Program-made: the position numbers and the translations under genes | Part shown: positions 1 through 64,000 of the stretch, one piece after another | Numbering within the stretch: position 1 is the stretch's first letter | How the letters are laid out: each line of letters starts with the position of its first letter | Source: a virus | DNA: 64,000 bases | Reading direction: 5' to 3' (one strand) | Virus record (IMG/VR): IMGVR_UViG_3300037961_005428 | Location: 32,500-96,499 of that record | The notes under the pieces: generated by a model | Told to the model about the DNA's origin: nothing | What the model saw: the letters and a program-made list of their open reading frames with translations, nothing else | The model's database searches: none

Positions 1-298
1 TCCTGCTGCCGCAGTTGGTAGACCAGTCTGCGTCAGCCATCCGTTGCACGAAGTTGATGTCCGTGACATACGGCTTGAGTTCATTCCAAGTGTCGTCCAC
101 ATGACAGGCCATACAGAAGCGAGCGTGGGCTTTCTCCACCGTCATCACTTCGTCTGTTCGCCAACTGACACGGCGACCGAAGTCGCTCACACCAGTCACC
201 ATGCTGAGAATCCCCATCCCGAATGAGTTGGTGATACCTAACTCCTCTTTTGTGAATCCCTTTTCCGTTCCGTTCTTTATTCCTACTGTCATTGGCAT
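1..298 (-). CDS. Hypothetical protein, truncated at window edge (MPMTVGIKNGTEKGF...)
   Basis: Translated by hand; open to the edge; preceded by the GGAGGAATGAAACATG junction also used at 1610 and 2621. Confidence 0.65.
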   Translation of the reverse strand, partial: MPMTVGIKNGTEKGFTKEELGITNSFGMGILSMVTGVSDFGRRVSWRTDEVMTVEKAHARFCMACHVDDTWNELKPYVTDINFVQRMADADWSTNCGSR

Positions 299-301
299 GT
301 T

Positions 302-370
302 TCATTCCTCCTCTTCTTGTTGTTCTTTCATTTGCTTGCGCATGATATCGTAATGGTCGTCTTCGCTCAT
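302..370 (-). CDS. 22-aa acidic mini-protein MSEDDHYDIMRKQMKEQQEEEE
   Basis: ATGA overlap with upstream gene, GGAGG SD; below ORF-track cutoff. Confidence 0.45.
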   Translation of the reverse strand: MSEDDHYDIMRKQMKEQQEEEE

Positions 371-557
371 TCTAATTCCTCCGAGTGTGATTCGTTCATT
401 CGCTTGACCTCGTCCAGCAACGCAAAGGCCACCGAGATGGCTGCATTGGTACTGGGTTGATTGAATGGGTTGATACCGTCAACCAATATGGCCTGCATTT
501 TCTTCAATTCTTCCGTCGTGTATCTCATTCTAATTCCTCCGAGTGTGATTCGTTCAT
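366..557. repeat. 34-bp exact direct repeat (366-399 and 524-557)
   Basis: ctcattctaattcctccgagtgtgattcgttcat occurs twice; encodes identical C-termini plus SD and stop/start. Confidence 0.95.
367..528 (-). CDS. 53-aa hypothetical protein (MRYTTEELKK...RMNESHSEELE)
   Basis: Hand translation; ATGA-coupled on both sides; SD present. Confidence 0.6.
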   Translation of the reverse strand: MRYTTEELKKMQAILVDGINPFNQPSTNAAISVAFALLDEVKRMNESHSEELE

Positions 558-728
558 GCGAATAACTGTCGCTCTGCGCTGTTTGAAATCCATTCGCAGT
601 TCAATGTAGATTTCTTCACCGCATACGGTGCACTCGTACCACAGTTGGGTAAGTCGCTCGTCTCCGGCTGCGTCGTTCAAATCCATATGGCTTCTCGCAT
701 TGTTTTCGTGTTTGCATTCTTCTGTCAT
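525..728 (-). CDS. Small putative zinc-ribbon protein
   Basis: CKH...CTVCG motif; start adjusted to MTEEC. Confidence 0.6.
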   Translation of the reverse strand: MTEECKHENNARSHMDLNDAAGDERLTQLWYECTVCGEEIYIELRMDFKQRRATVIRMNESHSEELE

Positions 729-730
729 GT

Positions 731-1612
731 TCAGTCCCTCCACATGGTGATGGTTCCGTTTTCGCTACGCTCGTAGGATGTGTAGCCACCCTCTCGCATC
801 GTGTTCCACAAGTCAGCCTCGGCTCGGCGTCGTGCCTTCTCCTCGGCCTTGCCTTCGGGCGTTTGTAGGTAAGCGAGGTGAGCCTTCCACTCAGCGTCGT
901 CCTTGGCTCGCTGGAAATCCTTGAAGGTGATGTTGTGTCCGTTGAACATCGCTGTGTTGAAGTATTCTGCATCGGACAACCCTGTGAACAGGAAGTGCTG
1001 GGCGATGGTGGTGCGCCCTTGGTAGTCGTAGATTTTCCAGTGCCGCACGGCTGACCGCCAAGACATGTGCTTGGGGCGTGCGCCGTTGCGAAGGTAGTCG
1101 CACATGGCGAACAACATCTTGGCGGCTTTCCTCGCACGCTCTTGGTTGTACTCATTGACCTCGTCGTCGTCGGGGTCGGTGAACTCGTGCAGGAAAGTGG
1201 AAGGGTATTTCTTCATCGCCTGTTGTTCAACCGCAATCTCTTCCGGTTCCGTAGCGATGGAGAGGTACACCTTGTCGGTCATATCGTCCCGTGGTCTGTG
1301 GGGGTAGCCGTACATGTTCTTGATGTCCTGTACGAACTCGCTGTGCAGAAGTTCGGACATCATCGCACCCTCTGCATACTGGTCCTCAATGCGCCACTCG
1401 TAGCCCATGTTGTTCCATTCCTCAACCTCGTCCCTGTCCCAGTGGATAGAGCCATCAGTACAAAGGTAGGCAGGTATTGTGCCCTCCAACACATCAGCAA
1501 TCTGTGCATTGATGCTGTCCCAATCGCTGTGAAGAATCTCCACCATCTCAAAGTGGCCGTCTTCGTAGTCGTCGTCGTGCGTCTCGCTTCGTCTGTATAT
1601 CATTGTCGCCAT
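731..1612 (-). CDS. Hypothetical protein (293 aa)
   Basis: Long ORF with strong SD junction. Confidence 0.8.
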   Translation of the reverse strand: MATMIYRRSETHDDDYEDGHFEMVEILHSDWDSINAQIADVLEGTIPAYLCTDGSIHWDRDEVEEWNNMGYEWRIEDQYAEGAMMSELLHSEFVQDIKNMYGYPHRPRDDMTDKVYLSIATEPEEIAVEQQAMKKYPSTFLHEFTDPDDDEVNEYNQERARKAAKMLFAMCDYLRNGARPKHMSWRSAVRHWKIYDYQGRTTIAQHFLFTGLSDAEYFNTAMFNGHNITFKDFQRAKDDAEWKAHLAYLQTPEGKAEEKARRRAEADLWNTMREGGYTSYERSENGTITMWRD

Positions 1613-1625
1613 GTTTCATTCCTCC

Positions 1626-2480
1626 TCAGTAGTATTCTTCTCCCCAACCATGGTCAAGGCGCATGTTCAATTTGCCAAACATGGTGAGGAATAAATCGTC
1701 TGCGTCAAACGACTCCTTGATGTCGGTGTCGTCGCCGTACCCCATCCATACTTCTTGCTGGCACAGCACTACCATCTCACCGGGTGAGTCGTGGGAACCG
1801 TGCGTCTTCGTGATGGTGAATAGGATGGGGCTGTTATAGCCGCCGATGCCGTCGTCGCCGCCTCGCCAGTTGTAGACCTTGAGTGTGTAGTCAATGTTGC
1901 CGGGCTTGGTGAACTGCACTGCCCATCGTGGATGGATTGAAGACCAGTCCGTGCGACGGCGGTGGGTGAAGTGAGTGGCAAACCAGTTCATGAACTTCTC
2001 AGCACCCACGGCTGGGAGAATGTCGTTGAGGTACCACTGTGGCTGCACTGGTGGAGCAGGCTTACCGTTCTCGTCCATGAAGGGGAAGAACCAGCCCTCG
2101 TGATGGGACTGGGTCGGTGGTCGCAGGTCAAAGAGTGAGTAAGTGTTTACATAGTCGGCGTCGTCCGCTTTGTCCAGCCAGTGTTGCATTCGGTCTACCA
2201 AGGCTGAACGGGTGTCGCCAGTCCACTCATGGCTTGAGCGAGTAGCGGTGATTTCACCCGTGTAGATGTCTCGGTGTGCGACGCCGTAGACTCGTGATGC
2301 CAGCCAATGCTTGCCGCCCTCGGTGCATTCACCACAGCACCAGTTGTAGCGTGGTCCGTAGCCCATGTCCAGCATGGCCATGGTCGTTGTGTCCATCATG
2401 AACGCACGCTTGGGTGGCTCATCGTAGGCTCGGTCGCAGTTGCAGCAGATGTGTTCTGTTTGTTGTTCGTTCATGTTCAT
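1626..2480 (-). CDS. Hypothetical protein with N-terminal Cys cluster (CCNC...CGEC)
   Basis: 284-aa ORF, SD, ATGA coupling. Confidence 0.8.
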   Translation of the reverse strand: MNMNEQQTEHICCNCDRAYDEPPKRAFMMDTTTMAMLDMGYGPRYNWCCGECTEGGKHWLASRVYGVAHRDIYTGEITATRSSHEWTGDTRSALVDRMQHWLDKADDADYVNTYSLFDLRPPTQSHHEGWFFPFMDENGKPAPPVQPQWYLNDILPAVGAEKFMNWFATHFTHRRRTDWSSIHPRWAVQFTKPGNIDYTLKVYNWRGGDDGIGGYNSPILFTITKTHGSHDSPGEMVVLCQQEVWMGYGDDTDIKESFDADDLFLTMFGKLNMRLDHGWGEEYY

Positions 2481-2623
2481 TCCTCCTCTTCTAATCCAAG
2501 GGCTTCACGCAGGACAAAGACCTTCGCTTGCAGTTCCCCGTTCTCTTTTACCAGTGCTATCTGTTGTTGAAGCAGGTTGCTGTGTTTCTTTAGTAGTTCA
2601 ATGTAGGCCTTTGCGTACATCAT
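2477..2623 (-). CDS. 48-aa coiled-coil protein (MMYAKAYIELLKK...GLEEEE)
   Basis: Hand translation; heptad leucines; 18-bp junction repeat upstream. Confidence 0.6.
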   Translation of the reverse strand: MMYAKAYIELLKKHSNLLQQQIALVKENGELQAKVFVLREALGLEEEE

Positions 2624-2626
2624 GTT

Positions 2627-2797
2627 TCATTCCTCCTCGTGAATTGGAAAGCCGTGTATTGCCATCAATCTGTACGCATCAATTGCGTACATAGCCCGGC
2701 GCAGTCTCGCCATCGCAGACCGGTGTTCATTTGCCAATGCAGTGTATGCGTCAAGCAGGTCTTGGTATGCTTGGTCTTGTCCGTCGTATTCTGTCAT
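2627..2797 (-). CDS. 56-aa hypothetical protein (MTEYDGQDQAY...)
   Basis: Hand translation; GGAGA SD; ends in the junction repeat. Confidence 0.6.
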   Translation of the reverse strand: MTEYDGQDQAYQDLLDAYTALANEHRSAMARLRRAMYAIDAYRLMAIHGFPIHEEE

Positions 2798-3051
2798 GTT
2801 TATGTCTCCTTATAAAGTGTGTAAATTAGATGGCTCGCAGTATCAATTTTGCAGGTTCATGCGGAGTATGCAATGCACGATGCAATATTGGAATCGTTTG
2901 TACTATTGTTCACTATTCTTCCTAATATATATTATAACAATCTCTTAGGGTATAGTGAACAATGAGGATAATACCACGGTGAAATGTTTCTACTTCATGC
3001 AATGCATACTCTGCACAGACCGCAAAAAGGGACACTGCGAGGCTGTGAGGA

Positions 3052-3270
3052 CTACTTCGTCCAGTAGTCAAAGCCGTCATCAAGGTAGCCTGCTTCGGCA
3101 AGGTAGTCCTCAGCGAACTCCTTCGTCGTGAAGTATTTGCTGTACTTGTCAGCGCCGGGCTTGTTGAATTGGTTGCACACCTCTTGCAGCGAGAGGTTGA
3201 TGCGAGACACAGTCCCTCCACCGAAGCCGTCAAGTTCTGCAATCCATAGCGTTATTCTGTTCGTGTTCAT
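3052..3270 (-). CDS. Hypothetical protein (72 aa)
   Basis: GGAGG SD; fits the operon. Confidence 0.65.
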   Translation of the reverse strand: MNTNRITLWIAELDGFGGGTVSRINLSLQEVCNQFNKPGADKYSKYFTTKEFAEDYLAEAGYLDDGFDYWTK

Positions 3271-3273
3271 CGG

Positions 3274-3408
3274 TCATTCCTCCAGTTCTCGCATTTCTTC
3301 AATTGTCCATGTTGCCTCGCAGGGCGGGAACATGCAATGCCAGTCGGGCATGATTGGTGAGTCTATGAGCGGGCTTCCGCAGTTCGGGCAGGTCTTTACT
3401 TTCGTCAT
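3274..3408 (-). CDS. 44-aa zinc-ribbon protein (CPNCG...CMFPPC)
   Basis: Hand translation MTKVKTCPNCGSPL...; coupled to neighbours. Confidence 0.65.
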   Translation of the reverse strand: MTKVKTCPNCGSPLIDSPIMPDWHCMFPPCEATWTIEEMRELEE

Positions 3409-3572
3409 TCATTCACCACCCACGAGTCGCAGGTCCAGTATGTTGTTTCGTAGTAAGCCATGTGCCATGGGCGAGGTCGTCCTGCCATCACCCATTCTTC
3501 CATCTGCTTTGACCATTGCTTCATGTGTGCTTTCCATTCTTCGGGGCTTAGGTTTGTTCTTGTCATGTTCAT
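3405..3572 (-). CDS. 55-aa Trp-rich hypothetical protein
   Basis: Hand translation MNMTRTNLSPEEWKAH...; ATGA overlaps at both ends. Confidence 0.55.
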   Translation of the reverse strand: MNMTRTNLSPEEWKAHMKQWSKQMEEWVMAGRPRPWHMAYYETTYWTCDSWVVNE

Positions 3573-3901
3573 TCCTCCGTGTCGTAGAGTTGCCGAGCCA
3601 AGTCCAAAGTGGCCTCGTCAAATCTCTCCTCCATGTCCGGTCCCTCCTTGAAGAACTCAATGTAATAGTCACGATGTTCTTGGAGCCACTTGAGGAAGTG
3701 AAGCGAATGAAAGTTCCACATTCCTACAAGTGATTGAGGGAAGTCTCTATGATAATCGTCCATGACCTTGTTTGTCCTTGACACCATCCAATCGTATAGG
3801 TTGAGTGGTGATTCACGGGGTTCGCCCGTTATCTCTTCTAAGAGTCGGTCAATTTCTTTACCTGCTGCTTCGTTGTATTCTGTGTCTTTGTCTTCTGTCA
3901 T
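3569..3901 (-). CDS. Acidic hypothetical protein (110 aa)
   Basis: GGAGA SD; coupled to next gene. Confidence 0.7.
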   Translation of the reverse strand: MTEDKDTEYNEAAGKEIDRLLEEITGEPRESPLNLYDWMVSRTNKVMDDYHRDFPQSLVGMWNFHSLHFLKWLQEHRDYYIEFFKEGPDMEERFDEATLDLARQLYDTEE

Positions 3902-3929
3902 GTTTGCATCTCCCTATAGTATGCGTAGC

Positions 3930-4230
3930 CTTGACTGGCTGTGTGAATCGGATGGCCCCTCGGAGGGGGTGAGGATGGTCGGGGTGTGGGTGGCGCTGCG
4001 GCAATCCCCGCAGTAGGGCTGCGAGTTTGGTGTCCTAAACACACCCCAGTTGGGTCAGCCACCTGCCCCATCCCTCCGGTATCACTCCGGTCGGGCGGGG
4101 CAGGCGACTGCCTGTCCTGTTCTTGGTGTTCGCCAAGTCGCTTTGGCATCTCAGCCGGTTGGTTCCGTGGTATGCACCCCACGGGGTGGCGGGTACGGGC
4201 CCCCACTGGCCACACATGTTTGAGTGTCTG
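3930..4230. other. GC-rich multi-hairpin intergenic region (candidate ncRNA or structured UTR)
   Basis: Stems cctgcccc 4062-4069/ggggcagg 4097-4104, cacccc/ggggtg near 4175-4188, gtttgg/ctaaac 4025-4040. Confidence 0.35.
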
Positions 4231-4233
4231 TGC

Positions 4234-4797
4234 TCACTGGGTTCGGACGAAGCGGAGGGCGGCTTCCTCGGTGTAGCCAAGGGCCACGAGGTCGTCCACC
4301 TTCTTGCGGATGTCATCGGGCAGGGCTGCGGTGTCGTGAACCACAGGCTTGCCGTCGGCGGTCAAGAAGCCAGCAGCGACTGCCTCCTTGATGCTCATGC
4401 CGTCGGGGATGTGGCCACCGTTGCGAACCTTCATGGCTCGGAACTCGTCTTTGCTGAGAAGGCGACCCTTGCCGCCCGGTGTCCATGGGTTCTCAGCCTT
4501 GTGGATGGCGTGGAGAAGCCATGCCATGTGGCTGCTGGTGCTCTTGGGGCCGTTGCCGAAGCCCGCTGAGCGAGGCTCGGTGATGGTGGCGGCCAATTGC
4601 TTAGCGTCGCCCACGACCAGTGCCACGGCGATGGCCTTGGCTGATGGGTGGCTGATGCCCAGTTCGTTCGCACGAACGAGCACGGCTTTCACCTGCTCGG
4701 TCGCTTCGTCTCGCTTAGCAGCGCTGCGACCTCGGAGGGCCTTGGCGGTCTGCTCAACGGTTGGCTCGGTTGCGTCTCGGTATTCTTGTGCGCTCAT
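4234..4797 (-). CDS. Ala-rich hypothetical protein (187 aa)
   Basis: ORF coupled to upstream gene; protein-like composition. Confidence 0.75.
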   Translation of the reverse strand: MSAQEYRDATEPTVEQTAKALRGRSAAKRDEATEQVKAVLVRANELGISHPSAKAIAVALVVGDAKQLAATITEPRSAGFGNGPKSTSSHMAWLLHAIHKAENPWTPGGKGRLLSKDEFRAMKVRNGGHIPDGMSIKEAVAAGFLTADGKPVVHDTAALPDDIRKKVDDLVALGYTEEAALRFVRTQ

Positions 4798-5294
4798 TGT
4801 TTCACTTCCTTCATGTTGGTTGGTGCTGGTGTGCTCGCCACGACTGCGGTCATGACGGATTGGAATGCTGCCTCTGCGGTCGTCATCATTGGCACGCCGT
4901 TCACGGTGGCATGGCTGTTGATGGCGATGGCTCGGTCAACAGCACGGCGACTCGGTCGGCTCAAATGCGTCGGTGGTTTGACCTTGAGGCCGGGTATGAC
5001 GCTGTCCGTGGGGAACTTGGGTGCGGGCGTGCTGTCGGCAACATGCACGAACTTGCGTGCGTTGGCTGCTTTGGCCTGCTCGTTCCAGTAGTCCCGCTTG
5101 TCGTATCGCTCGTTGCGGTTGGCCTTGGCGGTCATGGCTTCTTCGGTCGTGTGCTCGTGGCCGCAGTCTTGGCAGACATACACCGTGCCGTCGGTCGTGC
5201 CCTTGGGGTTGAGGTCCCCACGGCACAGACCGCCTCGGCGGTGTGTCTGCTCGCATGCGTCACGGATAGGCTTCAATTCATACTTGGTCTTCAT
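4794..5294 (-). CDS. Hypothetical zinc-finger protein; first gene of the leftward unit
   Basis: Start MKTKY after GGAGTGA SD; C...C...CQDCG motif. Confidence 0.7.
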   Translation of the reverse strand: MKTKYELKPIRDACEQTHRRGGLCRGDLNPKGTTDGTVYVCQDCGHEHTTEEAMTAKANRNERYDKRDYWNEQAKAANARKFVHVADSTPAPKFPTDSVIPGLKVKPPTHLSRPSRRAVDRAIAINSHATVNGVPMMTTAEAAFQSVMTAVVASTPAPTNMKEVKQ

Positions 5295-5433
5295 CTTATC
5301 ACTCCTGTGTATGTGTGCCCATCCCCACACCTTCGGGCTGGGGCGGGCACACCCACACCCCAGCGCAGGGCGGGGGGATGGGTGCACCGGCCTCCAAGCG
5401 GAGGGGGAAGGACATTGAGGGATTGTTTCAATC

Positions 5434-5443
5434 CTTTATAAAG
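5434..5443. promoter_or_regulatory. Palindromic TATA box CTTTATAAAG, probable promoter of the leftward genes
   Basis: Archaeal TTTATA consensus upstream of the first minus-strand gene. Confidence 0.5.
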
Positions 5444-5460
5444 AGAAGTCCAAAAAGGCC

Positions 5461-5960
5461 GACTCACAAAACAGAGCAGAGAGCCTTTACCCACACAGCA
5501 CAGCAGGGCTTTACGGGACATTGAGAAGCGGAACGCACACCCATATCGGTGGGGCTTGTCCCCCCAAACAAGCGACGGCGACTCGCACGGGGCAGGGTAA
5601 AGCCCTCACATCACAGGGGGCCAACTCACACACCACGAACCACAGCGGGGCGACTCACACGGGAGAGCCGTCCCCCTGTGCCAACACAGAGAGCCGACTC
5701 ACACGGGGCGGCGGCGAGGGCGCACGAGAGATTCTATAGACCGCTACCCTGCGAGGCTGTTAGCCCACCCCATGCGAGGCGGCTGGCCTTACGCACGAGG
5801 CGGCTGGCTGTGCCGTGTGAGCCGGCTGACTCGCACGACGCACCCCGTTCTATAGACCGTGCGACTGAGGGGCTTTACCCAAAACGGGCGAGGGCTTTAC
5901 CCCGCCGCCGCAGGGGGCTTTACCTTAGCCGGAGGAATGGCTTTACCCGCCGGCTTTACC
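5461..5960. repeat. Iteron-like repeat region at the strand switch
   Basis: ggctttac at 5871, 5893, 5916, 5939, 5952; about six (g/a)actc(a/g)cac-like copies in 5461-5837; tctatagaccg x2; gaggcggctggc x2. Confidence 0.85.
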
Positions 5961-6029
5961 CTCCTTTAACCACACACGGCGCTCCACCAAAATTTTGCTC
6001 ACAGGCTTAGGGCCCTAAAAATTTCACAA

Positions 6030-6041
6030 TTTTTTTTAAGT
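6030..6041 (+). promoter_or_regulatory. TATA-like box (TTTTTAAG) for a leaderless transcript starting near 6061
   Basis: Lies about 21-28 bp upstream of an ATG that has no SD. Confidence 0.6.
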
Positions 6042-6060
6042 CAGCCCGCCTCCGATAGTC

Positions 6061-6324
6061 ATGGCTCAGCCGATGGACATCGCTTGGATGGTGTTGAAGC
6101 AAGAAGGCTATGAGGACTATGTGGACCCTACATTAGACCAATCCTCAAGTTATTATCCCCCAATCCAACCTTCGGCACCAAGTCCGGAGCCACAGGAGTA
6201 TTTTTCTTTACCTCAAAGCCCGCAGGCCCGCCTTATGAGACTGTATTCAAAGGCACAGTCTGTTGGCTACGCTAATTTGACAGATGCAGAACGGGACGAA
6301 ATAAGAGCACTGGGTGGTATGTAA
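6061..6324 (+). CDS. Leader-motif protein 1 (PMDIAWMVLKQ)
   Basis: Shared N-terminal motif. Confidence 0.8.
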   Translation: MAQPMDIAWMVLKQEGYEDYVDPTLDQSSSYYPPIQPSAPSPEPQEYFSLPQSPQARLMRLYSKAQSVGYANLTDAERDEIRALGGM

Positions 6325-6326
6325 GC

Positions 6327-6794
6327 ATGCATTCGCTTGAACAGGCTTGGTCTGTCCTCAAGCAGTATGACCCTCAGCGGTCCCTGCATGGGCGCTCGGT
6401 CATGTTTCCACAGATGCGCTCACCTACTGTAATAGTTGAGAACCGACAAGTAGGTCGGGATGGACTCCCTTTGCATACTTTGGGTAGAAACCGCGCTTCC
6501 GGCGGCTATTCACAGATGGACCCCAAGTACAAGGGCCTCTTTACACCTTATCACGAACAAGACCTACCGGGCCCGCTTCATGAAGTGAGGTTCCAGCATC
6601 AGCGTAAAGGCCGGAACCTTACACCCGATGAGCGGCTTGTCCGAGTAACGGCTGACCGCAACCAAGCGATTGACCGGGCCAACCAGTTCCACCAAGACCG
6701 CATTGATGCCATGCAGAATTTGCCCGAGCCCGGCAGTTTTTCACGGCCTCCCAACCCGGACTTCAATCCCTTCACGATGTCCGGTGGTCAATGA
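6327..6794 (+). CDS. Leader-motif protein 2 (SLEQAWSVLKQ)
   Basis: Shared N-terminal motif. Confidence 0.8.
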   Translation: MHSLEQAWSVLKQYDPQRSLHGRSVMFPQMRSPTVIVENRQVGRDGLPLHTLGRNRASGGYSQMDPKYKGLFTPYHEQDLPGPLHEVRFQHQRKGRNLTPDERLVRVTADRNQAIDRANQFHQDRIDAMQNLPEPGSFSRPPNPDFNPFTMSGGQ

Positions 6795-7762
6795 TGTCCC
6801 CCCTTGAAACGGCTTGGTCTATCCTCAAAGCACAAACTGAACTGGGTCAACATCACCCCGACTTCCCTTCTTCACAGGGCCCGGTGCTTGGGTACCACGG
6901 TCGCAATTTCTCAACCAAGTTCAATAACCCCTTTGGCAATTTTTACGACGCCAAGCGTGAGGTGTTTGATGACGACTTTGAGGCTATGCAAGAAGCCGTC
7001 GCCAACATCAAGGCAGCGCAACTTCTTCAAACGGGCCTTGTGCCAACTGACACGGCTGAATCGCAAGTCGGTAGTGGGCGCTTCAATCAATATGACGACA
7101 AGGGCGTACACAATTACGGAGTGGACACGAAGTTCAATCCCGACATCCCTGCCTCTATTTCGGTGGCAGTTGAGCCCCACACGGCGATTGGCTATGCAGA
7201 AGGTGCGAGAGGCTACAAGGACTCAAGCGGTCTGCCCGGCTTCTACGGGATAAGGGCTGGAGCCATGCAAAACGCTTTGCCCTTGGACGAGCCTTTGCGC
7301 CGCTACAAAATAGGTGATACGGACGATTTCATCTACAACAATCAGCGATACCGCTACATCCCGCACGGCATCGCTCCCAACCAAATGGTCCGCTTCGCTG
7401 ATGCTCAATCCATGGAAGAGTTTGATGAAGGCGTCACAAGTCCGTGGTACGGGCGTGAAAGAAAGCGTGCGCCTTCGCGCTTTATTGGAGTCGGCCCCGG
7501 TCAGTTTAGGGGTAGGGACCTTCAACTCTTGGAAGAGGGCAAAATGAATGTGGATGAGTTTAGAAGTCCCGAGCGGGACACTCAAAGGGTGATGGAGTCC
7601 GAACAATTCATTCGTGACCAAATTGCTCAGTATCAGCAACAGCAACTCGCCCAGCAGCAAGCGATGGCCCAACGGCAGGCTGACCAGCAAGCCGAGCAAG
7701 CGTTTAGGCAGCAACAAATGGCAGCGGCACCTCAACAACAACTTCCAATCGGGGTGCGGTGA
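6791..7762 (+). CDS. Leader-motif protein 3; possible ADP-ribosyltransferase-fold domain and Gln-rich tail
   Basis: PLETAWSILKA leader; YHG...GLVP...AIGYA...IPHGIAP pattern. Confidence 0.7.
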   Translation: MMSPLETAWSILKAQTELGQHHPDFPSSQGPVLGYHGRNFSTKFNNPFGNFYDAKREVFDDDFEAMQEAVANIKAAQLLQTGLVPTDTAESQVGSGRFNQYDDKGVHNYGVDTKFNPDIPASISVAVEPHTAIGYAEGARGYKDSSGLPGFYGIRAGAMQNALPLDEPLRRYKIGDTDDFIYNNQRYRYIPHGIAPNQMVRFADAQSMEEFDEGVTSPWYGRERKRAPSRFIGVGPGQFRGRDLQLLEEGKMNVDEFRSPERDTQRVMESEQFIRDQIAQYQQQQLAQQQAMAQRQADQQAEQAFRQQQMAAAPQQQLPIGVR

Positions 7763-7763
7763 A

Positions 7764-7775
7764 GAAACTTTATCT
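7764..7775 (+). promoter_or_regulatory. BRE/TATA-like element GAAACTTTATCT
   Basis: 23-34 bp upstream of ATG 7798. Confidence 0.5.
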
Positions 7776-7797
7776 CTTCGCCCTCACTGCGACACAC

Positions 7798-9000
7798 ATG
7801 GTCGCAGCCTTGGACGCCGCTTGGTCGCTCCTCAAGGCTTTGGATGAGCAGCAGTTGTACACACAAGCCAATCCCGGCCCTGCGGCACCAATGGGCTTCG
7901 GCGATGTCCCATATCCGCAATATGAGCAAATGCGACTCGGCACTGCCCATCCGGCGATATCGGGTTTACTTGAGCGTGTAGAGCACATGAGGGCCAACCC
8001 CTACTCCGGAACTCAAAAAGACCATCCCCAAGATGTTTACGACCCCGAAAAGCGGTTTGAAAGGTTTGGTAGACTTGGTGGAGGTTATGGGAGCCTCATT
8101 CATAGTTTTGGCAACCAGCCTTCTCTCCGTGTAGACTCGGGGCAACTGGCTAATATGATACAGGACAGTGGTATGCGCCATCACTTCGCTACTCAAACAG
8201 ACGAGGAAGCACTTAGGGAAATGCAAGACAACCGGCCAAGGCATGATTACACCCCTCTTCCGTATATACCACGAATGACGGGTAGGGCTGACCCCACAAC
8301 GGTAGAGGGTGTACCCGGTGTCAAATTCGGCCCTCCACCTATCGTTTATGACAACTTCCAAACACGGGATAGCGAGGGAAACTTGGTAACGAGATTTGGT
8401 AGCCAGCAAAAACACCCAAGGTATGATGCCCATTATGATGAGCGACAAAACCCATTAACGGGCGTCATAGATGATTTTGAATTTGGGCCAATTCAATTTC
8501 CTCAAGCGCCAATTCCGGGCGTACCGGGCGGCGCTCACCATCCCAGTCTTGACACACCTCCCGAGGTCGGTATGGTTGGACAAATAAGACCACAACACCC
8601 TTCCGCGAAAGCCTTTGGCGCACCAATCAATATCCTAAGTACATCTCGTGGTAGAAGTGGTGTTGCACAAAGTGGATTTTATCCCCCCTATAGCCAACAC
8701 CTTAGAGACATGCGAGGCCGTGGTGAAGACGATGACATCACTTCGTGGCACCTTTCCCGACAACCTTCTACGGATATTTACCAAGGACATGGTGGTGACA
8801 AAGTTGCCAACTTGCGGGGAGGTGCTGACCCCTTCCCGATGAAACAGTTGGGCCAAGAACTGGCTCAAGGCGCTCGTTCTCCCAATCGCCTAAGTAGGGC
8901 TCTAAGTAGCATTTTTAATCGCTTCCGCCGCCCTCAAGTTAATGAGCCTCAGTTTGATTTCGCCTTTGACGAACCACAGTATGATTTGAGGGGGCTGTGA
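7798..9000 (+). CDS. Leader-motif protein 4 (ALDAAWSLLKA), Pro/Gly-rich
   Basis: Start moved to 7798 on the basis of the motif and promoter; HPAI motif. Confidence 0.8.
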   Translation: MVAALDAAWSLLKALDEQQLYTQANPGPAAPMGFGDVPYPQYEQMRLGTAHPAISGLLERVEHMRANPYSGTQKDHPQDVYDPEKRFERFGRLGGGYGSLIHSFGNQPSLRVDSGQLANMIQDSGMRHHFATQTDEEALREMQDNRPRHDYTPLPYIPRMTGRADPTTVEGVPGVKFGPPPIVYDNFQTRDSEGNLVTRFGSQQKHPRYDAHYDERQNPLTGVIDDFEFGPIQFPQAPIPGVPGGAHHPSLDTPPEVGMVGQIRPQHPSAKAFGAPINILSTSRGRSGVAQSGFYPPYSQHLRDMRGRGEDDDITSWHLSRQPSTDIYQGHGGDKVANLRGGADPFPMKQLGQELAQGARSPNRLSRALSSIFNRFRRPQVNEPQFDFAFDEPQYDLRGL

Positions 9001-9004
9001 TAAC

Positions 9005-9634
9005 ATGAACCCAATAGACGCAGCATGGTCAATCCTCAAGGCTGACCCCAATCTCCGTATGGTGCACGGCGGCGTCTACCCCAACGCCCGTTTCGGTGGA
9101 CGGAGTCAAACCATGCACCCTGCTATCGCTGGGATGATGCAAGGTATCGGTGAGGGAAGAAGTCCCATACCGATGGAAGACATTGAGGGCGTTGATACTG
9201 GTTTTTTTGACACACACACTCCCGCTCGCTACCGAACTTGGCCCCAACCGTATAGTGAAGCACACGGCAATTTAGACAGTGGAGACCATCTGTACTCTAT
9301 GGGAAGCCTCCGGTCCATGGTCCCGGTTAGATACCAAGGCGCTCCCAAAACTCCCGACCGACTTCTTTACGAGATGTCAAAGGTTTCTCCTTACAGAATG
9401 TACGATACTGCAAACCTGCAACAAATTGATGACCCTTCTCAAAATGAAGAGTTTATGCAGGCTTTCAATGCCTATCCCGAGAAGTTGCGTCAATTCTATG
9501 AGCAACAAGGAGACATGGATGTGCACCCGCACACTGTTGCCCGAATAGCCGGTCGCCAAGATTACGGTCGTATAGGTCGCACGGGCAACCCCGACAACAT
9601 TCAAATGATACCCGACATGATGGGAGCGATGTGA
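9005..9634 (+). CDS. Leader-motif protein 5 (PIDAAWSILKA)
   Basis: Shared motif; HPAI motif. Confidence 0.8.
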   Translation: MNPIDAAWSILKADPNLRMVHGGVYPNARFGGRSQTMHPAIAGMMQGIGEGRSPIPMEDIEGVDTGFFDTHTPARYRTWPQPYSEAHGNLDSGDHLYSMGSLRSMVPVRYQGAPKTPDRLLYEMSKVSPYRMYDTANLQQIDDPSQNEEFMQAFNAYPEKLRQFYEQQGDMDVHPHTVARIAGRQDYGRIGRTGNPDNIQMIPDMMGAM

Positions 9635-9638
9635 TAAC

Positions 9639-10007
9639 ATGAGCCCAATGGATGCCGCTTGGGCGATACTCAAGGCTGACTTTTATAGCGATAAGCAACG
9701 AGCCCTTGAACAAGCCCTTGGTCCTGTGTACGGTCATGTAAGAATGGCTCGGGGCAAAGCACAAGAAGAAGCCGAGAGGATGCCGTACTCAACAGACCCC
9801 AAGGTTAGGGCAACACAAGGTCCGCTTGACTATCTGTTTGCGGGAATGGACATTGAGCCGGAGTTGATGAGGCCACCATCACCTTGGCCTAACCCTCCTA
9901 CTTACGCCGCTCCTCCGCCGGCTGACCCCGAGTTCATGGCTCGCATCAAGGCTGACGAAGAAGAGTCGCAACAGCGCAAAACCGAGCGTGAAGAACGGAA
10001 GCGTTAA
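9639..10007 (+). CDS. Leader-motif protein 6 (PMDAAWAILKA)
   Basis: Shared motif. Confidence 0.8.
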   Translation: MSPMDAAWAILKADFYSDKQRALEQALGPVYGHVRMARGKAQEEAERMPYSTDPKVRATQGPLDYLFAGMDIEPELMRPPSPWPNPPTYAAPPPADPEFMARIKADEEESQQRKTEREERKR

Positions 10008-10035
10008 GTAGGGGATGCCCAACATAGGGCACTAA

Positions 10036-10116
10036 GGGAGAGGCGGTACCCTCCAGTCGTGTGTTCTTTTGGGCTCTGAATCACTTCTCGCATTTCTTCA
10101 TTCCGCCGCCTCTCCC
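10036..10116 (+). ncRNA. Candidate small RNA closed by a perfect 11-bp stem
   Basis: gggagaggcgg 10036-10046 pairs with ccgcctctccc 10106-10116; TTAAGTA about 26-32 bp upstream. Confidence 0.35.
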
Positions 10117-10133
10117 CCCTTTCGGTGAAAAGT

Positions 10134-10268
10134 ATGCCACGGCGCAAAAGTCCTGCTTGCCCTTATTGTCAGCAACAACCTACTCAGCGACTGTACTCCA
10201 AAGCCGGCGGTACTTTGCACGGCGTGGCTTGGCACTGCCCCGTGTGCGAGTGCATGTGGAAACTTTGA
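10134..10268 (+). CDS. 44-aa zinc-ribbon protein (CPYC...CPVC)
   Basis: Hand translation MPRRKSPACPYCQQ...; GGTGA SD. Confidence 0.7.
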   Translation: MPRRKSPACPYCQQQPTQRLYSKAGGTLHGVAWHCPVCECMWKL

Positions 10269-10294
10269 TGTAGCCACCCATGCTGTCACGCCAC

Positions 10295-10687
10295 ATGGCG
10301 GATGCTATAGAGTGGTTGACCGACGAGGAAATCATCGGAAAGACCGACTGGTCCGATGTGGCGTTTTGCGATTGTTGCTCGCCACTTGAGATTTCTATGG
10401 CCGTTGTCAAGGCGAAGCGAAAGTCCAAGCCTTTTCACGGCTACAATCCAAACAAGCACGCCAAGACCGGTGGGCTGAACGCCAAGGGTCGGGCGGCTGC
10501 GAAGCGCAAGACTGGGGCCAATCTCAAGCGCCCCGTCACCAAGAAGCCCAGCAAACTCAAGCGAGGTAGCAAAGCCTCCAAGCGACGCAAGTCATTTTGT
10601 GCCCGCATGTCGGGTGTCAAAGGTCCGACCAGCAAGAAAGGTAAACTCACTCCCAAGGGAGCCGCTTTGAAGAGGTGGAACTGTTGA
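10295..10687 (+). CDS. Lys/Arg-rich protein (resembles DUF6321-type phage domain, from memory)
   Basis: GGLNAKGRAAA...RRKSFCARMSG; acidic leader ending CDCC...VVK|A. Confidence 0.75.
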   Translation: MADAIEWLTDEEIIGKTDWSDVAFCDCCSPLEISMAVVKAKRKSKPFHGYNPNKHAKTGGLNAKGRAAAKRKTGANLKRPVTKKPSKLKRGSKASKRRKSFCARMSGVKGPTSKKGKLTPKGAALKRWNC

Positions 10688-10878
10688 ACTGTGACTGTGA
10701 GCATTGCTTTGGTATGCAGACGGCTTGGGACCTTCTTGAGAAGAAATTGTGCCCGGCTGGTAAAGCGGCGGCGAAGCGGAAGTTCAAGGTGTACCCATCG
10801 GCTTACGCTAACGGATGGGCCGTACAATACTGCAAGGGCAAGTTCCGTGGCAAAAAGAAAGGGGGCAAAAAGAAATGA
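10675..10878 (+). CDS. Small basic protein with leader motif (MQTAWDLLEKK)
   Basis: KFKVYPSAYANGW motif common in marine phage basic proteins. Confidence 0.7.
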   Translation: MELLNCDCEHCFGMQTAWDLLEKKLCPAGKAAAKRKFKVYPSAYANGWAVQYCKGKFRGKKKGGKKK

Positions 10879-11423
10879 ATCCAATGGACGCAGCGTGGAA
10901 TGTGCTAAAGGCACTACCAAGTCGTGAAGTGGTGCAGAACAGATACCGTTTTACTGGACAAGGGCACCCATTTTTGGATGAAAAAGGTAATCCCACCCCC
11001 GAAACCAAAAGAGATTTGGTTGAGCAAATGGGGATTGGAACAAGGCACCCTGCTTTGAATCCAGCGCATGTCATTGAAAGCGTGAGTGGCAGACCCACCA
11101 ATATCACAGAAGGTTCACACCTTAGCCCAATAGAGCCCACTGACATTTTGCGCTATCCTACGGGCGACAGCATAACCGGTGCTGAAACTGGCAGAGCGGA
11201 GTTGGAAAACACGCGTCAACGACGAATTAACGAAAGAAGTCAACGCCGTTTGACGGGAAATACATCCCCTCCAAGGCTCATTGACCATCATCGTTACACA
11301 CATTTGCCCCCCGGCAACTACTATGGTGGCAACCTTCCAAAAAATAGCGCACTCAGCGACGAAGAAATGGAAAACTTGCGTCAACAAGCGCAACAGATGC
11401 CCTTTTCGTATGAAGGTCAATGA
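10875..11423 (+). CDS. Leader-motif protein (PMDAAWNVLKA)
   Basis: Start moved to 10875 (ATGA overlap); HPAL motif. Confidence 0.8.
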   Translation: MNPMDAAWNVLKALPSREVVQNRYRFTGQGHPFLDEKGNPTPETKRDLVEQMGIGTRHPALNPAHVIESVSGRPTNITEGSHLSPIEPTDILRYPTGDSITGAETGRAELENTRQRRINERSQRRLTGNTSPPRLIDHHRYTHLPPGNYYGGNLPKNSALSDEEMENLRQQAQQMPFSYEGQ

Positions 11424-11432
11424 GGGATAAAA

Positions 11433-11639
11433 ATGCACGCTCTTGAACATGCTTGGCGCATCATCAAGGGCAAAGAGGATGCTCCAAATTATCGCAAAGC
11501 CACGGGGCCAAAGAAGTGCGGCAACTGCAAGGCTTGGGATTCTTCAAAAACTGACGACCCTATGACGGGGTATTGTGAGTGGTACGATTTTACTTGTCGT
11601 GCCGACCATGTGTGTGATGCTTGGGCGGGGAAGAAATGA
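11433..11639 (+). CDS. Leader-motif protein with HiPIP-like four-Cys domain
   Basis: ALEHAWRIIKG; CGNC...GYC...CDAW. Confidence 0.7.
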   Translation: MHALEHAWRIIKGKEDAPNYRKATGPKKCGNCKAWDSSKTDDPMTGYCEWYDFTCRADHVCDAWAGKK

Positions 11640-12220
11640 GTGAACAGTGCCCTTGTTGCAGCGTGATGGTTGTCAAAGACCTTAACCGCTGGTTCAAGGA
11701 GAAGTGGGTGGATGTGTCTCGCAAAGACAAGGACGGCAAGCACCCACCTTGCGGGCGCAAGAAGGCCAAGAAGGGGAGCAAAGGTTACCCTAAGTGCCGG
11801 CCGTCAGTCAAGGTGTCAAGCAAGACGCCGAAGACCTCCGGTTCTATGACTGAGGGGCAGAAGCGTGCGGCGACCAAGCGTAAGCGGTCCAAGAAGCAAG
11901 GAGTTGGCGGAAAACCGACGATTGTCAAATCACTGGTGCTCAAGCGACCTGTCAGTCCCGAGGCCAAGCGTCACAAGTTGGAATACGACACCAAGTACGA
12001 GTCTACGCCCGAGCGTGTCAAGTATCGGGAAGAACTTAAGCGTGAACGCCGACATAGAGGTATTGACGGTAAAGGGGGTCCGGACATGAGTCACACGAAA
12101 GACCACACCCTTGTCGCCGAAGACCCTCACACCAACAGAGCCCGCCACTTCAAAGAGCGAGGCACACTCAAGGGCGACCCTATGGACATCGCTTGGCTCC
12201 TTGTCAAAGGTGAGTGGTGA
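11636..12220 (+). CDS. Basic two-domain protein with the leader motif at its C-terminus
   Basis: LNRWFKEKWVD...PCGR...YPKCRP; DMSH...NRAR (degenerate HNH-like); ends DPMDIAWLLVKGEW. Confidence 0.75.
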   Translation: MSEQCPCCSVMVVKDLNRWFKEKWVDVSRKDKDGKHPPCGRKKAKKGSKGYPKCRPSVKVSSKTPKTSGSMTEGQKRAATKRKRSKKQGVGGKPTIVKSLVLKRPVSPEAKRHKLEYDTKYESTPERVKYREELKRERRHRGIDGKGGPDMSHTKDHTLVAEDPHTNRARHFKERGTLKGDPMDIAWLLVKGEW

Positions 12221-12465
12221 TGACCGAATACCCCTTTGACAGTTGGGGCTTTCAGTTCGTGCTCACGCTGGACGACCACCTGCAAATCATGCAGGACTTA
12301 CTTGACCACTACGCTGACATCATTGACATGCTGGAGGACGCCTGCGACAACAACGATGCGTTGCTCGCCGACCTCGTGGACGCTCAAGAGCAATACATGA
12401 TTTTGCGACAGGCTTATGAAAAAATGAAACATGGGGGTAATTGGTTGCATGCTGAGTCCAACTGA
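12220..12465 (+). CDS. Acidic helical hypothetical protein
   Basis: ORF coupled to neighbours. Confidence 0.6.
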   Translation: MTEYPFDSWGFQFVLTLDDHLQIMQDLLDHYADIIDMLEDACDNNDALLADLVDAQEQYMILRQAYEKMKHGGNWLHAESN

Positions 12466-13573
12466 CGCCGCTTGGTCTGTCCTTGAAGAAGGGCACCGTG
12501 TGGACAAGGCCCTTCCGTTCCTCATTCCGGCGGCGATGTTAGCCTATGGCGGCTATCAAGGTGCGAAAAATGTCAAGGAAAATCGTATCACTGACCCCTT
12601 TTTAGGGGTGGTCGGTACCGAAGGCAATGATTCACTCGGTAGTAACCTTGCCGAGTTTGGGACAGGTTTTGCACAGGGCGTTGTCCCCGTCAAGGGTGGA
12701 GGCTTTTTGGCCCGGAAGTTTGGTGGCCGCCGTGCAGCAAAGCGTGCAGCAGCACGAGAAGCCGCAGAAAAGGAGGCGGCTGAGGCTGCGGCCCGCCATC
12801 AAGCGTTGTCTGCTCAACAGCGAAGGGGTGTGCTACAGCGGGAGAATCCCGAAGTTGGCTATGTGTTTGGTGAAGTAGCCCCTTATGTTTCTCCTTCCCA
12901 ACTTGGTGCTGTTCGCCAAACGATGAACGCTGCCCAAGCACGGGCTGCCCGGCTGGCTCCGAGAGCACAAGCACCAGTCGCTCCGTTGACACTGGGTCAG
13001 CGTGCAAAGTTGGTTGCAGCCACAGGCGCTGGTGCAGCCACTGCTTATGCTCCCGAAATTATGATGGCACTTGGGCTCGCTGGGAGTCCGCCCACCAGTA
13101 CAGAATTTGGAGGATTTGGTGCAACAGGCACAGGCGGTTTCGGCGCAGGGCAGGGTGGTCAACAGGGCTTCCAACTCGCAGGTCAACAGTCCGGCGGCGT
13201 TGGTGGTGTGCAAAATGTCGGTGTGAGCGGTATGGCTGACCACGACATTTTCCAAGGCAAGCAATTCCAGTCGGCTCCGACATCATCAAATATGCAAGCC
13301 CCTTCCATCAAACAGAAGGGGACCCCTATGTCGCTCGGAAACAATCTCATCAACTCCACCTTGAGTGTAATGGAACGCAACATTATGAAAGCCAGTGTGT
13401 GTGAACGCTGTGGCAAGAAAGGCTGCGTCAACAAAATGCACTGCATGGCGAAAGCCGATGATGGCAAAAAGAAAAAGCCAGCCCACGGCATGGTCATTGT
13501 CATTGGCTCCAAAGCCGGCCCGGGCCCGTCAACGAACGGCAAGCGGGACGACAAAAAGGACGACAAAGAGTGA
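12449..13573 (+). CDS. Leader-motif, Gly/Ala-rich putative internal or ejection protein
   Basis: MLSPTDAAWSVLEE...VDK|A; hydrophobic Gly/Ala segments. Confidence 0.7.
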   Translation: MLSPTDAAWSVLEEGHRVDKALPFLIPAAMLAYGGYQGAKNVKENRITDPFLGVVGTEGNDSLGSNLAEFGTGFAQGVVPVKGGGFLARKFGGRRAAKRAAAREAAEKEAAEAAARHQALSAQQRRGVLQRENPEVGYVFGEVAPYVSPSQLGAVRQTMNAAQARAARLAPRAQAPVAPLTLGQRAKLVAATGAGAATAYAPEIMMALGLAGSPPTSTEFGGFGATGTGGFGAGQGGQQGFQLAGQQSGGVGGVQNVGVSGMADHDIFQGKQFQSAPTSSNMQAPSIKQKGTPMSLGNNLINSTLSVMERNIMKASVCERCGKKGCVNKMHCMAKADDGKKKKPAHGMVIVIGSKAGPGPSTNGKRDDKKDDKE

Positions 13574-13665
13574 TACTCAAGGGCTGTTTCGCTCCCTCTC
13601 AGCGTCCAGCCCACCTTAGAAGGTTTTATTTGGTCGTGTATTTTGGGGTTATATGAGAGGATTGT

Positions 13666-14202
13666 ATGTCAAGCGGTAGCCAAAGCGTTGACCAAAGTGA
13701 AATTCGGCTCATGGGGCTTATCCTCATGCAGTCGCTAAATGTAGGACTTGCCATCGGTGTATTCAACGCCGGCATTTGGATTGATTTAGAGAGCACGATG
13801 CTGAATGCATTTACTTATGCGATGGGTGCGTTTTTCGTCCAAGGCATAGCGTATTACTTCTTCAAAATGTTCTTCCAACAGGGCATGGACGACAAGGCTC
13901 GCCAGTCCGAGATGGAGCGAGAGCGGCGCAACCGCTACCGGGCTATGGAGATGACTTTTGAGCGCCGCCGTCAAGACATGGAACTTCGCATGCAAGAGGC
14001 ACAACTTGAACAAGAGTTGCGCTGGATGGAAAACAACCCCGGAAAAATGCCACCGATGAGCCTTTCTGACCCTATTTCGCTTGACACTGGCAACTTTAAT
14101 CCCGAAAAGGGCGATAAGACCCTTTCATTGGGTGTCTCCTTTGACGAGGAGAAGCCACTCACCAATCGTGGGGCTGATGGCAAGTTCAAGAAGAAGGAGT
14201 GA
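13666..14202 (+). CDS. Two-TM membrane protein with coiled-coil tail
   Basis: Two hydrophobic segments followed by an E/R/Q-rich helix; TTTTATT box upstream. Confidence 0.8.
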   Translation: MSSGSQSVDQSEIRLMGLILMQSLNVGLAIGVFNAGIWIDLESTMLNAFTYAMGAFFVQGIAYYFFKMFFQQGMDDKARQSEMERERRNRYRAMEMTFERRRQDMELRMQEAQLEQELRWMENNPGKMPPMSLSDPISLDTGNFNPEKGDKTLSLGVSFDEEKPLTNRGADGKFKKKE

Positions 14203-14444
14203 GGCCTGTGGGCTGGCTGTTCAAAACGCCAAGTGATGATGCAACGGAGTCAACGCTTCGTGCTATTCACATGGCGAACACTTTGGACACCGCTTATGAG
14301 CGCACATGGGGCTGGGTTAAAACGGTCATTTTCTCGTTTATCAGCGCCCTGTCTATCAGTGCCTTTGAGTATCACAACGATTGGAGTTTTTGGGAGCATA
14401 CTGTTAACTGGCTTGCCAACGAGGTTATGGGTTGGTTTGAATGA
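14199..14444 (+). CDS. Small single-TM protein (start may be GTG 14208)
   Basis: WVKTVIFSFISALSISAF hydrophobic stretch. Confidence 0.7.
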   Translation: MRPVGWLFKTPSDDATESTLRAIHMANTLDTAYERTWGWVKTVIFSFISALSISAFEYHNDWSFWEHTVNWLANEVMGWFE

Positions 14445-15157
14445 GTGCAGCAGCGGGCTCTGCCATGGTGGGTGGCGTTATTTTTGCCAAGGAACTTTAC
14501 CATTATTGGGTTCCCCGCAGGGTCGGTGTGTATGGTCCACCGCTGGCTGGAAAGACAACGCTGGACAAATACTTGACCACGCCCGGTGAAATGGAAGACA
14601 TTCCTCTTGACAAGCGCACAACTCACACAAAGGTGCTTGGAAAATTCCTTCTTCCCCGTGCCAGTCGTAAGCGTGTGAAGTACAAGGGTGAAACTCGTGT
14701 GATTCATTCCGCAGATATGGGCGGCGAACAGCGGTTTTGGAACCTGTGGGTGGACGATATGGTCAATCGGGGCGTAGAAGCAGTGGTGTTCATGTTTGAT
14801 GACCGTGCAAATGCAGGTGGAGATACCACCGTTGACGCTGTTGGCGGCTTCAAATTCTTGGTGGACGCTCTCATTTACCGTCAATATCGCTATAGAAACC
14901 TACGAAGTTGGTTGAAAGGCAAGAAGTACACGCCCAAAGTCATTCTTTTGGTTGCTAACAAAGCCGATAAGTGGTGGGATGAGCAGGCAAATACGCTGTG
15001 GCAGCAGCAGCGTCTTGGAGAACATCGCATTTTTGACCCGTTTCGGGAAGACCTTATTCGTCTACAAAAGGCCGGTATACCTACACGAAGGGGTATGATG
15101 GCCACCCGAATTGGCTGGAATGTGGAAAATACGATGGTGGATTTGCTGTCAACATGA
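14441..15157 (+). CDS. Small Ras-superfamily (Arf/Rab-like) GTPase
   Basis: G1 GPPLAGKTT, G3 DMGGEQRFWNLW, AVVFMFD strand, G4 LLVANKAD, G5-like MATRIGWNV. Confidence 0.9.
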   Translation: MSAAAGSAMVGGVIFAKELYHYWVPRRVGVYGPPLAGKTTLDKYLTTPGEMEDIPLDKRTTHTKVLGKFLLPRASRKRVKYKGETRVIHSADMGGEQRFWNLWVDDMVNRGVEAVVFMFDDRANAGGDTTVDAVGGFKFLVDALIYRQYRYRNLRSWLKGKKYTPKVILLVANKADKWWDEQANTLWQQQRLGEHRIFDPFREDLIRLQKAGIPTRRGMMATRIGWNVENTMVDLLST

Positions 15158-15168
15158 GGTGAACGAAC

Positions 15169-16152
15169 ATGAATGGATTACGACGCTACGGGCAGGTCCC
15201 GCAACAGGGAAATGGCAACTTATACGCTCTTGACGCTAATCAAATGGCGGCTTTGTCGCAACAAGGGAGCCTTTCGCACGAACAATTGATTGAAATGCAA
15301 GGTGCGCAGCAAGGAATGCGAGAAGCGGCTGCAAAAAGCAACATTGAGGTGCCAAAAGTCAATTTTTACCCCAGTCGGCACCCCGATTCACGAAAAGCAC
15401 GCAAAAAAGACATCAAACAGGCCCGAAAACTGCTCAAACCGAGCAAAAGAAGCATTTTCAACCCCTTACGGTGGGTTGGAATGAAGTATCGGTACAACAA
15501 ATTGCATGAAAGGTGCGTTGTGGACGGCTGTGACTGCGTTGAACTCATCAAATACGACAATTTGTATGCTAAAATCTGTGATGAGGACACTGGAGAGAGC
15601 CTTTGGGACCTTTATTGGACAAATCCGGTCACAGGAGAGGTTCAAGCCTTCGTAGCGGCTGAAAATGTCACTGATGGGCGCAAAATGAGGGGTACATACT
15701 GCCCCGAACACCTTCATTTGTACCATTTATTGTGTAAATGGGAGGATGAGAACGACAAAGTGCGCCTTAACAGCAAATCCGGTATGCGAGAAATGGTCAA
15801 AAAGGGCGTTTCTACGGTCGCTGTACCCATTTCAATGGTCAAAAAGAAGGACAATACACCCCAATTTTTGGCCAAATATGAGCCTTTTTTCAAGCAATTA
15901 GAGCAGGATTCACGCCAAACAAGCGGTATTTCCATCCTTCATTACCAAAATCCGGTATCAAAAATGAATGATGTGACCATGATTGTGTTTGATTTGCGCA
16001 TTTTTCAGCAGGAATTAGGTCAAATTGACCAACAAAACCCGCCCAGCATCCTTGATGCAGTGGGTAAAATGGGTATTACCCTCCCCGATTCCCCACCTCT
16101 CCAACAGGTTGAAGAAGAGAATGGCCCTCAGTTTGGCCAAGGGCAGGCTTGA
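15169..16152 (+). CDS. Hypothetical protein with Cys/His cluster
   Basis: CVVDGCDC...CPEH; GAGGTGA SD. Confidence 0.75.
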   Translation: MNGLRRYGQVPQQGNGNLYALDANQMAALSQQGSLSHEQLIEMQGAQQGMREAAAKSNIEVPKVNFYPSRHPDSRKARKKDIKQARKLLKPSKRSIFNPLRWVGMKYRYNKLHERCVVDGCDCVELIKYDNLYAKICDEDTGESLWDLYWTNPVTGEVQAFVAAENVTDGRKMRGTYCPEHLHLYHLLCKWEDENDKVRLNSKSGMREMVKKGVSTVAVPISMVKKKDNTPQFLAKYEPFFKQLEQDSRQTSGISILHYQNPVSKMNDVTMIVFDLRIFQQELGQIDQQNPPSILDAVGKMGITLPDSPPLQQVEEENGPQFGQGQA

Positions 16153-16166
16153 AAGCAGGTGAAAAC

Positions 16167-16796
16167 ATGTTATTCGGAAACAATCAACAGCAAAGCGGTG
16201 CACTGAACCTTGGTGCGCCAGCCAATACTCCACAACAGCCCTTCCAATTCGGTCAGCAGCCGCCCAGTGCCATGCAAAACTTTGGCCAAAGTGCGTTTGG
16301 TGGCAGTATGATGCAGGGTATGGGTATGAATCCGGGCATGATGCAGCAACCCGTGGCCCCGCCCAGTGAAACTGAAATTCAATTGGCACTCATGCGCTCT
16401 GTCGCACCTATGGACAGATTCGTGGCATCAGCCCAAATGGCCACGCTTGTGCAGATGCTGAACGACCTTGTTAGTTTCTCAGTGCTGGAAGTGATGAAAA
16501 ACGCCACTTTTGTCATCAACGAGGACGATGGTACCATGAAATTGGATGTTACTTCACTGCCTTCCAACCTTCAAACCATGAGTGCGGAGAATGTCACCAA
16601 TCAATTTAACCAACTTCAAAGCACCAGTCAGCAAAACATCCAGCAAATGGAGATGCAGCAGCAACAAATCCTTGCTATGGCTCAGCAATCGCTGATGGGT
16701 GGGGCACTTGCAGCGGCTATGGCTGACGAAGGTATGATGCAAAAGGTGGGTGGCGGAGTTGGCTCCTTCGCTCGTAGTATGTTGGGAGGACGATGA
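16167..16796 (+). CDS. Gln/Met-rich protein with amphipathic C-terminus
   Basis: Start at ATG 16167 after AGGTGA SD. Confidence 0.75.
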   Translation: MLFGNNQQQSGALNLGAPANTPQQPFQFGQQPPSAMQNFGQSAFGGSMMQGMGMNPGMMQQPVAPPSETEIQLALMRSVAPMDRFVASAQMATLVQMLNDLVSFSVLEVMKNATFVINEDDGTMKLDVTSLPSNLQTMSAENVTNQFNQLQSTSQQNIQQMEMQQQQILAMAQQSLMGGALAAAMADEGMMQKVGGGVGSFARSMLGGR

Positions 16797-16797
16797 T

Positions 16798-17049
16798 ATG
16801 GTAGATAGTGGTATACCGGGATTTTACTATGGCTTTGCCATGTCAACACGCGACATTTTTGCCCCAAAGAAGAGCGTCATTGTAGATATGGTGATGGTAC
16901 AGGTTTTGACCATCATCGTCACCCTTTCACTGGTGTTGTTGACGGGCTCGGGTAAGTTGTCTTCGGACACAATGGCTTACATGATGGGAGCCATGATGGG
17001 TGCGATTTTGCTTGCTACGGGGATTTACACCCGTATTTCACAACAATAG
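16798..17049 (+). CDS. Small two-TM protein (holin-like topology)
   Basis: Two hydrophobic helices; GGAGG SD. Confidence 0.7.
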   Translation: MVDSGIPGFYYGFAMSTRDIFAPKKSVIVDMVMVQVLTIIVTLSLVLLTGSGKLSSDTMAYMMGAMMGAILLATGIYTRISQQ

Positions 17050-17301
17050 TCACCACTTGTCTTGTGGACAGGTGGATGATTTGAGCGAGGCTTTTGCTCG
17101 CATGAAGCATCCACAGTCTTTGCACCGTGTACCTGTCCAACTTGGGCACTCTTGACAGATAGCGAGTCTGCGACTCCGCTCTTCGGGACTTACTTTTCGT
17201 CGCAAAGCCACATCTCTTGCGGCCTTTGATAGCGAAACAGCCGTCTCCTTTGTCATCGGGATTCCGGCGACTTTGACATCCATTTTGGGCAGTCTTGGCA
17301 C
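17050..17301 (-). CDS. Cys-rich small protein (DUF6171-like, from memory)
   Basis: RLAICQEC...RCKDCGCF...CPQDKW; lone minus-strand gene in the late region. Confidence 0.7.
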   Translation of the reverse strand: MPRLPKMDVKVAGIPMTKETAVSLSKAARDVALRRKVSPEERSRRLAICQECPSWTGTRCKDCGCFMRAKASLKSSTCPQDKW

Positions 17302-17359
17302 AGTGTTTCCTCGCTGTTCTTTCCTAAAGGCTTATCGTTGGGCGTAGCATGGACCACGC

Positions 17360-18070
17360 ATGGGAGGTCGGCAGACCAAGCGTTCTTGCCCTTTTTGCCA
17401 AGACCCCGACCGTGACAAACTTGAGATGAGCATTGCTCAAGGCATCGCTGATGTTCGCACCATGGACCGCGATAAAGGCTGGCGGGCCAACACGGCAGAA
17501 CGCCACATGAGAAACCACGCTGGTGAAAATTTAGAAGGTTCCAACTATCGCTGCGTGATATGCACGGACGACCACCGAAGCATGTACGAAGTCGCTTATT
17601 TTGACGAGGGCATGACCACCGAAGAGATTGCCCAAGAGTTGAATTGCAGTGAGGCTACAGTCTACAAGCACATGAAAGAGCACTTCCAGCCCATCGTCAA
17701 GCAAAGTGCATCGGCTATTGTGTCCATTAAGGTGGGTCAAGAGGCTGATATCCTGCGACACAACACTGAGCGCCTCAATGAAAAGTTGTCTCGCTACATG
17801 GACGAGGTCAGCATCCACGATGACGGGGCTGTTTCGGACATGGTTAAGTTGAGCAAAGAGATTCGTGAGTCCATCAAGGACTTGACTTCGTTCCAAAAGG
17901 CGTGGGTTGAACCCGAGGAGAAAATGGTCGCAAACACCATCAACATCCTCAAAGTTGAAATGGCGAAAGAAAGTCCCGATACTTGGAAGCGTGTCAAAGA
18001 AGCCTTGCTCACACAGGAAGGCGACGAAATTGACATCAGCGGCATGTTAGAGCAGGAGGATAGCGCATGA
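17360..18070 (+). CDS. Putative terminase small subunit (tandem Zn-finger/HTH units plus coiled coil)
   Basis: Two CxxC...HTH...HxxxH units; helical oligomerisation-like tail; upstream of TerL. Confidence 0.5.
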   Translation: MGGRQTKRSCPFCQDPDRDKLEMSIAQGIADVRTMDRDKGWRANTAERHMRNHAGENLEGSNYRCVICTDDHRSMYEVAYFDEGMTTEEIAQELNCSEATVYKHMKEHFQPIVKQSASAIVSIKVGQEADILRHNTERLNEKLSRYMDEVSIHDDGAVSDMVKLSKEIRESIKDLTSFQKAWVEPEEKMVANTINILKVEMAKESPDTWKRVKEALLTQEGDEIDISGMLEQEDSA

Positions 18071-19119
18071 CCAGTAGCATGGGTACCGGCACTGACACCC
18101 GCATGTACTCCCCTCGGTCCGAATCGGACCACCTGTACTCGGACGGTGAAGACTACCGACACGGTAAGGGCTCGCCCGAACACGAGGACGAGATGAAAGA
18201 CAAGAAAATGAAGGAGAAGGAGGAGCGTGTCAAGACCCGTGAACTCCCCCATCTCAAGTTCAACATTGAATCGGCCGAGCAGGACATGGGTATGCCTGCT
18301 CCTATGCCGATGGACGAGCCACAAGAGGACATGATGGAAGAAACGCCCATGGCTCAGCAGGGTGAACTTAGCGCTCTTACCGGTTCTCCGGGCACCGGCT
18401 CACCCGAAGCCAGCATTAGTTTTGGTGCACAGGCGCTCAGCCCGTATGGTCAGCAGACCATCATGGCCAGCGAGCCGATGGACATCGCTTTCCAACTGCT
18501 CAAGCGAGATGGCGACTTCTCCACTCAGCCGTTCAAGGCTCCCCCCGGTGGCCGCTCTCGTCAAAAACAAGCAACATCCATGCGTGCTAAGCGACAGGCT
18601 CGCACACTCAGCCCTCGCACGGAAAAGGGTGGCATGGTTAATGCTGATAAAGCCGTTGAGATGTCTCACCTTGGCATTGATACCAAGCAACCCCTGCGTT
18701 TGTTCCCCGACAAATACCGTCAAAGCCTTGGTACTCGGGCCATGCAGGCCAATCGTGGTAACATTGCGCTCCCCTATCAAGGGCACAACATTGAGCGCCG
18801 CACTCCTTTCAAGCCCATGACCATGAAGTCCGAACTTCAAGAAGTGCAAATGCTTCTCAAGTCGGCTTCGGGCTACCTTCACCTCAGTCAATTGCGCAAC
18901 ATTCTGCGAGACTTGAAGCGAGCCATCGCTCGCAAGGAGTCAGCCAAGAAAGCGCCGCCGTCCGGCAAAGGCACTTCCAAAGAAGGCGAGGCTGGGCACC
19001 GTGATGGTGAAACCACTCAGCCCCAAGGGCGCACTGACAATGTAGAGGCTGATGAGTTCCGTTCTGCCGGTGCCTCCGGTCACCAGTTTGTGAGCAGGGG
19101 TAGCGGGAGGACGGCTTGA
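18067..19119 (+). CDS. Hypothetical head-region protein with internal leader motif
   Basis: EPMDIAFQLLKR separates acidic and basic halves. Confidence 0.75.
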   Translation: MTSSMGTGTDTRMYSPRSESDHLYSDGEDYRHGKGSPEHEDEMKDKKMKEKEERVKTRELPHLKFNIESAEQDMGMPAPMPMDEPQEDMMEETPMAQQGELSALTGSPGTGSPEASISFGAQALSPYGQQTIMASEPMDIAFQLLKRDGDFSTQPFKAPPGGRSRQKQATSMRAKRQARTLSPRTEKGGMVNADKAVEMSHLGIDTKQPLRLFPDKYRQSLGTRAMQANRGNIALPYQGHNIERRTPFKPMTMKSELQEVQMLLKSASGYLHLSQLRNILRDLKRAIARKESAKKAPPSGKGTSKEGEAGHRDGETTQPQGRTDNVEADEFRSAGASGHQFVSRGSGRTA

Positions 19120-21308
19120 TGTTCCGTGTTCACTACTCGTCGGACTCACTGGCCAAGAGCCGTGGCGGGTTTGACATTGTGGACACGCTTCACCGCACAT
19201 GGAACCTCATGAAGCAGCAGATGGTGCTTCGCAAGTCCTACGGCCTGTACCACATTGGCGAGGATGAGACGCACCCGATTCGCCACTGGGCACCCGAAGA
19301 AGCATTCAATCCACCCGAAGACATTGGTTGGTACGACCAGTTTGAGGGGCCCGAAGGCATGCGGGCGCACCACCCGCCGTTTGGCCACGATTTCAAAACC
19401 GGCCGCCTCCTTCATCGCACTCGCAACGGGCAAACTGTTCCCGAAAGCGCCCACCCGCTTGACTACATGATGGGGCACATGCATCACAAAGTGCGAGAAC
19501 ATTTCATTAAAAACGGTGTTAATCCGGACGCTACGGTTGAAAGTGGTGAGCCTATTTGGTCAATGGACCATGTCAAACACATGTTCAATCACGCTATCAA
19601 CATACACAACAAGACTGGAGATAACCTCCCTAATGTAAACAGTGTGCTATGGCGATTGAACACCACGAGCGGGTTTGACGGGGACAGTGTCGGCAGTGAA
19701 CGACAGGCCACAACGGATGATGGCCGACCAATTAACTACTCCACGAACATGGGGAACATGCACGATTTAGAGGGCGCTGACAAAGGAATGTGGATTGATG
19801 GTGGTGTCCATCCCATGTATAAGGACACGGCCCGAGTAGCGCAATTCACTTTTGACATGTACGAAAAACTGCTCGGCATCCCTATGCCGAAGGTTGATGA
19901 CTTTGCTTACCTCACCAGTTCCAAAGTCCCTCTTCAGAGCATGACTTTTGGACGAGTTCGTCCGTTGAGGCGGGAAGAGGCTGAGGAGCATTTTGGCGAA
20001 GGTGGAAGCGGTATGATTCCCGGTCACAAGTCGGGGAAAGTTGTTGAAAATTATCACCCGCTGGATGTAGCGCACTTTGCTCCCAAGGCGTTGTTTGCTA
20101 CTCCGACACGAAACTTGGGGGCTAAGCAACGAGCCCAAGGTGAAGATTCGGCTGAAATCGCATCTCGTGCTAACGAAATTATCCGAGAACTTGGCGAAAT
20201 CGGCATTAACATCACTCCCGAAGAAGCCATGCAATACGCAGCCATGCCCATTTCACAATTCTTGATTGGTGGGACGGGACACCAAGTGAAGGCCGGCTCA
20301 CGAGCACCAGCCATTTTGAGAGGAGTGGCAGCATCACTTGGCGTGGATATGGAGTCGGGTATGTATAAACGGGTTCGGGATTCAATTGGAACTCGCAGAG
20401 GCGCTTCAAAGAACAGAGGACTTTCTCGCTCTCGTGATTTGTACGCTATCCCTTGGGTGCACTCACTTAACCTCCTTGCATCGGGTCAAGCCGAGAATCA
20501 ACAGGATGCTTGGATGCAGGCACTTGACAACTTTCGCAACGCAGACTACGACCACAAAGACCATGCTTATGACGAGGCAAACCACGACGCATACCTCCAA
20601 TTCGTCAATGCGTTCCGTAATACCGACGGACATAGAGGACAAGTGTCTCAAATCACTGGTAAACTCCCCGAGGCTCACAAAGACCATCCTCATCACGACA
20701 TTCACTCGTCTGTACCTCCACATTGGGAGGGGCATGTACACGCTCTGCCAGCAGGAATTTCGCCAACGGCTGACCGGGTACAGGAAGTCACTGCCAACAT
20801 GCTGGCGCAAAATAGAAGAGAGGAGCCACCCCGTAAACGAGCCATGGAGGATGCCGCCGCTGCTCCTGTCAGTATGGAAGAACTTCAAGCGGCTCGCTCT
20901 CAATTGAACAACCCTTCGCAGCGCGTAAGGGAGGCTTCTGCGGTCTTACCCCAGCCGACTTATGACCTTGAAGGCAATCAAGGGGTATCTCGCCAACAAC
21001 GATTGGACGACGGTAGCATCATCACTTCTTCTGAAGAGCGCACGGTTAGCGACCTGCTCAAGACCATGGAGCGCATTCAATTCAAAGAAGCAAGTCAAGA
21101 CGCTGTGGTCAAATCACTGGCCCAGTATCGGTCCCGAATCACCAAGGCTGACGATGTCAGTGCCGTAGCCAAATCGCTCGGCATCAGCGTGATGGATGTT
21201 CACGGCATCTACCACTCACACGGCGATTGGCACCGTGTGGCAAGCGACTGGAATGTCGGTCCCGAAATCGTCAAGGCGGTCAAGGTCACCTTTGGGGGTG
21301 GCGCTTGA
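19116..21308 (+). CDS. His-rich hypothetical protein (730 aa)
   Basis: TWNLMKQQMVLRK|S near N-terminus; several K|small sites near C-terminus. Confidence 0.8.
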   Translation: MMFRVHYSSDSLAKSRGGFDIVDTLHRTWNLMKQQMVLRKSYGLYHIGEDETHPIRHWAPEEAFNPPEDIGWYDQFEGPEGMRAHHPPFGHDFKTGRLLHRTRNGQTVPESAHPLDYMMGHMHHKVREHFIKNGVNPDATVESGEPIWSMDHVKHMFNHAINIHNKTGDNLPNVNSVLWRLNTTSGFDGDSVGSERQATTDDGRPINYSTNMGNMHDLEGADKGMWIDGGVHPMYKDTARVAQFTFDMYEKLLGIPMPKVDDFAYLTSSKVPLQSMTFGRVRPLRREEAEEHFGEGGSGMIPGHKSGKVVENYHPLDVAHFAPKALFATPTRNLGAKQRAQGEDSAEIASRANEIIRELGEIGINITPEEAMQYAAMPISQFLIGGTGHQVKAGSRAPAILRGVAASLGVDMESGMYKRVRDSIGTRRGASKNRGLSRSRDLYAIPWVHSLNLLASGQAENQQDAWMQALDNFRNADYDHKDHAYDEANHDAYLQFVNAFRNTDGHRGQVSQITGKLPEAHKDHPHHDIHSSVPPHWEGHVHALPAGISPTADRVQEVTANMLAQNRREEPPRKRAMEDAAAAPVSMEELQAARSQLNNPSQRVREASAVLPQPTYDLEGNQGVSRQQRLDDGSIITSSEERTVSDLLKTMERIQFKEASQDAVVKSLAQYRSRITKADDVSAVAKSLGISVMDVHGIYHSHGDWHRVASDWNVGPEIVKAVKVTFGGGA

Positions 21309-22249
21309 TGGAAGGTGAAGTGTTGGTCAAAGCCCGCCCTCGTCTTCAATACAACATGAGTGGTCAGCCCAGCATGTATTTTGAACGAGACGGCCGTGGC
21401 GAAAGTGCTACCCCAACAAAGCGTGAGCGTTTAGCCGGACTTGCTGGCGGATTAGTTGGCGTAATGGGCGGGCTTACAGGTAAGCATCGTAGCCTTGGCA
21501 GTTTGTTGGGTAGCATGTACGCTGGCAAAGTCCAAGGTGAAGGCATTGGTCGTGGTCTTGCTGGTAAAACTGTTTCCCGAGCACGGCGTGCAGAATTGAA
21601 GGAGCAGGAGGACCGACTTGCAGCAGAGGCTCAAAAAGAAGGTCAGCGGAGATTTAGAGAAAGGCGACCAATTGGCATCCGTGCTCGCAACGCTCGCATG
21701 CTCGCTGCCGAAGATGAGGCGTTAGCACGAGCGGGTTCGGCGGAAGAAGAATTGCGAGCCTCGCAAGCGGCTTCTAAACGAATGGGTAAAATTGGTAGAG
21801 ACTTCCGAGTAGCGCAGAATAAAGCGGAGCGTAGAGCGGTTAGCCGAGAAGACATGTCAAGGGCTCGTGCACTACGGGGTATGAGTCCGGCGCAAATAGA
21901 GCGGTTTAAAGAACTGGACTCAGCGGGTCTTGAAAGGTTACAAGCGATTGCTGGCATATTGGATGAAACGGTAAATCCGTACGCTCAAATCAACCCAACT
22001 GTAGGAGAAATGAATCAGCAGCAAGTTCCTCAAGGAACAGTTCAACCGCTGCAATTCGGCCCGGGCGCTCAAATGACTTTGCAGGCAGGTGAAGAGATTA
22101 CACCGGAGCATGCTGACCACAATAATGAAGGCTTGACAACTCAACTCGGACTGGATATTGCTGACGAGCAAGAAAAGGAGTCGGAACAAACCATGGGGTT
22201 GGGACAGTCTGAGTTTGGTAACCTTTTGGGCAGGATGGGGCCACAATGA
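21308..22249 (+). CDS. Glycine-zipper plus coiled-coil protein, possible ejection protein
   Basis: Start MEGEVLVK|A; LAGLAGGLVGVMGGLTG. Confidence 0.7.
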   Translation: MEGEVLVKARPRLQYNMSGQPSMYFERDGRGESATPTKRERLAGLAGGLVGVMGGLTGKHRSLGSLLGSMYAGKVQGEGIGRGLAGKTVSRARRAELKEQEDRLAAEAQKEGQRRFRERRPIGIRARNARMLAAEDEALARAGSAEEELRASQAASKRMGKIGRDFRVAQNKAERRAVSREDMSRARALRGMSPAQIERFKELDSAGLERLQAIAGILDETVNPYAQINPTVGEMNQQQVPQGTVQPLQFGPGAQMTLQAGEEITPEHADHNNEGLTTQLGLDIADEQEKESEQTMGLGQSEFGNLLGRMGPQ

Positions 22250-23748
22250 GTGATAATCCTGCCATCAAAGACCTCGTCCATCAAGTGGACACTGAGATGT
22301 GCAAGAAGAGTTTCAAGTATTTTTTTCACGACATTTTGGGGTTTGACTACTCCTATCACCACGGTTGCTGGGAGAAAGGGCTGAATGAAAACCGCTACTA
22401 CTGCGTGAAGGCGTCCCGTGACCACGGTAAATCCGTGTTCTTCATGTCCTACGCTCTGTGGTTGGGAGCGTTCCAGCCCAACACGCACATCATGGTGTTC
22501 AGTCACAGTCTTGAGCAGACCCTTGAGCACATGCGTTTCATTCGCAGCAACATTGAGGGCACGGACTTGCTCAAGCATCTCAAGCCTTCGGGCAAGCCGT
22601 GGGCCAAGTCCTACTTTGAGTTCACCAATGGCAGTCGTATTATGGCCAAGTCGGTCGGTGGTGCTACTCGTGGGTTCCACCCCGATGTCGTGGTCTGCGA
22701 CGACATCCTGTGGGGAACGACCACGGGTGAGTTGCAGCGTGCGGCTGACTGGTTTTACACCGTCCTTCTCCCTGTGTTGCACCACACGGGTCGCATGATG
22801 ATGGTCGGCACGCCGTTTTCTTACGACGACCTGTACGCTGAGTTGGAGGAAAAAGACACCTTCACGGTAGAGACATATCCTGCTATCAACGACAAAGGCG
22901 AAGCCTTGTGGCCGGAGCGATGGGACTTGGATGCTCTCAAAATGCGTGAGTCGTCCATGCCTGCTATCCGGTTTGCTCGTGAGTATTTGTGCGAGCCAAT
23001 CCACGACACCTCCAGCATGTTCCCGCACAGCCTGCTTGAAGCAGCCCGTGACCCGAACCTCAAGGTCATGGACTACGCCGAGCACGAATACGACGAAAAT
23101 GGTGAGAAGGCCGGACTGTTTGGACAGCATTTCATCGGCTGGGACCCGGCAATTGCGTCGGATAAGAACGCTGACTACACCGCCATGGTGGTGATTCGCA
23201 CTGTGCCGGGCGACGGCACCAAGCAAATCGTCCATGTCGTCAACGAAAAGGGACTTGGTGGCATGGCGCAAAAGAAGCGCATGCTCATCCTCAACAATCG
23301 GTTCCAGCCCGACCTCATTGAGTTGGAAGGTAACAACTTCCAGCGCATGTTTGAGGCTGAACTGCGGGACATGCGTGATGACATTCCCATCAAGACCTTC
23401 ATGACCACTCGTCAGCGAAAGGAGTCCATGTTCATGAGTTTGCTTTTGGCCTTTGAGCAGGGCCAACTCAAAACGCCGTGGGGCGATGAGAAGAGCAAGG
23501 AGTACACGAGGATTTTGGAGACGCAACTGAGTCGTTTCGGTATGAAGCGCAACGGCCGACTTGAGTCGGTGGGCAGCCACGACGACTTGGCTATGGCTGT
23601 GGCTCTTGCCAACTGGGGCACCAAGGAGTTCAAGGGCAGCATTATGCTGCTGGACGACGACGACTTACCCGGCTTTGACAAATGGTTCTTGGGCGCACCG
23701 AGCATGCCCAACCCCCGTTTCGGAGGAGATGATATTTTTGTGGCTTAG
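22246..23748 (+). CDS. terL: Terminase large subunit
   Basis: Walker A SRDHGKS, Walker B VVVCDD, GTP coupling motif, RNase H-like IGWDPA and HDDLAMA. Confidence 0.95.
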   Translation: MSDNPAIKDLVHQVDTEMCKKSFKYFFHDILGFDYSYHHGCWEKGLNENRYYCVKASRDHGKSVFFMSYALWLGAFQPNTHIMVFSHSLEQTLEHMRFIRSNIEGTDLLKHLKPSGKPWAKSYFEFTNGSRIMAKSVGGATRGFHPDVVVCDDILWGTTTGELQRAADWFYTVLLPVLHHTGRMMMVGTPFSYDDLYAELEEKDTFTVETYPAINDKGEALWPERWDLDALKMRESSMPAIRFAREYLCEPIHDTSSMFPHSLLEAARDPNLKVMDYAEHEYDENGEKAGLFGQHFIGWDPAIASDKNADYTAMVVIRTVPGDGTKQIVHVVNEKGLGGMAQKKRMLILNNRFQPDLIELEGNNFQRMFEAELRDMRDDIPIKTFMTTRQRKESMFMSLLLAFEQGQLKTPWGDEKSKEYTRILETQLSRFGMKRNGRLESVGSHDDLAMAVALANWGTKEFKGSIMLLDDDDLPGFDKWFLGAPSMPNPRFGGDDIFVA

Positions 23749-23802
23749 GGACCTAAACTCTCATAAGGAGATGGCCCCGCTCAACTACGAGGAGGGTGCG
23801 CT

Positions 23803-25119
23803 GTGTGGTCATCGTTGAAGGTCGGCGTTGGTGAAAACTTCGTTGATTTGGGGGATGAATTGGGCAACATGGTCGCCTCCACACTTTCTCACCACCCACT
23901 GGTCAAGCAAGACCCGTCCACGGCTGTCATTATTGCCAAGGAGGCCTTGCCCCGTGCAGAAGAGCCCGACATTTTCGTAGAGATGCATGAGTTCCCTGTC
24001 AACGGAGACTCGTGGTTTGTCAGCCATTTTGGTAAGGACGCCGATGATGTCGTCAAAAACTTCAAGCGTGCTCGTCGGCACATGAAAGACATGCGTGACG
24101 AGATTGACAAGGCCATAGAAAGCGTGCGCACCATGAAGGCAGAAGAGGTGCAGAAGACTTTGGAGTCCATTCCTTGGGCAAAGGAGCATCACAGCGCTAT
24201 ACGCAACTTGGGGCTCAGTGATAGGAACTTGAAATCACTTCGCTTGTTTTCCAAGTCTCGTGAAAGCACACTTCGTCGGGCGTGCATTATGTGGGAAGTC
24301 GCTGATGAAACCCTCAAAATGCTGGACGAGTTTGAGGATGTTTGGGGAGACGAAGAACGATTTGCTTGGGTTAATGCCATGCAACAGCGGCAGGATGCCA
24401 AGAAAATGTGGCGCAATGGCCTTCATCAAATTGATAGTTTGACCAAGCAGCAGCAGGGTATTCTACAAATGGCAAAGGAAGAACTGGTGGAAAAGGGGCA
24501 CATGAGTGCACGGTCCATCGCCTCTAACCTTATTGCCAAAGGGGGCGGTCGTGTTGAGGCTGTCAGCGTTTCGCAATTGCTCAAAATGTACGGTGAAGAA
24601 ATTGACATCATCAAGGCCCCAAGGCGTGGTGAATATGCTGTGCTGACTTCACACGGTATTATTGTCAAAGACCCGTGGGCCTACGCCGCTGGTTTCTTTG
24701 ACGCAGACGGCTCAATCTACATCACCAAGCGTGGAGAAGTGCGAGCCTCCGCTATCGCCACAGGCGACCGTGGTAAAATTCACTGCGAGCGTTTGCAGAA
24801 AACACTGGGTTGCGGCATCCTCAGCCTCAATGAAAGCATTGGTAAAAACAGCAACCGCAGCGTGCACCGTGTCAATTTCCAATCCAAGTCCGATGTCAAA
24901 AAAGTGCTTGAAGGCATCCTTCCTCACCTGCAACTCAAGTCCATGCAGGCTAAGGCCGCTCTCCGATGCCTACAAGAAGAGGACCCCCTTCTCAAAGAAC
25001 AACTCCGGTTGTTTGTTCAGCATGAAAACTGGAAAGACGACCCCGACGCACTGGCAAAGAAAATGGGAGAATGGACGGTTGACAAAGACACGGTAATGGG
25101 TTGGAAAGAGGTGTTGTAA
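23803..25119 (+). CDS. Helical/HTH protein fused to a C-terminal LAGLIDADG domain
   Basis: YAAGFFDADGSI followed by LQKTLGCG and ILPHLQLK. Confidence 0.8.
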   Translation: MWSSLKVGVGENFVDLGDELGNMVASTLSHHPLVKQDPSTAVIIAKEALPRAEEPDIFVEMHEFPVNGDSWFVSHFGKDADDVVKNFKRARRHMKDMRDEIDKAIESVRTMKAEEVQKTLESIPWAKEHHSAIRNLGLSDRNLKSLRLFSKSRESTLRRACIMWEVADETLKMLDEFEDVWGDEERFAWVNAMQQRQDAKKMWRNGLHQIDSLTKQQQGILQMAKEELVEKGHMSARSIASNLIAKGGGRVEAVSVSQLLKMYGEEIDIIKAPRRGEYAVLTSHGIIVKDPWAYAAGFFDADGSIYITKRGEVRASAIATGDRGKIHCERLQKTLGCGILSLNESIGKNSNRSVHRVNFQSKSDVKKVLEGILPHLQLKSMQAKAALRCLQEEDPLLKEQLRLFVQHENWKDDPDALAKKMGEWTVDKDTVMGWKEVL

Positions 25120-26849
25120 TGGCAGAAGAAAAAGGTAGAGTTTCAAGAGCCCTTAGCGGGCTGGCCGACCGTTTCCGTCGCCGACGCACCCCCGAACCAC
25201 AGATGCCTTTGTGGACCACGGGTATTCAAGAGCCCGTCATTATGCAGGGTATTACCATCCCTGCTCTCTATTCCGTGGCTCACGAGAATGTCATTTTGAG
25301 AACCGTTATCACTACGCTCCAGCAGGAGATTTTCCGACGAGGCTACTACTGGGAGAAGGCGTATCACCGAAAGTGCATGGTCTGCGATAAAGAGTACCAG
25401 CATGATGTGGAGATATGCACGCAGTGCGATTCTACTGAACTGGAAAAGCCCGACCCCGACAATCTCGTCTACCCCAAGTGGCTGATTGAACAGCGCAACA
25501 GCATGGAGCAGCGCTTCATTGATGTGCTGCGTGAGATTGAATTTGATTTGAATATTGTGGATGATGCGTTCATGATTTTGGTCAAGGAGTATTATGTGGA
25601 CCCGGAGTCCAATGAGATTCAATTCTACCGTATCAAAGAGATTTTGCGAGGCGACCCGATTTTCATGCGCATTGTTGCTGACAAGCGTGGCGTGCGTGGT
25701 GGTCGCTACAAAGTCTGCCCCATCCATCGTGACCAAGTTCGTGGCTACACGCAGAAGGAAAACAACTGTGAAGTCTGTGGGCACGAATTGGAGGATGTTC
25801 ACCATGTCAACACGGCAGGTGCAGGAAAGTCCCAATACTACATTGAGGGTGAAGTTATTCATGTCAGCAAGTATCATCCGTCTAAACTCTACGGTCGCTC
25901 GCCCGTGGCCACCATTTGGCGACAAGCCATGACGCTCACGGCCATGGACAATTATATGTACACAGCCTACTCAAAGCGTCGTGTCCCTCGTGGTTTGATT
26001 TCAATCACGACGGACAATGTAGAGTCCATGAAGTCTTTTTGGAAAGGCGTGGACGAAAAGTTGGAGCGTGACCCTCACTACATTCCTAAAATCGCTGTTG
26101 AAAGTCAGCAGGGTCGTGGCGGTGTGAATTGGGTCAAGTTCATGGACACGCTGGAAGAGATGCAATATATTTCAGTCCGTGATGAAATGCGAACCCGCAT
26201 CGCTGCATTCTATGGTGTCTCCAATGTGTTCATGATGGACACAGGTAAGTCCGGTGGCCTCAACAACGAAGGTCTGCAAATCCTCGTAACCAATCGTGCC
26301 GTGGAAGCGGGGCACAAAGTCTACACTGAGAATCTGTTCCCTCGTTTGATGGAAGAGATGGATGTCCGTGACTGGAAACTTACGCTGTACCCCAACGAAG
26401 AAGAGGACGAAGTCACTCGCCTGCGACGAGACGAGATGGAGGTCAACATCGCCCAGCGCATGGCTCAACTTGGCTATCAAGCCGAACTGGTTGAAGAAGG
26501 CGGACGAGACATTCGCTTCATCTACAAGAAACAGGACATGCCTCCGGGCCAGCCCGGTATGCCCGGTATGCCCGGTATGCCCGGCGGCCCTCAGCCCATG
26601 GCGCAACCGGGTGGTTTGCCGACTCGCAACATTCCTCCGCAATTGGCGGGTAGTCTTGCGGGCGCTGCCAGTGCAGGTATGGCGGCTATGAACCCCGGTG
26701 GCGAAGGTAGAGGCTTGCGAAACCGTGGTCCTGCGGCACCTCAGCGATTCCAAACAGCCGGCTCCGGCTCACCAATTGGCAGTGTTCAGCAGCGCGGTCC
26801 CCCAGCGGGGCCAGTAGAACAAGCACGCCGGAATACGGGCGGTTTTTGA
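25119..26849 (+). CDS. Portal protein with zinc-ribbon insertions
   Basis: EVIH...LYGRSP, RIAAFYGV portal motifs; position after TerL; CMVC/CTQC and CPIH/CEVC. Confidence 0.9.
   Translation: MAEEKGRVSRALSGLADRFRRRRTPEPQMPLWTTGIQEPVIMQGITIPALYSVAHENVILRTVITTLQQEIFRRGYYWEKAYHRKCMVCDKEYQHDVEICTQCDSTELEKPDPDNLVYPKWLIEQRNSMEQRFIDVLREIEFDLNIVDDAFMILVKEYYVDPESNEIQFYRIKEILRGDPIFMRIVADKRGVRGGRYKVCPIHRDQVRGYTQKENNCEVCGHELEDVHHVNTAGAGKSQYYIEGEVIHVSKYHPSKLYGRSPVATIWRQAMTLTAMDNYMYTAYSKRRVPRGLISITTDNVESMKSFWKGVDEKLERDPHYIPKIAVESQQGRGGVNWVKFMDTLEEMQYISVRDEMRTRIAAFYGVSNVFMMDTGKSGGLNNEGLQILVTNRAVEAGHKVYTENLFPRLMEEMDVRDWKLTLYPNEEEDEVTRLRRDEMEVNIAQRMAQLGYQAELVEEGGRDIRFIYKKQDMPPGQPGMPGMPGMPGGPQPMAQPGGLPTRNIPPQLAGSLAGAASAGMAAMNPGGEGRGLRNRGPAAPQRFQTAGSGSPIGSVQQRGPPAGPVEQARRNTGGF
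26552..26584 (+). repeat. 9-bp tandem repeat (gcccggtat)x3+, encoding PGM repeats
   Basis: Read directly in the portal C-terminus. Confidence 0.9.
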
Positions 26850-26879
26850 AGCAAACTTAAAGACAAAGGTGGTAGTGGG

Positions 26880-27227
26880 ATGAACATGGACCTCTTGAAA
26901 CTGGACCCTATGGCACGCAAAATGCGCAGTCATGTTGATGCTTTTTACAAGGCATTGGAAAACAACGACCAAAACAGCGCGATTGACCACATCAATGAGG
27001 TTCGCAAGTTCGCCGAATATCTCTCCGAGGATGTTTCTTCGGCCATCACGAAGTCGGCTACGCCTTCTTCGGTTGGCGTCAACGACATCTACGCAGGTGG
27101 CGTGCCTGTGCGCAAGTTCAATGAAATGCAAAGTGTACATGCAACCACTGACCGTGTGTTGCCCGGCACCATCCGCACTTCACGCCGTGGCCCAATCATG
27201 AGCCAGCGTAACAACCGAACACTTTGA
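26880..27227 (+). CDS. Hypothetical head-region protein
   Basis: ORF after a TTAAA box; AITK|S site. Confidence 0.7.
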   Translation: MNMDLLKLDPMARKMRSHVDAFYKALENNDQNSAIDHINEVRKFAEYLSEDVSSAITKSATPSSVGVNDIYAGGVPVRKFNEMQSVHATTDRVLPGTIRTSRRGPIMSQRNNRTL

Positions 27228-27228
27228 G

Positions 27229-27612
27229 GTGAACAACTTGACTGACGACAATGAGGGGACCGTCGCAGAACAGTTGATGAACGCCTTGATTTCCAAAATG
27301 GAAGTTATGGATAGCAACCTGCAAGTGCTAAAAGCCGAGAATGAAGTTCTCAAAGGACTGGTCGGCGACCCAGCAGCCTTGCTAAAGAAAGCCGGCTTCG
27401 TGTCCCGCAAGACGGTGGCACCTGTGGATGTCATGCCCGACATTTTCCGTGGCGATTCTCACTTTGATATTTTGAAGAACGACAACGGTAGTGGAATTGA
27501 AATCCCCACCTCCAACCAAGAGTTCCATGAAATGGACTGGGACGATATTCACCAACTTGCCGCCGAGGCCAAGAGTGCAGGAGCCCTCGGCAACCAAACA
27601 GGAATTGAGTGA
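27229..27612 (+). CDS. Coiled-coil head-region protein
   Basis: C-terminus (IPTSNQEFHEMDWDDIHQLA) resembles the scaffold C-terminus. Confidence 0.7.
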   Translation: MNNLTDDNEGTVAEQLMNALISKMEVMDSNLQVLKAENEVLKGLVGDPAALLKKAGFVSRKTVAPVDVMPDIFRGDSHFDILKNDNGSGIEIPTSNQEFHEMDWDDIHQLAAEAKSAGALGNQTGIE

Positions 27613-27616
27613 TACC

Positions 27617-28039
27617 ATGAAGCCACGATTTGAACCACGGGACCCGGAGTTTGACCAACTGTTGAAGGAAGCCATTGAGTTGGAACAGCGTTTGCTCAAG
27701 GAGCAGGGTGTTGAGTTCACTCAAAAAGAAGGCACCGACCTCGGTGATGTTCAGTTCCATGTGCAAGTCGGTGGCGAAACCGGTGTGCAGAACCAATACT
27801 ACAGCACTAACCAGCGCACCATCAGCGTAGAGGACATTGCCAACAAAGGAGCCATCTCCGAGAAGTCAAATGTTCTTGACAAAAACCCCCACTACCCTAC
27901 GGCTCTTTCCACTTTGGACGCTCACTTCCTTGACGGCGGCTCGCAAAAAGTGCAGAAGAGCCTCGTCGGCGCTGATGAGCACAAGTTTGCTGTGAGCGAA
28001 CTTCGCAAAGCGGTGCAGAAACTCCGAAGCCGCCTTTGA
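27617..28039 (+). CDS. Hypothetical head-region protein
   Basis: Start moved to MKPRF; LLK|E and VQK|S sites. Confidence 0.7.
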   Translation: MKPRFEPRDPEFDQLLKEAIELEQRLLKEQGVEFTQKEGTDLGDVQFHVQVGGETGVQNQYYSTNQRTISVEDIANKGAISEKSNVLDKNPHYPTALSTLDAHFLDGGSQKVQKSLVGADEHKFAVSELRKAVQKLRSRL

Positions 28040-28052
28040 AGGCGGTGATGGT

Positions 28053-31000
28053 GTGTCGGACGACATCCTTCTCAAAGACGAGTTTGATGTGGCTGACCAA
28101 GTCACGAGTGCTCAAACTCCTTCCCCCAACTTAGAACCTGTAGTCACCGGGCGAGAAGGTGAATACCCTGCACCGGATTTTGAAATCAGTGCAGGGACGC
28201 AAATACCCGAAACACTGGCCCCCGCGCACCCTCATGCTGAACGCATGACCGGGATTATGGACTTCTCCGAAATACCGGGTCGCTGGACATATGAAGGAGC
28301 CAACGAGCCATCCTTTGCACAACAGTATTCCGATGCTGGTCATTTTCCCGACACTTCTGCTCTCCATCCCGAGTTCAACCCACTGTGGTCCGGCCACCAC
28401 CCCGAATTGGAAATTGCTCCTTTGTTTATCCGCAAGGTCCGTTCGTTTTACGAATCCGGGCAGTCGGCAATTGATGCACAAAAAGAAATGAATTGGGTTC
28501 TGCATCACATGACCTCCGGCAGTGGTGGCCAGCGCAATCCGATTCTCAACGCTACTGCTATGGGTGCTTTGGGCAGTGAGCATACCTCTCATGCACTATA
28601 CGAGAACAATTACAATGATTGGTTGGACACCCCTATCTATGCAGACGGTGGTACCGAGCGAGATGAAATGCAATACTACCTTGATAATGGCGCTTCACAA
28701 GAGGTAGTTGATGCGGTGTTTAGAAAGAAACACCTCGTGGAGTACGAGAAAAAATGGCAACACGACCCCGAGTGGAAGTTGGGTGAGAAGGACTACTACC
28801 ACGGCATGGAGTGGCTGAATCATGCCGAGCGAGAAGAAGCCTACAAGCACATGTACACCAAAGGTACAGACTCAATTTCTCATCAAAGCATACCTTCTCT
28901 TGACCAAAAATTTTCTGTACCTCGTGCTAAATACAGCAGGGCTCAGCGTGAATCTCCTGTGCACAAGCACTTCACAAGAGAGCCCATGAATACAGGTGAG
29001 CCCATTCAATCACCTATACTCAAAGACCCCTCGGTCACCGACAGTCGCCGCTTTATCTTTGAGCGCCTTTCCGGTAAGCGGGGTGAAGGATTTTATCAAG
29101 GGCTCATGAACCACCACACTTATCACACTGCAATTGAGCGTCAGCGGCGTAGCGAGTACAAAACGGCAAAGGAACCAAAGTACGGCTATCAGTTGAATAT
29201 CAATCGGGACACAAGAGAAGTTTCAATGAAGCCGATTTCATCAAAGCACTTTGAGCCCAATAAAGAGGGCAAACTTACACCTCGGGGTTTGGGTCGGAAA
29301 GAATTGATGCTTATGGCGGGTGTAGAGTACGACAAAGAAAGAGACGAGTACAAATTTTACCCGGAAGGTCAACATCCATTTTACAGCAGTTGGAACCCCA
29401 AGGCCAGCAATGTCACTTGGACAGAAGGCCAAATCAAAGACTTCTTTACCGTCATGGATGAGGAGCGCAACGCTTTCAAAATGCAGAATGATGTAGCAAA
29501 TGCTCTCCAATTTCATGTCAACCATGCGGTTGCTACAGAAGGTACTGGTGCTCATCCCGAGATGTACACAGGCGGTGACCATAGTACACTCTCGTCGTGG
29601 TGGAGTTTGCACGGTATTGGTGGTCACGGTTCAACTTACAGCAAAAAGCGTGATATGACCCATAGTGCGTTTGAGTTCCCTAATGGTACAACCATTCACA
29701 CACAGGGTCCTGTACCTTTGAACCCCGAGTTCATTGAAGCCGAGGAAGAATCCTTTGAAGAAAAAATTGCCCGCAAGAAAAGGGAAGCGAAGGAAGCGGT
29801 AAAGGAAGGCCCGAGAGGCACCCCCACCACTGTTCTACCCCTTGAGTTTCAATCATCCGACAATGTTGAAGAGCAAAGAGAGGCAGTTAACCTTTCACAA
29901 AGAGGCGAAGGCGGGGCAGTCGTTGCACGAGAAGGAGCCGAGGGACTGGCTGCGCCGTTCGGTGAGCCCCAAGTCAACGCTATGCTGTCAGACGGCACCT
30001 ACATCGTAGCCGACCCGACCAACATCAAAGTCGGTATGCTTCCTCATTCTGTTGCACCAAGGCGACGATTTGGCGGTAACGCTCACGCTGCCCGTAACAG
30101 CAACACTTGGGCATCCTCTTATCACAATAAGCAGTTCTTAATTCAACATGACATGCTCGCTACTGACGCCACCGAACAAGGGCAAGCAGCGGCACGAAAG
30201 CACAAGGCGAAGCATTTGTTTGGGGAACACAACTCGCTGGTCAACTTAAACAACAAATTTCGTCGCCAAAACAACACAGATACTGACCGCTATGCAGCGA
30301 AGTATCATCATCTCATTCCAAGCATCATGGGCTTCGTTGCTCCCTCGGCCAATCCTCAGTCGGGCATCCATCATGCTCGTAATATGCCCGAAAACGCTCA
30401 CTACACAACGGCAACTGCTGCTGACTTTCAACGGATTTTAGTTTCCCCCACAGCGCAAGAAAAGGTCTTGCGAGAAGAGGGAGGTAATTTGCCTATACGA
30501 GCGGGCATGCCAGTTCCAAAAGAAGTGAGGGAAGTTGAAGAAAGACTTGAAGAGGCCCAAAACAAGTTTAGGCGATTGCATGAACTTTACGACCAATCTG
30601 CGAAAAGTTCCAAAGTGTCGGAAGAAGAGAAAGAGAGAATGATGGCGAGCATCAAATCCGAGATGCTAACACAAGAGGCACTGATAGACCAATTGAAAGA
30701 CGAGCGAGATGAAGTTGCTGAGGAAAAGTTCCCGCAGGACAACTATCATCGCCAGCAAATCAACCTGTTAGAGCAAGAGTTAGACCATGCTCACGCTGAC
30801 TACCTTGATGCAAAGGAAGAATTGGATGAACTGCTTGAATACAAAGAAGAGCGTAATGACAACAGTGCACACCTCCAAGAAAAAATTGATGCCAGCGCAG
30901 AAAAGGTTTCACAACACTACGGACTTATCAAAGAGTTGGAAGAACAGTTGGACCAACACTTCGTGAGTCCAAAAACAGAGGCGGCACGCAATAAAGAATT

Positions 31001-33884
31001 TGATAATTTGAAGCGCGTTCTCGCAAACCACTCAAATGTTATCGCTCAATACGGTGCTACGGCTATTGCTCAAGCGGCTGCTGAACAAGGATTTGACCTT
31101 GTTGCTGAGATGGGTCCCGATGTAGCAGCCGCTTTCAAAATGCGTCACGGCAACACTTACCTCAACACCGTACCTCACAGTGTCCACGGTGCGAAAGCAC
31201 TCCACCCTGCCGAAGTAGAGGTGGTAGAAAATACGGGTGAAGTTGGCTTGGACCTTGCTCGGCTTGGACTCAATATCCGGCACCTTGCCCCACAGTTGCA
31301 CGGAAAACCACTTTCGTTAGAAAGTCCACCCGAAGAGTGGCTTGAGGCTTTGGGCATGCAGGCTTCCGAATATGACCTTGAAGGTAACAAGACAGCCGGT
31401 AAGACCAACATTGCGAGGGACGAAGCAGTTGCCAAATTGCGAGCAGTTCATAAAGAACTCCAAGGACGATTTCCCGACATTGATGCCTTTCATGTTTTGC
31501 CAGTAACTCATTTACTGCAATCTGTCGGCGGTATGAAAGGCCTTGACTTACGCGGATTTGGTGATTTGCATTCGCACATCAAGGATGAATTGTCCTACTA
31601 CATTGATGAAAACGGTGACAAGCAGCCCAAATTCGCACCAATGAATCGCACTGCCCCTCCACATCAAGTCCGCCTAACCAACGATGCCCACGACAAACCG
31701 GAACAAGTAAGTGAAGACGACCGAGCCTATGCGCGGCATCAGCGCCGCTACAAAATTAACAGGGCACTTGAACGATTGGTCAATTTGACACTGGGTGCGC
31801 AGCGTGAGCATGCCGCTGAAAACGGTATTCTTCTTGCAGAAGGTGATTTTTTAGGTCGGCACCGCATCAAAAAACCGCGAGGTGGTTCTAAAGCCGAGGT
31901 ACGAAGGAAAAGAAACGATGCGGCTGCGGAGCGTAAGTTGGACCTCCTTGATTCGTTTTTCATTGTGCCAAAAGGCTACGAGCCAAAGCACAAGCCTACT
32001 CGTAAAGCCACAAAATTGGACTTTGTTGAAAAGGAAATAGGTGGACCAGCAGGTAGTCATGAGAACGACGGGGTCATGTCGCTGTATGACAGTCCTGCCT
32101 ATTGCATGAATTACGGAACTGTTCACGATGTACCATTTGGTTGTCATATTGACGAAAAAACTGGGGCAATCCGCATTTACCGGCGTAAAGAGTCAAAGAA
32201 AGAATCGCTGGTAACACCACTTTTAGAACATGTTCATGCGCTGGTCCCACAACACCGTGAATACTTCGGGGACCACCGTAATGAAGTTCCGTTGGAAGCA
32301 CAACCTCGTGCCTTGCGAAGAAACAAATTGGGACGAAGCCATAATGAGGAAGTAAGTGCTCCCGCTAACAAGATGGATGGTCCTTCGCTCTTGGCTTCGC
32401 TCACAAATCCGGATTATATTCGCAAGGATATGCCGGACGGTGTACCGTCGCTGCAAGCCATGCACCGCATTTTTGAACTGGATGACATGGAGCATTTGAA
32501 AGGCTTCACGGGCGACTGGGTTGTCAGCGATTTCCCCGAAGGCCCCCGCTTCTTTGTCACCAAGAAGGACGGCGACATTGAATCCAAAGCAGACCTGTCG
32601 GATGAAGAAAAGGCTGCGTTCAAGAAAGTCAGCGACAAAGACTTCGTGATTGACGCTATTCGTGGCAAGGATGTCATTCACATTTTTGACATATTGGAGT
32701 TTGACGGCAATGACACTTACGACATACCCATCCAAGAGCGCATCAAAATCCTGCGAGGGGCGCTTGAAAGCGTGGAGATGGTTCACACGCCCAGTGCATC
32801 CGACACGAAACTCACCGACGACGCTGGCTTGGCGTCGGCTGTCAAGAACTTGGAAGGTCCACGCATTTTGATGCGGGACGCTAAGTCTGCTTACATGAAG
32901 GGCGAACCACGCCACCCGAAGTGGGTGATGCTCCAGCCCGGTTCGGAGATTGTGCTGATGGTTCTTGACCGTCGTGGTGAGGGGCCGTATCAGTATCGCC
33001 TTGGCACTGGACCGATTGCTCACGGTGAAGACTTGGGCGACCGCCGTGTCAAGCATGAAGGTGACGACTACATGGATGTGGGCGCATCGTTCCAAAGCAA
33101 AGACAAGTATGATGTTGGGGACTTGGTCCGTGTGGATGTCACCAATGTAACGGAGACTGAGGCTTCGGAGAAGCAGAAGGTCTACACTGTACACGCCCCG
33201 AAAATTGAAGGCGAGGCTGAGGGTGAAGGACTGGTTAGTTCCGAATCCTTGTCCATGCTGGCGAAGGGTGAGTTGTACCATCATCCTGTAGAAGTGTTCC
33301 GAAAAGGCAGGTATGTGCAAATTAAAATTGGCGACAGTGCGGTCGTCTACAAAGCGACAGTGCGAGACGACGAGTGGTCGGTGCACACACCCGAGGCTGA
33401 CAACCCGTATGTGCTTCGCCTTAGCGAAAATCAGCGACCGTTTTGGTCCCCAGTCGTTGGTGTGCTTCTCAAGGGCGAGTTGGAGATTGAGGAAAAGGCC
33501 GAAGTCAAAGAATCTACAGAACCAGCCGAACCACTCACCAAACCTCACAAAGTAGAGGGCACAGAATGGAAACGCAAAAAGCGACATATCCTCAACAAGA
33601 GCCTGTTGCTGCTGGAGCGACTGTTGGAAAAGAGCAGTGTAGGTGCTGTGGGCGACTATCATAGCGGTGCCAAAGGTTTGGGTTTTGATTACGGTACACC
33701 TATAGAATCACCCAGTGGTCCCACGAACCTCAACGATGCTAAGACCATGCCCGACTACGATGTCCGTGACATTGAGCGAGACAACAAAGAGCGAGCCGAG
33801 GATAAGAAAAAGTTGCCTAAAAGCGATGCACTGCAAGGCGATTTGGAACTTACGGACGAAAAAGCCGTCATCCATACTGATTAA
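28053..33884 (+). CDS. 1943-aa protein with coiled coil and a C-terminal degenerate ATP-dependent ligase-like (NTase plus OB) region
   Basis: FVIDA, IFDIL, ERIKIL, AYMKGEPRHPKW motifs at about 32430-33270. Confidence 0.8.
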   Translation: MSDDILLKDEFDVADQVTSAQTPSPNLEPVVTGREGEYPAPDFEISAGTQIPETLAPAHPHAERMTGIMDFSEIPGRWTYEGANEPSFAQQYSDAGHFPDTSALHPEFNPLWSGHHPELEIAPLFIRKVRSFYESGQSAIDAQKEMNWVLHHMTSGSGGQRNPILNATAMGALGSEHTSHALYENNYNDWLDTPIYADGGTERDEMQYYLDNGASQEVVDAVFRKKHLVEYEKKWQHDPEWKLGEKDYYHGMEWLNHAEREEAYKHMYTKGTDSISHQSIPSLDQKFSVPRAKYSRAQRESPVHKHFTREPMNTGEPIQSPILKDPSVTDSRRFIFERLSGKRGEGFYQGLMNHHTYHTAIERQRRSEYKTAKEPKYGYQLNINRDTREVSMKPISSKHFEPNKEGKLTPRGLGRKELMLMAGVEYDKERDEYKFYPEGQHPFYSSWNPKASNVTWTEGQIKDFFTVMDEERNAFKMQNDVANALQFHVNHAVATEGTGAHPEMYTGGDHSTLSSWWSLHGIGGHGSTYSKKRDMTHSAFEFPNGTTIHTQGPVPLNPEFIEAEEESFEEKIARKKREAKEAVKEGPRGTPTTVLPLEFQSSDNVEEQREAVNLSQRGEGGAVVAREGAEGLAAPFGEPQVNAMLSDGTYIVADPTNIKVGMLPHSVAPRRRFGGNAHAARNSNTWASSYHNKQFLIQHDMLATDATEQGQAAARKHKAKHLFGEHNSLVNLNNKFRRQNNTDTDRYAAKYHHLIPSIMGFVAPSANPQSGIHHARNMPENAHYTTATAADFQRILVSPTAQEKVLREEGGNLPIRAGMPVPKEVREVEERLEEAQNKFRRLHELYDQSAKSSKVSEEEKERMMASIKSEMLTQEALIDQLKDERDEVAEEKFPQDNYHRQQINLLEQELDHAHADYLDAKEELDELLEYKEERNDNSAHLQEKIDASAEKVSQHYGLIKELEEQLDQHFVSPKTEAARNKEFDNLKRVLANHSNVIAQYGATAIAQAAAEQGFDLVAEMGPDVAAAFKMRHGNTYLNTVPHSVHGAKALHPAEVEVVENTGEVGLDLARLGLNIRHLAPQLHGKPLSLESPPEEWLEALGMQASEYDLEGNKTAGKTNIARDEAVAKLRAVHKELQGRFPDIDAFHVLPVTHLLQSVGGMKGLDLRGFGDLHSHIKDELSYYIDENGDKQPKFAPMNRTAPPHQVRLTNDAHDKPEQVSEDDRAYARHQRRYKINRALERLVNLTLGAQREHAAENGILLAEGDFLGRHRIKKPRGGSKAEVRRKRNDAAAERKLDLLDSFFIVPKGYEPKHKPTRKATKLDFVEKEIGGPAGSHENDGVMSLYDSPAYCMNYGTVHDVPFGCHIDEKTGAIRIYRRKESKKESLVTPLLEHVHALVPQHREYFGDHRNEVPLEAQPRALRRNKLGRSHNEEVSAPANKMDGPSLLASLTNPDYIRKDMPDGVPSLQAMHRIFELDDMEHLKGFTGDWVVSDFPEGPRFFVTKKDGDIESKADLSDEEKAAFKKVSDKDFVIDAIRGKDVIHIFDILEFDGNDTYDIPIQERIKILRGALESVEMVHTPSASDTKLTDDAGLASAVKNLEGPRILMRDAKSAYMKGEPRHPKWVMLQPGSEIVLMVLDRRGEGPYQYRLGTGPIAHGEDLGDRRVKHEGDDYMDVGASFQSKDKYDVGDLVRVDVTNVTETEASEKQKVYTVHAPKIEGEAEGEGLVSSESLSMLAKGELYHHPVEVFRKGRYVQIKIGDSAVVYKATVRDDEWSVHTPEADNPYVLRLSENQRPFWSPVVGVLLKGELEIEEKAEVKESTEPAEPLTKPHKVEGTEWKRKKRHILNKSLLLLERLLEKSSVGAVGDYHSGAKGLGFDYGTPIESPSGPTNLNDAKTMPDYDVRDIERDNKERAEDKKKLPKSDALQGDLELTDEKAVIHTD

Positions 33885-33911
33885 ATACCATGACAAGTGT
33901 ATTCGCCAGCA

Positions 33912-35294
33912 ATGATGGCCACCGCTCTCCGGACCTCCCCGTTCTCACAGACGGGCAGTATTTCGGTTCTCAAGAGCAGCGGTGACCTTGTTGTTGCAGG
34001 CTATGCCTCCGTTGAAATGGTGGACAAGCAAGGGGATTTGATTACCCGAGATGCACTCAAGAATGCTTTTGACGGCTTCATGAAGTCCCAAGAGTTCCGC
34101 AATGTCCAGTTGGCTCACTCCAACATTCAAGTCGGTAGCGTCATTGACGCTTACACTGACAGCAGTGGCCGAGTTTGGAAGTCCGGTGTTGATGATGCCG
34201 GCCTCTTTGTCGTCATCAAGGTGCGTGACGACATTGAGAAGGCCCGAGAAGTGGCCAATGAAATTCGCAAAGGGTCCCTTCGTGGATTCAGTATTGGAGG
34301 ACAGGCTTTCAAGCGTGTCAACAAATCCGACAGCCAGCATGGCGACTACACGGAAATCTCCAAACTGGAACTGCATGAAGTTACCATTTGTGAAAAGGGT
34401 ATCAACCCCGAAGCGACCTTCCGCATATTGAAGGAGGACACCACAATGACCAACGAAAACGAAGCAATGAGCGAACTCTCGTCAGTTCTTGACCGAATTA
34501 ACCTGCGACTGGATGCCATGGAAAAAGGCGAGGGTGAAATGCCCCAAGGTTTGAAGGAACACATGAAGGACAAGAGAGACGACGACAAACCCGAAGACAA
34601 AAAAACCGAAGACAAAGGTGAGGAAATGGCAGATGACGAAGACAAAAAAGAAGGCATGTATGCCAAGAGCGAATACAGTGATGTAATCACAGAAGACTAC
34701 CTCCACTGGATGGAAAACACCCTCAAGTCCGCTGGCGTGGACACCGATGGTGCTCGTGCACACTTTGACCAACTCTCCAAGGCCAACCTTGGTTCGGACC
34801 TCGGTGCCACTGATGGCGCTGAATACTTTGCCGGCCAAGTGAAGGGACGAGCCCAAGAAAACGGCTCACCTTCCACCAACGCTATCGGCAAACTCAACAG
34901 CGGCTCCGGCGGCTCAGTTGCTAAGGGATTCTTGTCCCCGAGTGATTTGACCCCAGCACAAGTTGAGGAAGCCTACGCTGCTTACAAGGCTGCTTCCGTT
35001 GAGAAGCAACTTAAGAGCAGCCTCGGCGCTGTGTTCGCTGACCGTCTTGCCAAGGAACAAACGGCTGAGGTTGAATCCCGCCGTGCTTCCGAGTTTGACG
35101 CTCGTGGCCCCCTCGCCTCCATTGAAAAGGCAGTCGCCGCTCTCAGTGAGCGCATTGACGGCCTCGCCACTGGAGAAGGTACGACCCTCCGCAAGTCGGA
35201 GGCCGCACCATCCATCACTGTCCCTTCCACCGAAGACATGGCAAACATGTCGTGGGATGAAGTCCACGCTTTGGCCGGGAGAGCATTTAACTGA
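33912..35294 (+). CDS. HK97-family prohead protease fused to scaffold
   Basis: VAGYAS..VDKQGDLI, LAH, GFSIGG, LHEVTI..GINPEA; acidic/coiled C-terminal half; TTAAATA box upstream. Confidence 0.92.
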   Translation: MMATALRTSPFSQTGSISVLKSSGDLVVAGYASVEMVDKQGDLITRDALKNAFDGFMKSQEFRNVQLAHSNIQVGSVIDAYTDSSGRVWKSGVDDAGLFVVIKVRDDIEKAREVANEIRKGSLRGFSIGGQAFKRVNKSDSQHGDYTEISKLELHEVTICEKGINPEATFRILKEDTTMTNENEAMSELSSVLDRINLRLDAMEKGEGEMPQGLKEHMKDKRDDDKPEDKKTEDKGEEMADDEDKKEGMYAKSEYSDVITEDYLHWMENTLKSAGVDTDGARAHFDQLSKANLGSDLGATDGAEYFAGQVKGRAQENGSPSTNAIGKLNSGSGGSVAKGFLSPSDLTPAQVEEAYAAYKAASVEKQLKSSLGAVFADRLAKEQTAEVESRRASEFDARGPLASIEKAVAALSERIDGLATGEGTTLRKSEAAPSITVPSTEDMANMSWDEVHALAGRAFN

Positions 35295-35312
35295 AACAGG
35301 AGATGATGAAAA

Positions 35313-36485
35313 ATGGCAAGAAATTACCTACGCACAATCAACGACATGGAACGCTACTACTACGGCGCTGGCTCCAACATGGGCTTCGCTTACTCCGGTA
35401 GCGAACTTTTGAAGGCAGACGCACCAATGTTGTCCACCACGGCTGGTACCTACCAAGCCATCTACGGACGCAAAGTTTGGTCGCAGTTGAACCAAGAGTT
35501 CAACGCCTTCTCCATTCTTCCAAAGAAGCCTTGGGACCGAAGCGGATGGCGTGTTGTCACGGCTCGCCCCGACTCTTCCAAGGGCGGCGGCATCGCTGAG
35601 AACGGCACTCTGCCCGACACGACCAAGCCAACCTTCCAAAACATCGCTGCAAAGCCAAAGACCATCGCTCACACCTTTGACATGAGCGAGATGGCCATTT
35701 TCCTTAACGACAAGGACGACGGCCTTGGCGACATCCGTTCCATCCTCAAGGAAGAAATGGGTAAGCACCACGCAGAGGAAATCAACAAAATGCTCACGCA
35801 GGATGTTGACACCCCTGCCGGCAACGACTACGAGTCCTTGGACCGTATCACCTGTGGCGCTCTTGAAACGGGTGCTAACACTGCCGACAAAATGCGATTT
35901 GACAGCAGCGGTACCACCTACGGCAACCTCACTGACGCTGACATCTACAGCATTGACCGCAACGCTGCGGCCAACTCTTGGTCCGAAGCCGAGGTCAGCA
36001 CCTCCGGTACCAAGGGTACCAACCGTGTGCTCAGTCTTGACCACCTTGACGACATTTTCCGCAAGATTTGGGTCCGTGGTGGCAACCCCAAGGTTATCCT
36101 TACGGGCTACGACACCTTGATGCGAATCCAACAACTCCTCCAAGCACAACAGCGATTCATGGAAGAGAAGCGAGTCACCCCTACCTTCAACGGTGTGAAG
36201 GGTGTTCCCGGTATTGAGGCTGGTTTTATCGTCGCTACCTACAACGGTGTCCCAATCATTCCTTCCAAGGATGTGGAGTCCGACGGTATCAGCCGTATGT
36301 ACTTCCTTGACACGGACTACCTGCACTTTAGTGTGGCTAAGCCAACGCAATACTACGAATCCGGAATTGAAACCGGTGACCCATTCGCCATCAACCGCCT
36401 CGGTCAAGAGGGATTGTACCGAACCATGGGTGAGGTATGGACGACTTTCTTTGGAGGCCACGGCTCAATCCGAGACTTGGAGTGA
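35313..36485 (+). CDS. Major capsid protein (HK97 fold)
   Basis: 390 aa directly after protease; TYNGVPIIPS, MYFLD; biased codon usage. Confidence 0.9.
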   Translation: MARNYLRTINDMERYYYGAGSNMGFAYSGSELLKADAPMLSTTAGTYQAIYGRKVWSQLNQEFNAFSILPKKPWDRSGWRVVTARPDSSKGGGIAENGTLPDTTKPTFQNIAAKPKTIAHTFDMSEMAIFLNDKDDGLGDIRSILKEEMGKHHAEEINKMLTQDVDTPAGNDYESLDRITCGALETGANTADKMRFDSSGTTYGNLTDADIYSIDRNAAANSWSEAEVSTSGTKGTNRVLSLDHLDDIFRKIWVRGGNPKVILTGYDTLMRIQQLLQAQQRFMEEKRVTPTFNGVKGVPGIEAGFIVATYNGVPIIPSKDVESDGISRMYFLDTDYLHFSVAKPTQYYESGIETGDPFAINRLGQEGLYRTMGEVWTTFFGGHGSIRDLE

Positions 36486-36520
36486 TGGAGAAACTGAAAA
36501 AAACATGGAGATGATGAAAA

Positions 36521-36928
36521 ATGGCAGTAACATTTACACGAACAACTGGCTCGGCAGGAGTCATGACAGTAGACTTTGAATTGGACCTTTACGCAGGCGC
36601 TCTCGTTGATGGCACGGATTGGTTGAAGGGTGCCGCTGGCGGCACTTATCCCGGTACCTTGACCGGCTTCCAAGCCACCAACGACGATACGACCAACACG
36701 GCTGGCCGTGGACTCAAAATGGTCGTGGGAACTTGTACCTTGGTTCAAAACAACAATGAATTTACTGTTGGTGGCGATGCTGACACAGTTCACGCAATCG
36801 TTATCGGCGGCTCCGGTGTGGCAGCAACCTCTTGTTCAGTGGACGCTGGACTTGGTACTGGTGTCATTACCTTTGCTTGCGAAGGTAACTTGACTGGTAG
36901 CACTGGATTCATGGCAATTGTGTCGTGA
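36521..36928 (+). CDS. Putative capsid decoration protein
   Basis: Gly/Thr-rich beta protein after MCP. Confidence 0.55.
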   Translation: MAVTFTRTTGSAGVMTVDFELDLYAGALVDGTDWLKGAAGGTYPGTLTGFQATNDDTTNTAGRGLKMVVGTCTLVQNNNEFTVGGDADTVHAIVIGGSGVAATSCSVDAGLGTGVITFACEGNLTGSTGFMAIVS

Positions 36929-36939
36929 GGTGAATAACC

Positions 36940-37326
36940 TTGCCCACGATTACGGCACTTGGACCCTTCTTTGAGAAGCGAGTCCCCGGCATGAAGCGAG
37001 TGGTTATCCCTCGCCATCAGCCATTGGAAGTGTCTCAAGAATACCTTGACGCTAACCGGCACCTCTTGAACAAGAAGTGGTGGCGGATTGAAGGCGACGC
37101 AGGCATTACAGTTGACGAAGGCGACGACGGCGTCCCCGACGCTGGCTGGACCAAGAAGGACATTACGGCATGGATGAAAGAGAAGGGACTTGAAGTCGGC
37201 GGCTACGCCACCAAGGCCACTCTCCTCAAATCTGTCAATGCTTTCTTAAACCCGGAACCCGTAGCCGAACCAACAGCCGAAGTTCTTGAAGAAGCAGAGG
37301 CAGAAACCCCAACAGGAGATGAATAA
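36940..37326 (+). CDS. Small protein with HeH/SAP-like motif
   Basis: WTKKDITAWMKEKGL...TKATLL. Confidence 0.6.
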   Translation: MPTITALGPFFEKRVPGMKRVVIPRHQPLEVSQEYLDANRHLLNKKWWRIEGDAGITVDEGDDGVPDAGWTKKDITAWMKEKGLEVGGYATKATLLKSVNAFLNPEPVAEPTAEVLEEAEAETPTGDE

Positions 37327-37328
37327 AT

Positions 37329-37640
37329 ATGGCAGTGACAATTGACCCCCGACCAACCTACTTTGGCGACCGAATCGTCGTGACCGGCTCTTACGAAGCC
37401 GCAGACACGAGCATTGACTTGAGCAGTTTGATGACCAGCATTGACTTTGCTGACATCAACCCCACTGCGGCTATGGCACCACTCAACCTTGAGGTTGGTA
37501 CAGATGCCGGTGCTGGTGACGCTACTCCAATGACCTTCCGAAACTTCGCAACGGTGTCCGGTACGACGATTACCATCAACAAGGTGGAAGCCACTCAAAC
37601 CGCCATTGGTGGAACTTTCTTCGCTATTGGTCGCCGATGA
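37329..37640 (+). CDS. Putative minor structural protein
   Basis: Beta-rich, MAVT start like 36521. Confidence 0.6.
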   Translation: MAVTIDPRPTYFGDRIVVTGSYEAADTSIDLSSLMTSIDFADINPTAAMAPLNLEVGTDAGAGDATPMTFRNFATVSGTTITINKVEATQTAIGGTFFAIGRR

Positions 37641-37650
37641 GGTGGCTTAC

Positions 37651-37824
37651 ATGGCAAAGAGCGTCACTATCCTTGGTCCCTACGCCCCAAGAGACTTTCA
37701 AGACTCTACGGCTAAGACGACCATTGAGACGGCTATCAGCACAGCGATTGGTTCTAACACCTGCGTGTCAGCAGACCCGCACATGATTCTTGGGAATGTC
37801 TTCATATTCGTGACTACCAGTTGA
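37651..37824 (+). CDS. Small hypothetical protein
   Basis: ATG 37651 after GAGGTG SD. Confidence 0.6.
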   Translation: MAKSVTILGPYAPRDFQDSTAKTTIETAISTAIGSNTCVSADPHMILGNVFIFVTTS

Positions 37825-37825
37825 G

Positions 37826-38116
37826 GTGGTTATGATGGACGAAGCGACCATTGGTCTTGACGAAGTAGAGCGCCTTGAGAAGCGAGGCATCCGCTTTGCT
37901 GAACGCTTTGGCGTCGGCTCGGTTCACAACACGGAGCGCCCTCTTGAGGGTATCACCTCCAAGCAACGCATCCGCACACGCAAGACTGGCGATGTTTTGA
38001 ACATCGGTGCAGGCACTCGCTGTACGGACTGTGGCATGCTCTACTTCTGCTGGGTTGACAAGTGCAGAACCTGTGGCAAGCAAATGGATTATAACTTAGG
38101 GGAACATGGTGAGTGA
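37826..38116 (+). CDS. Zinc-ribbon protein
   Basis: CTDCG...CRTCG. Confidence 0.7.
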   Translation: MVMMDEATIGLDEVERLEKRGIRFAERFGVGSVHNTERPLEGITSKQRIRTRKTGDVLNIGAGTRCTDCGMLYFCWVDKCRTCGKQMDYNLGEHGE

Positions 38117-40535
38117 TATGGGACGAGTCCTCGTTCGGAAAGCAGAAGGCGATAGGAAGCGTGGCAACTTGCCCAAGCCTATATCCGAGATGACGGACGA
38201 AGAGCGAGAGAAGTTCGGACTCCCTTCACGGGCAGCACAGCGCAGTGGCAAAGCACTCAACATTCGTGGTCGCAAAGGCGTCACTAATATTCCTCAAGCA
38301 CCTCGTGAAGAGCGTGGTGAGGGCCGCTCTGCTGAGAACAGAGTGACTAACATCCCCGAAGCCCTCCAAATGAACCCCAAAACAGGCGCAGTGCGTGTAA
38401 AAGAAGGGTTTGAAGGATTCAGTGAAGAAGAAATTCAACAAGCGGCTGAGGACTACGCTCGCCGCCAAGAAGAAATGGGTCCTGCTATCCGTGGACGCCA
38501 GCGAGAAGCCTTTGAAGAAACTGATGAAGACGAGCGCACAGAGCGAGATGTCGGTGCCAGTTTCCGAGCGGGCCTTCAATCAAAACGCAAAACCATGTTT
38601 GGGCAAATAGACCCCGAAACAGGTAAGCCCCGAGAAAAGGGCTTCGTGTCCCAAAACATCCAAGCCGGCGACGAAGGTGCTGGGCTTGGCAACATTGGGC
38701 GTTTGTACGACCCCTACGGAACTCACCCTGCCTTTAAGACCGGAAGAGGCGAAAGTAGGCAACCGACAGAAGAAATCCCAATCCGCAAATTCCTTAACTG
38801 GATGCTCACTAACAGGAGTAGGCAATTCCAAGAACTGTTTGGGGCCAATCCCGAAACAATTGTGTCAGCAGGACGAAGCGGGGGCGGGGGCGGTGAAATG
38901 CGAGATATGCTCATCGCACAAGCCTTGGCCAGCATCCGACAGGACCCCAGCAAATTCCAGCAAGCAGTAAACAATGAACAACTTGAACTCAGCGTCACTG
39001 ATGACAGCATGGGCGCACTCGGCTCCACACGAGCCGACTTGAGTGACATGGAGTCTATTAACGACCTCGCACGAACTCTGCGACTCAGTCAGCCCGGTGC
39101 AGTGATGTTCCAACAACTGGACAGGATGCTACAAGAGCAAGGGCTTCGTATGACGCCCGAGGCTCAGCGAGACTTAGTGGCGGCTGCTAATCCCGGCAGT
39201 TTCGCCGAAGTTCAGCCTATGATGGACAATGTCATGCAAGACGCTATGCAGCAGGCTACGCCTATCACTACGGGTACGGCTGGCATCGCCCCCGAACTCG
39301 TAGGGCGAGGCAAGGAGATTTTCATTGACGCTCCCGAAGTGCGCCCCAGTCCTCAAGAGCGGGACCCCAAAGTCACGGCTCAGCAGCGCATGGACATGCA
39401 ATTGCAGAACGAGTTCCAAACCTTGGTTGACCGAGGGATGGCTACCGACGAAATGGATGACGAAGGTAAGAGGACGATGTTTGAAAAGTTCAAAGCCGCC
39501 GTTGAGCAATCCATTGACAATCAAACCGCCCAAGTGTCCGATATGCGACGACAGATGGCAGAAGCAGAAATTGCCCGAAACCCGCTTGCTCGCACTCGGG
39601 TTGACATTCAACAGGCTCTTGCAGGCGAAATGGACGAGGGGTTAATGAATCGGATGGCCAGTGAAGCCATGGCGAACGCTCTTGAACAGGCGACCCTCCG
39701 AGCCGAAGGCGGCGAGTTCTTGAGCGAGATGGACCAAATCTACGGCGACCGAGCGTTTGAGCAACTGGACATGGGTCGCCGTGATATGCAGCAGCGGGCT
39801 GACCTTGAAGCAGCGCCTTTGATGACGAGAATCAGCGACCTCAAATACAAACTGCGTCAACTGGACATGCTCCCCGAGCGAGAAAAGCCCGCTGACTATC
39901 GTGAACAAATGGCTCGTATGCAAGGTGCTATTGACAAGTTGCAGGCTGAACTTGACACGAAGTTTGACGCTACTGCTGTGCGACCGACCGAAGAGCGACA
40001 ACGGCCGGGTATGGGCGAAATGACCCCCAGTATGAAGCGAACTGAGTATGCTTTCCGAGAAGGTCAAAACATACCCGTGGCAGGTAAGGATGTGCAAACC
40101 TTGGGTCGCAGAGGGGACCAGTCTCCAGCACCTGTTCAAATCCCCGGCATGGGCGGCGAGCAAACGGACAGCCGACTTGACCGCACCATCCCCGAAAGCC
40201 AAGACAAAATCCGAGGCGAACGCCGGCAGGCAAGGAACCGCCGAGAATCCGGTCAACCCGTTCGTGGTGCTCCGGACTTTTCACAACTTACGCAGGAAGA
40301 ACTTGAGGAGATGCTGATGGGCGGCGGCGCACCAGCGCCCGGAGCACCCGAGCCCGCAGCGACGGCTGAGTCGGCTACACCACCTGCCAACATGAACTTC
40401 TTGCAGCGACTTCAAGCAGGCGTCGGCGCACTTGACGACGATGATGACGAAGTCCAAACCGGGCAGTGGATGTCCGTTGGCGAGCAGTTGCTCAAGGGTA
40501 TTCAAGACGACATGCGGCGATTTGGCCTTTGGTGA
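38106..40535 (+). CDS. Large helical, charged protein; possible internal or ejection protein
   Basis: VLVRK|A at N-terminus, EQLLK|G at C-terminus; M/Q/E/R-rich. Confidence 0.75.
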   Translation: MVSDMGRVLVRKAEGDRKRGNLPKPISEMTDEEREKFGLPSRAAQRSGKALNIRGRKGVTNIPQAPREERGEGRSAENRVTNIPEALQMNPKTGAVRVKEGFEGFSEEEIQQAAEDYARRQEEMGPAIRGRQREAFEETDEDERTERDVGASFRAGLQSKRKTMFGQIDPETGKPREKGFVSQNIQAGDEGAGLGNIGRLYDPYGTHPAFKTGRGESRQPTEEIPIRKFLNWMLTNRSRQFQELFGANPETIVSAGRSGGGGGEMRDMLIAQALASIRQDPSKFQQAVNNEQLELSVTDDSMGALGSTRADLSDMESINDLARTLRLSQPGAVMFQQLDRMLQEQGLRMTPEAQRDLVAAANPGSFAEVQPMMDNVMQDAMQQATPITTGTAGIAPELVGRGKEIFIDAPEVRPSPQERDPKVTAQQRMDMQLQNEFQTLVDRGMATDEMDDEGKRTMFEKFKAAVEQSIDNQTAQVSDMRRQMAEAEIARNPLARTRVDIQQALAGEMDEGLMNRMASEAMANALEQATLRAEGGEFLSEMDQIYGDRAFEQLDMGRRDMQQRADLEAAPLMTRISDLKYKLRQLDMLPEREKPADYREQMARMQGAIDKLQAELDTKFDATAVRPTEERQRPGMGEMTPSMKRTEYAFREGQNIPVAGKDVQTLGRRGDQSPAPVQIPGMGGEQTDSRLDRTIPESQDKIRGERRQARNRRESGQPVRGAPDFSQLTQEELEEMLMGGGAPAPGAPEPAATAESATPPANMNFLQRLQAGVGALDDDDDEVQTGQWMSVGEQLLKGIQDDMRRFGLW

Positions 40536-40548
40536 GGGAGGAGTATGA

Positions 40549-42444
40549 ATGCCTGTAGTGTTCAGCCCCGGTGAGCCCGAAACACGGCCACTCCGTCCTA
40601 CCGAGATTGTTTACACGACGGCGCAGAAAGTTGCTGACCTCCTTGGCATCGGTCCAAGTGAAGAGGTATTAGTGGCTGCTGATTCACCTACACCAATAGG
40701 TGAAAACAGAAAAGTCATAATAACAGGTGCTGATTATCGTAATCATGGCTTTGAAGTAGGCGATACAATTTATGTGTATAGCGACAATGACCCGCTCGGA
40801 TTCAACGCTACGATTGACTCTATTTCTTCTTTAAGCACTGGTGTCGTACTTACCTTTGACGACAGTTATACCGCTGGAAAGTCGCACACTGATTACACTG
40901 TAGCCCTCAACACCTATGTTCAAAACCAAGCATCGTTCACGAACGGTAAAACGCGTGGTGTCAAGCGCAGCCATGTGGAGCAGCGCATCAAAGAGGTTCA
41001 AGACCGCATTGACAATGTGACGCATAACGCTTGGCGACCCTACCTCGTGGCGGCAGAATACCTTAACTTTGACACCTACAAGCCCTATCGCCGCCGATAC
41101 TTCACGGACTATGTCGGTACGACTCCACTTCTTTTCCGCAACATTCAGCAGATTTTACGCCTTGAGATGTGGCAGGGTGAGAACTATCGTGAGATTGGCT
41201 CAGCCGAGACTCGCCTTGAAATCGTTGACCACGAAGGACTTGCTAGCGATTCCGTCTACTTTGCCATCGGCAACGGCTCCATCGCCACACTGAGCGTCGG
41301 CACAGGAACTACAAACTGGCGGGCTGACTTTGACAAAGTGTCCACGGCACAGAACCTCGCTGACCTCATCAACAAAGAGGACCGTGTGAGCAAGGCGGCT
41401 GTAGAGTTCAGCCCCACTTTTACTTTGGAAGGCTCTACATCCAACATCGCCGTCCACAACGAAGTGCTCGCCAGCGCCAATGCTGACTACGGTAACGGCA
41501 AACTCAAACTCACCAGCATGCGACAAACCAAAGGTGGCGAAGCATTGCAGATTGCTTCTACCGATTTGTCAAACATGGTCGTCTCGGATAACGCCAGTCG
41601 CTCGGCAAAGACGGCAAATACAAACCGTGATACGGGGCTTCAAGTCGCTTCTTATACCGACTACGCTCTCGCCTCGGAGCCAAACACAGAAATCACTTTA
41701 CACAGTGGTGCGGCAAATCCTACTACCGTACTTGAAGTGGGGGATGTGCTTTACAATTCCGCCGGACAGTCCATTGGTACAGTTAAACTCATGGGCGGCT
41801 CTGCCGGTGCTTATGTCATCGCTACTACAGCCCTCATAGCCACCGAAGACAGAATACCGGTTGGTCAAAACATCTACAGGACCAGCACCCGTGTCCTTGG
41901 TAGCACCACATTCTCAGTAGATTCTACCAGCACTTTCCCATCCAAAGGGCTGTTGATGATTGTCAATGGCGCTTCCACGCGTGTGTTTTCCTACACCGGT
42001 AAAACAGACACAACCTTCACAGGTGTTGCTGTCGTCGGCGGAGGAGCGAACCTCACACAGTTGGACACGGCTGGTACAGAGTTGACTCAATACTACTTCC
42101 AGTCGGACATCGGTGCGTTTTCGGATGCTGGTGGTGACCAAGCCCGCCTCAAAGACTGGTGGCTTGACTCCGAGATGGGTATTATTTACTTCAACAACTC
42201 CTACCCGTTCTTTGAGTTCAACGCTATCAAGGTGTCCTACATTTACGGTGAGCGTTATGTGGAGCAGGCTATTGAAGAGGCGGCTACAAAACTGGTGGCT
42301 GTGGACCTCCTCATGGCAGACGACCGCTCAGTCCTCATCCCCGAAGGAAGTGAAAATATCCCGTTGACTCAAAAGGCCACAATGTGGAAGCAAGAGGCTG
42401 AGGCTATTTTGCGCCGTTACATTGAGGTTGTTGTGTTTGAGTGA
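40549..42444 (+). CDS. Head-tail adaptor with large beta-rich insertions
   Basis: YTTAQKVADLL N-terminus; IKVSYIYG...IEEAATKLVA...AILRRY C-terminus. Confidence 0.7.
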   Translation: MPVVFSPGEPETRPLRPTEIVYTTAQKVADLLGIGPSEEVLVAADSPTPIGENRKVIITGADYRNHGFEVGDTIYVYSDNDPLGFNATIDSISSLSTGVVLTFDDSYTAGKSHTDYTVALNTYVQNQASFTNGKTRGVKRSHVEQRIKEVQDRIDNVTHNAWRPYLVAAEYLNFDTYKPYRRRYFTDYVGTTPLLFRNIQQILRLEMWQGENYREIGSAETRLEIVDHEGLASDSVYFAIGNGSIATLSVGTGTTNWRADFDKVSTAQNLADLINKEDRVSKAAVEFSPTFTLEGSTSNIAVHNEVLASANADYGNGKLKLTSMRQTKGGEALQIASTDLSNMVVSDNASRSAKTANTNRDTGLQVASYTDYALASEPNTEITLHSGAANPTTVLEVGDVLYNSAGQSIGTVKLMGGSAGAYVIATTALIATEDRIPVGQNIYRTSTRVLGSTTFSVDSTSTFPSKGLLMIVNGASTRVFSYTGKTDTTFTGVAVVGGGANLTQLDTAGTELTQYYFQSDIGAFSDAGGDQARLKDWWLDSEMGIIYFNNSYPFFEFNAIKVSYIYGERYVEQAIEEAATKLVAVDLLMADDRSVLIPEGSENIPLTQKATMWKQEAEAILRRYIEVVVFE

Positions 42445-42453
42445 GGTGGGCAC

Positions 42454-42894
42454 ATGGTAAAAGAGGCCGTTGACCTTGTGCTTGAAACGCTACGGAAATG
42501 GAACCGGGCGAACACCAATAACATCAAACCAGTGATTGAGCACATTGCTTCGGTCAAGCCGGAGCGAGGTAAGCGTTCGGACCTCCAGCGTTCCGATTTT
42601 GTATTTGCTTACGAAACAGCCCACAACGAGGATGTTCCCGACCTGCTTTACAACTTCGTTATGACTCGTATCAACATCACAGTTGATGTACGCACGGCTA
42701 AAAGCCACTCACATTTGCAGTCCTTGGAGAACGAAATTCGTAGATTGGTTCATGTTGACCGCAAGGGTGATGGTGTCAACTATGACCGCATGATATTCAA
42801 GACGAGGACGGATTTGAGTGACAGGACCAAGCGACTGTTTCGCCACACCTTTCAAGTAGAGGTGGTTGTGTTAGCAGACCCAGTGGGGGTGTGA
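42454..42894 (+). CDS. Putative tail terminator/completion protein
   Basis: Size, position before tail tube, ITVDVRT strand. Confidence 0.55.
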   Translation: MVKEAVDLVLETLRKWNRANTNNIKPVIEHIASVKPERGKRSDLQRSDFVFAYETAHNEDVPDLLYNFVMTRINITVDVRTAKSHSHLQSLENEIRRLVHVDRKGDGVNYDRMIFKTRTDLSDRTKRLFRHTFQVEVVVLADPVGV

Positions 42895-42897
42895 TGA

Positions 42898-44931
42898 ATG
42901 GCGGCGAGTCAAGCGTACAAAGGTGATGTCTCGGAAGTTCTCATGGGCCATGAGACAGGTATCTACATCCAGCATGGCGAGCCCTGCACTTGGTCGGCGA
43001 CATGGACAGCCAGCAATCCGGACTACACCGAGATAACCTTTGTTGGCACTTCGCACAACAACAACAACACTATTTTTGAAAATTCTAAACCAATCCTCAA
43101 AGTGCCACTCGGTATGCTCATTGGCCAGCAGTTGACCTTTCACAAGGCTGGTTCGTCCAATAACAATTTTTCCAATTTCTACAACGATGGGTTCAACAGT
43201 CGTGTCTACCGAATCGTAGACCACACTGTAGGAAGCACCACCACCCAACTCAAAATTGTCCCTCCTCTTGAGCATGCTACGAGCCGAGTTAGCGGTACGG
43301 GCGACGCTTTGTTCATTCATTCTCTTGGTATGCCGACTTTGAGTGCGTCCGATTTTGTTCATCACGCCAATGCCGCATCGTCAAAAGAAGTGTCAACCAT
43401 TGACCAGTTCATTGGATTGGCCTCGCACATGGTCTTGCCCGACACGACAGTGGAATTGCTCAAGCACCATGTCGTTGGCCTCGGCCGCCAACCTGCTATT
43501 CAGCAACCCGGTAAAGTTCACCATCAAGGCGGTCAAGTAGAGATGCCTTTGCACAGTCCTCGTTGGCTCTATTACAGTCTTGGTCGTGAAGTCGTGGATG
43601 CTGCCACCATGATTGGGACGCACGGTTACGATAAGGCTGGGATTTTGCGTGGCCCCATTACCCCCGGTCAAACTTATGCAGATGTAGGCAGCCTTACATT
43701 TGGGGGCGACCATACCCTTGCTGTCGGTGACTATGTTTTGTTCCCCGACACCACTCTTGTTCCAACAGTCTACTACAAGGCTGTGGAAGGCTCGTCCTCC
43801 CAATACTGGCCTTCGTCGGATTCATCGTCTACGCTCACCAGCGACAGCCATCACTTTGACCAAGCCCGCTCAAGTGAGATTCGTCGGGTTGTGGCTATTG
43901 AGGAAGTTAGCAGTGACTACCGACTATTCCTTGACGACCCTATCTACTACCAGCATGAAACGACCGATGGCATACAGGCTTTTCGTTTTGCTTCGGACGC
44001 TTCAACGGGCAGCCCGCATGTGGATGCAAATGGGCGTATTGACAACCCTGTTCACCGCCTGCTATTCTCGGCAGAAACAGTCCCTTCATTCTGCATTGAA
44101 CACAGTATTCGTAACCGAGATGTAGGGTCATTCAATGGCGCAAGTGAAAGCAGTAACACGCCCGGTTCGTCCACTGACTCCAAACAGTTGACGCGTATTT
44201 TCCGAGGCTGTAAGGTTGTAGAGTGGGAACTGACGGCGACGACTGATGCAGAGGTCAAGTATCGTTGCATTTTCAACGCTCTTTCGTGCTATACTGATAC
44301 AGGGCGACTAGACGCTTCTAATCCCGGTGACCGATACACAGCGCACCGCATGTTCCAAAACACAGCCTCGGACGCAAAGGGGCGCAAAGAATCGGGTATT
44401 GCACTTGGTTCGGAAAAGCCGTTTATGTTTTACAACGGCACCATCACGGCCTTTGACCAAAACATTGGCTATGTCTCCACCTTTGAATTGCGTGGTAAGA
44501 CTGGTGTAGAAACTTTCCACACCATTGGTGGTACACCCGTGCCCGAAACAGTTGACAGCGCAAAGCGCTCAACCAAGCAAGTCCCGTATGGTGGCACTCG
44601 TAACGCATCGGTCATTCGGGAAGGTCGTGAAGAGTTTGAATTGGAAATGGACATCATCATCCGTGACCCGTTGCTGTGGCACGAGTTGCGCACACACCGA
44701 GAGGTGGGTGGTACAGTAAACTCGGATGCGTCCATCATTGAAATGGTGTTTACGAAGCCGAGCACAGGTACAGACAATTCCGCACAACTGATGCGCATTC
44801 TCATTGATGATTATGTCATTACACAGGCCCCTATCCCTGTACCGGACGACAAGGGCCTGCTGCATTCTCGTGTCATGATTCATCCAAAGAACATCAAGGT
44901 CATTAGCACCGACACCCTTTTCCACTGTTGA
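42898..44931 (+). CDS. Tail tube (major tail) protein with insertions
   Basis: PSFCIEH...RIFRGCKVVEWEL motif; position before chaperone. Confidence 0.7.
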   Translation: MAASQAYKGDVSEVLMGHETGIYIQHGEPCTWSATWTASNPDYTEITFVGTSHNNNNTIFENSKPILKVPLGMLIGQQLTFHKAGSSNNNFSNFYNDGFNSRVYRIVDHTVGSTTTQLKIVPPLEHATSRVSGTGDALFIHSLGMPTLSASDFVHHANAASSKEVSTIDQFIGLASHMVLPDTTVELLKHHVVGLGRQPAIQQPGKVHHQGGQVEMPLHSPRWLYYSLGREVVDAATMIGTHGYDKAGILRGPITPGQTYADVGSLTFGGDHTLAVGDYVLFPDTTLVPTVYYKAVEGSSSQYWPSSDSSSTLTSDSHHFDQARSSEIRRVVAIEEVSSDYRLFLDDPIYYQHETTDGIQAFRFASDASTGSPHVDANGRIDNPVHRLLFSAETVPSFCIEHSIRNRDVGSFNGASESSNTPGSSTDSKQLTRIFRGCKVVEWELTATTDAEVKYRCIFNALSCYTDTGRLDASNPGDRYTAHRMFQNTASDAKGRKESGIALGSEKPFMFYNGTITAFDQNIGYVSTFELRGKTGVETFHTIGGTPVPETVDSAKRSTKQVPYGGTRNASVIREGREEFELEMDIIIRDPLLWHELRTHREVGGTVNSDASIIEMVFTKPSTGTDNSAQLMRILIDDYVITQAPIPVPDDKGLLHSRVMIHPKNIKVISTDTLFHC

Positions 44932-45176
44932 GTGATACCATGCCTATGAAACGCCCTTCACGACTGCACCCTCGTTCGGAGGACGGGGACGAGGCTGTCG
45001 TTAAGGATGAACTATTCAACCCCGAAGCAGGCCGTGCTTCGGATGACCCATTTGGAGAGCACATCGCCCCCTCGGAAGAGCAGGCGACAGACTCTCAAGA
45101 GGACCCCTCGGAAGAGGCTGCCTCAAACGACGAAGTGAGTGAGTATGACGAGGAAGACCAAGACGACAAAAATTGA
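44928..45176 (+). CDS. Small acidic protein
   Basis: D/E-rich ORF. Confidence 0.55.
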   Translation: MSDTMPMKRPSRLHPRSEDGDEAVVKDELFNPEAGRASDDPFGEHIAPSEEQATDSQEDPSEEAASNDEVSEYDEEDQDDKN

Positions 45177-45441
45177 CATTGATGGAGAGACTGTGGAGGT
45201 CGGTGTTCGTGAGCCGACTTTCTTTGAGGTTCAGTCACTCGCAACATTGTTTTCTGCACCCGAGTTCAATCTCGTTCAATACTGGCTCACCGCATTTGAC
45301 ATGTGGCTTGATGTCCCCAACGACATTTCTTTCAAGGATTTGACCATCACAGAAGGTATGGCATTAAGAAAACTGGTGCCGCATCCCGACCAAGTTGTAG
45401 AGTGGCTCAGTTTTCGGGAGGCGAAGTCAGCGCCGTTGTAG
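45139..45441 (+). CDS. Tail assembly chaperone (gpG-like)
   Basis: IDIDGETVEVGVREPT; position after tail tube. Confidence 0.6.
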   Translation: MSMTRKTKTTKIDIDGETVEVGVREPTFFEVQSLATLFSAPEFNLVQYWLTAFDMWLDVPNDISFKDLTITEGMALRKLVPHPDQVVEWLSFREAKSAPL

Positions 45442-45668
45442 ACTTTATAACGGGTAAACAAACGACCGACTGGCTTCGCTTACAAAGAGAAGGAAATGAA
45501 TATCTGTTGATGACACATTACAGTATGGGATTGAAAGAGGTGAGAGAACTGGGACCACAGGATGCACGACAACTGCTTGCTTGGGCAGTGGCGATGAGGA
45601 AAAAGCAAGAAGCACAACGAGATGATGCAGTTTACTTGGGCTACGATTATGTGCCCCCGCTGGAGTGA
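45402..45668 (+). CDS. -1 frame extension of the chaperone (gpT-like)
   Basis: Overlaps the chaperone end in the -1 frame at TTTTC 45411-45415. Confidence 0.55.
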   Translation: MAQFSGGEVSAVVDFITGKQTTDWLRLQREGNEYLLMTHYSMGLKEVRELGPQDARQLLAWAVAMRKKQEAQRDDAVYLGYDYVPPLE

Positions 45669-45674
45669 TGGACC

Positions 45675-46136
45675 ATGGATGAGAACCTTGACCCACGCAC
45701 GGTTGATTCCATGCGCCGCTTTGCCGAATACAGCGACGATTCTACGAAAAACATGACGAGGTTGCGAGACGAACTTAGCGGATTCAACCGCATCATGAAT
45801 GTCTCGCACACCCGTACTCGTGACTTGCGAGAGGCCCTGCGCCAAATGCAAAGCATTGAGCCTATGCGCAATGTGCAGGGTGTGTTAGAAGAAGCGCAGC
45901 AAACAGCGTTCCGGCCGCCTCAGCAAATTGATAGGCCTATGCAAACTCAGCCAGCCGGCTCAGTAGAGCAAAACCAAAATGTCAATATCGGCGCTATCAA
46001 AATTGATGTGTCCGGCATCACCGACCGAAGTGACAAGAAGAAACTTGCAGAAGAACTTGGGGCAATGGTGTCCAAGCAATTACGCTCTAAAATGGGCGGC
46101 TCGTTGCAGAACAGTGGAGTGAGCAGAGGTATTTGA
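45675..46136 (+). CDS. Very short tape-measure-like protein (153 aa)
   Basis: Occupies the TMP slot; NVNIGAIKIDVSG...LAEELG tail resembles TMP C-termini. Confidence 0.45.
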   Translation: MDENLDPRTVDSMRRFAEYSDDSTKNMTRLRDELSGFNRIMNVSHTRTRDLREALRQMQSIEPMRNVQGVLEEAQQTAFRPPQQIDRPMQTQPAGSVEQNQNVNIGAIKIDVSGITDRSDKKKLAEELGAMVSKQLRSKMGGSLQNSGVSRGI

Positions 46137-46137
46137 T

Positions 46138-47820
46138 ATGGTAGAGCAATTGCCTGTCCGACTTGTGCGAGAGGATGGTGACACCATTGAACTCTTGGCC
46201 CACAAGGTAGAGTTTGTCGTGGACCGAACTTCTTCGGCTATCACGACACCTTTCACGGACGGTGCGAAGTTTGGCATTGAACTCAACATGGCAGCCGTTA
46301 TGCTGGAATTGGAGGGGACATTTGTAGATGACAAAGGTCAAGAAAAATCCGAGTTTGCTACGGCCACCATGGACTTTGGCTGCGACACGCCTTTTCCCAG
46401 CCCGGGCGGTAATGGCCAATCTCCCTCTGATGTTGTGGGGGACCTTCTTGCTACCGGTAACTCAAACAGAAACAGCGGTGCCGCATACGCTCAATTTGGT
46501 CACATAGGGCCTACCTTACCTACCATGCCTCCTACTACACAAGACCAAGCGCACACTGTTTATCTCAGTGCTTTGCACGGGAAATACTTTGACCTACCTG
46601 TTGGCTATTGGTACAAAACGGATGAGCCTGTCGGCAGCCGCCATATTCGCTTCGTGTTTGATAGCAGGCGTAGCGGCTCGGTCCAAGAACCGTATGCGTA
46701 TGTCAATCGTTTCCGAACGACAAACCTTCTCGTTGACAGTTACAACAGTTCAACTCGCACCATCACCGTGACAGGAGGCGACCCAAGGGAATGGTTTGAA
46801 GACACCGATGCTCAAAACCGTGCATTCACTATCACTGGTAATGGCTCTTCTGCAAACCTTTTCGGAGCGGTTAAGAGTGTCACTTCTTCTACTATCACGC
46901 TGCACGATGATGCTGCCACCACACCGACAAATGGGCACGCTGTTAAAATCCTCGCTGCCTCTCATTTACCCTATTCATCTATTTTGAACGATACCATGCC
47001 CGTAGTCGCTATACCTGTCAAGCACATGTTTGACCAAACTGCACCTGCTTTCAAAAACGGTGCGGCTCGGGACATTGGTGGGGCTACTTCACCCTCCGAA
47101 ATTTTGACGCATATTGTGAGTAGCGCACTTACCAGCACTTCACCCACCAGTGTCGGAGGGATGTGTAGCCGGGATGTAGATGCATCGGAAGGTAAAGAGG
47201 TAGGAGATGTGTATTCAACGGTGATTTCTACCGGCACAAACCTCTCGCAAACTTTTATCACAATTACGCAGAAGACCGATGTAGAGTTTGGGGCGCTGGA
47301 AGGTACCATTCAAGACAACATTCCATACTCAATTGACTTTGAATCAACTGGCTTCACTGGTGGTCGGGCCGGTAAAAAGGTCAAGTCCGCAGGCGATAAG
47401 GCCCAAGACCTTCTTGGTATCGTGGCCAACAGTCAAAACTTTCAACCCAACTCCGGTACACCAAGTGAGTTATCACAAGCGGCTGTAGAGTTCGTTGAAG
47501 GATTGCGTAGTTATGAGGCCAGTGACAAAGGAGATTACATTTTGGGCATTCAAATCCCCTACGATTCTTCGGCTACCTCAGCCACTGAATTGAAGGAACA
47601 GCGTAACTTCTTTATCACACACGGTAAAAATATGCCAACGAGTGCTAAATTGGCTTCCAGCAATGTGTACCCAACCAGTGACACATTCAGTCCAGTGCAC
47701 AACGGTGCAAGGACCAAGGGTATCAAGGCGATTATTACGGACCTTCAACTTGAGCATCAAGCCCAGTCCAATGTTTACAATTTCCGACTACAAATGATTG
47801 CGTCCGACTTTATTCTGTGA
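46138..47820 (+). CDS. Baseplate/distal-tail-like protein, paralogue A
   Basis: SAGDKAQDLLG...GIQIPY...RNFF shared with next gene. Confidence 0.6.
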   Translation: MVEQLPVRLVREDGDTIELLAHKVEFVVDRTSSAITTPFTDGAKFGIELNMAAVMLELEGTFVDDKGQEKSEFATATMDFGCDTPFPSPGGNGQSPSDVVGDLLATGNSNRNSGAAYAQFGHIGPTLPTMPPTTQDQAHTVYLSALHGKYFDLPVGYWYKTDEPVGSRHIRFVFDSRRSGSVQEPYAYVNRFRTTNLLVDSYNSSTRTITVTGGDPREWFEDTDAQNRAFTITGNGSSANLFGAVKSVTSSTITLHDDAATTPTNGHAVKILAASHLPYSSILNDTMPVVAIPVKHMFDQTAPAFKNGAARDIGGATSPSEILTHIVSSALTSTSPTSVGGMCSRDVDASEGKEVGDVYSTVISTGTNLSQTFITITQKTDVEFGALEGTIQDNIPYSIDFESTGFTGGRAGKKVKSAGDKAQDLLGIVANSQNFQPNSGTPSELSQAAVEFVEGLRSYEASDKGDYILGIQIPYDSSATSATELKEQRNFFITHGKNMPTSAKLASSNVYPTSDTFSPVHNGARTKGIKAIITDLQLEHQAQSNVYNFRLQMIASDFIL

Positions 47821-47829
47821 GGTGATATA

Positions 47830-49125
47830 ATGATTCCACTGCGACTGATTTTTGGCGAAATTGACCGCCATGAAGTCTATGTAGATGCTACTGACATTAA
47901 CATCGTAGCCGAGCGGACAGTGGCAGCGTTCCCTGTACCTATCAGTTCGTACCGGGCAGCGATTGATACCAACATTCCACAAATCATTATCAGCATACAG
48001 GGCATTATCCAAGACGACCCTATAAGTGCTCTTTCTACTTCTGCCCCTTCTTCACTTGCTATAGATTTCTCTTCTCTATTGCCGACAGCAGTGCCTGTTG
48101 TCAACACACAGAACAACGCCTTACAGACCAACCTTCAAACTTCGGTCGTTGGCTTATTACCGGCCTATTGGCGCTACAATTCGCCCAACGGAGGCTACTC
48201 GCTTCTTACGGGGAATTTTCTGCGACTGCAATTCACTGCTTCAATGTCCAACCGAGCAGGCGGCTCGGCAACGCCCTCTGTCAATGCCTCGTACAATTTA
48301 GCAGAAAACACAGGACCAGTGCAAATTGATGTCCCAGTCGGCGGTGTTCTTTATGCCCCAAGTAATGGCAATCCTGCCAGTACACTTGCACTCATCGTAC
48401 AGGATGCTCTTCAATTGACCACTGAAATTACCAAAACAAGTAGTGTGGACGGACTGGGTGGAAAGCGAGTAACGGATGCTTTTAACAGCGCCGTTTCGGA
48501 CGCCACACTGACATTAACGGACGCCTATATCAATGACGGTGTGCGTTATACACCATACTTTTCTATGAGAACGGGGCTTGGGAGAAATGTTTCTATTACC
48601 GTGCAAAAGCGCACTTCGGACGGGTTAACAGACATAACAATGAGTGCTGGCGATAAAGCCCAAAATTTGCTTGGCTTACTGGCAAACAGCACCAAAGACA
48701 AAGACCTCTTGCGAGGTATTCAAATTCCTTACAACTCTCTCATCACCTCCAACGAAATCTCACCTGTGGTTCGGAACTTCTTTTTGACCGCTGGTAAAGT
48801 CTCACCTTTGCAAAAGGGGTCGCTTCGCAACACTCGTCCCAGCACCCAACCAATGGATATTGGTGCTTTTGAGCAAAGTGGGCAAGAAGAATCGCCCGGC
48901 TTTTTCAGCGGTGTTATGGAAACTGCCCTTGGGTTTTCAATAGACGGCGTTGGCGATGTTATTGGAGATGCTTGGACTAAAGTCACTGCGCGAGGTGCGA
49001 CGCTTAACAGTGGCGGTATCTCAGTCATACCCGAATCATTTCACATGACCAAAGAGGGGGCGGAAAACTACTACAGGTTTGATTTACAAGTAGTCAGTGC
49101 GGACCATGTAATAGGGGTGATTTGA
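47830..49125 (+). CDS. Baseplate/distal-tail-like protein, paralogue B
   Basis: SAGDKAQNLLG...GIQIPY...RNFF. Confidence 0.6.
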   Translation: MIPLRLIFGEIDRHEVYVDATDINIVAERTVAAFPVPISSYRAAIDTNIPQIIISIQGIIQDDPISALSTSAPSSLAIDFSSLLPTAVPVVNTQNNALQTNLQTSVVGLLPAYWRYNSPNGGYSLLTGNFLRLQFTASMSNRAGGSATPSVNASYNLAENTGPVQIDVPVGGVLYAPSNGNPASTLALIVQDALQLTTEITKTSSVDGLGGKRVTDAFNSAVSDATLTLTDAYINDGVRYTPYFSMRTGLGRNVSITVQKRTSDGLTDITMSAGDKAQNLLGLLANSTKDKDLLRGIQIPYNSLITSNEISPVVRNFFLTAGKVSPLQKGSLRNTRPSTQPMDIGAFEQSGQEESPGFFSGVMETALGFSIDGVGDVIGDAWTKVTARGATLNSGGISVIPESFHMTKEGAENYYRFDLQVVSADHVIGVI

Positions 49126-52100
49126 TGTCATTGTTGATGAAGCCAAGTCACGCTCTATTCTTTAACGGCATCACTGATGGTGTTACTGTCCCTCGCATGA
49201 ACTTTCGTAGCAACTTTGGTGAATTGCATGAAGGTAGTGATTTGAACAATCAGTCGCCACTCAATTCACTTTCTTCGTTTACACTTGAGGCGTGGGTCAT
49301 CCCCGATTCCGGAGGCATTGTGTGGGAACAAGAAAACATCTGCCGGCTAATTGTAGGTAGCCCGTCCAGCCCCGGTCCAGCGCACTTTCAAGTTCAATTG
49401 CGAAACGCCAACAATGGTGCCGTGAATACTTTTACACTGAGCACTGCGAACAGTATTTCGGGCCCCGATGGACAAATTGCTTATTGGGATGGTATCACTT
49501 TTCCACAAGCAGGCGACGATGTGCACGACGCATTCAATGCACAAGACAAAGGTAAGAATGACCTCACAGCCCTTAACTTGGGGCACCGAGAACTGCTGTT
49601 GGTCACAGCGACTTTTGACCGCCGTGTACTTTCGCTTGCTATCAATGGCACAGTTGTGGCTCAGCGCCAATTGAAAGAAGACCACGAACTCGTGCTTTAC
49701 CCTACGGCTCTCAGTATTGGCGGCACAGGTGGAGAGTATCGTGGCGTCATTGAAGCCGTCCATTGGATGCGCGGAGCCTCCGACGCTGCGTCTCGTTTTG
49801 AAATGCCTATCAAGAGCGACAGTACGATTGGGTTATGGCGATTTGAAGAGCCAGTAGAGCCGTTCACAACAATTCTTGACCTGCCATCTATTTCGGCTCA
49901 AACAGGGGCGTCCTCATCTATCAGTATTGGGACAACACTTGCTCAAACATTGGTTGATGCATTCACTGGGAAAACCGGCGAGACATCAGTCACTTTGACC
50001 ACCTCACCTCAGTCAACAGGGAACTACGCTGTGACTCGCACGACCAGTGCAGGCGTGACTTCTACTGTTTCAATCCCACATGTTCCTTACAATCTCCTCA
50101 TCAATCCCTTGGGCTACAACAACGACACGGGTATTCCAAACCGAGAAGCGCCCGAGCGTATGCGTATTACTGCCGTAGACGCTTCTGCTGGCACCATGAC
50201 TGTAGAAAGTATTCACTTGGACTTTGCTTCAAATGCCAGTACAGGTCGCCGAGGAGCGCTAATGGCCCATAGTGCTGGTATTGGTGTGATTGTCACTGGA
50301 GACTGCTTGGTGGACTCCGGAGCAGATAATCCGAACCAAAAGGTCGGGACAGGTACACAGTTCTCTCACCGGCAGGGGCAGGTGTTGATTGACGAAAGTG
50401 ACCTACAAAATCACGGCATCATGTTCTCAACAACGATGGCCATTACCGATAACGATTACAGCAAGTTTTCAGCAACGACACGGATGGATGACAAGTTCTT
50501 GATTGGCCATACTGGTCGCCACACGCTGAACCATGTTGCTGGCCACCCATTCATGGGTATGCTGCCCAAGGCGAACGCTGCCTTTGTAGAGCAATCCGTA
50601 GATGCTGTAGCACAGGTCATGGAGGCCACCTTTACAGGTCGGTACGGTCAATTGAAGGATGTTGTAGTCGCTGGCTCCGAAGTAGCATTTCATGACGAGG
50701 TTGGTGATTTTTCTGTCGCACAGGCTACCTTTACTTCAACGCCAACGCAAATCGTAGAAAATGGTATGGCTGGCATCGCTGATGCACAGCGTGGACTACT
50801 CGCTATTGGTGGGGCTAACTTTGACGCTGAGCCTTTTGCCCTCAAAGGTTTGCAAGACACTGAGCCCACTGGTGCCGAGCATACCCGACACCTTACGCCT
50901 TCGTCGGAGCCTCGTGTCGCTATCCTCAAACTTCCAACACTGGCTACTCACGATTATGCACCCTTTGTGCAAGTTCACTACGAAGCGATTGACTTCGGTG
51001 GCACAGGCTTGCAGTACGCTGCCACGGGCCGCTTAACAGCAAACTACAGCAGCAGTGTCATCACTCTACAGAGCACGAAGGCCTTTGGCAAGGACACAGG
51101 TACAACGACGGCCGATAAAGTGTTCATTGGCTCCGAGGCCGCAGGGGCATCATCTATTACGGTAACTATCAGCCATTCGCCTGCCACACTTACTTTTTCT
51201 TCGGCACCCACCTCAGCCTTCCAAACAGCCGCAGTGACTGGTGCCATTGTACGGACAACGCTTGATGGCAGCGCATTGATTGTTAACAAGACTGTACCTA
51301 AAGCCAGTGTGGAGGTGACTTCGGGTACACGAGTGCTGGACATCATGCATACTGACATTGCTGCGGGAACCGCTGTGCTTTATGCACCCGGTGGCGTCAT
51401 TGAGTTTGACGCGTCTTCGGATTTTTACTTTGGAGACGGAGACTTGATTGGCGATGATACAGAAGGGACGCTACATGAAGGGTCGCTGGACGAAACCAAG
51501 TCACCTAAGAACTACTTGCCGTCGCACTCTTCGGACAGTCCACAGACTGCTCCGAGCATTATACCCACTGCGTTTTATGACGACAACTCACGCCCATCGT
51601 ATTTCCATAAACTGATTGTAGGTCCGTCCGAAGTAGAAGACCTCGGAGCCGAAGTTGACACTAATGGTAATTTCAAAGCAAAATTCGCACGCAATCGTCG
51701 TACTCGTACGGGTGTCCTCGTCAACAATGCAGGAGGCTACGCTGCATCCACGACCAACTTCACCGTCAGTGGCGTTGACGCTACTACGGTATTTGCTGTC
51801 GGTACCCCACTTTACAGCCTGTATGGTCAAAAGTTGGGAGAAATATCTGCCCTAAGTGCTACGAGTATCAGCATTTCGTCGGGAAGTACGGCAGCAGTTG
51901 TTCACAGAGAAGAACTGTTCTACCAACCTATTCGTCAGTCTCGTAGCAACAGCAATCAAGGCACACCAATCAATGAAGTGTTTGACATTATCAGTCACCG
52001 AGGTGAAGGTAGTAGGGTACGATTGGTTGTTCAGCCAAGTGACCGCTCTCGCTTCAACCAGTTGTCAAAAATGCTTACGCTTGAAGAAGACTCTACCACG

Positions 52101-55100
52101 CCAAATAAGGTCACAGTGGAGTATGTCATGTCCCGTGGCAAGGTGTTGGACTTTCAATCTACAGCAGTGGGGAACGACATTACCTTGCGAGCCCATGGGC
52201 TGGTGGCTGACGCATTGTCCAACTCAGTCAATGTCAAAGGCGACGGTGCACCCGACTCGTTTGTTGTCAAGGAGATTATGCCCGGTGCTCCTGTTGTCAC
52301 CATGACCATGGGCGGCCCCGGTCAAGGTGCAGTCAACACCAAGCCCACATTCAGCCCCAGTGCTGTTTCACGACTTGGCTGGTCACTGCGGCGAGATTGT
52401 GTGACCAAGGTCAGTACCCTTGGTTCAACAACCATCAATGTTGTTCCTCTTAACAACTCTGCTACAGACTTGGCATCATGGGGAACTTATTGCTTCCCAC
52501 AGGCTGGTCGTATCTATTTGAAACAGCCAGCCTCTACTGACACAGGTACGGACAATGTTTTCGCTTCCGCAGAATACGCTTCCAAAACCGGCTCTGTATT
52601 CACCTTTGCTTCGGGTACTGGGCATCGTGGCTCCGGAAAGTTCCTTGACTTTGATGGGCGAGAGTTAGATTCCTTTGCGGCTTGGAAAACTGCTGTAGCC
52701 GTTGTAGTAGGCGATAACTTACATGTAGATGATAAATTTGATGAAGGGGCTGTTGTGCATGACGGCACCACTGTTAACGACCGTATGTTCCAGTCACTAA
52801 ACAGTGTTCAGCATGATTACCAACTTGGCACACAATATGCCAGTACCCGTGCTATGGTTGAGATTCCACTTTTCAAAGACTTCTTCTTTGACAATGAGAG
52901 AGATGGTATTTTCCCCGGCCCCGACAACAGCATGAAGTTGCATTTGGATGCAACTTACACTGCTCCTTCGTGGTCACCCAATCCGGTAGGGCGGCGACCT
53001 GTTAGCGTTTCGCCCGAAGACCCTGCGATTCACAGCGCATATTCTGTTTCAGTTGCGGACAAAAGTCACCGAGAGGGCACAACTGTAAGTGCTGAGTACG
53101 ATGCTGCTAATCGCCGAATTTATGTGACCAATTTTAATGTGTTTGCTTCATTACCGTCAATCCCTGTGTCTGTAGCCAACATCAACGGCGCTTTACGATT
53201 GCGTACGGCTTACATGGCAAACGGTGAGTGGGTCATGTATAGCGGCGTCGCCTCCGGTACGCCGGGCTATTTGGAAGTGGCAGGAAATGCTGCTGCCGAT
53301 GATAACTGGGCATTTTCTTCGGGCTTCAAGCGGGAGTTACAAGTAGGTGTGCAAATCATGCCGCCACTTGACAGTGAAAACTTGAATTACAAAGCAGTGG
53401 CTGACAACCCCTTAGTCTCCAGTGCGGGCTATGAAGGTCGGGATTCATTCTACTTTGACCGAGCAAACGCCATGACGCAGGGTGGGAATATTGATTATGG
53501 CCTCAAACAGTATGTCAGTGCGGTTGAGTTTAGAGCAGGGCCAACTATCAATCCACATTTGGCACGCATCAAAAACAAGCGTGCTAAAGGCATCGTTTCT
53601 TCTTTTAGCAGCCCTACTCTTGTGTTAGAAGACGGGTCGGATTTCCCTCTTGACATAACTGCCAACAGCGATTATGCCTATCGTGTGCGGTATTACGATA
53701 CCACTGCAAGTGCCTTTAAGCATGCTCATTACAACACTCGCACTGACAATTCGTTAGCATTGGTTTCAATTGACTCCGGCTTCAACCCTCCAGCCGGAAC
53801 TGAAATTACACTCATAGATGTACACACTACAACATCCAAATTCCCCGAAGTAAGCACTGAATATTTCCTCAATACTGCTTGGGCCAATCCGTATTGCCCG
53901 GGCGGTCTGCGTGCTGGAGATACAGTGTGGATGAACATGCATTATACCAACCCTCACGCCACGGAAGGTTTGTTCTGCAAAAGCAGGGGTACACTAAATG
54001 AAGCGGAAGTATGGGAAGGCTTCCTTGGCGGCGAAGGTAGTTTGGCAGCAGCGCCTCGTAGCAGTTTGCCCATGGAGAACTTCTTGATTGGGAACTCTTG
54101 TTTGGAGACGGCCCGAAACTTTGTACAGCATGTGAATAAAACAATTGAATTAAATTATGAATCGCTGGGACTGTCCGCCGATATTCCTGTTGTGGCTTAC
54201 CTTGACCCTTATCAGTGCACCGAAGAACATGCGCGAGTGCTACTCTACGATGTAGCGCATGACCGAGAGTTCATTGCGTTCCAAGACTTACACATGCAAG
54301 TCCAATCAAGTCCAGCAGCAGTCAAAATAGGCACGGACACTCAAGGAGCAGGAACTCATGATAATGACCAACGAAACTCGGGAATTGATGTTGCGGCAGG
54401 ATTCCCCTCACAGAACAAACACTTGGCGTCAACCACTCCGTCCGAGTTTGTTGAAGCATCAATGGTTCACAACAGCACATGGAACGCAAATGTAGCAATT
54501 GGAAGCCATGCTACAGGCTATCACGAGCAGACTCCACAAGTAAGTTCACTTATACCACGCACGCAAGAGGCTGTCATCAACACCACCAGTGCCAATAAAC
54601 TGCATCAGCAGATACTCAAAGACTCGCTTGAGCGGGCTACATTCTTTGATACGCCCGACGGTACTCGGGTCATCCCTGCCTTTTTGTCCATGAAGGGCAT
54701 TCGTGCATCAGCACTTGATTTATCTACGCATGAAGAAGACCGCCTCCAGCACCTTCCGCACTGGACAAACATGGACTTTGTCCGTCGCCTTGTGATTGAT
54801 TTGGGCGAAGTAGGTGTCAAAGAAGGGGTGACTGATATTGAGGCGGCTGCAAAGGAGGTTGTACGGCTCATCAATCAAGCGGGTGCAAAGAACGGACGCA
54901 CTCACGCTCGGCGTCCTGCTGACCAGTATTTAGGTGAGGGTGAGCGATTTGATTTGGGCAAAGGCGAAACTTCTGTTAATACAGGTCGCATCAAAGACCC
55001 GACAGCAAGGCACCAGCATGCTGACTTTGCAGCCACAGGGTCTACACATGACCCTGCTCCATTTTGGAATAAAGACACGGCTTTCGGCAGTCATGACCGT

Positions 55101-58100
55101 GGGACTCACATGGGCTATATGCGAGCGCACTTAGGAAGAATTGTCACTGATGAAGACGGAAAAGAGGGCTATTCTGTCGTTATTCACTCAACTGTTCCCG
55201 GTGCCTCCGGTCGCAACTTCTGTGTGTGGTTAGACGCATCACGCGCACAGGCTCCCTACCGACCCGAATTTTTAATCGGACATGGAGGCCGCTTCCGTAA
55301 TTATTGGTGCCAACCAAGCGAGAAGGATGGTGAAAACATGCACCCTGCTCCAATGCCAATTAACCGATTTGGTCGCCCGTTTGCCCCTATTACGACCTTG
55401 CGAGAGTACCTTCCTGTTGAAGAGCCCTCGGATGTGTATCGGAACAACTTGGACTTTGGTCCCGAAATCCATAGCAGTAGCCCACTTAACACTGAGTCAA
55501 GTAGTGAACATACCACTGGTCGTAGTGCAAATACAGTCCTTGATGGTAACTTTGAACCCAAGGCTAACGGACAGGTCATTGTCAATGGCCTACGAGTCGG
55601 CTCACAGGCTGTCGGCCGCATCAATTTTGGTGGTTTGACACAGGCGGGTATACCCGGATGGGCACCGGATTGTAGCCGCTGGGGTTATGGTCCCGACGGG
55701 GAAAATGAACGCTTTGACCATATCTATGGTGACACTAACCATGTCGGGGTGAAGCAGCACGGTTTGGTCAATCAGTCGGCTTCTTCTTATATCCCCGATG
55801 ATGAAATACGGCCCGATAAAATTGGCAATGGGCAAATGTACGGCATCCGACTTGCCGACCACCGAGGTAAATCGCACACCGTCCGATTTGTTTATCGTCA
55901 ATTTGGTGAATCATTCGCAGGTGATTTGACACACCTTCCCGAAACGCTTGACGATGAAGTTGTCATTTATTTTGACGACCGAGATGTTGGACAGGGTGGC
56001 TTTACTGTCGGTAAGCACATGGCCGGAAAAGGTGATGTCAACGGTCGTTATACAGCAGGGACAAAGTCGTCGTTTAAGGGCAACCTTTGGAACAATTACA
56101 ATTCTCCTGCGGTTGGCATTTCCATTTCTGTTGAGAAAGACGGCTCAAATGACAATTTGAAATTTACACTTGCCTCACCTTATGACAACGGCGGCTCGTT
56201 TACACACACGGACATTCTCGGCTACCTTGGCTTACCGGACAGCGGGCTGATTCAGTTGAGTGATGTAGCCGGTACAGGGAACAATGGTGAAGTCTACTAC
56301 TACACCTCTCGTTCACATGAAGGTAAGGCCGGTATTGGCGGGTCCAATGAGCACTTTTTGTACGGTGTGAAAAGCATTCCTTCTGCTTACACCAGTGGTA
56401 AGGTGACTCGCATCATGAGTGCTCGGATGAACTTTACCAGCGTGCTTACTGACGAAGTTATCGCAGCAGCCGTCAACTTTGCCATCAACATGGACGACCC
56501 TAACACCGACGATGTGGGGGCTACAACCTTTGACTGCACTGGCCTTTACGCTCCGGACGGGCGTACTTTGGCAGAATGGGGTGTAAAGTCCAGCGCTGTC
56601 CGAATCAAAGCCTACAGTGCCAAAGACCGTGTTGTACCACTTAAGCACTTTTTTGAGTCGTCGCTTACACCCGATTTGGGTATTCAAGCCTCGGTTGCTG
56701 ATGCCGAATTAGCCAGCGTTACTGACAGTATGCGAATTGATTGTGGTTATTTACCAAAGACGCTGCTGACAATTACCACCAAGTTCCGAGGCCCTAACGC
56801 CAATACAGCCACACCTGTACTTGTAGATAGTCAAAATAACATTGTCAGCACCGGCCTTTGGCGACAGAATTTGCGCGGAGATAATTTCTACAGGTTACCC
56901 GGTGACCGCATCGTTCCAATGGTTAACTCACCAATGATTGAAATTGCGACTATCAACACTGGTACTCCACATATTGAAACAGATAACAGTAACAATGAGT
57001 TGTTGTTCTTAACATTGACACCAGCCTCAAATGACAGCAATTCATGGGGGAACCAAGTTGTACTTTGGCTGGGAGATGAGAATTGGGCCCGTGTACAAAG
57101 CACTGCTGGTGCAACATCGCATTATCATGCTACAATCGTTTCGCACTCTACAAACTTCTTAACGACGGCTGCTGTAGGAGATGTTCTTGTCAAACAGAAT
57201 GACATTGCGAACAGTAGATACCTACAAGGCATTCGTACCAAAGGAAGCAAGCATGGTGAGCCTTTCCTTTACTTCCGTGGAGGTAAGCCCAGTCCCGACC
57301 GATGGGTGCCGCTGTACTTTGGTGGCGGCTTTTCCGGTGTAACCGTTGACATCAATGACGGCACTGAAAACGATTACTCGGAGTTTTACACGCATCCGTA
57401 TGCCGATGGGCCCACTGGTGCAAGTGGTATGCAAAATGTAGGTGAGATTGCAGGCTCGTACGCATTGCTTGACGCTAACGCTATGTTGGCTATGTTCCCC
57501 GGAACACCTTACCTCAACCAACATAACGGCCGCAATCACATGCCGTTCTTTAACCAAGACGCTATGTTGAGCCCGGACTTGGTCGCAGGAAGCAGTGCGA
57601 TGCAGTCTAACACTGGCGTCACTTACACTGGTGGGGGATTCACTGTCAATTGCGCTCGCCCGAGTCCTCTTGTCATTCGCTTTGGGCATCCACACGCTCG
57701 TTATGATTCTCGGCCACAGGCGGCGGACTCTACTACCTACCTTGTCTTTGGACCGGGACAAGCCGTCCCTCACAACTTCGCTTCCTTTGAGCCTCAACTT
57801 TCAAACATCATTGAAACAGGTAATGGCTACAGTGCTGTGCCGACAGACCACCCCGTGTCGGGTGTTTCTCATTTACCAAACACGATTACGCACGGGGATG
57901 CGTCTATCCAAGGCTTTGGAGCAAGGTTACCGCCTACAAAAGAATATCAAAAGACCAATGTCCAAGGGTTCAATTTCATTTTGAATTGGGAACCAACTAA
58001 AGGCTCACCTAACGCCACTTATTACGGTCAAAGTGCAGGAGATGGTCGTTACTATCAAAGTCAATTGGGGGCTTCAAATCCTCCAGCACACGCTCATCCA

Positions 58101-61100
58101 CTTAACGAAGTGTTCACCAATGTGGCTGGTGTGTCAATGGGACACGCCTCTTTGCCGACAACGCACGCCAGTGGCTGTGTTTGGCACATGGACGGAGGGC
58201 ACCATCCCGGCGGTCACTTTTTGGACAATCACATCGTTCGTAACATCAAGCACCCTAAATCAACTTCACGACTGGCAACAGGCTCGGGTGCATCACAGAA
58301 TCCATCGGTGTTCCGTATCGCTTCCGCATTGGCCAAAGCATACCTTAGCACATACAGTTCCGAGGGCGACATAGAGGCTAACGACAATGTGTTCGTGGTT
58401 GATGCTACACGCTGTCAAAATGCAGAAGAGTTGGCCGCCGTTGTCGCAACTTCAATCAATACCTTCCCCGGAACAGAACCACTCAAAGCAATCGGTGGAA
58501 CCTTCTTACCGTCTATGCAGCATGCTGCTAAACAAGACCGCTACGGCTGGGTGACATTGGATGTAGTTCAGACTACGGGTTACACTGAGCATGCAGCAGG
58601 TCCAACAGCAGCCACGCTGACAATGACATCTGCTATTCCTACGACATTACCTCAATACGGCTGGCTAAGGATTAGCGATGGGGCTATATCCGGATTTGCC
58701 CCTTATGTTTCATACACAGGTTCAACTTTCACACTTGGCACCAACTCATTTACTTCCAACAGTAACATTGTGGACCCAACTACCAAAGCGGCCATAGCCG
58801 CACCATCTGTCAACGGACCTAATGTCAAAGCATATATTTGGACCAAAGCCGGAACGCATCGCTACAACAATTCCAACGAATCCATCAACGAACGCACTCA
58901 AGTACACTTTAACGGACTGATGGATGCAGTAGACCGGACGAAACCAATTGGTGCAGTCGGGTGGGCAGGAGAGCGGTATTCGTACCTCAACTCACTGGAA
59001 GTAGGCACCACCTCTACTTTTGCTGCCGGACTTGGTGCATGGCACCCGTTCTTGGGATTCTCCCCATATGGCAGTGCCGAGTCATGTTTGGGTACAGTTT
59101 CGCCCCACGGCTCTATAGACACCATTACTTCGTTGTCATCGGAAAGTTGTGTTCATGGTCTTGCTTCTCGGCACTTGATTGCGGTGACCCATGAAAGTGA
59201 ACTACCACTTATCGCAAAGACTGACCGAGACGGTATCATCGCCATGGGAGACTGGTTGGATGTGAAGCGAAGTGCCACGCTTGCTAATGCCGGTACGGTT
59301 GCTTGGAACACTGTCAAGGCACACAACAAAGACCGCTATGTTTCGCATGCCACCGCAGGACCTCATATTGAGGCCGTTATGGTCAACACAACTACTTCAT
59401 TCCCGCAAAAGGCTGCCTCTTATCCAGCAGTTGGCACAGAAGCCTATTGGCATTCACGAGTCACAGCCGCCTCTCACATCAGTCGTGGTGACGCCTGTCA
59501 CAGCCCGACGGGTGATTTGTTTTGGGATAAATCCGTCGTGCCAGCCCGCATCAACCATGAAGACAGTGCGACCTATGGCGTTGAGTGTACGGGCGTGACG
59601 ACCAAGACACAATATTACAGCACAAGTGATGGACTGTACAAGTATTACGATGGGCGACAGGCTGCTCGTAACTTCCTTGAAGAGCATGTTGTGTGGAAGC
59701 GAATGGACGGCGGTAACCTCACGCTACCTGCGAGCAACGCTCGTGGGCTGGGCATGACGCCATGGGTCGTACGCAAAGACAGTTCTACTTACAAAACGGT
59801 CGGCGAGAAAATTCTTGGCAATAATCGCTTTTCGTTTGAAACAACGAACAAGGCTATGCTCCCTCTCATCCAAGCACAAGAATTGAGTCACCCGCAGTTG
59901 GAACTCAACTACCCACTTGTAGAAAGCGCACTCAACATACCCAACGAAGAGTTGCAGTTCCAAAGCCTACAAGTCGTTGACGACACCGGGCAAGAGCACC
60001 GATTGGAAGGCGGAAGCCCACTTGGCACCATCATTTACGACTTCCGTCATGTCAGCGACCGGGACCTTGAGGGCTTGGCTCCTTCACTTGCCGGCGACGG
60101 CGTCTCGCCCAACATGCGCATCCGTCTACCACTTGCGAACGAGATTCCGGGCAACATCATCGTGCGACCCGGCTTTGACCGCATACAGGGCTATCAAACC
60201 GAAACGATGGGGTCGGGCGGTATCATGCACCCCTCACAAGGTGAAGGGGCTGTTAAGGACACCTTTGCCAACACTTACGACAATCCTCGTCTTTGGCCGA
60301 CTTGGGAGAACAACGGATGGGAGCACTTGTCACAAGACGGTGTGGATGTAAGCAATGACCGACTTGCATTCCCCAATAGTTCAACTCACGGTTGGCAACA
60401 GCATACGGACAATGCCCCTCTCAAAACAGCATACGAACCACATGACCGTGCTTTGCATTTCCATGTGACGAGAATGGGCGCAACGATGACACACCGGTAC
60501 GATGTGGACGAATTGACTTTCAGTGCTTATGATGAAGCGAATAACGAAATTGATGTGACTTCTACACCCGAAGACGCTACATGGATTGATGCCAACGAAA
60601 AGTCAAGTGGTCGCTGGTTCTTGCGAGTTTATGACCCTGCTACGAATGAGGGTGTGCTGGCCTCTTACACTGGTAAAGGTACGAACAAATTCACAGGCGT
60701 TGTCGTTTCTCCCGACTTTGTGTCATTCGTGACAGGAAAGAGTGGCCTCAAAGTGGTGCCGTCGTATTACCTACCGGCTGGTAGCACCCGATTCTTTGCT
60801 GCTCGCCGTTTGCGTGACCATACCGAATACAGCGGTGCCAGTCCGGACATGCTCACCATTGATTGGCCAAATATCGGAGCCACTCCAGCAACACAGATAC
60901 TTGCTCCTAAATTGACACCGATGCCAATCCCTCGTATGGGTCACCATTATGTCAACGCCACCATGGCAATGATGCCGGGCCATTATGCTCACCCGGCTTA
61001 CCAGCGATTGTACGACTTACATAGGTCGGCTTCTGCTACATCAGTTATTTCGGTTGAAGAAGAGCAATCCGATACAGCCAACCGACCCCATCGTGACCCA

Positions 61101-64000
61101 TTGATTTGGTTCTCCGGTGCGACTGCTTTGGTGTCGCCATCGGACATACATGGTGGTGCGTTCACGCTACTCACAGAAACAAAGTTGAAGTTTGAAGGCT
61201 ACGGTATTGCCGCTTCTATAGACGCAAACAAAACGGGTGGACACAGCATAGTTTTGGAGGCAGCCGGAACTTACACTCAAAACAATCACTTCCCCGACCC
61301 TATGGAAGTAGGTGCTTACCAAATCGTCATCCAGCCAAATCTGTTCAAACAGCAATTCAAGGGCTATCATCGCAACGGACCTGCTAACGATGTACCGGAT
61401 GGGTCTGTCATTGAACTCACGGGTCAACAGGTCAACACGGTCATCGCTATTGAGCACTCTACTAGCGGAGACGGTGGTTACACGCTTGTTCTTGCAGAAG
61501 CCACCATGGCCGATGTGCGTGGTTGTGAAATTCTTCTCAACGAACTGATGTTGGACATTGAACCCGATGCAGGCAGCCAATTCACCAACTTACCTCCATT
61601 GGCACTCTACAACCCCTTGGGCGTAGAGGAGTCTACTTCACCTGCATTCAGTCGCCGCTCGTTACCGTACCACCCGAACATGTTTGTAGAAACCACGCCC
61701 GGTTTCACCACCACTGTTCCGTGGTGGGCTCAGTTGCACAAAGACGGTGCAAGAGCGGCAGCAGCGACTTACTTCCGCCACTTAGAATGGCACACACCCG
61801 ACCACTACTATCAATTGAACAGGGCTACATTTGGTGCAGTCGGTGCCCAAATCACGCTGGCAGGTTACCCCACTTGCTATCCCGACATCTATGCCGAGCA
61901 CTTCCGTATTCGTTCGCTGAATCCAAACACCCGTGCTACGGCCAAGAATCAATCGGGTCAAACAATCACGGTAGATAATGCGGAACTGTTCCCTGTAGAC
62001 CCCTATTACGGTGAGCAATTGGAGTACACAGACTCCAATGGAGAGCGTCAACTGGCTACTTACACGCATCGTGTAGGAACACTGGCTCATGCTACACTTG
62101 GCTCACCTGTACAATTTGCAGGCGTCACTGCCGTCACGCCGAACTTTTGGACGAACCTAAGTGTCAGTGGGTCGGGCACTATCGTCAAATTGACTGGGCC
62201 TTATGCTAACCGGTTTGCCGATGAAATCTACACAGATTCAACCAAGAGTATCGCTACTCGCAACCTCTTGCAGACTTACAGCGGTACTCGTGACACGAAC
62301 AGCCTGCACCTTCCCGACGCATTCCTATGCATGTGGCACCCGAACCTTGGTCGCCCGTTCACTTATTACTCGGACGATTCGTCCCGCTCATTCTACACTA
62401 AGGCCGGTGATGTAGACAGTCCTGTTCTCAAGAAAGGCTTGAATAACATTCCCGAGCATTATGAAACAGTTCATTACAACGATTTCTTCTACGCCGCTTC
62501 AAAGGGGCCGTTTGCACTGGGCATGAAGTGGCTTAAGCCACAGTATGAAGAAACCGATTCATTCTCACTACAAGCGGTGTCTAATTCGGTAGGAACAACG
62601 GCTAACCGAAAAGGTATCAACTTCCAGCAAATCAATGCCACGAGCACATGGATAACAGGTATGCGCGTAGTTGGGGATGACATCATTGTTTCCAACCGTG
62701 GTAACAACAACGATTACGATACTGACAATGTACTTTTCTCTAAAATTGATATTGCGAATACTGATGGGATTCACGACCAACAAAGTGGAGGTCTTGGAGA
62801 TTCGGACCTCAACAGTTGCGATGGATTTGATATTGACCCCAGTGGTACGAAGATGATTGTTACAGACTTCCATGGCGGCGGCATACGAAGTGCGACACTT
62901 GCGTCTGCATTTGATGTGTCAAGCACTTTCACTTTCACTGGTAGTAGGAATTTGTCAAGTCAAACAGGTATTCGTGCCGCTGCTTGGAACGGAGACGGTA
63001 CCAAGTATTTCGTAGGATATGCCACTACTCTGCGCCAATTCACTGCTGGTACTGCTTATACAGTGGCCAGCGGTGATACCGAAGGCTCATCGGCTACGCT
63101 GACCGGCACCATCAGTGACATATTATTCAACTCGGATGGAACTAAAATGTGGGTGAGTGATGCAACTGGATATGTCCGAGAGTACACCTTATCTACACCT
63201 TACGATACCTCTACTACCAGTTTGGCTGTGACACTTGACTTGCGTACTTACTTCCTTAACAGAAGTGCGTCTGTGTCTTCAAATACCAGTGATGCTACTC
63301 CTTGGGTTTCCGGTATTGACTGGAGTGATGACGGGACGAAACTCTATGTTGCTACGCTATTTGGTGTTATTGATGATAGCAAAATGACCAACAACCCAAG
63401 CCCGTCAACTGTCAATGGGGTAGACGGAGCCAGTACCACCAATCGTTTCCCGATAATGGAAATCAGCATTTCCACTACCAGTCCTGTAGGGGGCACTGGT
63501 GCTTCTTTCTCTGCAAGTGAACTGGACTCCATATCGGCACTTTCGCACCAAGGTGGTACAATTGGTTCGGACAAGTTCAACTTCGCTGGTTATTGGCCCG
63601 GTGGCTCTCGTGGTGGCGCTGGTTCCAGTCGCCTTGACGGATTCCTTGAGGCACTGATTGGTTGGGGCGGCAAGTTGTATGGAGTTGATTGTGTAGGCTT
63701 CCGTGACAACAGCGGTGTGGAAGAGCGTACTTATGCGCAAATGACCAGCGATTCAGACGATGCACGCAACTATTGCTTTGGCTATCGTATGGCGGTACGC
63801 CAGCCAATGAATCGCCCTCGTTGGTCACCGTATGTCCGTGGCTACTTGGAGGTCGCCAACAGCAACGCTTTGCTCGGTTACTACCACGGACCGTTTGTGC
63901 AGCAGGACAGCAAGACGGATGGCTGGAAGGCTGGTACAGATTACCCAGCCTCCTACACAGGTATTCTTGAGCGGTTGACGCAAATCAGTGCGCTGTTCAA
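49125..64000 (+). CDS. Giant tail/adhesin protein, more than 4950 aa, truncated by window; N-terminal LamG-like domain and beta-propeller repeats near 62.6-63.4 kb
   Basis: Starts MSLLMKPSHALFFNG...FTLEAWV (TGATG overlap); ORF track lists no closed ORF in this frame; frame still open at the end (GILERLTQISALF). Confidence 0.88.
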   Translation, partial: MSLLMKPSHALFFNGITDGVTVPRMNFRSNFGELHEGSDLNNQSPLNSLSSFTLEAWVIPDSGGIVWEQENICRLIVGSPSSPGPAHFQVQLRNANNGAVNTFTLSTANSISGPDGQIAYWDGITFPQAGDDVHDAFNAQDKGKNDLTALNLGHRELLLVTATFDRRVLSLAINGTVVAQRQLKEDHELVLYPTALSIGGTGGEYRGVIEAVHWMRGASDAASRFEMPIKSDSTIGLWRFEEPVEPFTTILDLPSISAQTGASSSISIGTTLAQTLVDAFTGKTGETSVTLTTSPQSTGNYAVTRTTSAGVTSTVSIPHVPYNLLINPLGYNNDTGIPNREAPERMRITAVDASAGTMTVESIHLDFASNASTGRRGALMAHSAGIGVIVTGDCLVDSGADNPNQKVGTGTQFSHRQGQVLIDESDLQNHGIMFSTTMAITDNDYSKFSATTRMDDKFLIGHTGRHTLNHVAGHPFMGMLPKANAAFVEQSVDAVAQVMEATFTGRYGQLKDVVVAGSEVAFHDEVGDFSVAQATFTSTPTQIVENGMAGIADAQRGLLAIGGANFDAEPFALKGLQDTEPTGAEHTRHLTPSSEPRVAILKLPTLATHDYAPFVQVHYEAIDFGGTGLQYAATGRLTANYSSSVITLQSTKAFGKDTGTTTADKVFIGSEAAGASSITVTISHSPATLTFSSAPTSAFQTAAVTGAIVRTTLDGSALIVNKTVPKASVEVTSGTRVLDIMHTDIAAGTAVLYAPGGVIEFDASSDFYFGDGDLIGDDTEGTLHEGSLDETKSPKNYLPSHSSDSPQTAPSIIPTAFYDDNSRPSYFHKLIVGPSEVEDLGAEVDTNGNFKAKFARNRRTRTGVLVNNAGGYAASTTNFTVSGVDATTVFAVGTPLYSLYGQKLGEISALSATSISISSGSTAAVVHREELFYQPIRQSRSNSNQGTPINEVFDIISHRGEGSRVRLVVQPSDRSRFNQLSKMLTLEEDSTTPNKVTVEYVMSRGKVLDFQSTAVGNDITLRAHGLVADALSNSVNVKGDGAPDSFVVKEIMPGAPVVTMTMGGPGQGAVNTKPTFSPSAVSRLGWSLRRDCVTKVSTLGSTTINVVPLNNSATDLASWGTYCFPQAGRIYLKQPASTDTGTDNVFASAEYASKTGSVFTFASGTGHRGSGKFLDFDGRELDSFAAWKTAVAVVVGDNLHVDDKFDEGAVVHDGTTVNDRMFQSLNSVQHDYQLGTQYASTRAMVEIPLFKDFFFDNERDGIFPGPDNSMKLHLDATYTAPSWSPNPVGRRPVSVSPEDPAIHSAYSVSVADKSHREGTTVSAEYDAANRRIYVTNFNVFASLPSIPVSVANINGALRLRTAYMANGEWVMYSGVASGTPGYLEVAGNAAADDNWAFSSGFKRELQVGVQIMPPLDSENLNYKAVADNPLVSSAGYEGRDSFYFDRANAMTQGGNIDYGLKQYVSAVEFRAGPTINPHLARIKNKRAKGIVSSFSSPTLVLEDGSDFPLDITANSDYAYRVRYYDTTASAFKHAHYNTRTDNSLALVSIDSGFNPPAGTEITLIDVHTTTSKFPEVSTEYFLNTAWANPYCPGGLRAGDTVWMNMHYTNPHATEGLFCKSRGTLNEAEVWEGFLGGEGSLAAAPRSSLPMENFLIGNSCLETARNFVQHVNKTIELNYESLGLSADIPVVAYLDPYQCTEEHARVLLYDVAHDREFIAFQDLHMQVQSSPAAVKIGTDTQGAGTHDNDQRNSGIDVAAGFPSQNKHLASTTPSEFVEASMVHNSTWNANVAIGSHATGYHEQTPQVSSLIPRTQEAVINTTSANKLHQQILKDSLERATFFDTPDGTRVIPAFLSMKGIRASALDLSTHEEDRLQHLPHWTNMDFVRRLVIDLGEVGVKEGVTDIEAAAKEVVRLINQAGAKNGRTHARRPADQYLGEGERFDLGKGETSVNTGRIKDPTARHQHADFAATGSTHDPAPFWNKDTAFGSHDRGTHMGYMRAHLGRIVTDEDGKEGYSVVIHSTVPGASGRNFCVWLDASRAQAPYRPEFLIGHGGRFRNYWCQPSEKDGENMHPAPMPINRFGRPFAPITTLREYLPVEEPSDVYRNNLDFGPEIHSSSPLNTESSSEHTTGRSANTVLDGNFEPKANGQVIVNGLRVGSQAVGRINFGGLTQAGIPGWAPDCSRWGYGPDGENERFDHIYGDTNHVGVKQHGLVNQSASSYIPDDEIRPDKIGNGQMYGIRLADHRGKSHTVRFVYRQFGESFAGDLTHLPETLDDEVVIYFDDRDVGQGGFTVGKHMAGKGDVNGRYTAGTKSSFKGNLWNNYNSPAVGISISVEKDGSNDNLKFTLASPYDNGGSFTHTDILGYLGLPDSGLIQLSDVAGTGNNGEVYYYTSRSHEGKAGIGGSNEHFLYGVKSIPSAYTSGKVTRIMSARMNFTSVLTDEVIAAAVNFAINMDDPNTDDVGATTFDCTGLYAPDGRTLAEWGVKSSAVRIKAYSAKDRVVPLKHFFESSLTPDLGIQASVADAELASVTDSMRIDCGYLPKTLLTITTKFRGPNANTATPVLVDSQNNIVSTGLWRQNLRGDNFYRLPGDRIVPMVNSPMIEIATINTGTPHIETDNSNNELLFLTLTPASNDSNSWGNQVVLWLGDENWARVQSTAGATSHYHATIVSHSTNFLTTAAVGDVLVKQNDIANSRYLQGIRTKGSKHGEPFLYFRGGKPSPDRWVPLYFGGGFSGVTVDINDGTENDYSEFYTHPYADGPTGASGMQNVGEIAGSYALLDANAMLAMFPGTPYLNQHNGRNHMPFFNQDAMLSPDLVAGSSAMQSNTGVTYTGGGFTVNCARPSPLVIRFGHPHARYDSRPQAADSTTYLVFGPGQAVPHNFASFEPQLSNIIETGNGYSAVPTDHPVSGVSHLPNTITHGDASIQGFGARLPPTKEYQKTNVQGFNFILNWEPTKGSPNATYYGQSAGDGRYYQSQLGASNPPAHAHPLNEVFTNVAGVSMGHASLPTTHASGCVWHMDGGHHPGGHFLDNHIVRNIKHPKSTSRLATGSGASQNPSVFRIASALAKAYLSTYSSEGDIEANDNVFVVDATRCQNAEELAAVVATSINTFPGTEPLKAIGGTFLPSMQHAAKQDRYGWVTLDVVQTTGYTEHAAGPTAATLTMTSAIPTTLPQYGWLRISDGAISGFAPYVSYTGSTFTLGTNSFTSNSNIVDPTTKAAIAAPSVNGPNVKAYIWTKAGTHRYNNSNESINERTQVHFNGLMDAVDRTKPIGAVGWAGERYSYLNSLEVGTTSTFAAGLGAWHPFLGFSPYGSAESCLGTVSPHGSIDTITSLSSESCVHGLASRHLIAVTHESELPLIAKTDRDGIIAMGDWLDVKRSATLANAGTVAWNTVKAHNKDRYVSHATAGPHIEAVMVNTTTSFPQKAASYPAVGTEAYWHSRVTAASHISRGDACHSPTGDLFWDKSVVPARINHEDSATYGVECTGVTTKTQYYSTSDGLYKYYDGRQAARNFLEEHVVWKRMDGGNLTLPASNARGLGMTPWVVRKDSSTYKTVGEKILGNNRFSFETTNKAMLPLIQAQELSHPQLELNYPLVESALNIPNEELQFQSLQVVDDTGQEHRLEGGSPLGTIIYDFRHVSDRDLEGLAPSLAGDGVSPNMRIRLPLANEIPGNIIVRPGFDRIQGYQTETMGSGGIMHPSQGEGAVKDTFANTYDNPRLWPTWENNGWEHLSQDGVDVSNDRLAFPNSSTHGWQQHTDNAPLKTAYEPHDRALHFHVTRMGATMTHRYDVDELTFSAYDEANNEIDVTSTPEDATWIDANEKSSGRWFLRVYDPATNEGVLASYTGKGTNKFTGVVVSPDFVSFVTGKSGLKVVPSYYLPAGSTRFFAARRLRDHTEYSGASPDMLTIDWPNIGATPATQILAPKLTPMPIPRMGHHYVNATMAMMPGHYAHPAYQRLYDLHRSASATSVISVEEEQSDTANRPHRDPLIWFSGATALVSPSDIHGGAFTLLTETKLKFEGYGIAASIDANKTGGHSIVLEAAGTYTQNNHFPDPMEVGAYQIVIQPNLFKQQFKGYHRNGPANDVPDGSVIELTGQQVNTVIAIEHSTSGDGGYTLVLAEATMADVRGCEILLNELMLDIEPDAGSQFTNLPPLALYNPLGVEESTSPAFSRRSLPYHPNMFVETTPGFTTTVPWWAQLHKDGARAAAATYFRHLEWHTPDHYYQLNRATFGAVGAQITLAGYPTCYPDIYAEHFRIRSLNPNTRATAKNQSGQTITVDNAELFPVDPYYGEQLEYTDSNGERQLATYTHRVGTLAHATLGSPVQFAGVTAVTPNFWTNLSVSGSGTIVKLTGPYANRFADEIYTDSTKSIATRNLLQTYSGTRDTNSLHLPDAFLCMWHPNLGRPFTYYSDDSSRSFYTKAGDVDSPVLKKGLNNIPEHYETVHYNDFFYAASKGPFALGMKWLKPQYEETDSFSLQAVSNSVGTTANRKGINFQQINATSTWITGMRVVGDDIIVSNRGNNNDYDTDNVLFSKIDIANTDGIHDQQSGGLGDSDLNSCDGFDIDPSGTKMIVTDFHGGGIRSATLASAFDVSSTFTFTGSRNLSSQTGIRAAAWNGDGTKYFVGYATTLRQFTAGTAYTVASGDTEGSSATLTGTISDILFNSDGTKMWVSDATGYVREYTLSTPYDTSTTSLAVTLDLRTYFLNRSASVSSNTSDATPWVSGIDWSDDGTKLYVATLFGVIDDSKMTNNPSPSTVNGVDGASTTNRFPIMEISISTTSPVGGTGASFSASELDSISALSHQGGTIGSDKFNFAGYWPGGSRGGAGSSRLDGFLEALIGWGGKLYGVDCVGFRDNSGVEERTYAQMTSDSDDARNYCFGYRMAVRQPMNRPRWSPYVRGYLEVANSNALLGYYHGPFVQQDSKTDGWKAGTDYPASYTGILERLTQISALF

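What the first reader, a model, noticed from the sequence alone, without database searches (positions are those of the whole stretch)
6061..13573. Array of unrelated proteins tagged with one shared ~13-aa leader: putative capsid-targeting and cleavage system for variable injected cargo
Seen: the motif recurs at or near the N-terminus of ten genes: PMDIAWMVLKQ (6061), SLEQAWSVLKQ (6327), PLETAWSILKA (6791), ALDAAWSLLKA (7798), PIDAAWSILKA (9005), PMDAAWAILKA (9639), GMQTAWDLLEK (10675), PMDAAWNVLKA (10875), ALEHAWRIIKG (11433), PTDAAWSVLEE..DKA (12449). Downstream sequences are otherwise dissimilar. The motif ends in hydrophobic-hydrophobic-K|small, like MCP ELLK|A. Known: T4 internal proteins use a short N-terminal capsid-targeting sequence that the prohead protease removes. 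Inference: an archaeal-virus equivalent, in which an amphipathic helix docks arbitrary cargo to the scaffold and cleavage after Lys releases it for injection. I know of no description of this for archaeal viruses.
Basis: partly seen in the sequence, partly recalled or inferred. Interest (0 to 1): 0.92.

Follow-up and report, generated by a model that had tools for sequence, protein, structure and literature searches.

The report
Shared address tag on magrovirus proteins
About a dozen unrelated genes of this abundant ocean archaeal virus begin with the same 12-residue helix, most likely a removable label that loads enzymes and DNA-binding proteins into the virus head for delivery into the host, though neither loading nor cutting has been shown.

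Summary
In the 96.5-kb genome, the core A-W-x-h-h-[K/E] occurs 12 times, always on the + strand. Eleven copies lie at window 6.06-12.5 kb and ten start a gene. Two degenerate internal copies also exist. The cargo proteins show no pairwise similarity.

The tag (M-x-[P/A]-[F/M/L/I]-[D/E]-x-A-W-x-[L/V/I]-L-K-[A]) is selected at the peptide level. It recurs in arrays of 9-14 genes in every related 80-107 kb genome examined. I found 347 instances in 107 loci, and 252 unique tagged ORFs fall into 137 sequence clusters. It does not exceed chance in 185,579 prokaryote genomes, except on a 106-kb viral contig in a Poseidoniales single-cell genome.

New here: the largest cargo family, which includes window 6791-7762, has an ADP-ribosyltransferase fold. 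One relative tags a Dam-like DNA methyltransferase. These recall T4 Alt and P1 DarB, both packaged and injected proteins.

The tag ends L-K|A-[D/P], like the invariant ELLK|AD near the capsid protein N-terminus. That K-A-D is conserved in halovirus HVTV-1.

Capsid targeting plus cleavage by the S78 protease is my best reading (about 0.5), but it is unproven. A co-inherited small-GTPase membrane operon remains a rival reader of the tag. The scan found the same tag before in another magrovirus genome (e1-5999106).

The parts
6061..6324 (+). Tagged gene 1 (87 aa), N-terminus MAQPMDIAWMVLKQ; Pro/Gln/Ser-rich cargo with no family
6327..6794 (+). Tagged gene 2 (155 aa), MHSLEQAWSVLKQ; ortholog in L135
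6791..7762 (+). Tagged gene 3 (323 aa), MMSPLETAWSILKA; member of the largest cargo family, which has an ADP-ribosyltransferase (Tpt1/KptA-like) fold; keeps the YHG block, other catalytic positions diverge; Gln-rich tail
7798..9000 (+). Tagged gene 4 (400 aa from ATG 7798), MVAALDAAWSLLKA; no family
9005..9634 (+). Tagged gene 5 (209 aa), MNPIDAAWSILKADP
9639..10007 (+). Tagged gene 6 (122 aa), MSPMDAAWAILKADF
10280..10687 (+). Basic DUF6321 protein with a degenerate internal tag (CDCCSPLEISMAVVKA at about 10382-10417; the L135 ortholog reads SPMDNAFALMKA)
10675..10878 (+). Small basic protein (phrog_27331, weak DUF5872); tag GMQTAWDLLEK follows a CDCEHC stretch
10875..11423 (+). Tagged gene (182 aa), MNPMDAAWNVLKA
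11433..11639 (+). Tagged Cys-rich small protein (68 aa), MHALEHAWRIIKG; weak DUF7140
11621..12220 (+). Basic DUF5872/phrog_6437 protein ending in a C-terminal tag, DPMDIAWLLVKGEW-stop (12173-12217); in L135 the same tag is internal to a 426-aa fusion
12220..12465 (+). Untagged acidic gene inside the array (ATGA stop-start overlap)
12449..13573 (+). Tagged gene (ATG 12449), MLSPTDAAWSVLEE (Glu in place of Lys), followed by a hydrophobic segment
18067..19119 (+). Disordered 350-aa protein with an internal degenerate tag, EPMDIAFQLLK (about 18472-18510); relatives carry GEPMDLAWRLLK once or twice inside larger ORFs
33897..35294 (+). S78 (HK97-type) prohead protease fused to a scaffold-like C-terminal half; the proposed enzyme that removes the tag
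35313..36485 (+). Major capsid protein (SU10/HK97-like). The proposed maturation site ELLK|ADAP at residues 31-38 is invariant in 79 relatives, and its K-A-D aligns with HVTV-1
13666..17049 (+). Membrane and small-GTPase operon directly downstream of the array, co-inherited with the arrays in all seven genomes checked; rival candidate reader of the tag

Best explanation
The 12-residue N-terminal peptide is a modular address tag. It is a short amphipathic helix with hydrophobic face F/M, A, W, L, ended by L-K followed by Ala and often Pro or Asp. Proposed mechanism, all inferred: the helix docks each tagged protein to the assembling procapsid core, most simply to the scaffold half of the protease-scaffold fusion. 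The S78 prohead protease then cuts after the Lys, as it would at ELLK|AD of the capsid protein. The freed cargo stays in the head with the DNA and enters the Poseidoniales host at infection. Shown here: the tag exists, is selected as a peptide, is specific to this virus clade, sits at a fixed distance from the start codon, and heads a fast-changing set of unrelated proteins. These include an ADP-ribosyltransferase-fold family and a Dam-like methyltransferase. Internal tags in polyprotein-like ORFs would be additional cutting and docking points.
For: Frequency and strand bias. The genome has 12 strict copies, all on the + strand. Five related genomes have 53 pattern hits on the coding strand and none on the other, with 0-1 for the reversed control. 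Across 107 loci there are 347 instances, 341 of them on the locus's dominant strand.

Position and selection. A start codon lies exactly 6 codons before the invariant Ala in 64 of 89 cases. Selection acts on the peptide, not the DNA.

Cargo diversity. The 252 tagged ORFs fall into 137 clusters. Four of the 11 array genes lack a counterpart in L135, although the capsid proteins are 90% identical.

Cargo identity. The largest family has an ART fold: AF2 pLDDT 83; VIA Z 10.9 with rmsd 2.3 A over 84 residues to Tpt1/KptA; the next hits are Rhs ART toxins, exotoxin A and Arr. Profile hits to PDB sequences are nearly all ART enzymes. A tagged D12 methyltransferase with DPPY occurs in L196. Basic DUF6321 and DUF5872 proteins and Zn ribbons are also tagged.

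Link to the head. In L077 a 450-aa ORF inside the head module carries two tag-plus-Zn-ribbon repeats. The tag ends L-K|A with P2' Pro or Asp enriched. The capsid protein has an invariant ELLK|ADAP after a more variable 30 residues, and K-A-D aligns with HVTV-1 MSK|ADN.

Not a host signal. The genome-contig scan gave 42 single hits, close to my estimated chance expectation of about 35. The only array is on a 106-kb contig of a Poseidoniales single-cell genome. Within that 1.2-Mb genome, 16 of 18 pattern hits lie on that contig.

Precedent. [quoted passage not shown]
Against: There is no proteomic, structural or biochemical evidence that tagged proteins are in virions or are cleaved. The capsid-protein site shares only L-L-K-A-D with the tag. 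Counts of h-h-K or h-K-[A/S/G] in scaffold, capsid, portal and the giant proteins are not above shuffles. The invariant Asp, Ala and Trp point to a specific binding partner that I could not identify. HVTV-1 has a homologous capsid protein and a protease-scaffold fusion but no tag. The GTPase membrane operon has the same phyletic pattern as the tag. Some tags are C-terminal, where cutting after Lys would remove only 2-4 residues. A few have Glu in place of Lys. Expression timing is unknown. The AF2 model of the capsid protein failed (pLDDT 31), so the structural position of K34 is untested.
Confidence: 0.5

Rival explanations
1. The tag is read by the co-inherited membrane and small-GTPase operon directly downstream. 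The amphipathic helix would recruit the tagged proteins to a virus-built membrane or transport structure, for example for egress, a replication compartment or export, rather than to the capsid.
For: The operon lies directly downstream of the array in 11 loci. It is present in all seven tag-bearing genomes and absent from HVTV-1, which also lacks the tag. N-terminal amphipathic helices are common membrane or GTPase-effector anchors (general knowledge). Other shared viral tags in this scan turned out to be linked to a neighbouring enzyme (e1-127136).
Against: Synteny within one virus clade does not show a functional link, and the capsid protein and protease are equally co-inherited. Near-invariant Asp, Ala, Trp and Lys are unusual for a generic membrane helix. 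An ART enzyme, a DNA methyltransferase and basic DNA-binding-like proteins make little sense at a membrane. Tags also occur in an ORF inside the head module.
Confidence: 0.15
2. The tag is a permanent docking plug that is not cleaved. It attaches interchangeable proteins to one socket in the virion, such as the inner capsid wall, portal, tail or a decoration site, or joins them in one multiprotein complex.
For: The conserved part (11 residues including Trp) is longer than a cleavage site needs. The tag works at N-terminal, internal and C-terminal positions, like encapsulin cargo-loading peptides and the N-terminal anchors of phage receptor-binding proteins (general knowledge; e1-158929).
Against: Lys followed by Ala and then Pro or Asp, matching the ELLK|AD of the capsid protein, is not explained. 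The cargo is mostly short and Pro/Gly/Gln-rich with few hydrophobic residues, unlike fibres or decoration proteins. The enzyme cargo suggests delivery.
Confidence: 0.17
3. The tag is a short linear motif that binds a host protein such as RNA polymerase, a chaperonin or the proteasome system. All tagged proteins would then be intracellular takeover factors brought to one host hub without being packaged.
For: Viruses often use short motifs to engage host hubs (general knowledge). The cargo includes enzymes that could modify host targets.
Against: The arrays are co-oriented with the structural genes and sit at their head, in tight operons. The fixed distance from the start codon and the cleavage-like ending are unexplained. 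The host genome shows no use of the motif.
Confidence: 0.1
4. The tag is the only surviving trace of common descent in a fast-evolving paralogous family and has no address function.
For: Some cargo clusters are paralogous within a genome, with clusters of 7-23 members.
Against: The tag heads proteins of clearly different folds and families: ART fold, D12 methyltransferase, DUF6321, DUF5872, HD, ParB-like and Zn ribbons. It also occurs internally and C-terminally. It is far better conserved than anything downstream.
Confidence: 0.03

Closest known systems
Capsid targeting sequence (CTS) of phage T4 internal proteins IPI-III and Alt (Mullaney & Black 1996, as cited in PMC9024508)
   Same: Both are short N-terminal peptides shared by unrelated proteins and end in a motif resembling the head protease's site. 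Cargo includes an ADP-ribosyltransferase (Alt; here an ART-fold family) and small DNA-associated proteins. The tag is modular.
   Different: There is no sequence similarity to MKTYQEFIAE. The proposed cut is after Lys, not Glu. The protease is S78 (HK97 type), not T4 gp21 type. Each genome has 10-17 tagged genes in one array, plus internal and C-terminal copies. The host is archaeal. Function is untested.
[quoted passage not shown]
   Same: An N-terminal signal of 30 residues or fewer directs an anti-restriction methyltransferase-containing protein into the head. DarA and the capsid protein are trimmed by the prohead protease.
   Different: In P1 the signal is not a consensus shared by many genes. 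Packaging there depends on DarA, Hdf and other Dar proteins, and I did not search for homologs of these.
Processed head and ejection proteins of giant phages phiKZ and SPN3US (PMC5694885, PMC10052503)
   Same: Many head-internal proteins lose propeptides to the prohead protease, and a bolus of ejected proteins is present.
   Different: Those phages share a short cleavage motif (x-x-E), not a long, near-invariant N-terminal helix at a fixed position.
Encapsulin cargo-loading peptides (own knowledge)
   Same: Both are short peptides that dock unrelated cargo to the inside of an HK97-fold shell and can sit at either terminus.
   Different: Encapsulin peptides are usually C-terminal, have a different consensus, are not cleaved, and belong to cellular compartments rather than viruses.

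Membership tests
T4-type capsid targeting sequence system | Short N-terminal peptide shared by otherwise unrelated proteins | tested here: met
   There are 12 strict copies in the genome. The 252 unique tagged ORFs fall into 137 BLASTP clusters, and no cargo of this genome hits another.
T4-type capsid targeting sequence system | Tag ends in the same cleavage motif used by the prohead protease on capsid and scaffold proteins | tested here: inconclusive
   The tag ends L-K|A-[D/P]. The capsid protein has an invariant ELLK|AD that aligns with K-A-D of HVTV-1. No cleavage data exist, and such sites are not enriched in head proteins.
T4-type capsid targeting sequence system | T4 gp21-family protease and sequence similarity to the T4 CTS | tested here: not met
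   The protease matches Pfam Peptidase_S78. The tag consensus is unrelated to MKTYQEFIAE (direct comparison with the T4 CTS sequence as quoted in the earlier scan note e1-5999106).
T4-type capsid targeting sequence system | Tagged proteins are present in virions and injected | not testable with these tools
   This needs virion proteomics or an encapsidation assay.
ADP-ribosyltransferase superfamily (for window 6791-7762 and its cargo family) | ART fold (split beta-sheet NAD-binding core) | tested here: met
   The AF2 model of family member L083:1909-2376 has pLDDT 83. VIA gives Z 10.9, rmsd 2.3 A over 84 residues to Tpt1/KptA. All further top hits are ART enzymes. The window protein is 31% identical to the modelled member.
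ADP-ribosyltransferase superfamily (for window 6791-7762 and its cargo family) | Catalytic H-Y-E or R-S-E residues | tested here: inconclusive
   The first block reads YHG[T/R] in most members, including the window protein, and YRG in some subfamilies. In the window protein the second aromatic and the conserved Glu of IPPE are not kept (ISVAV, APNQ). Pfam PF01885 does not hit the genome.
Magroviruses (tailed viruses of Poseidoniales) | Capsid module related to haloarchaeal siphoviruses and association with Marine Group II archaea | tested here: met
   The capsid protein is 33% identical to that of HVTV-1, with the same module order. At least 597 IMG/VR relatives exist. A 106-kb relative lies in a Poseidoniales single-cell genome. 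The replication module was not examined.
Leader peptide with dedicated maturase (RiPP-like or radical-SAM tag systems) | A conserved modifying enzyme encoded beside the tagged genes | tested here: inconclusive
   The conserved neighbours are a small GTPase and membrane proteins that match no Pfam enzyme family. No radical-SAM or peptidase gene was seen in the array. The neighbours cannot be excluded as readers of the tag.
Encapsulin cargo-loading peptide | C-terminal peptide with the encapsulin consensus, not cleaved, cellular nanocompartment | tested here: not met
   The tag is N-terminal in 292 of 347 cases, has a different consensus, and lies in a tailed-virus genome with terminase and portal.

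The most novel reading that the evidence does not exclude
Magroviruses, among the most abundant archaeal viruses of the surface ocean, carry a sequence-readable, programmable effector-delivery system. Any protein that starts with M-x-[P/A]-h-[D/E]-x-A-W-x-h-L-K would be docked to the procapsid core, trimmed after Lys by the HK97-type protease, and injected with the DNA. The injected proteome (ART-fold enzymes, DNA methyltransferases, nuclease-like and DNA-coating proteins) could then be read from metagenomes alone, and it turns over rapidly between near-identical viruses.
Probability: 0.4. Interest if true: 0.85.

Novelty: new variant of a known kind. Interest (0 to 1): 0.72.

Why it matters
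Magroviruses are uncultured and nearly all their non-hallmark genes are unannotated. A clade-wide tag that marks 10-17 genes per genome gives a functional handle on a large share of that dark matter. It predicts which proteins travel with the DNA into Poseidoniales cells, including candidate host-modifying ART enzymes and anti-restriction methyltransferases. It also offers a directly testable case of capsid targeting in an archaeal virus with an HK97-type protease. If confirmed, the tag could serve as an encapsidation signal for engineering and as a search key for injected effectors in marine metagenomes and metaproteomes.

Tried and rejected
1. DNA similarity to cultured phages found nothing useful.
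2. Pfam and PHROGs on the window's cargo gave only DUF6321, DUF5872, weak DUF7140 and unnamed PHROGs. The 'kinase-like' reading of the tagged ORF at genome 15817 has no Pfam or PHROG support.
3. The PDB sequence search with the capsid protein and protease found no close solved relative.
4. The AF2 model of the capsid protein from 18 close homologs failed (pLDDT 31), so the position of K34 relative to the HK97 fold could not be judged.
5. Conservation along the protease-scaffold alignment shows that ATFRILKE belongs to the conserved protease domain, so it is not evidence for a self-cleavage site.
6. Enrichment of h-h-K or h-K-[A/S/G] in head proteins is not above shuffles.
7. HVTV-1 has no pattern hit, and a crude N-terminal k-mer screen found no analogous tag (low power).
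8. The first viral pattern scan, without the ATG anchor, was dominated by chance hits: 38 of 61.
9. The papers on HVTV-1 virion proteins (PMC3592136) and on HK97 protease targeting (PMC3709472) are not held. Lys specificity of S78 proteases and the mature N-terminus of the HVTV-1 capsid protein therefore could not be checked in print.
10. Sigma-70 promoter and terminator scans and the tRNA scan of the array were uninformative.

Full report
**Context.** The window is bases 32500-96499 of a single 96.5-kb virus record. It encodes a tailed-virus morphogenesis module on the + strand:
- large terminase at 22246-23748;
- portal at 25101-26849;
- a 1943-aa ORF;
- an S78 (HK97-type) prohead protease fused to a scaffold-like C-terminal half at 33897-35294;
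- an SU10/HK97-like major capsid protein at 35313-36485.

The capsid protein has at least 597 relatives in IMG/VR. It is 31-33% identical to the capsid proteins of the haloarchaeal siphoviruses HVTV-1, HCTV-1 and HCTV-5, whose head modules have the same order. A relative with a 65%-identical capsid protein lies on a 106-kb contig of a Poseidoniales single-cell genome. The virus is therefore a magrovirus in the sense of PMC5434244.

**The observation.**
- The regex A-W-x-[ILVM]-[ILVM]-[K/E] over six frames hits 11 times in the window. All hits are on the + strand between 6.06 and 12.5 kb, against about one expected by chance (my estimate).
- In the whole genome it hits 12 times, all on the + strand. 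The twelfth heads an isolated + strand ORF inside the minus-strand block.
- Nine copies begin a gene, with Met 6-7 codons before the invariant Ala.
- One follows a CxCxxC stretch (10675-10878).
- One is the C-terminus of a basic protein (11621-12220).
- Two degenerate copies are internal, in the DUF6321 protein 10280-10687 and in the disordered protein 18067-19119.
- One gene in the array, 12220-12465, is untagged.

The cargo proteins of this genome do not hit one another by BLASTP. Codon position 3 varies most (1.42 bits against 0.99 and 0.43), synonymous codons are used freely at the invariant residues, and the DNA upstream is not conserved. The repeat is therefore selected as a peptide.

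**Distribution.** In five related records of 80-107 kb, the DNA pattern for A-W-x-h-h-K occurs 53 times on the coding strand and never on the other. The reversed control gives 0-1 per record. Most copies lie in one array of 9-14 genes.

Two pattern scans of IMG/VR plus the capsid-protein loci gave 347 tag instances in 107 loci, 341 of them on each locus's dominant strand. Of these, 292 are N-terminal, 43 internal and 12 C-terminal. With the ATG-anchored pattern, 69 of 75 new loci are related to this genome outside the tag or carry at least two tags.

The consensus is M-x-[P/A]-[F/M/L/I]-[D/E]-x-A-W-x-[L/V/I]-L-K-[A>M,Q,G]. Pro or Asp is enriched at the next two positions.

The same anchored pattern found 42 single hits in one genome from each of 185,579 prokaryote species, close to the roughly 35 I expect by chance. 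The only array was the Poseidoniales single-cell contig. Within that 1.2-Mb genome, 16 of 18 pattern hits lie on the 106-kb viral contig. HVTV-1 has none. The tag is thus specific to this virus clade and is not a host sorting signal.

**Cargo.** The 252 unique complete tagged ORFs have a median cargo length of 155 aa. They are rich in Pro, Gly, Asp, Glu, Arg and Gln, contain only 14% Ile+Leu+Val, and have a median pI of 5.3. They fall into 137 BLASTP clusters, 100 of them singletons.

Four of the eleven array genes here have no counterpart in the array of L135, whose capsid protein is 90% identical. L135 in turn has tagged genes that are absent here.

Pfam recognises almost none of 137 cluster representatives. 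The single hits are DUF6321, a D12 N6-adenine DNA methyltransferase (L196:7610-8527, with the DPPY motif), GP88, HD_4, a ParB-like nuclease and Zn-finger domains.

The largest cluster has 23 members plus 19 more from the protein database, and it includes window 6791-7762. After the tag it has conserved blocks, among them YHG[T].
- A profile of the family hits almost only ADP-ribosyltransferase-fold enzymes in the PDB, though weakly.
- An AF2 model of a compact member is confident (pLDDT 83). It shows the tag as an N-terminal helix (residues 3-19) ahead of an alpha/beta domain.
- Foldseek and VIA-align place that domain in the ART superfamily. The best match is the NAD-binding lobe of Tpt1/KptA (Z 10.9, rmsd 2.3 A, 84 residues). 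The next are Rhs ART toxins, exotoxin A, Arr and pertussis toxin.
- The window's copy keeps YHG but not the later conserved positions, so its activity is uncertain.

**Why capsid targeting with cleavage is my best reading.**
- T4 packages the ADP-ribosyltransferase Alt and the internal proteins through a short N-terminal CTS that the prohead protease removes. P1 packages the methyltransferase-bearing DarB through its first 30 residues (PMC9024508; PMC12810830). The cargo types found here match these precedents.
- The tag ends L-K|A-[D/P]. The capsid protein carries an invariant ELLK|ADAP after a more variable 30-residue N-terminus. The K-A-D aligns with MSK|ADN of HVTV-1, which also has LRK|ADG further upstream.
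- In another relative (L077), a 450-aa ORF inside the head module contains two repeats of tag plus Zn ribbon, as a polyprotein would. L139 has an ORF with two internal tags.
- The arrays open the + strand block that holds all the structural genes, in tight operons.
- The protease is fused to the scaffold, which would bring docked tags next to the active site. This last point is inference.

**What weakens that reading.**
- Nothing shows that the proteins are packaged or cut.
- The site resemblance covers only five residues.
- Lys|small sites are not enriched in scaffold or head proteins.
- ATFRILKE at the end of the protease domain is simply part of the conserved domain.
- The AF2 model of the capsid protein failed.
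- I could not read the papers that would document S78 specificity or the mature N-terminus of the HVTV-1 capsid protein.
- The small-GTPase membrane operon directly downstream of the array is present in all seven tag-bearing genomes and absent from HVTV-1. Its phyletic pattern therefore matches the tag as well as the protease does.
- C-terminal tags and tags with Glu in place of Lys show that docking, not cutting, must be the primary role, whatever the partner is.

**Literature and earlier notes.** The magrovirus papers held (PMC5434244, PMC11706807) do not mention the motif, and full-text searches found no description. The scan itself had already found the same AFDxAWxhhK tag in another magrovirus genome and reached a similar reading (e1-5999106). 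Other shared-tag findings, where a neighbouring enzyme proved the better partner (e1-127136), prompted the test of the neighbouring operon.

**Verdict.** The tag is real, strongly non-random, clade-wide and modular, and it sits on a fast-changing set of unrelated proteins. The mechanism most likely resembles T4/P1 capsid targeting with protease trimming (about 0.5). It is not a member of the T4 CTS family, because the protease family, the motif and the host domain all differ. I classify it as a new variant of a known kind.

Noticed in passing
window 13666-17049: An operon of membrane proteins plus a small GTPase (P-loop, DMGGEQRFW switch II, NKAD) lies directly downstream of the tag array. It is conserved down to 38% identity in all seven tag-bearing genomes checked and absent from HVTV-1. 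Pfam does not recognise the GTPase.
   Followed up: partly
L166 (Poseidoniales single-cell genome AG-422-I20, contig NODE_2, 106 kb): A complete-size magrovirus-like contig sits inside a Poseidoniales single-cell assembly. It has a 14-gene tag array, a capsid protein 65% identical to the window's, and the GTPase. This is direct single-cell evidence linking this virus clade to its host.
   Followed up: partly
L196:7610-8527: A D12-class N6-adenine DNA methyltransferase (DPPY) carries the tag and a linker of about 35 residues. It is a candidate packaged anti-restriction enzyme.
   Followed up: partly
L077:12842-14194: A 450-aa ORF in the head module of a relative has two repeats, each ending in a tag (STPFNDAW..K) followed by a Cys4 Zn ribbon. 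It looks like a polyprotein.
   Followed up: no
window 4001-6000: A GC-rich stretch (0.62 against about 0.52 elsewhere) between the minus-strand block and the array has long overlapping ORFs on both strands and no clear gene.
   Followed up: no
window 23803-25119: An ORF between terminase and portal has an HNH endonuclease match (phrog_5046). HVTV-1 also has HNH genes flanking its terminase.
   Followed up: no
window 28053-33884 and 49122-63998: Two giant ORFs are present: 1943 aa between portal and protease, and more than 4959 aa running off the window end. HVTV-1 has 1048-aa and 1313-aa ORFs in the equivalent portal-protease gap.
   Followed up: no
L142:15817-16620 (genome coordinates, outside the window): An isolated tagged + strand ORF lies inside the minus-strand block.
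   Followed up: partly

Follow-up and report, generated by a model that had tools for sequence, protein, structure and literature searches.

Organisation and conservation of a six-gene block around a divergent Arf-type GTPase in magrovirus-like viruses of marine archaea

Arf-type GTPases are hallmark organisers of membrane traffic in eukaryotes and, to our knowledge, the archaeal ones described so far are those of Asgard lineages and ArvA. Ras-superfamily GTPases are also encoded by giant eukaryotic viruses, whose Rab, Ran and Ras proteins are recent captures from their eukaryotic hosts and recognisable as such. As for phage lysis genes, which normally diverge fast, the lambda cassette (S-R-Rz) is located upstream of the terminase genes and that of P2 (Y-K-lysABC) between head and tail genes; we know of no lysis cassette that contains a GTPase. 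In Haloferax, the formation of vesicles is driven by ArvA, which is Arf-like and bears an N-terminal helix, together with a zinc-ribbon partner, as part of the ArvA-ArvB-ArvC (OapABC) system (PMC10927574). The egress proteins of head-tailed archaeal viruses, for their part, are still uncharacterised according to reviews (PMC10791045).

Six-gene block and its setting

The window, i.e. the whole stretch of 64,000 nucleotides that was analysed, belongs to a tailed virus of marine archaea with a genome of ca. 100 kb and a magrovirus-like gene set (PolB, a clamp-loader-like ATPase and an SNF2 helicase, together with terminase, portal and capsid genes). Six plus-strand genes (13666-17049) form a block in its late, structural half, with tagged virion-cargo genes on one side and the packaging genes on the other, and the block ends at a convergent gene. 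No description of such a six-gene GTPase block was found in the searchable literature. The genes, named g1 to g6, and the elements surrounding them are as follows:

13581..13612, plus strand: GC-rich inverted repeat (GGGCTG...CAGCCC), 3' of the upstream tagged gene, read from the sequence
13624..13631, plus strand: TATA-like box TTTTATTT, ca. 35 nt 5' of the g1 ATG
13655-13661, plus strand: GAGAGGA, Shine-Dalgarno-like element upstream of g1
13666..14202, plus strand: g1, 178 aa, two transmembrane (TM) segments (residues 15-33 and ca. 48-70), a long charged coiled-coil-like helix, a conserved LxLG and a basic tail
14199..14444, plus strand: g2, 81 aa, conserved soluble N-terminal part (FKTPSDDATE...), one TM segment (residues 38-56) and a Trp-rich C-terminus
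14441..15157, plus strand: g3, 238-aa Arf-like small GTPase with G1-G5 motifs and a hydrophobic N-terminal helix (residues 2-23)
15169..16152, plus strand: g4, 327 aa, soluble, with a conserved CVVDGCDC ... TYCPEHLHLYH cluster and a basic KKDIKQAxKLLKPxKR motif
16167..16796, plus strand: g5, ca. 209 aa, Gln/Met/Gly-rich, PPSE motif, small central domain (..LQTMSAENV..), C-terminal segment rich in Gly, Ala and Met
16798..17049, plus strand: g6, 83 aa, two TM segments, a conserved DMxMVQ at the start of the first and a Y-x-R-I-S C-terminus
17050..17301, minus strand: convergent gene for an 83-aa Cys-rich (zinc-ribbon-like) protein, flanking the 3' end of the block and outside the operon

As a whole, the virus-encoded GTPase is of the Arf type but very divergent, and it shares its conserved block with three small membrane proteins and with two soluble ones that belong to no known family. 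It widens the archaeal picture with a third, virus-borne branch tied to membrane proteins. The likeness to ArvABC, drawn from the published description of ArvA, lies in an Arf-like GTPase with a hydrophobic N-terminal helix, in a Cys-rich (zinc-type) operon partner and in the archaeal membrane as target, the latter being proposed for the viral block. In contrast to ArvABC, the block is viral and not cellular, lacks the DUF2073 (ArvB) and DUF2072 zinc ribbon (ArvC) domains, comprises a Gln/Met-rich protein and three membrane proteins that ArvABC does not have, and its GTPase displays no detectable sequence link to cellular GTPases. With phage lysis cassettes it shares an organisation in which several genes for small membrane proteins are grouped among the late genes, beside packaging genes or between head and tail genes; by architecture only, g6 recalls class II holins in its size, its two TM segments and its charged tail (..YTRISQQ), and g1 recalls holins in its two TM segments and charged tail. 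However, none of the six proteins matched a holin, endolysin or spanin family in Pfam, PHROG or PADLOC, and the block is far more conserved than the usual lysis genes. Concerning the Rab, Ran and Ras proteins of giant viruses, they are likewise virus-encoded Ras-superfamily GTPases and provided the best viral structural matches of g3 in BFVD, whereas the g3 family has no recognisable cellular source and comes from viruses of archaea.

All six plus-strand ORFs listed in the initial annotation exist as described there, except that alignment of orthologues moved two starts, from TTG 16149 to ATG 16167 for g5 and from GTG 16750 to ATG 16798 for g6, the former codons being less likely. The tight coupling already reported was retained after this correction, with gaps of -4, -4, +11, +14 and +1 nt, g2 overlapping both g1 and g3 by 4 nt. 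The block also has the appearance of the separate transcription unit that had been proposed, with a TATA-like box in front and a convergent gene behind, and its six genes are probably co-transcribed. The box itself, earlier singled out as an element of its own, is indeed present as TTTTATTT, and YTTTAW was found at the matching place in 32 out of 58 distinct related upstream regions vs. 3.8% of background 50-nt windows. In many related loci, hairpins of a similar GC-rich type are found ahead of the TATA-like box, and the inverted repeat is likely to be a terminator or a boundary element. At the other end, 61 of the 73 related loci have the convergent Cys-rich gene at this position, likewise on the minus strand. 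A scan with sigma-70 promoter and intrinsic-terminator models, which are ill-suited to archaea, gave counts close to those expected from shuffled sequences, with 4 promoter-like sites vs. 3.5 expected and 8 terminator-like sites vs. 4.3. Finally, all six block proteins lack the ..D.AW..LK tag characteristic of the upstream genes (6061-13573), as stated from the outset.

Classification of the GTPase

The g3 protein is a true small GTPase of the Ras superfamily (P-loop, TRAFAC class), and by both structure and profile it comes closest to proteins of the Arf family. The G1 (GPPLAGKTT), G3 (DMGG) and G4 (NKAD) motifs recognised at first reading are conserved in its relatives and are completed by a G5 motif (MAT); among 25 relatives, with identities down to 24%, residues G32, G37, K38, D92, G95, N173 and K174 vary little or not at all. 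The predicted structure (pLDDT 89) adopts the small G-domain fold, and Arf-family structures occupy ranks 1 to 33 among the structural neighbours of the model, the top profile matches being an Asgard Arf-related protein and Arl8. As in the Arf family (Arf1, Arf6, Arl1, Arl3, Arl8 and the Asgard ArfR proteins, e.g. GerdArfR1, PDB 8OUN/8OUM), g3 has an Asp after strand 4, an NKxD-type G4 and a (C/M/S)A(T/K)-type G5. Its switch II reads D-M-G-G-E-Q-R-F-W-N-L-W, with the GG pair and the Trp at +11 found in Arf and Arl8 (DIGGQPRFRSMW) and with an Arg at +6, as in Arl8. Compared with the Arf signature DxGGQxxxRxxW, the switch II previously described as Arf-like has GG and Trp +11, which are conserved; the catalytic Gln position is a Glu in g3 and varies between E, Q, D, H and A across the family.

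Several other traits set g3 apart from the Arf family: a length of 238 aa vs. ca. 180, two lineage-specific inserts (ca. 55-60 residues; switch I region and residues 121-165), the absence of Gly2, and its nature as a gene of a prokaryotic virus. The predicted N-terminal helix in front of the G-domain (residues 2-23) aligns with that of GerdArfR1 and its hydrophobicity, already pointed out, was confirmed, but it is at most weakly amphipathic, with a muH of 0.25, not above that of shuffled sequences, vs. a median of 0.32 in 71 relatives and 0.42 in Arf1. As the helix is not clearly amphipathic, an Arf-style reversible membrane binding of g3 would be hypothetical; the GTPase may be bound to the membrane.

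Membership of the Arf or Rab family, beyond the initial label Arf/Rab-like, was not supported. In Pfam, g3 had no match at E ≤ 0.1, and Arf (PF00025), the family that attracted the largest number of its relatives (11 out of 25), was reached only at E ≥ 0.0048, below the curated threshold. In an uninformative tree with 22 small GTPases from one Asgard genome and four outgroups, the viral clade stands on a long stem outside Arf and Rab and is not nested among the Asgard Arf-like proteins, the AU test rejecting neither a viral + Arf (p = 0.41) nor a viral + Rab (p = 0.40) grouping. A sequence search among 1.84 billion proteins retrieved only 78 cluster representatives at E ≤ 1e-3, all from the g3 family itself, with no cellular protein. 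Three matches in metagenome-assembled genomes (Maricaulis, Parvibaculum and Promethearchaeati) were considered as a cellular source and rejected: the 8-16 kb contigs carry the viral block and were read as mis-binned virus. The synteny with haloviruses that had been suggested for checking was not supported, the GTPase having no match among 50,697 records of isolated phages and viruses; pattern scans for viral contigs with P0126-like or P0166-like GTPases were also negative.

These searches bear on the possibility that the virus takes over the host at its membrane, by hijacking or replacing a small-GTPase pathway of the cell (vesicles as with ArvA, division or shape) or by blocking superinfection. 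Such a role, which we consider unlikely, would agree with the pairing of a GTPase and a Cys/His protein, reminiscent of ArvA and its zinc-ribbon partner (PMC10927574), and with the persistence of the block in lineages with differing structural genes. However, no DUF2073/DUF2072 partner was found in Pfam, nor any detectable similarity of the GTPase to cellular proteins among the 1.84 billion searched, the host phylum is absent from the groups named as carrying most ArvA homologues (PMC10927574), and the position among late genes fits it poorly.

Partner proteins

For the five partners (g1, g2, g4, g5 and g6), no known family or fold was detected, Pfam giving only chance-level matches at E ≤ 0.1. 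More specifically, g1 had no match in Pfam, PHROG, PADLOC or the PDB, g2 none in Pfam, PHROG or PADLOC, and g5 none in the PDB, Pfam or PHROG; when g1, g4 and g5 were compared as profiles with the sequences of the PDB, nothing was retrieved, and look-ups of g4 and g1 in a protein-cluster atlas gave only their own viral clusters, or nothing. The PADLOC scan of the six proteins revealed no defence family, one chance-level match being disregarded. The hydrophobic segments agree with the earlier description of g1 as a 2-TM coiled-coil protein, g2 as a 1-TM and g6 as a 2-TM protein, which gives three membrane partners. In g4, residues C116, C178, H181 and H183 are invariant within the close clade, and its Cys/His cluster is a possible metal site. 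The six proteins may well associate physically. Modelled together with the GTPase, GTP and Mg, residues 17-290 of g4 gave a complex scoring 0.01, neutral on binding. The GAP, GEF or coat roles raised at first for the partners received no support.

Conservation, genomic contexts and possible roles

The order of the six genes is shared by practically all of the 73 related IMG/VR loci, which places the block beyond chance and agrees with their anticipated co-conservation; g1 and g6 were each found in 70 of these loci and g2 in 72. Contigs having a capsid gene but no GTPase match stop short of the expected position, and the only contig reaching that position carries the GTPase. Across the same four genomes, identity amounts to 59-70% for the GTPase, 54-75% for the terminase and 72-83% for the capsid protein. 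Moreover, a core of five genes is found again in three lineages of greater distance and in three different genome contexts: the P0125-like lineage has kept all six genes, g6 included, the P0129-like/G005 lineage has g1 to g5 and a g6-like protein, and the P0149-like lineage has kept the architecture, with hhalign E-values of 2.9e-6 for g4 and 6e-5 for g5. For g5, the match with its counterpart in locus L228 is weak but specific.

The leading explanation is that the six genes constitute one late-expressed viral module acting at the host cytoplasmic membrane. The g3 protein would be a GTP/GDP switch, held at the membrane via its hydrophobic N-terminal helix, g1, g2 and g6 would form the membrane-embedded part, and g4 and g5 would serve as soluble regulators or effectors. 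GTP binding or hydrolysis would time or drive a change in the membrane, most likely a local disruption or remodelling leading to virion exit from a host that is probably bounded by a membrane and a surface layer alone. Co-conservation, also in distant lineages, tight packing, the TATA-like box, the intact G-domain with its Arf-family neighbours, the constraint on the GTPase and the late-gene position, from which late expression is presumed, all count in favour of egress, as does the placement of the lambda and P2 lysis cassettes. The late setting is also seen in L228, where the block is found 1.2 kb downstream of the capsid gene, and in L033-L035, where tagged cargo genes are inserted within it. 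Our leading guess, drawn from gene position, protein architecture and analogy, and given slightly less than an even chance, is a GTP switch that is anchored in the membrane late in infection and serves egress or membrane remodelling. A narrower proposal, possible but doubtful, sees in the cassette the egress machine still missing for tailed viruses whose archaeal hosts lack a wall or have an S-layer only. In it, a membrane-anchored Arf-like GTPase and three small membrane proteins would act on a timer set by GTP to open or pinch the host membrane.

Against egress stands the lack of any recognisable lytic enzyme, holin family or pyramid protein among the six genes in Pfam, PHROG and PADLOC; virus-associated pyramid proteins and spanins, considered as identities for the block proteins, were discarded as they gave no family match. 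The terminase-level conservation of the block, unusual for lysis genes, the N-terminal helix of g3, not clearly amphipathic, and the variable catalytic Gln position also count against it. Were the egress machine real, viruses ranking among the most abundant archaeal ones of the surface ocean would possess a principle of lysis with no relation to either holin-endolysin systems or virus-associated pyramids. The block is a candidate for the reshaping or breakage of the host membrane and a compact six-gene system, open to expression and testing. As a core module conserved at the level of the terminase in magroviruses, which are described as abundant worldwide (PMC5434244), it bears on how marine group II archaea die.

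The surroundings of the block also suit a membrane-anchored platform for assembly or replication, a site for head assembly or DNA packaging at which the GTPase would be an organiser and not a lysis timer; T4, for instance, starts to build its heads at the inner membrane. The block of the P0149-like lineage follows the capsid gene directly, amid head genes, and that of the present genome stands just 5' of the packaging genes. Its conservation, as high as that of morphogenesis genes, points the same way. On the other hand, none of the six proteins bears the virion tag of the neighbouring genes, no similarity to a known assembly factor was found in Pfam or PHROG, and the block is kept in G005, a genome without recognisable head or tail genes. 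With these points weighed, we regard a platform as improbable.

The G005 genome, where the block adjoins a thermosome gene, also indicates for the preferred egress or remodelling switch that the role of the block need not be tied to the release of tailed virions. The same neighbourhood would fit a GTPase acting in a soluble process (translation, nucleic-acid handling or chaperone regulation), the membrane proteins being independent of it; as the five partners are without known fold or family, nothing ties them biochemically to the GTPase. This absence of a shared membrane function is nevertheless very unlikely, the fixed g1-g2-g3-g4-g5 order and the overlapping stops and starts, preserved in four lineages and three contexts, being hard to explain without a joint function.

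Layout of the six-gene block and its genome context

The six genes proposed in the initial annotation were all confirmed as open reading frames (ORFs) on the + strand, orthologue alignments shifting the starts of g5 to the ATG at 16167 and of g6 to that at 16798:

13666-14202, +, g1: 178 aa, two hydrophobic segments, long charged helix, basic tail
14199-14444, +, g2: 81 aa, conserved soluble N-terminus, one hydrophobic segment, Trp-rich end
14441-15157, +, g3: 238 aa, small GTPase
15169-16152, +, g4: 327 aa, conserved CVVDGCDC and TYCPEHLHLYH cluster
16167-16796, +, g5: ~209 aa, Gln/Met/Gly-rich, small central domain, Gly/Ala/Met-rich end
16798-17049, +, g6: 83 aa, two TM segments

With the corrected starts, the intergenic gaps are -4, -4, +11, +14 and +1 nt, in agreement with the tight coupling first described. 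None of the six genes has a family in Pfam, PHROG or PADLOC, and no PDB relatives were found for g1 and g5. As for g4, its 645 relatives all lack names and come from the same marine sources.

The 92-nt spacer 5' of the block contains a GC-rich inverted repeat and the TATA-like box TTTTATTT. The claim of a separate box holds, YTTTAW being present at the equivalent site in 32 of the 58 distinct related loci vs. 3.8% of background windows. On the 3' side, the block is closed by a convergent gene (17050-17301, - strand) coding for an 83-aa Cys-rich CxxC...CxxCxC protein, which occurs in 61 of the 73 loci and separates the operon from a helix-turn-helix gene. The latter (17360-18070, +), found directly 3' of the block in 73/73 loci, encodes a 236-aa protein with a CxxC near its N-terminus and a helix-turn-helix of the sigma-70 region 4/LuxR type; it is a candidate for a small terminase or for a late regulator. 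The upstream genes at 6061-13573 have in common a ..D.AW..LK peptide (the virion tag, initially termed leader) that, as reported, is carried by 0/6 genes of the block. A copy of this tag lies at the C-terminus of the 11621-12220 protein, and another is internal to a 350-aa protein (18067-19119, +; EPMDIAFQLLKR at residue 139).

The viral record is linear and 96.5 kb long, the window corresponding to its bases 32500-96499. The + strand of the window holds the large terminase, portal, prohead protease, SU10-type major capsid protein and tail tube genes. Outside the window, the same genome encodes a clamp-loader-like AAA ATPase, a PD-(D/E)XK nuclease, a SNF2 helicase and a family B DNA polymerase; among isolate viruses, this polymerase has its best full-length matches in haloarchaeal tailed viruses. 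The genome agrees with what has been published on magroviruses, which are ~100 kb, linear and made of a replicative and a structural block, with a SNF2 helicase in group A (PMC5434244), and is referred to here as magrovirus-like. Two very large + strand ORFs were also observed, at 49122-63998 (at least 4959 aa, running past the window end) and, in the head region, at 28053-33884 (1943 aa).

Affinities of the GTPase

The G1, G3, G4 and G5 motifs of g3 are kept among relatives down to 24% identity, and its confident AlphaFold model (pLDDT 89) was assigned by Foldseek to the Ras-superfamily G-domain, and to nothing narrower. Lineage-specific inserts account for ~55-60 residues, and the catalytic Gln position, variable across the family, is a Glu in the window protein. 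Concerning its N-terminal helix, the hydrophobic character was retained (no charge before K17), but the helix is not clearly amphipathic.

The initial label of Arf/Rab-like GTPase stood in part. In its favour, the family profile matches GerdArfR1, an Asgard Arf-related protein (8OUN; bioRxiv 10.1101/2024.02.28.582541), at E 1.2e-7 with the N-terminal helix inside the alignment, followed by Arl8 (E ~1e-4), and the switch II GG with a Trp at +11 is common to Arf, Arl8, Asgard ArfR and the viral GTPase, whereas Rab-like proteins have an Arg at +12. On the other hand, besides the inserts, the variable Gln position and the not clearly amphipathic helix, Pfam gave no match for the window GTPase, and Arf matches below threshold for 11 of 25 relatives. 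A tree was built from the viral clade, 22 small GTPases from a single Asgard genome and four outgroups; in it, the viral sequences branch outside Arf and Rab with a long stem, and the AU test rejects neither viral+Arf (p 0.41) nor viral+Rab (p 0.40). Our reading is that g3 most resembles, and putatively works like, an Arf-type switch, its membership of the Arf family not being established.

As far as accessible, the magrovirus literature mentions no GTPase, and Caudoviricetes, small GTPase and Arf were found together, in the searchable literature, only in a paper on Asgard genomes, which deals with Arf genes in their mobile-like regions. All the best matches of the viral GTPase in a library of viral structures are giant eukaryotic virus proteins of the Rab, Ran or Ras type.

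Conservation and distribution of the block

Scanning IMG/VR with the GTPase provided 73 loci, and in essentially every locus reaching them the g1-g6 order is the same (tblastn), which upholds the predicted co-conservation; median identities are 57, 53, 67, 62, 58 and 43%, respectively. In four near-complete genomes, identity to the window proteins is 59-70% for the GTPase, 54-75% for the terminase and 72-83% for the capsid protein. The block is accordingly a core, strongly constrained component of the virus clade. The long contigs with a capsid gene and no GTPase match all stop short of the expected GTPase site, which lies ~21 kb to the 5' side of the capsid gene; the one contig extending there has the GTPase.

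About a third of the related loci have an extra gene, coding for ~55-75 aa, between g3 and g4 (L037:6726-6902; also L038-L046, L050, L052, L053, L057 and L061). The motif of its product, SLRxxIPxWIV...GDKIxW, resembles a swapped-hairpin DNA-binding domain of the AbrB/SpoVT type, and this insertion in the operon may code for a small regulator. In three loci (L034:6721-7534, L033:6710-7078 and L035:6733-7164), virion-tagged genes occupy this interval, each followed by the AbrB-like gene; the block thus tolerates internal cargo genes.

An exhaustive HMMER search of 1.84 billion proteins retrieved only 78 cluster representatives (E<=1e-3), every one from the viral GTPase family and none a recognisable cellular GTPase. 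Among 50,697 records of isolate phages and viruses, which include haloviruses, none matched the GTPase, so that the expected halovirus synteny was not found. At 59-65% identity, it occurs on three contigs of 8-16 kb (L077, L078 and L079) binned as Maricaulis, Promethearchaeati and Parvibaculum MAGs; rather than a cellular source, these short contigs are probably mis-binned magrovirus fragments in public MAGs.

Three more distant lineages were recovered. P0125-like loci (13, on contigs of at most 97 kb) have all six genes in order. In the P0129-like branch, g1-g5 stay in order, and a 2-TM protein resembling g6 is encoded a few genes beyond them. G005 (110 kb), the longest record of this branch, encodes PolB as well as a thermosome next to the block; no terminase or capsid gene was detected in it, and it resembles the magrovirus-like 'group D' elements, whose virion genes are unknown (PMC5434244). 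G005 (L083-L089) also contains giant ORFs, up to 2955 aa and lacking Pfam families, in a run of 36 kb. Because the g4 His residues are not conserved in this branch, a zinc site in g4 is only plausible. The P0149-like branch (at least 140 loci) encodes a 2-TM protein, a 1-TM protein, the GTPase, and g4-like and g5-like proteins, 1.2 kb downstream of the capsid gene; hhalign supports homology for g4 (E 2.9e-6) and g5 (E 6e-5), the likeness of the first two proteins to g1 and g2 being one of layout only. In one such locus, a gene found between capsid and block (L228:4487-4981) encodes a 164-aa protein bearing a SAP DNA-binding domain at its C-terminus. From these contexts, the five-gene core moves as a unit across three different genome contexts; that the six genes have no joint membrane function seems very improbable.

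Putative role at the host membrane

The evidence best supports a reading in which a membrane-anchored GTP switch acts on the host membrane late in infection, where g3 would work together with the three small membrane proteins and the two soluble partners. Late timing is suggested by gene position: the block lies within the + strand structural half, between the tagged cargo genes and the packaging genes, it adjoins the capsid gene in the P0149-like lineage, and tagged cargo genes sit inside it in three loci. An assembly platform would be another use of such a block, and we consider it unlikely.

As for the egress, lysis or membrane-remodelling machine first proposed, an egress role is put forward tentatively, as somewhat short of an even chance. 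The lysis cassettes of lambda and P2 occupy comparable genome positions, and according to reviews it is not known by what machinery archaeal tailed viruses leave their hosts (PMC10791045). Three points speak against egress: the block has no recognisable lytic enzyme or holin family, its conservation is unusually high for lysis genes, and it is found in a lineage without recognisable tailed-virion genes (G005). Besides egress, the membrane-anchored switch might serve host takeover, e.g. vesiculation as with ArvA (PMC10927574), to which we give a low probability.
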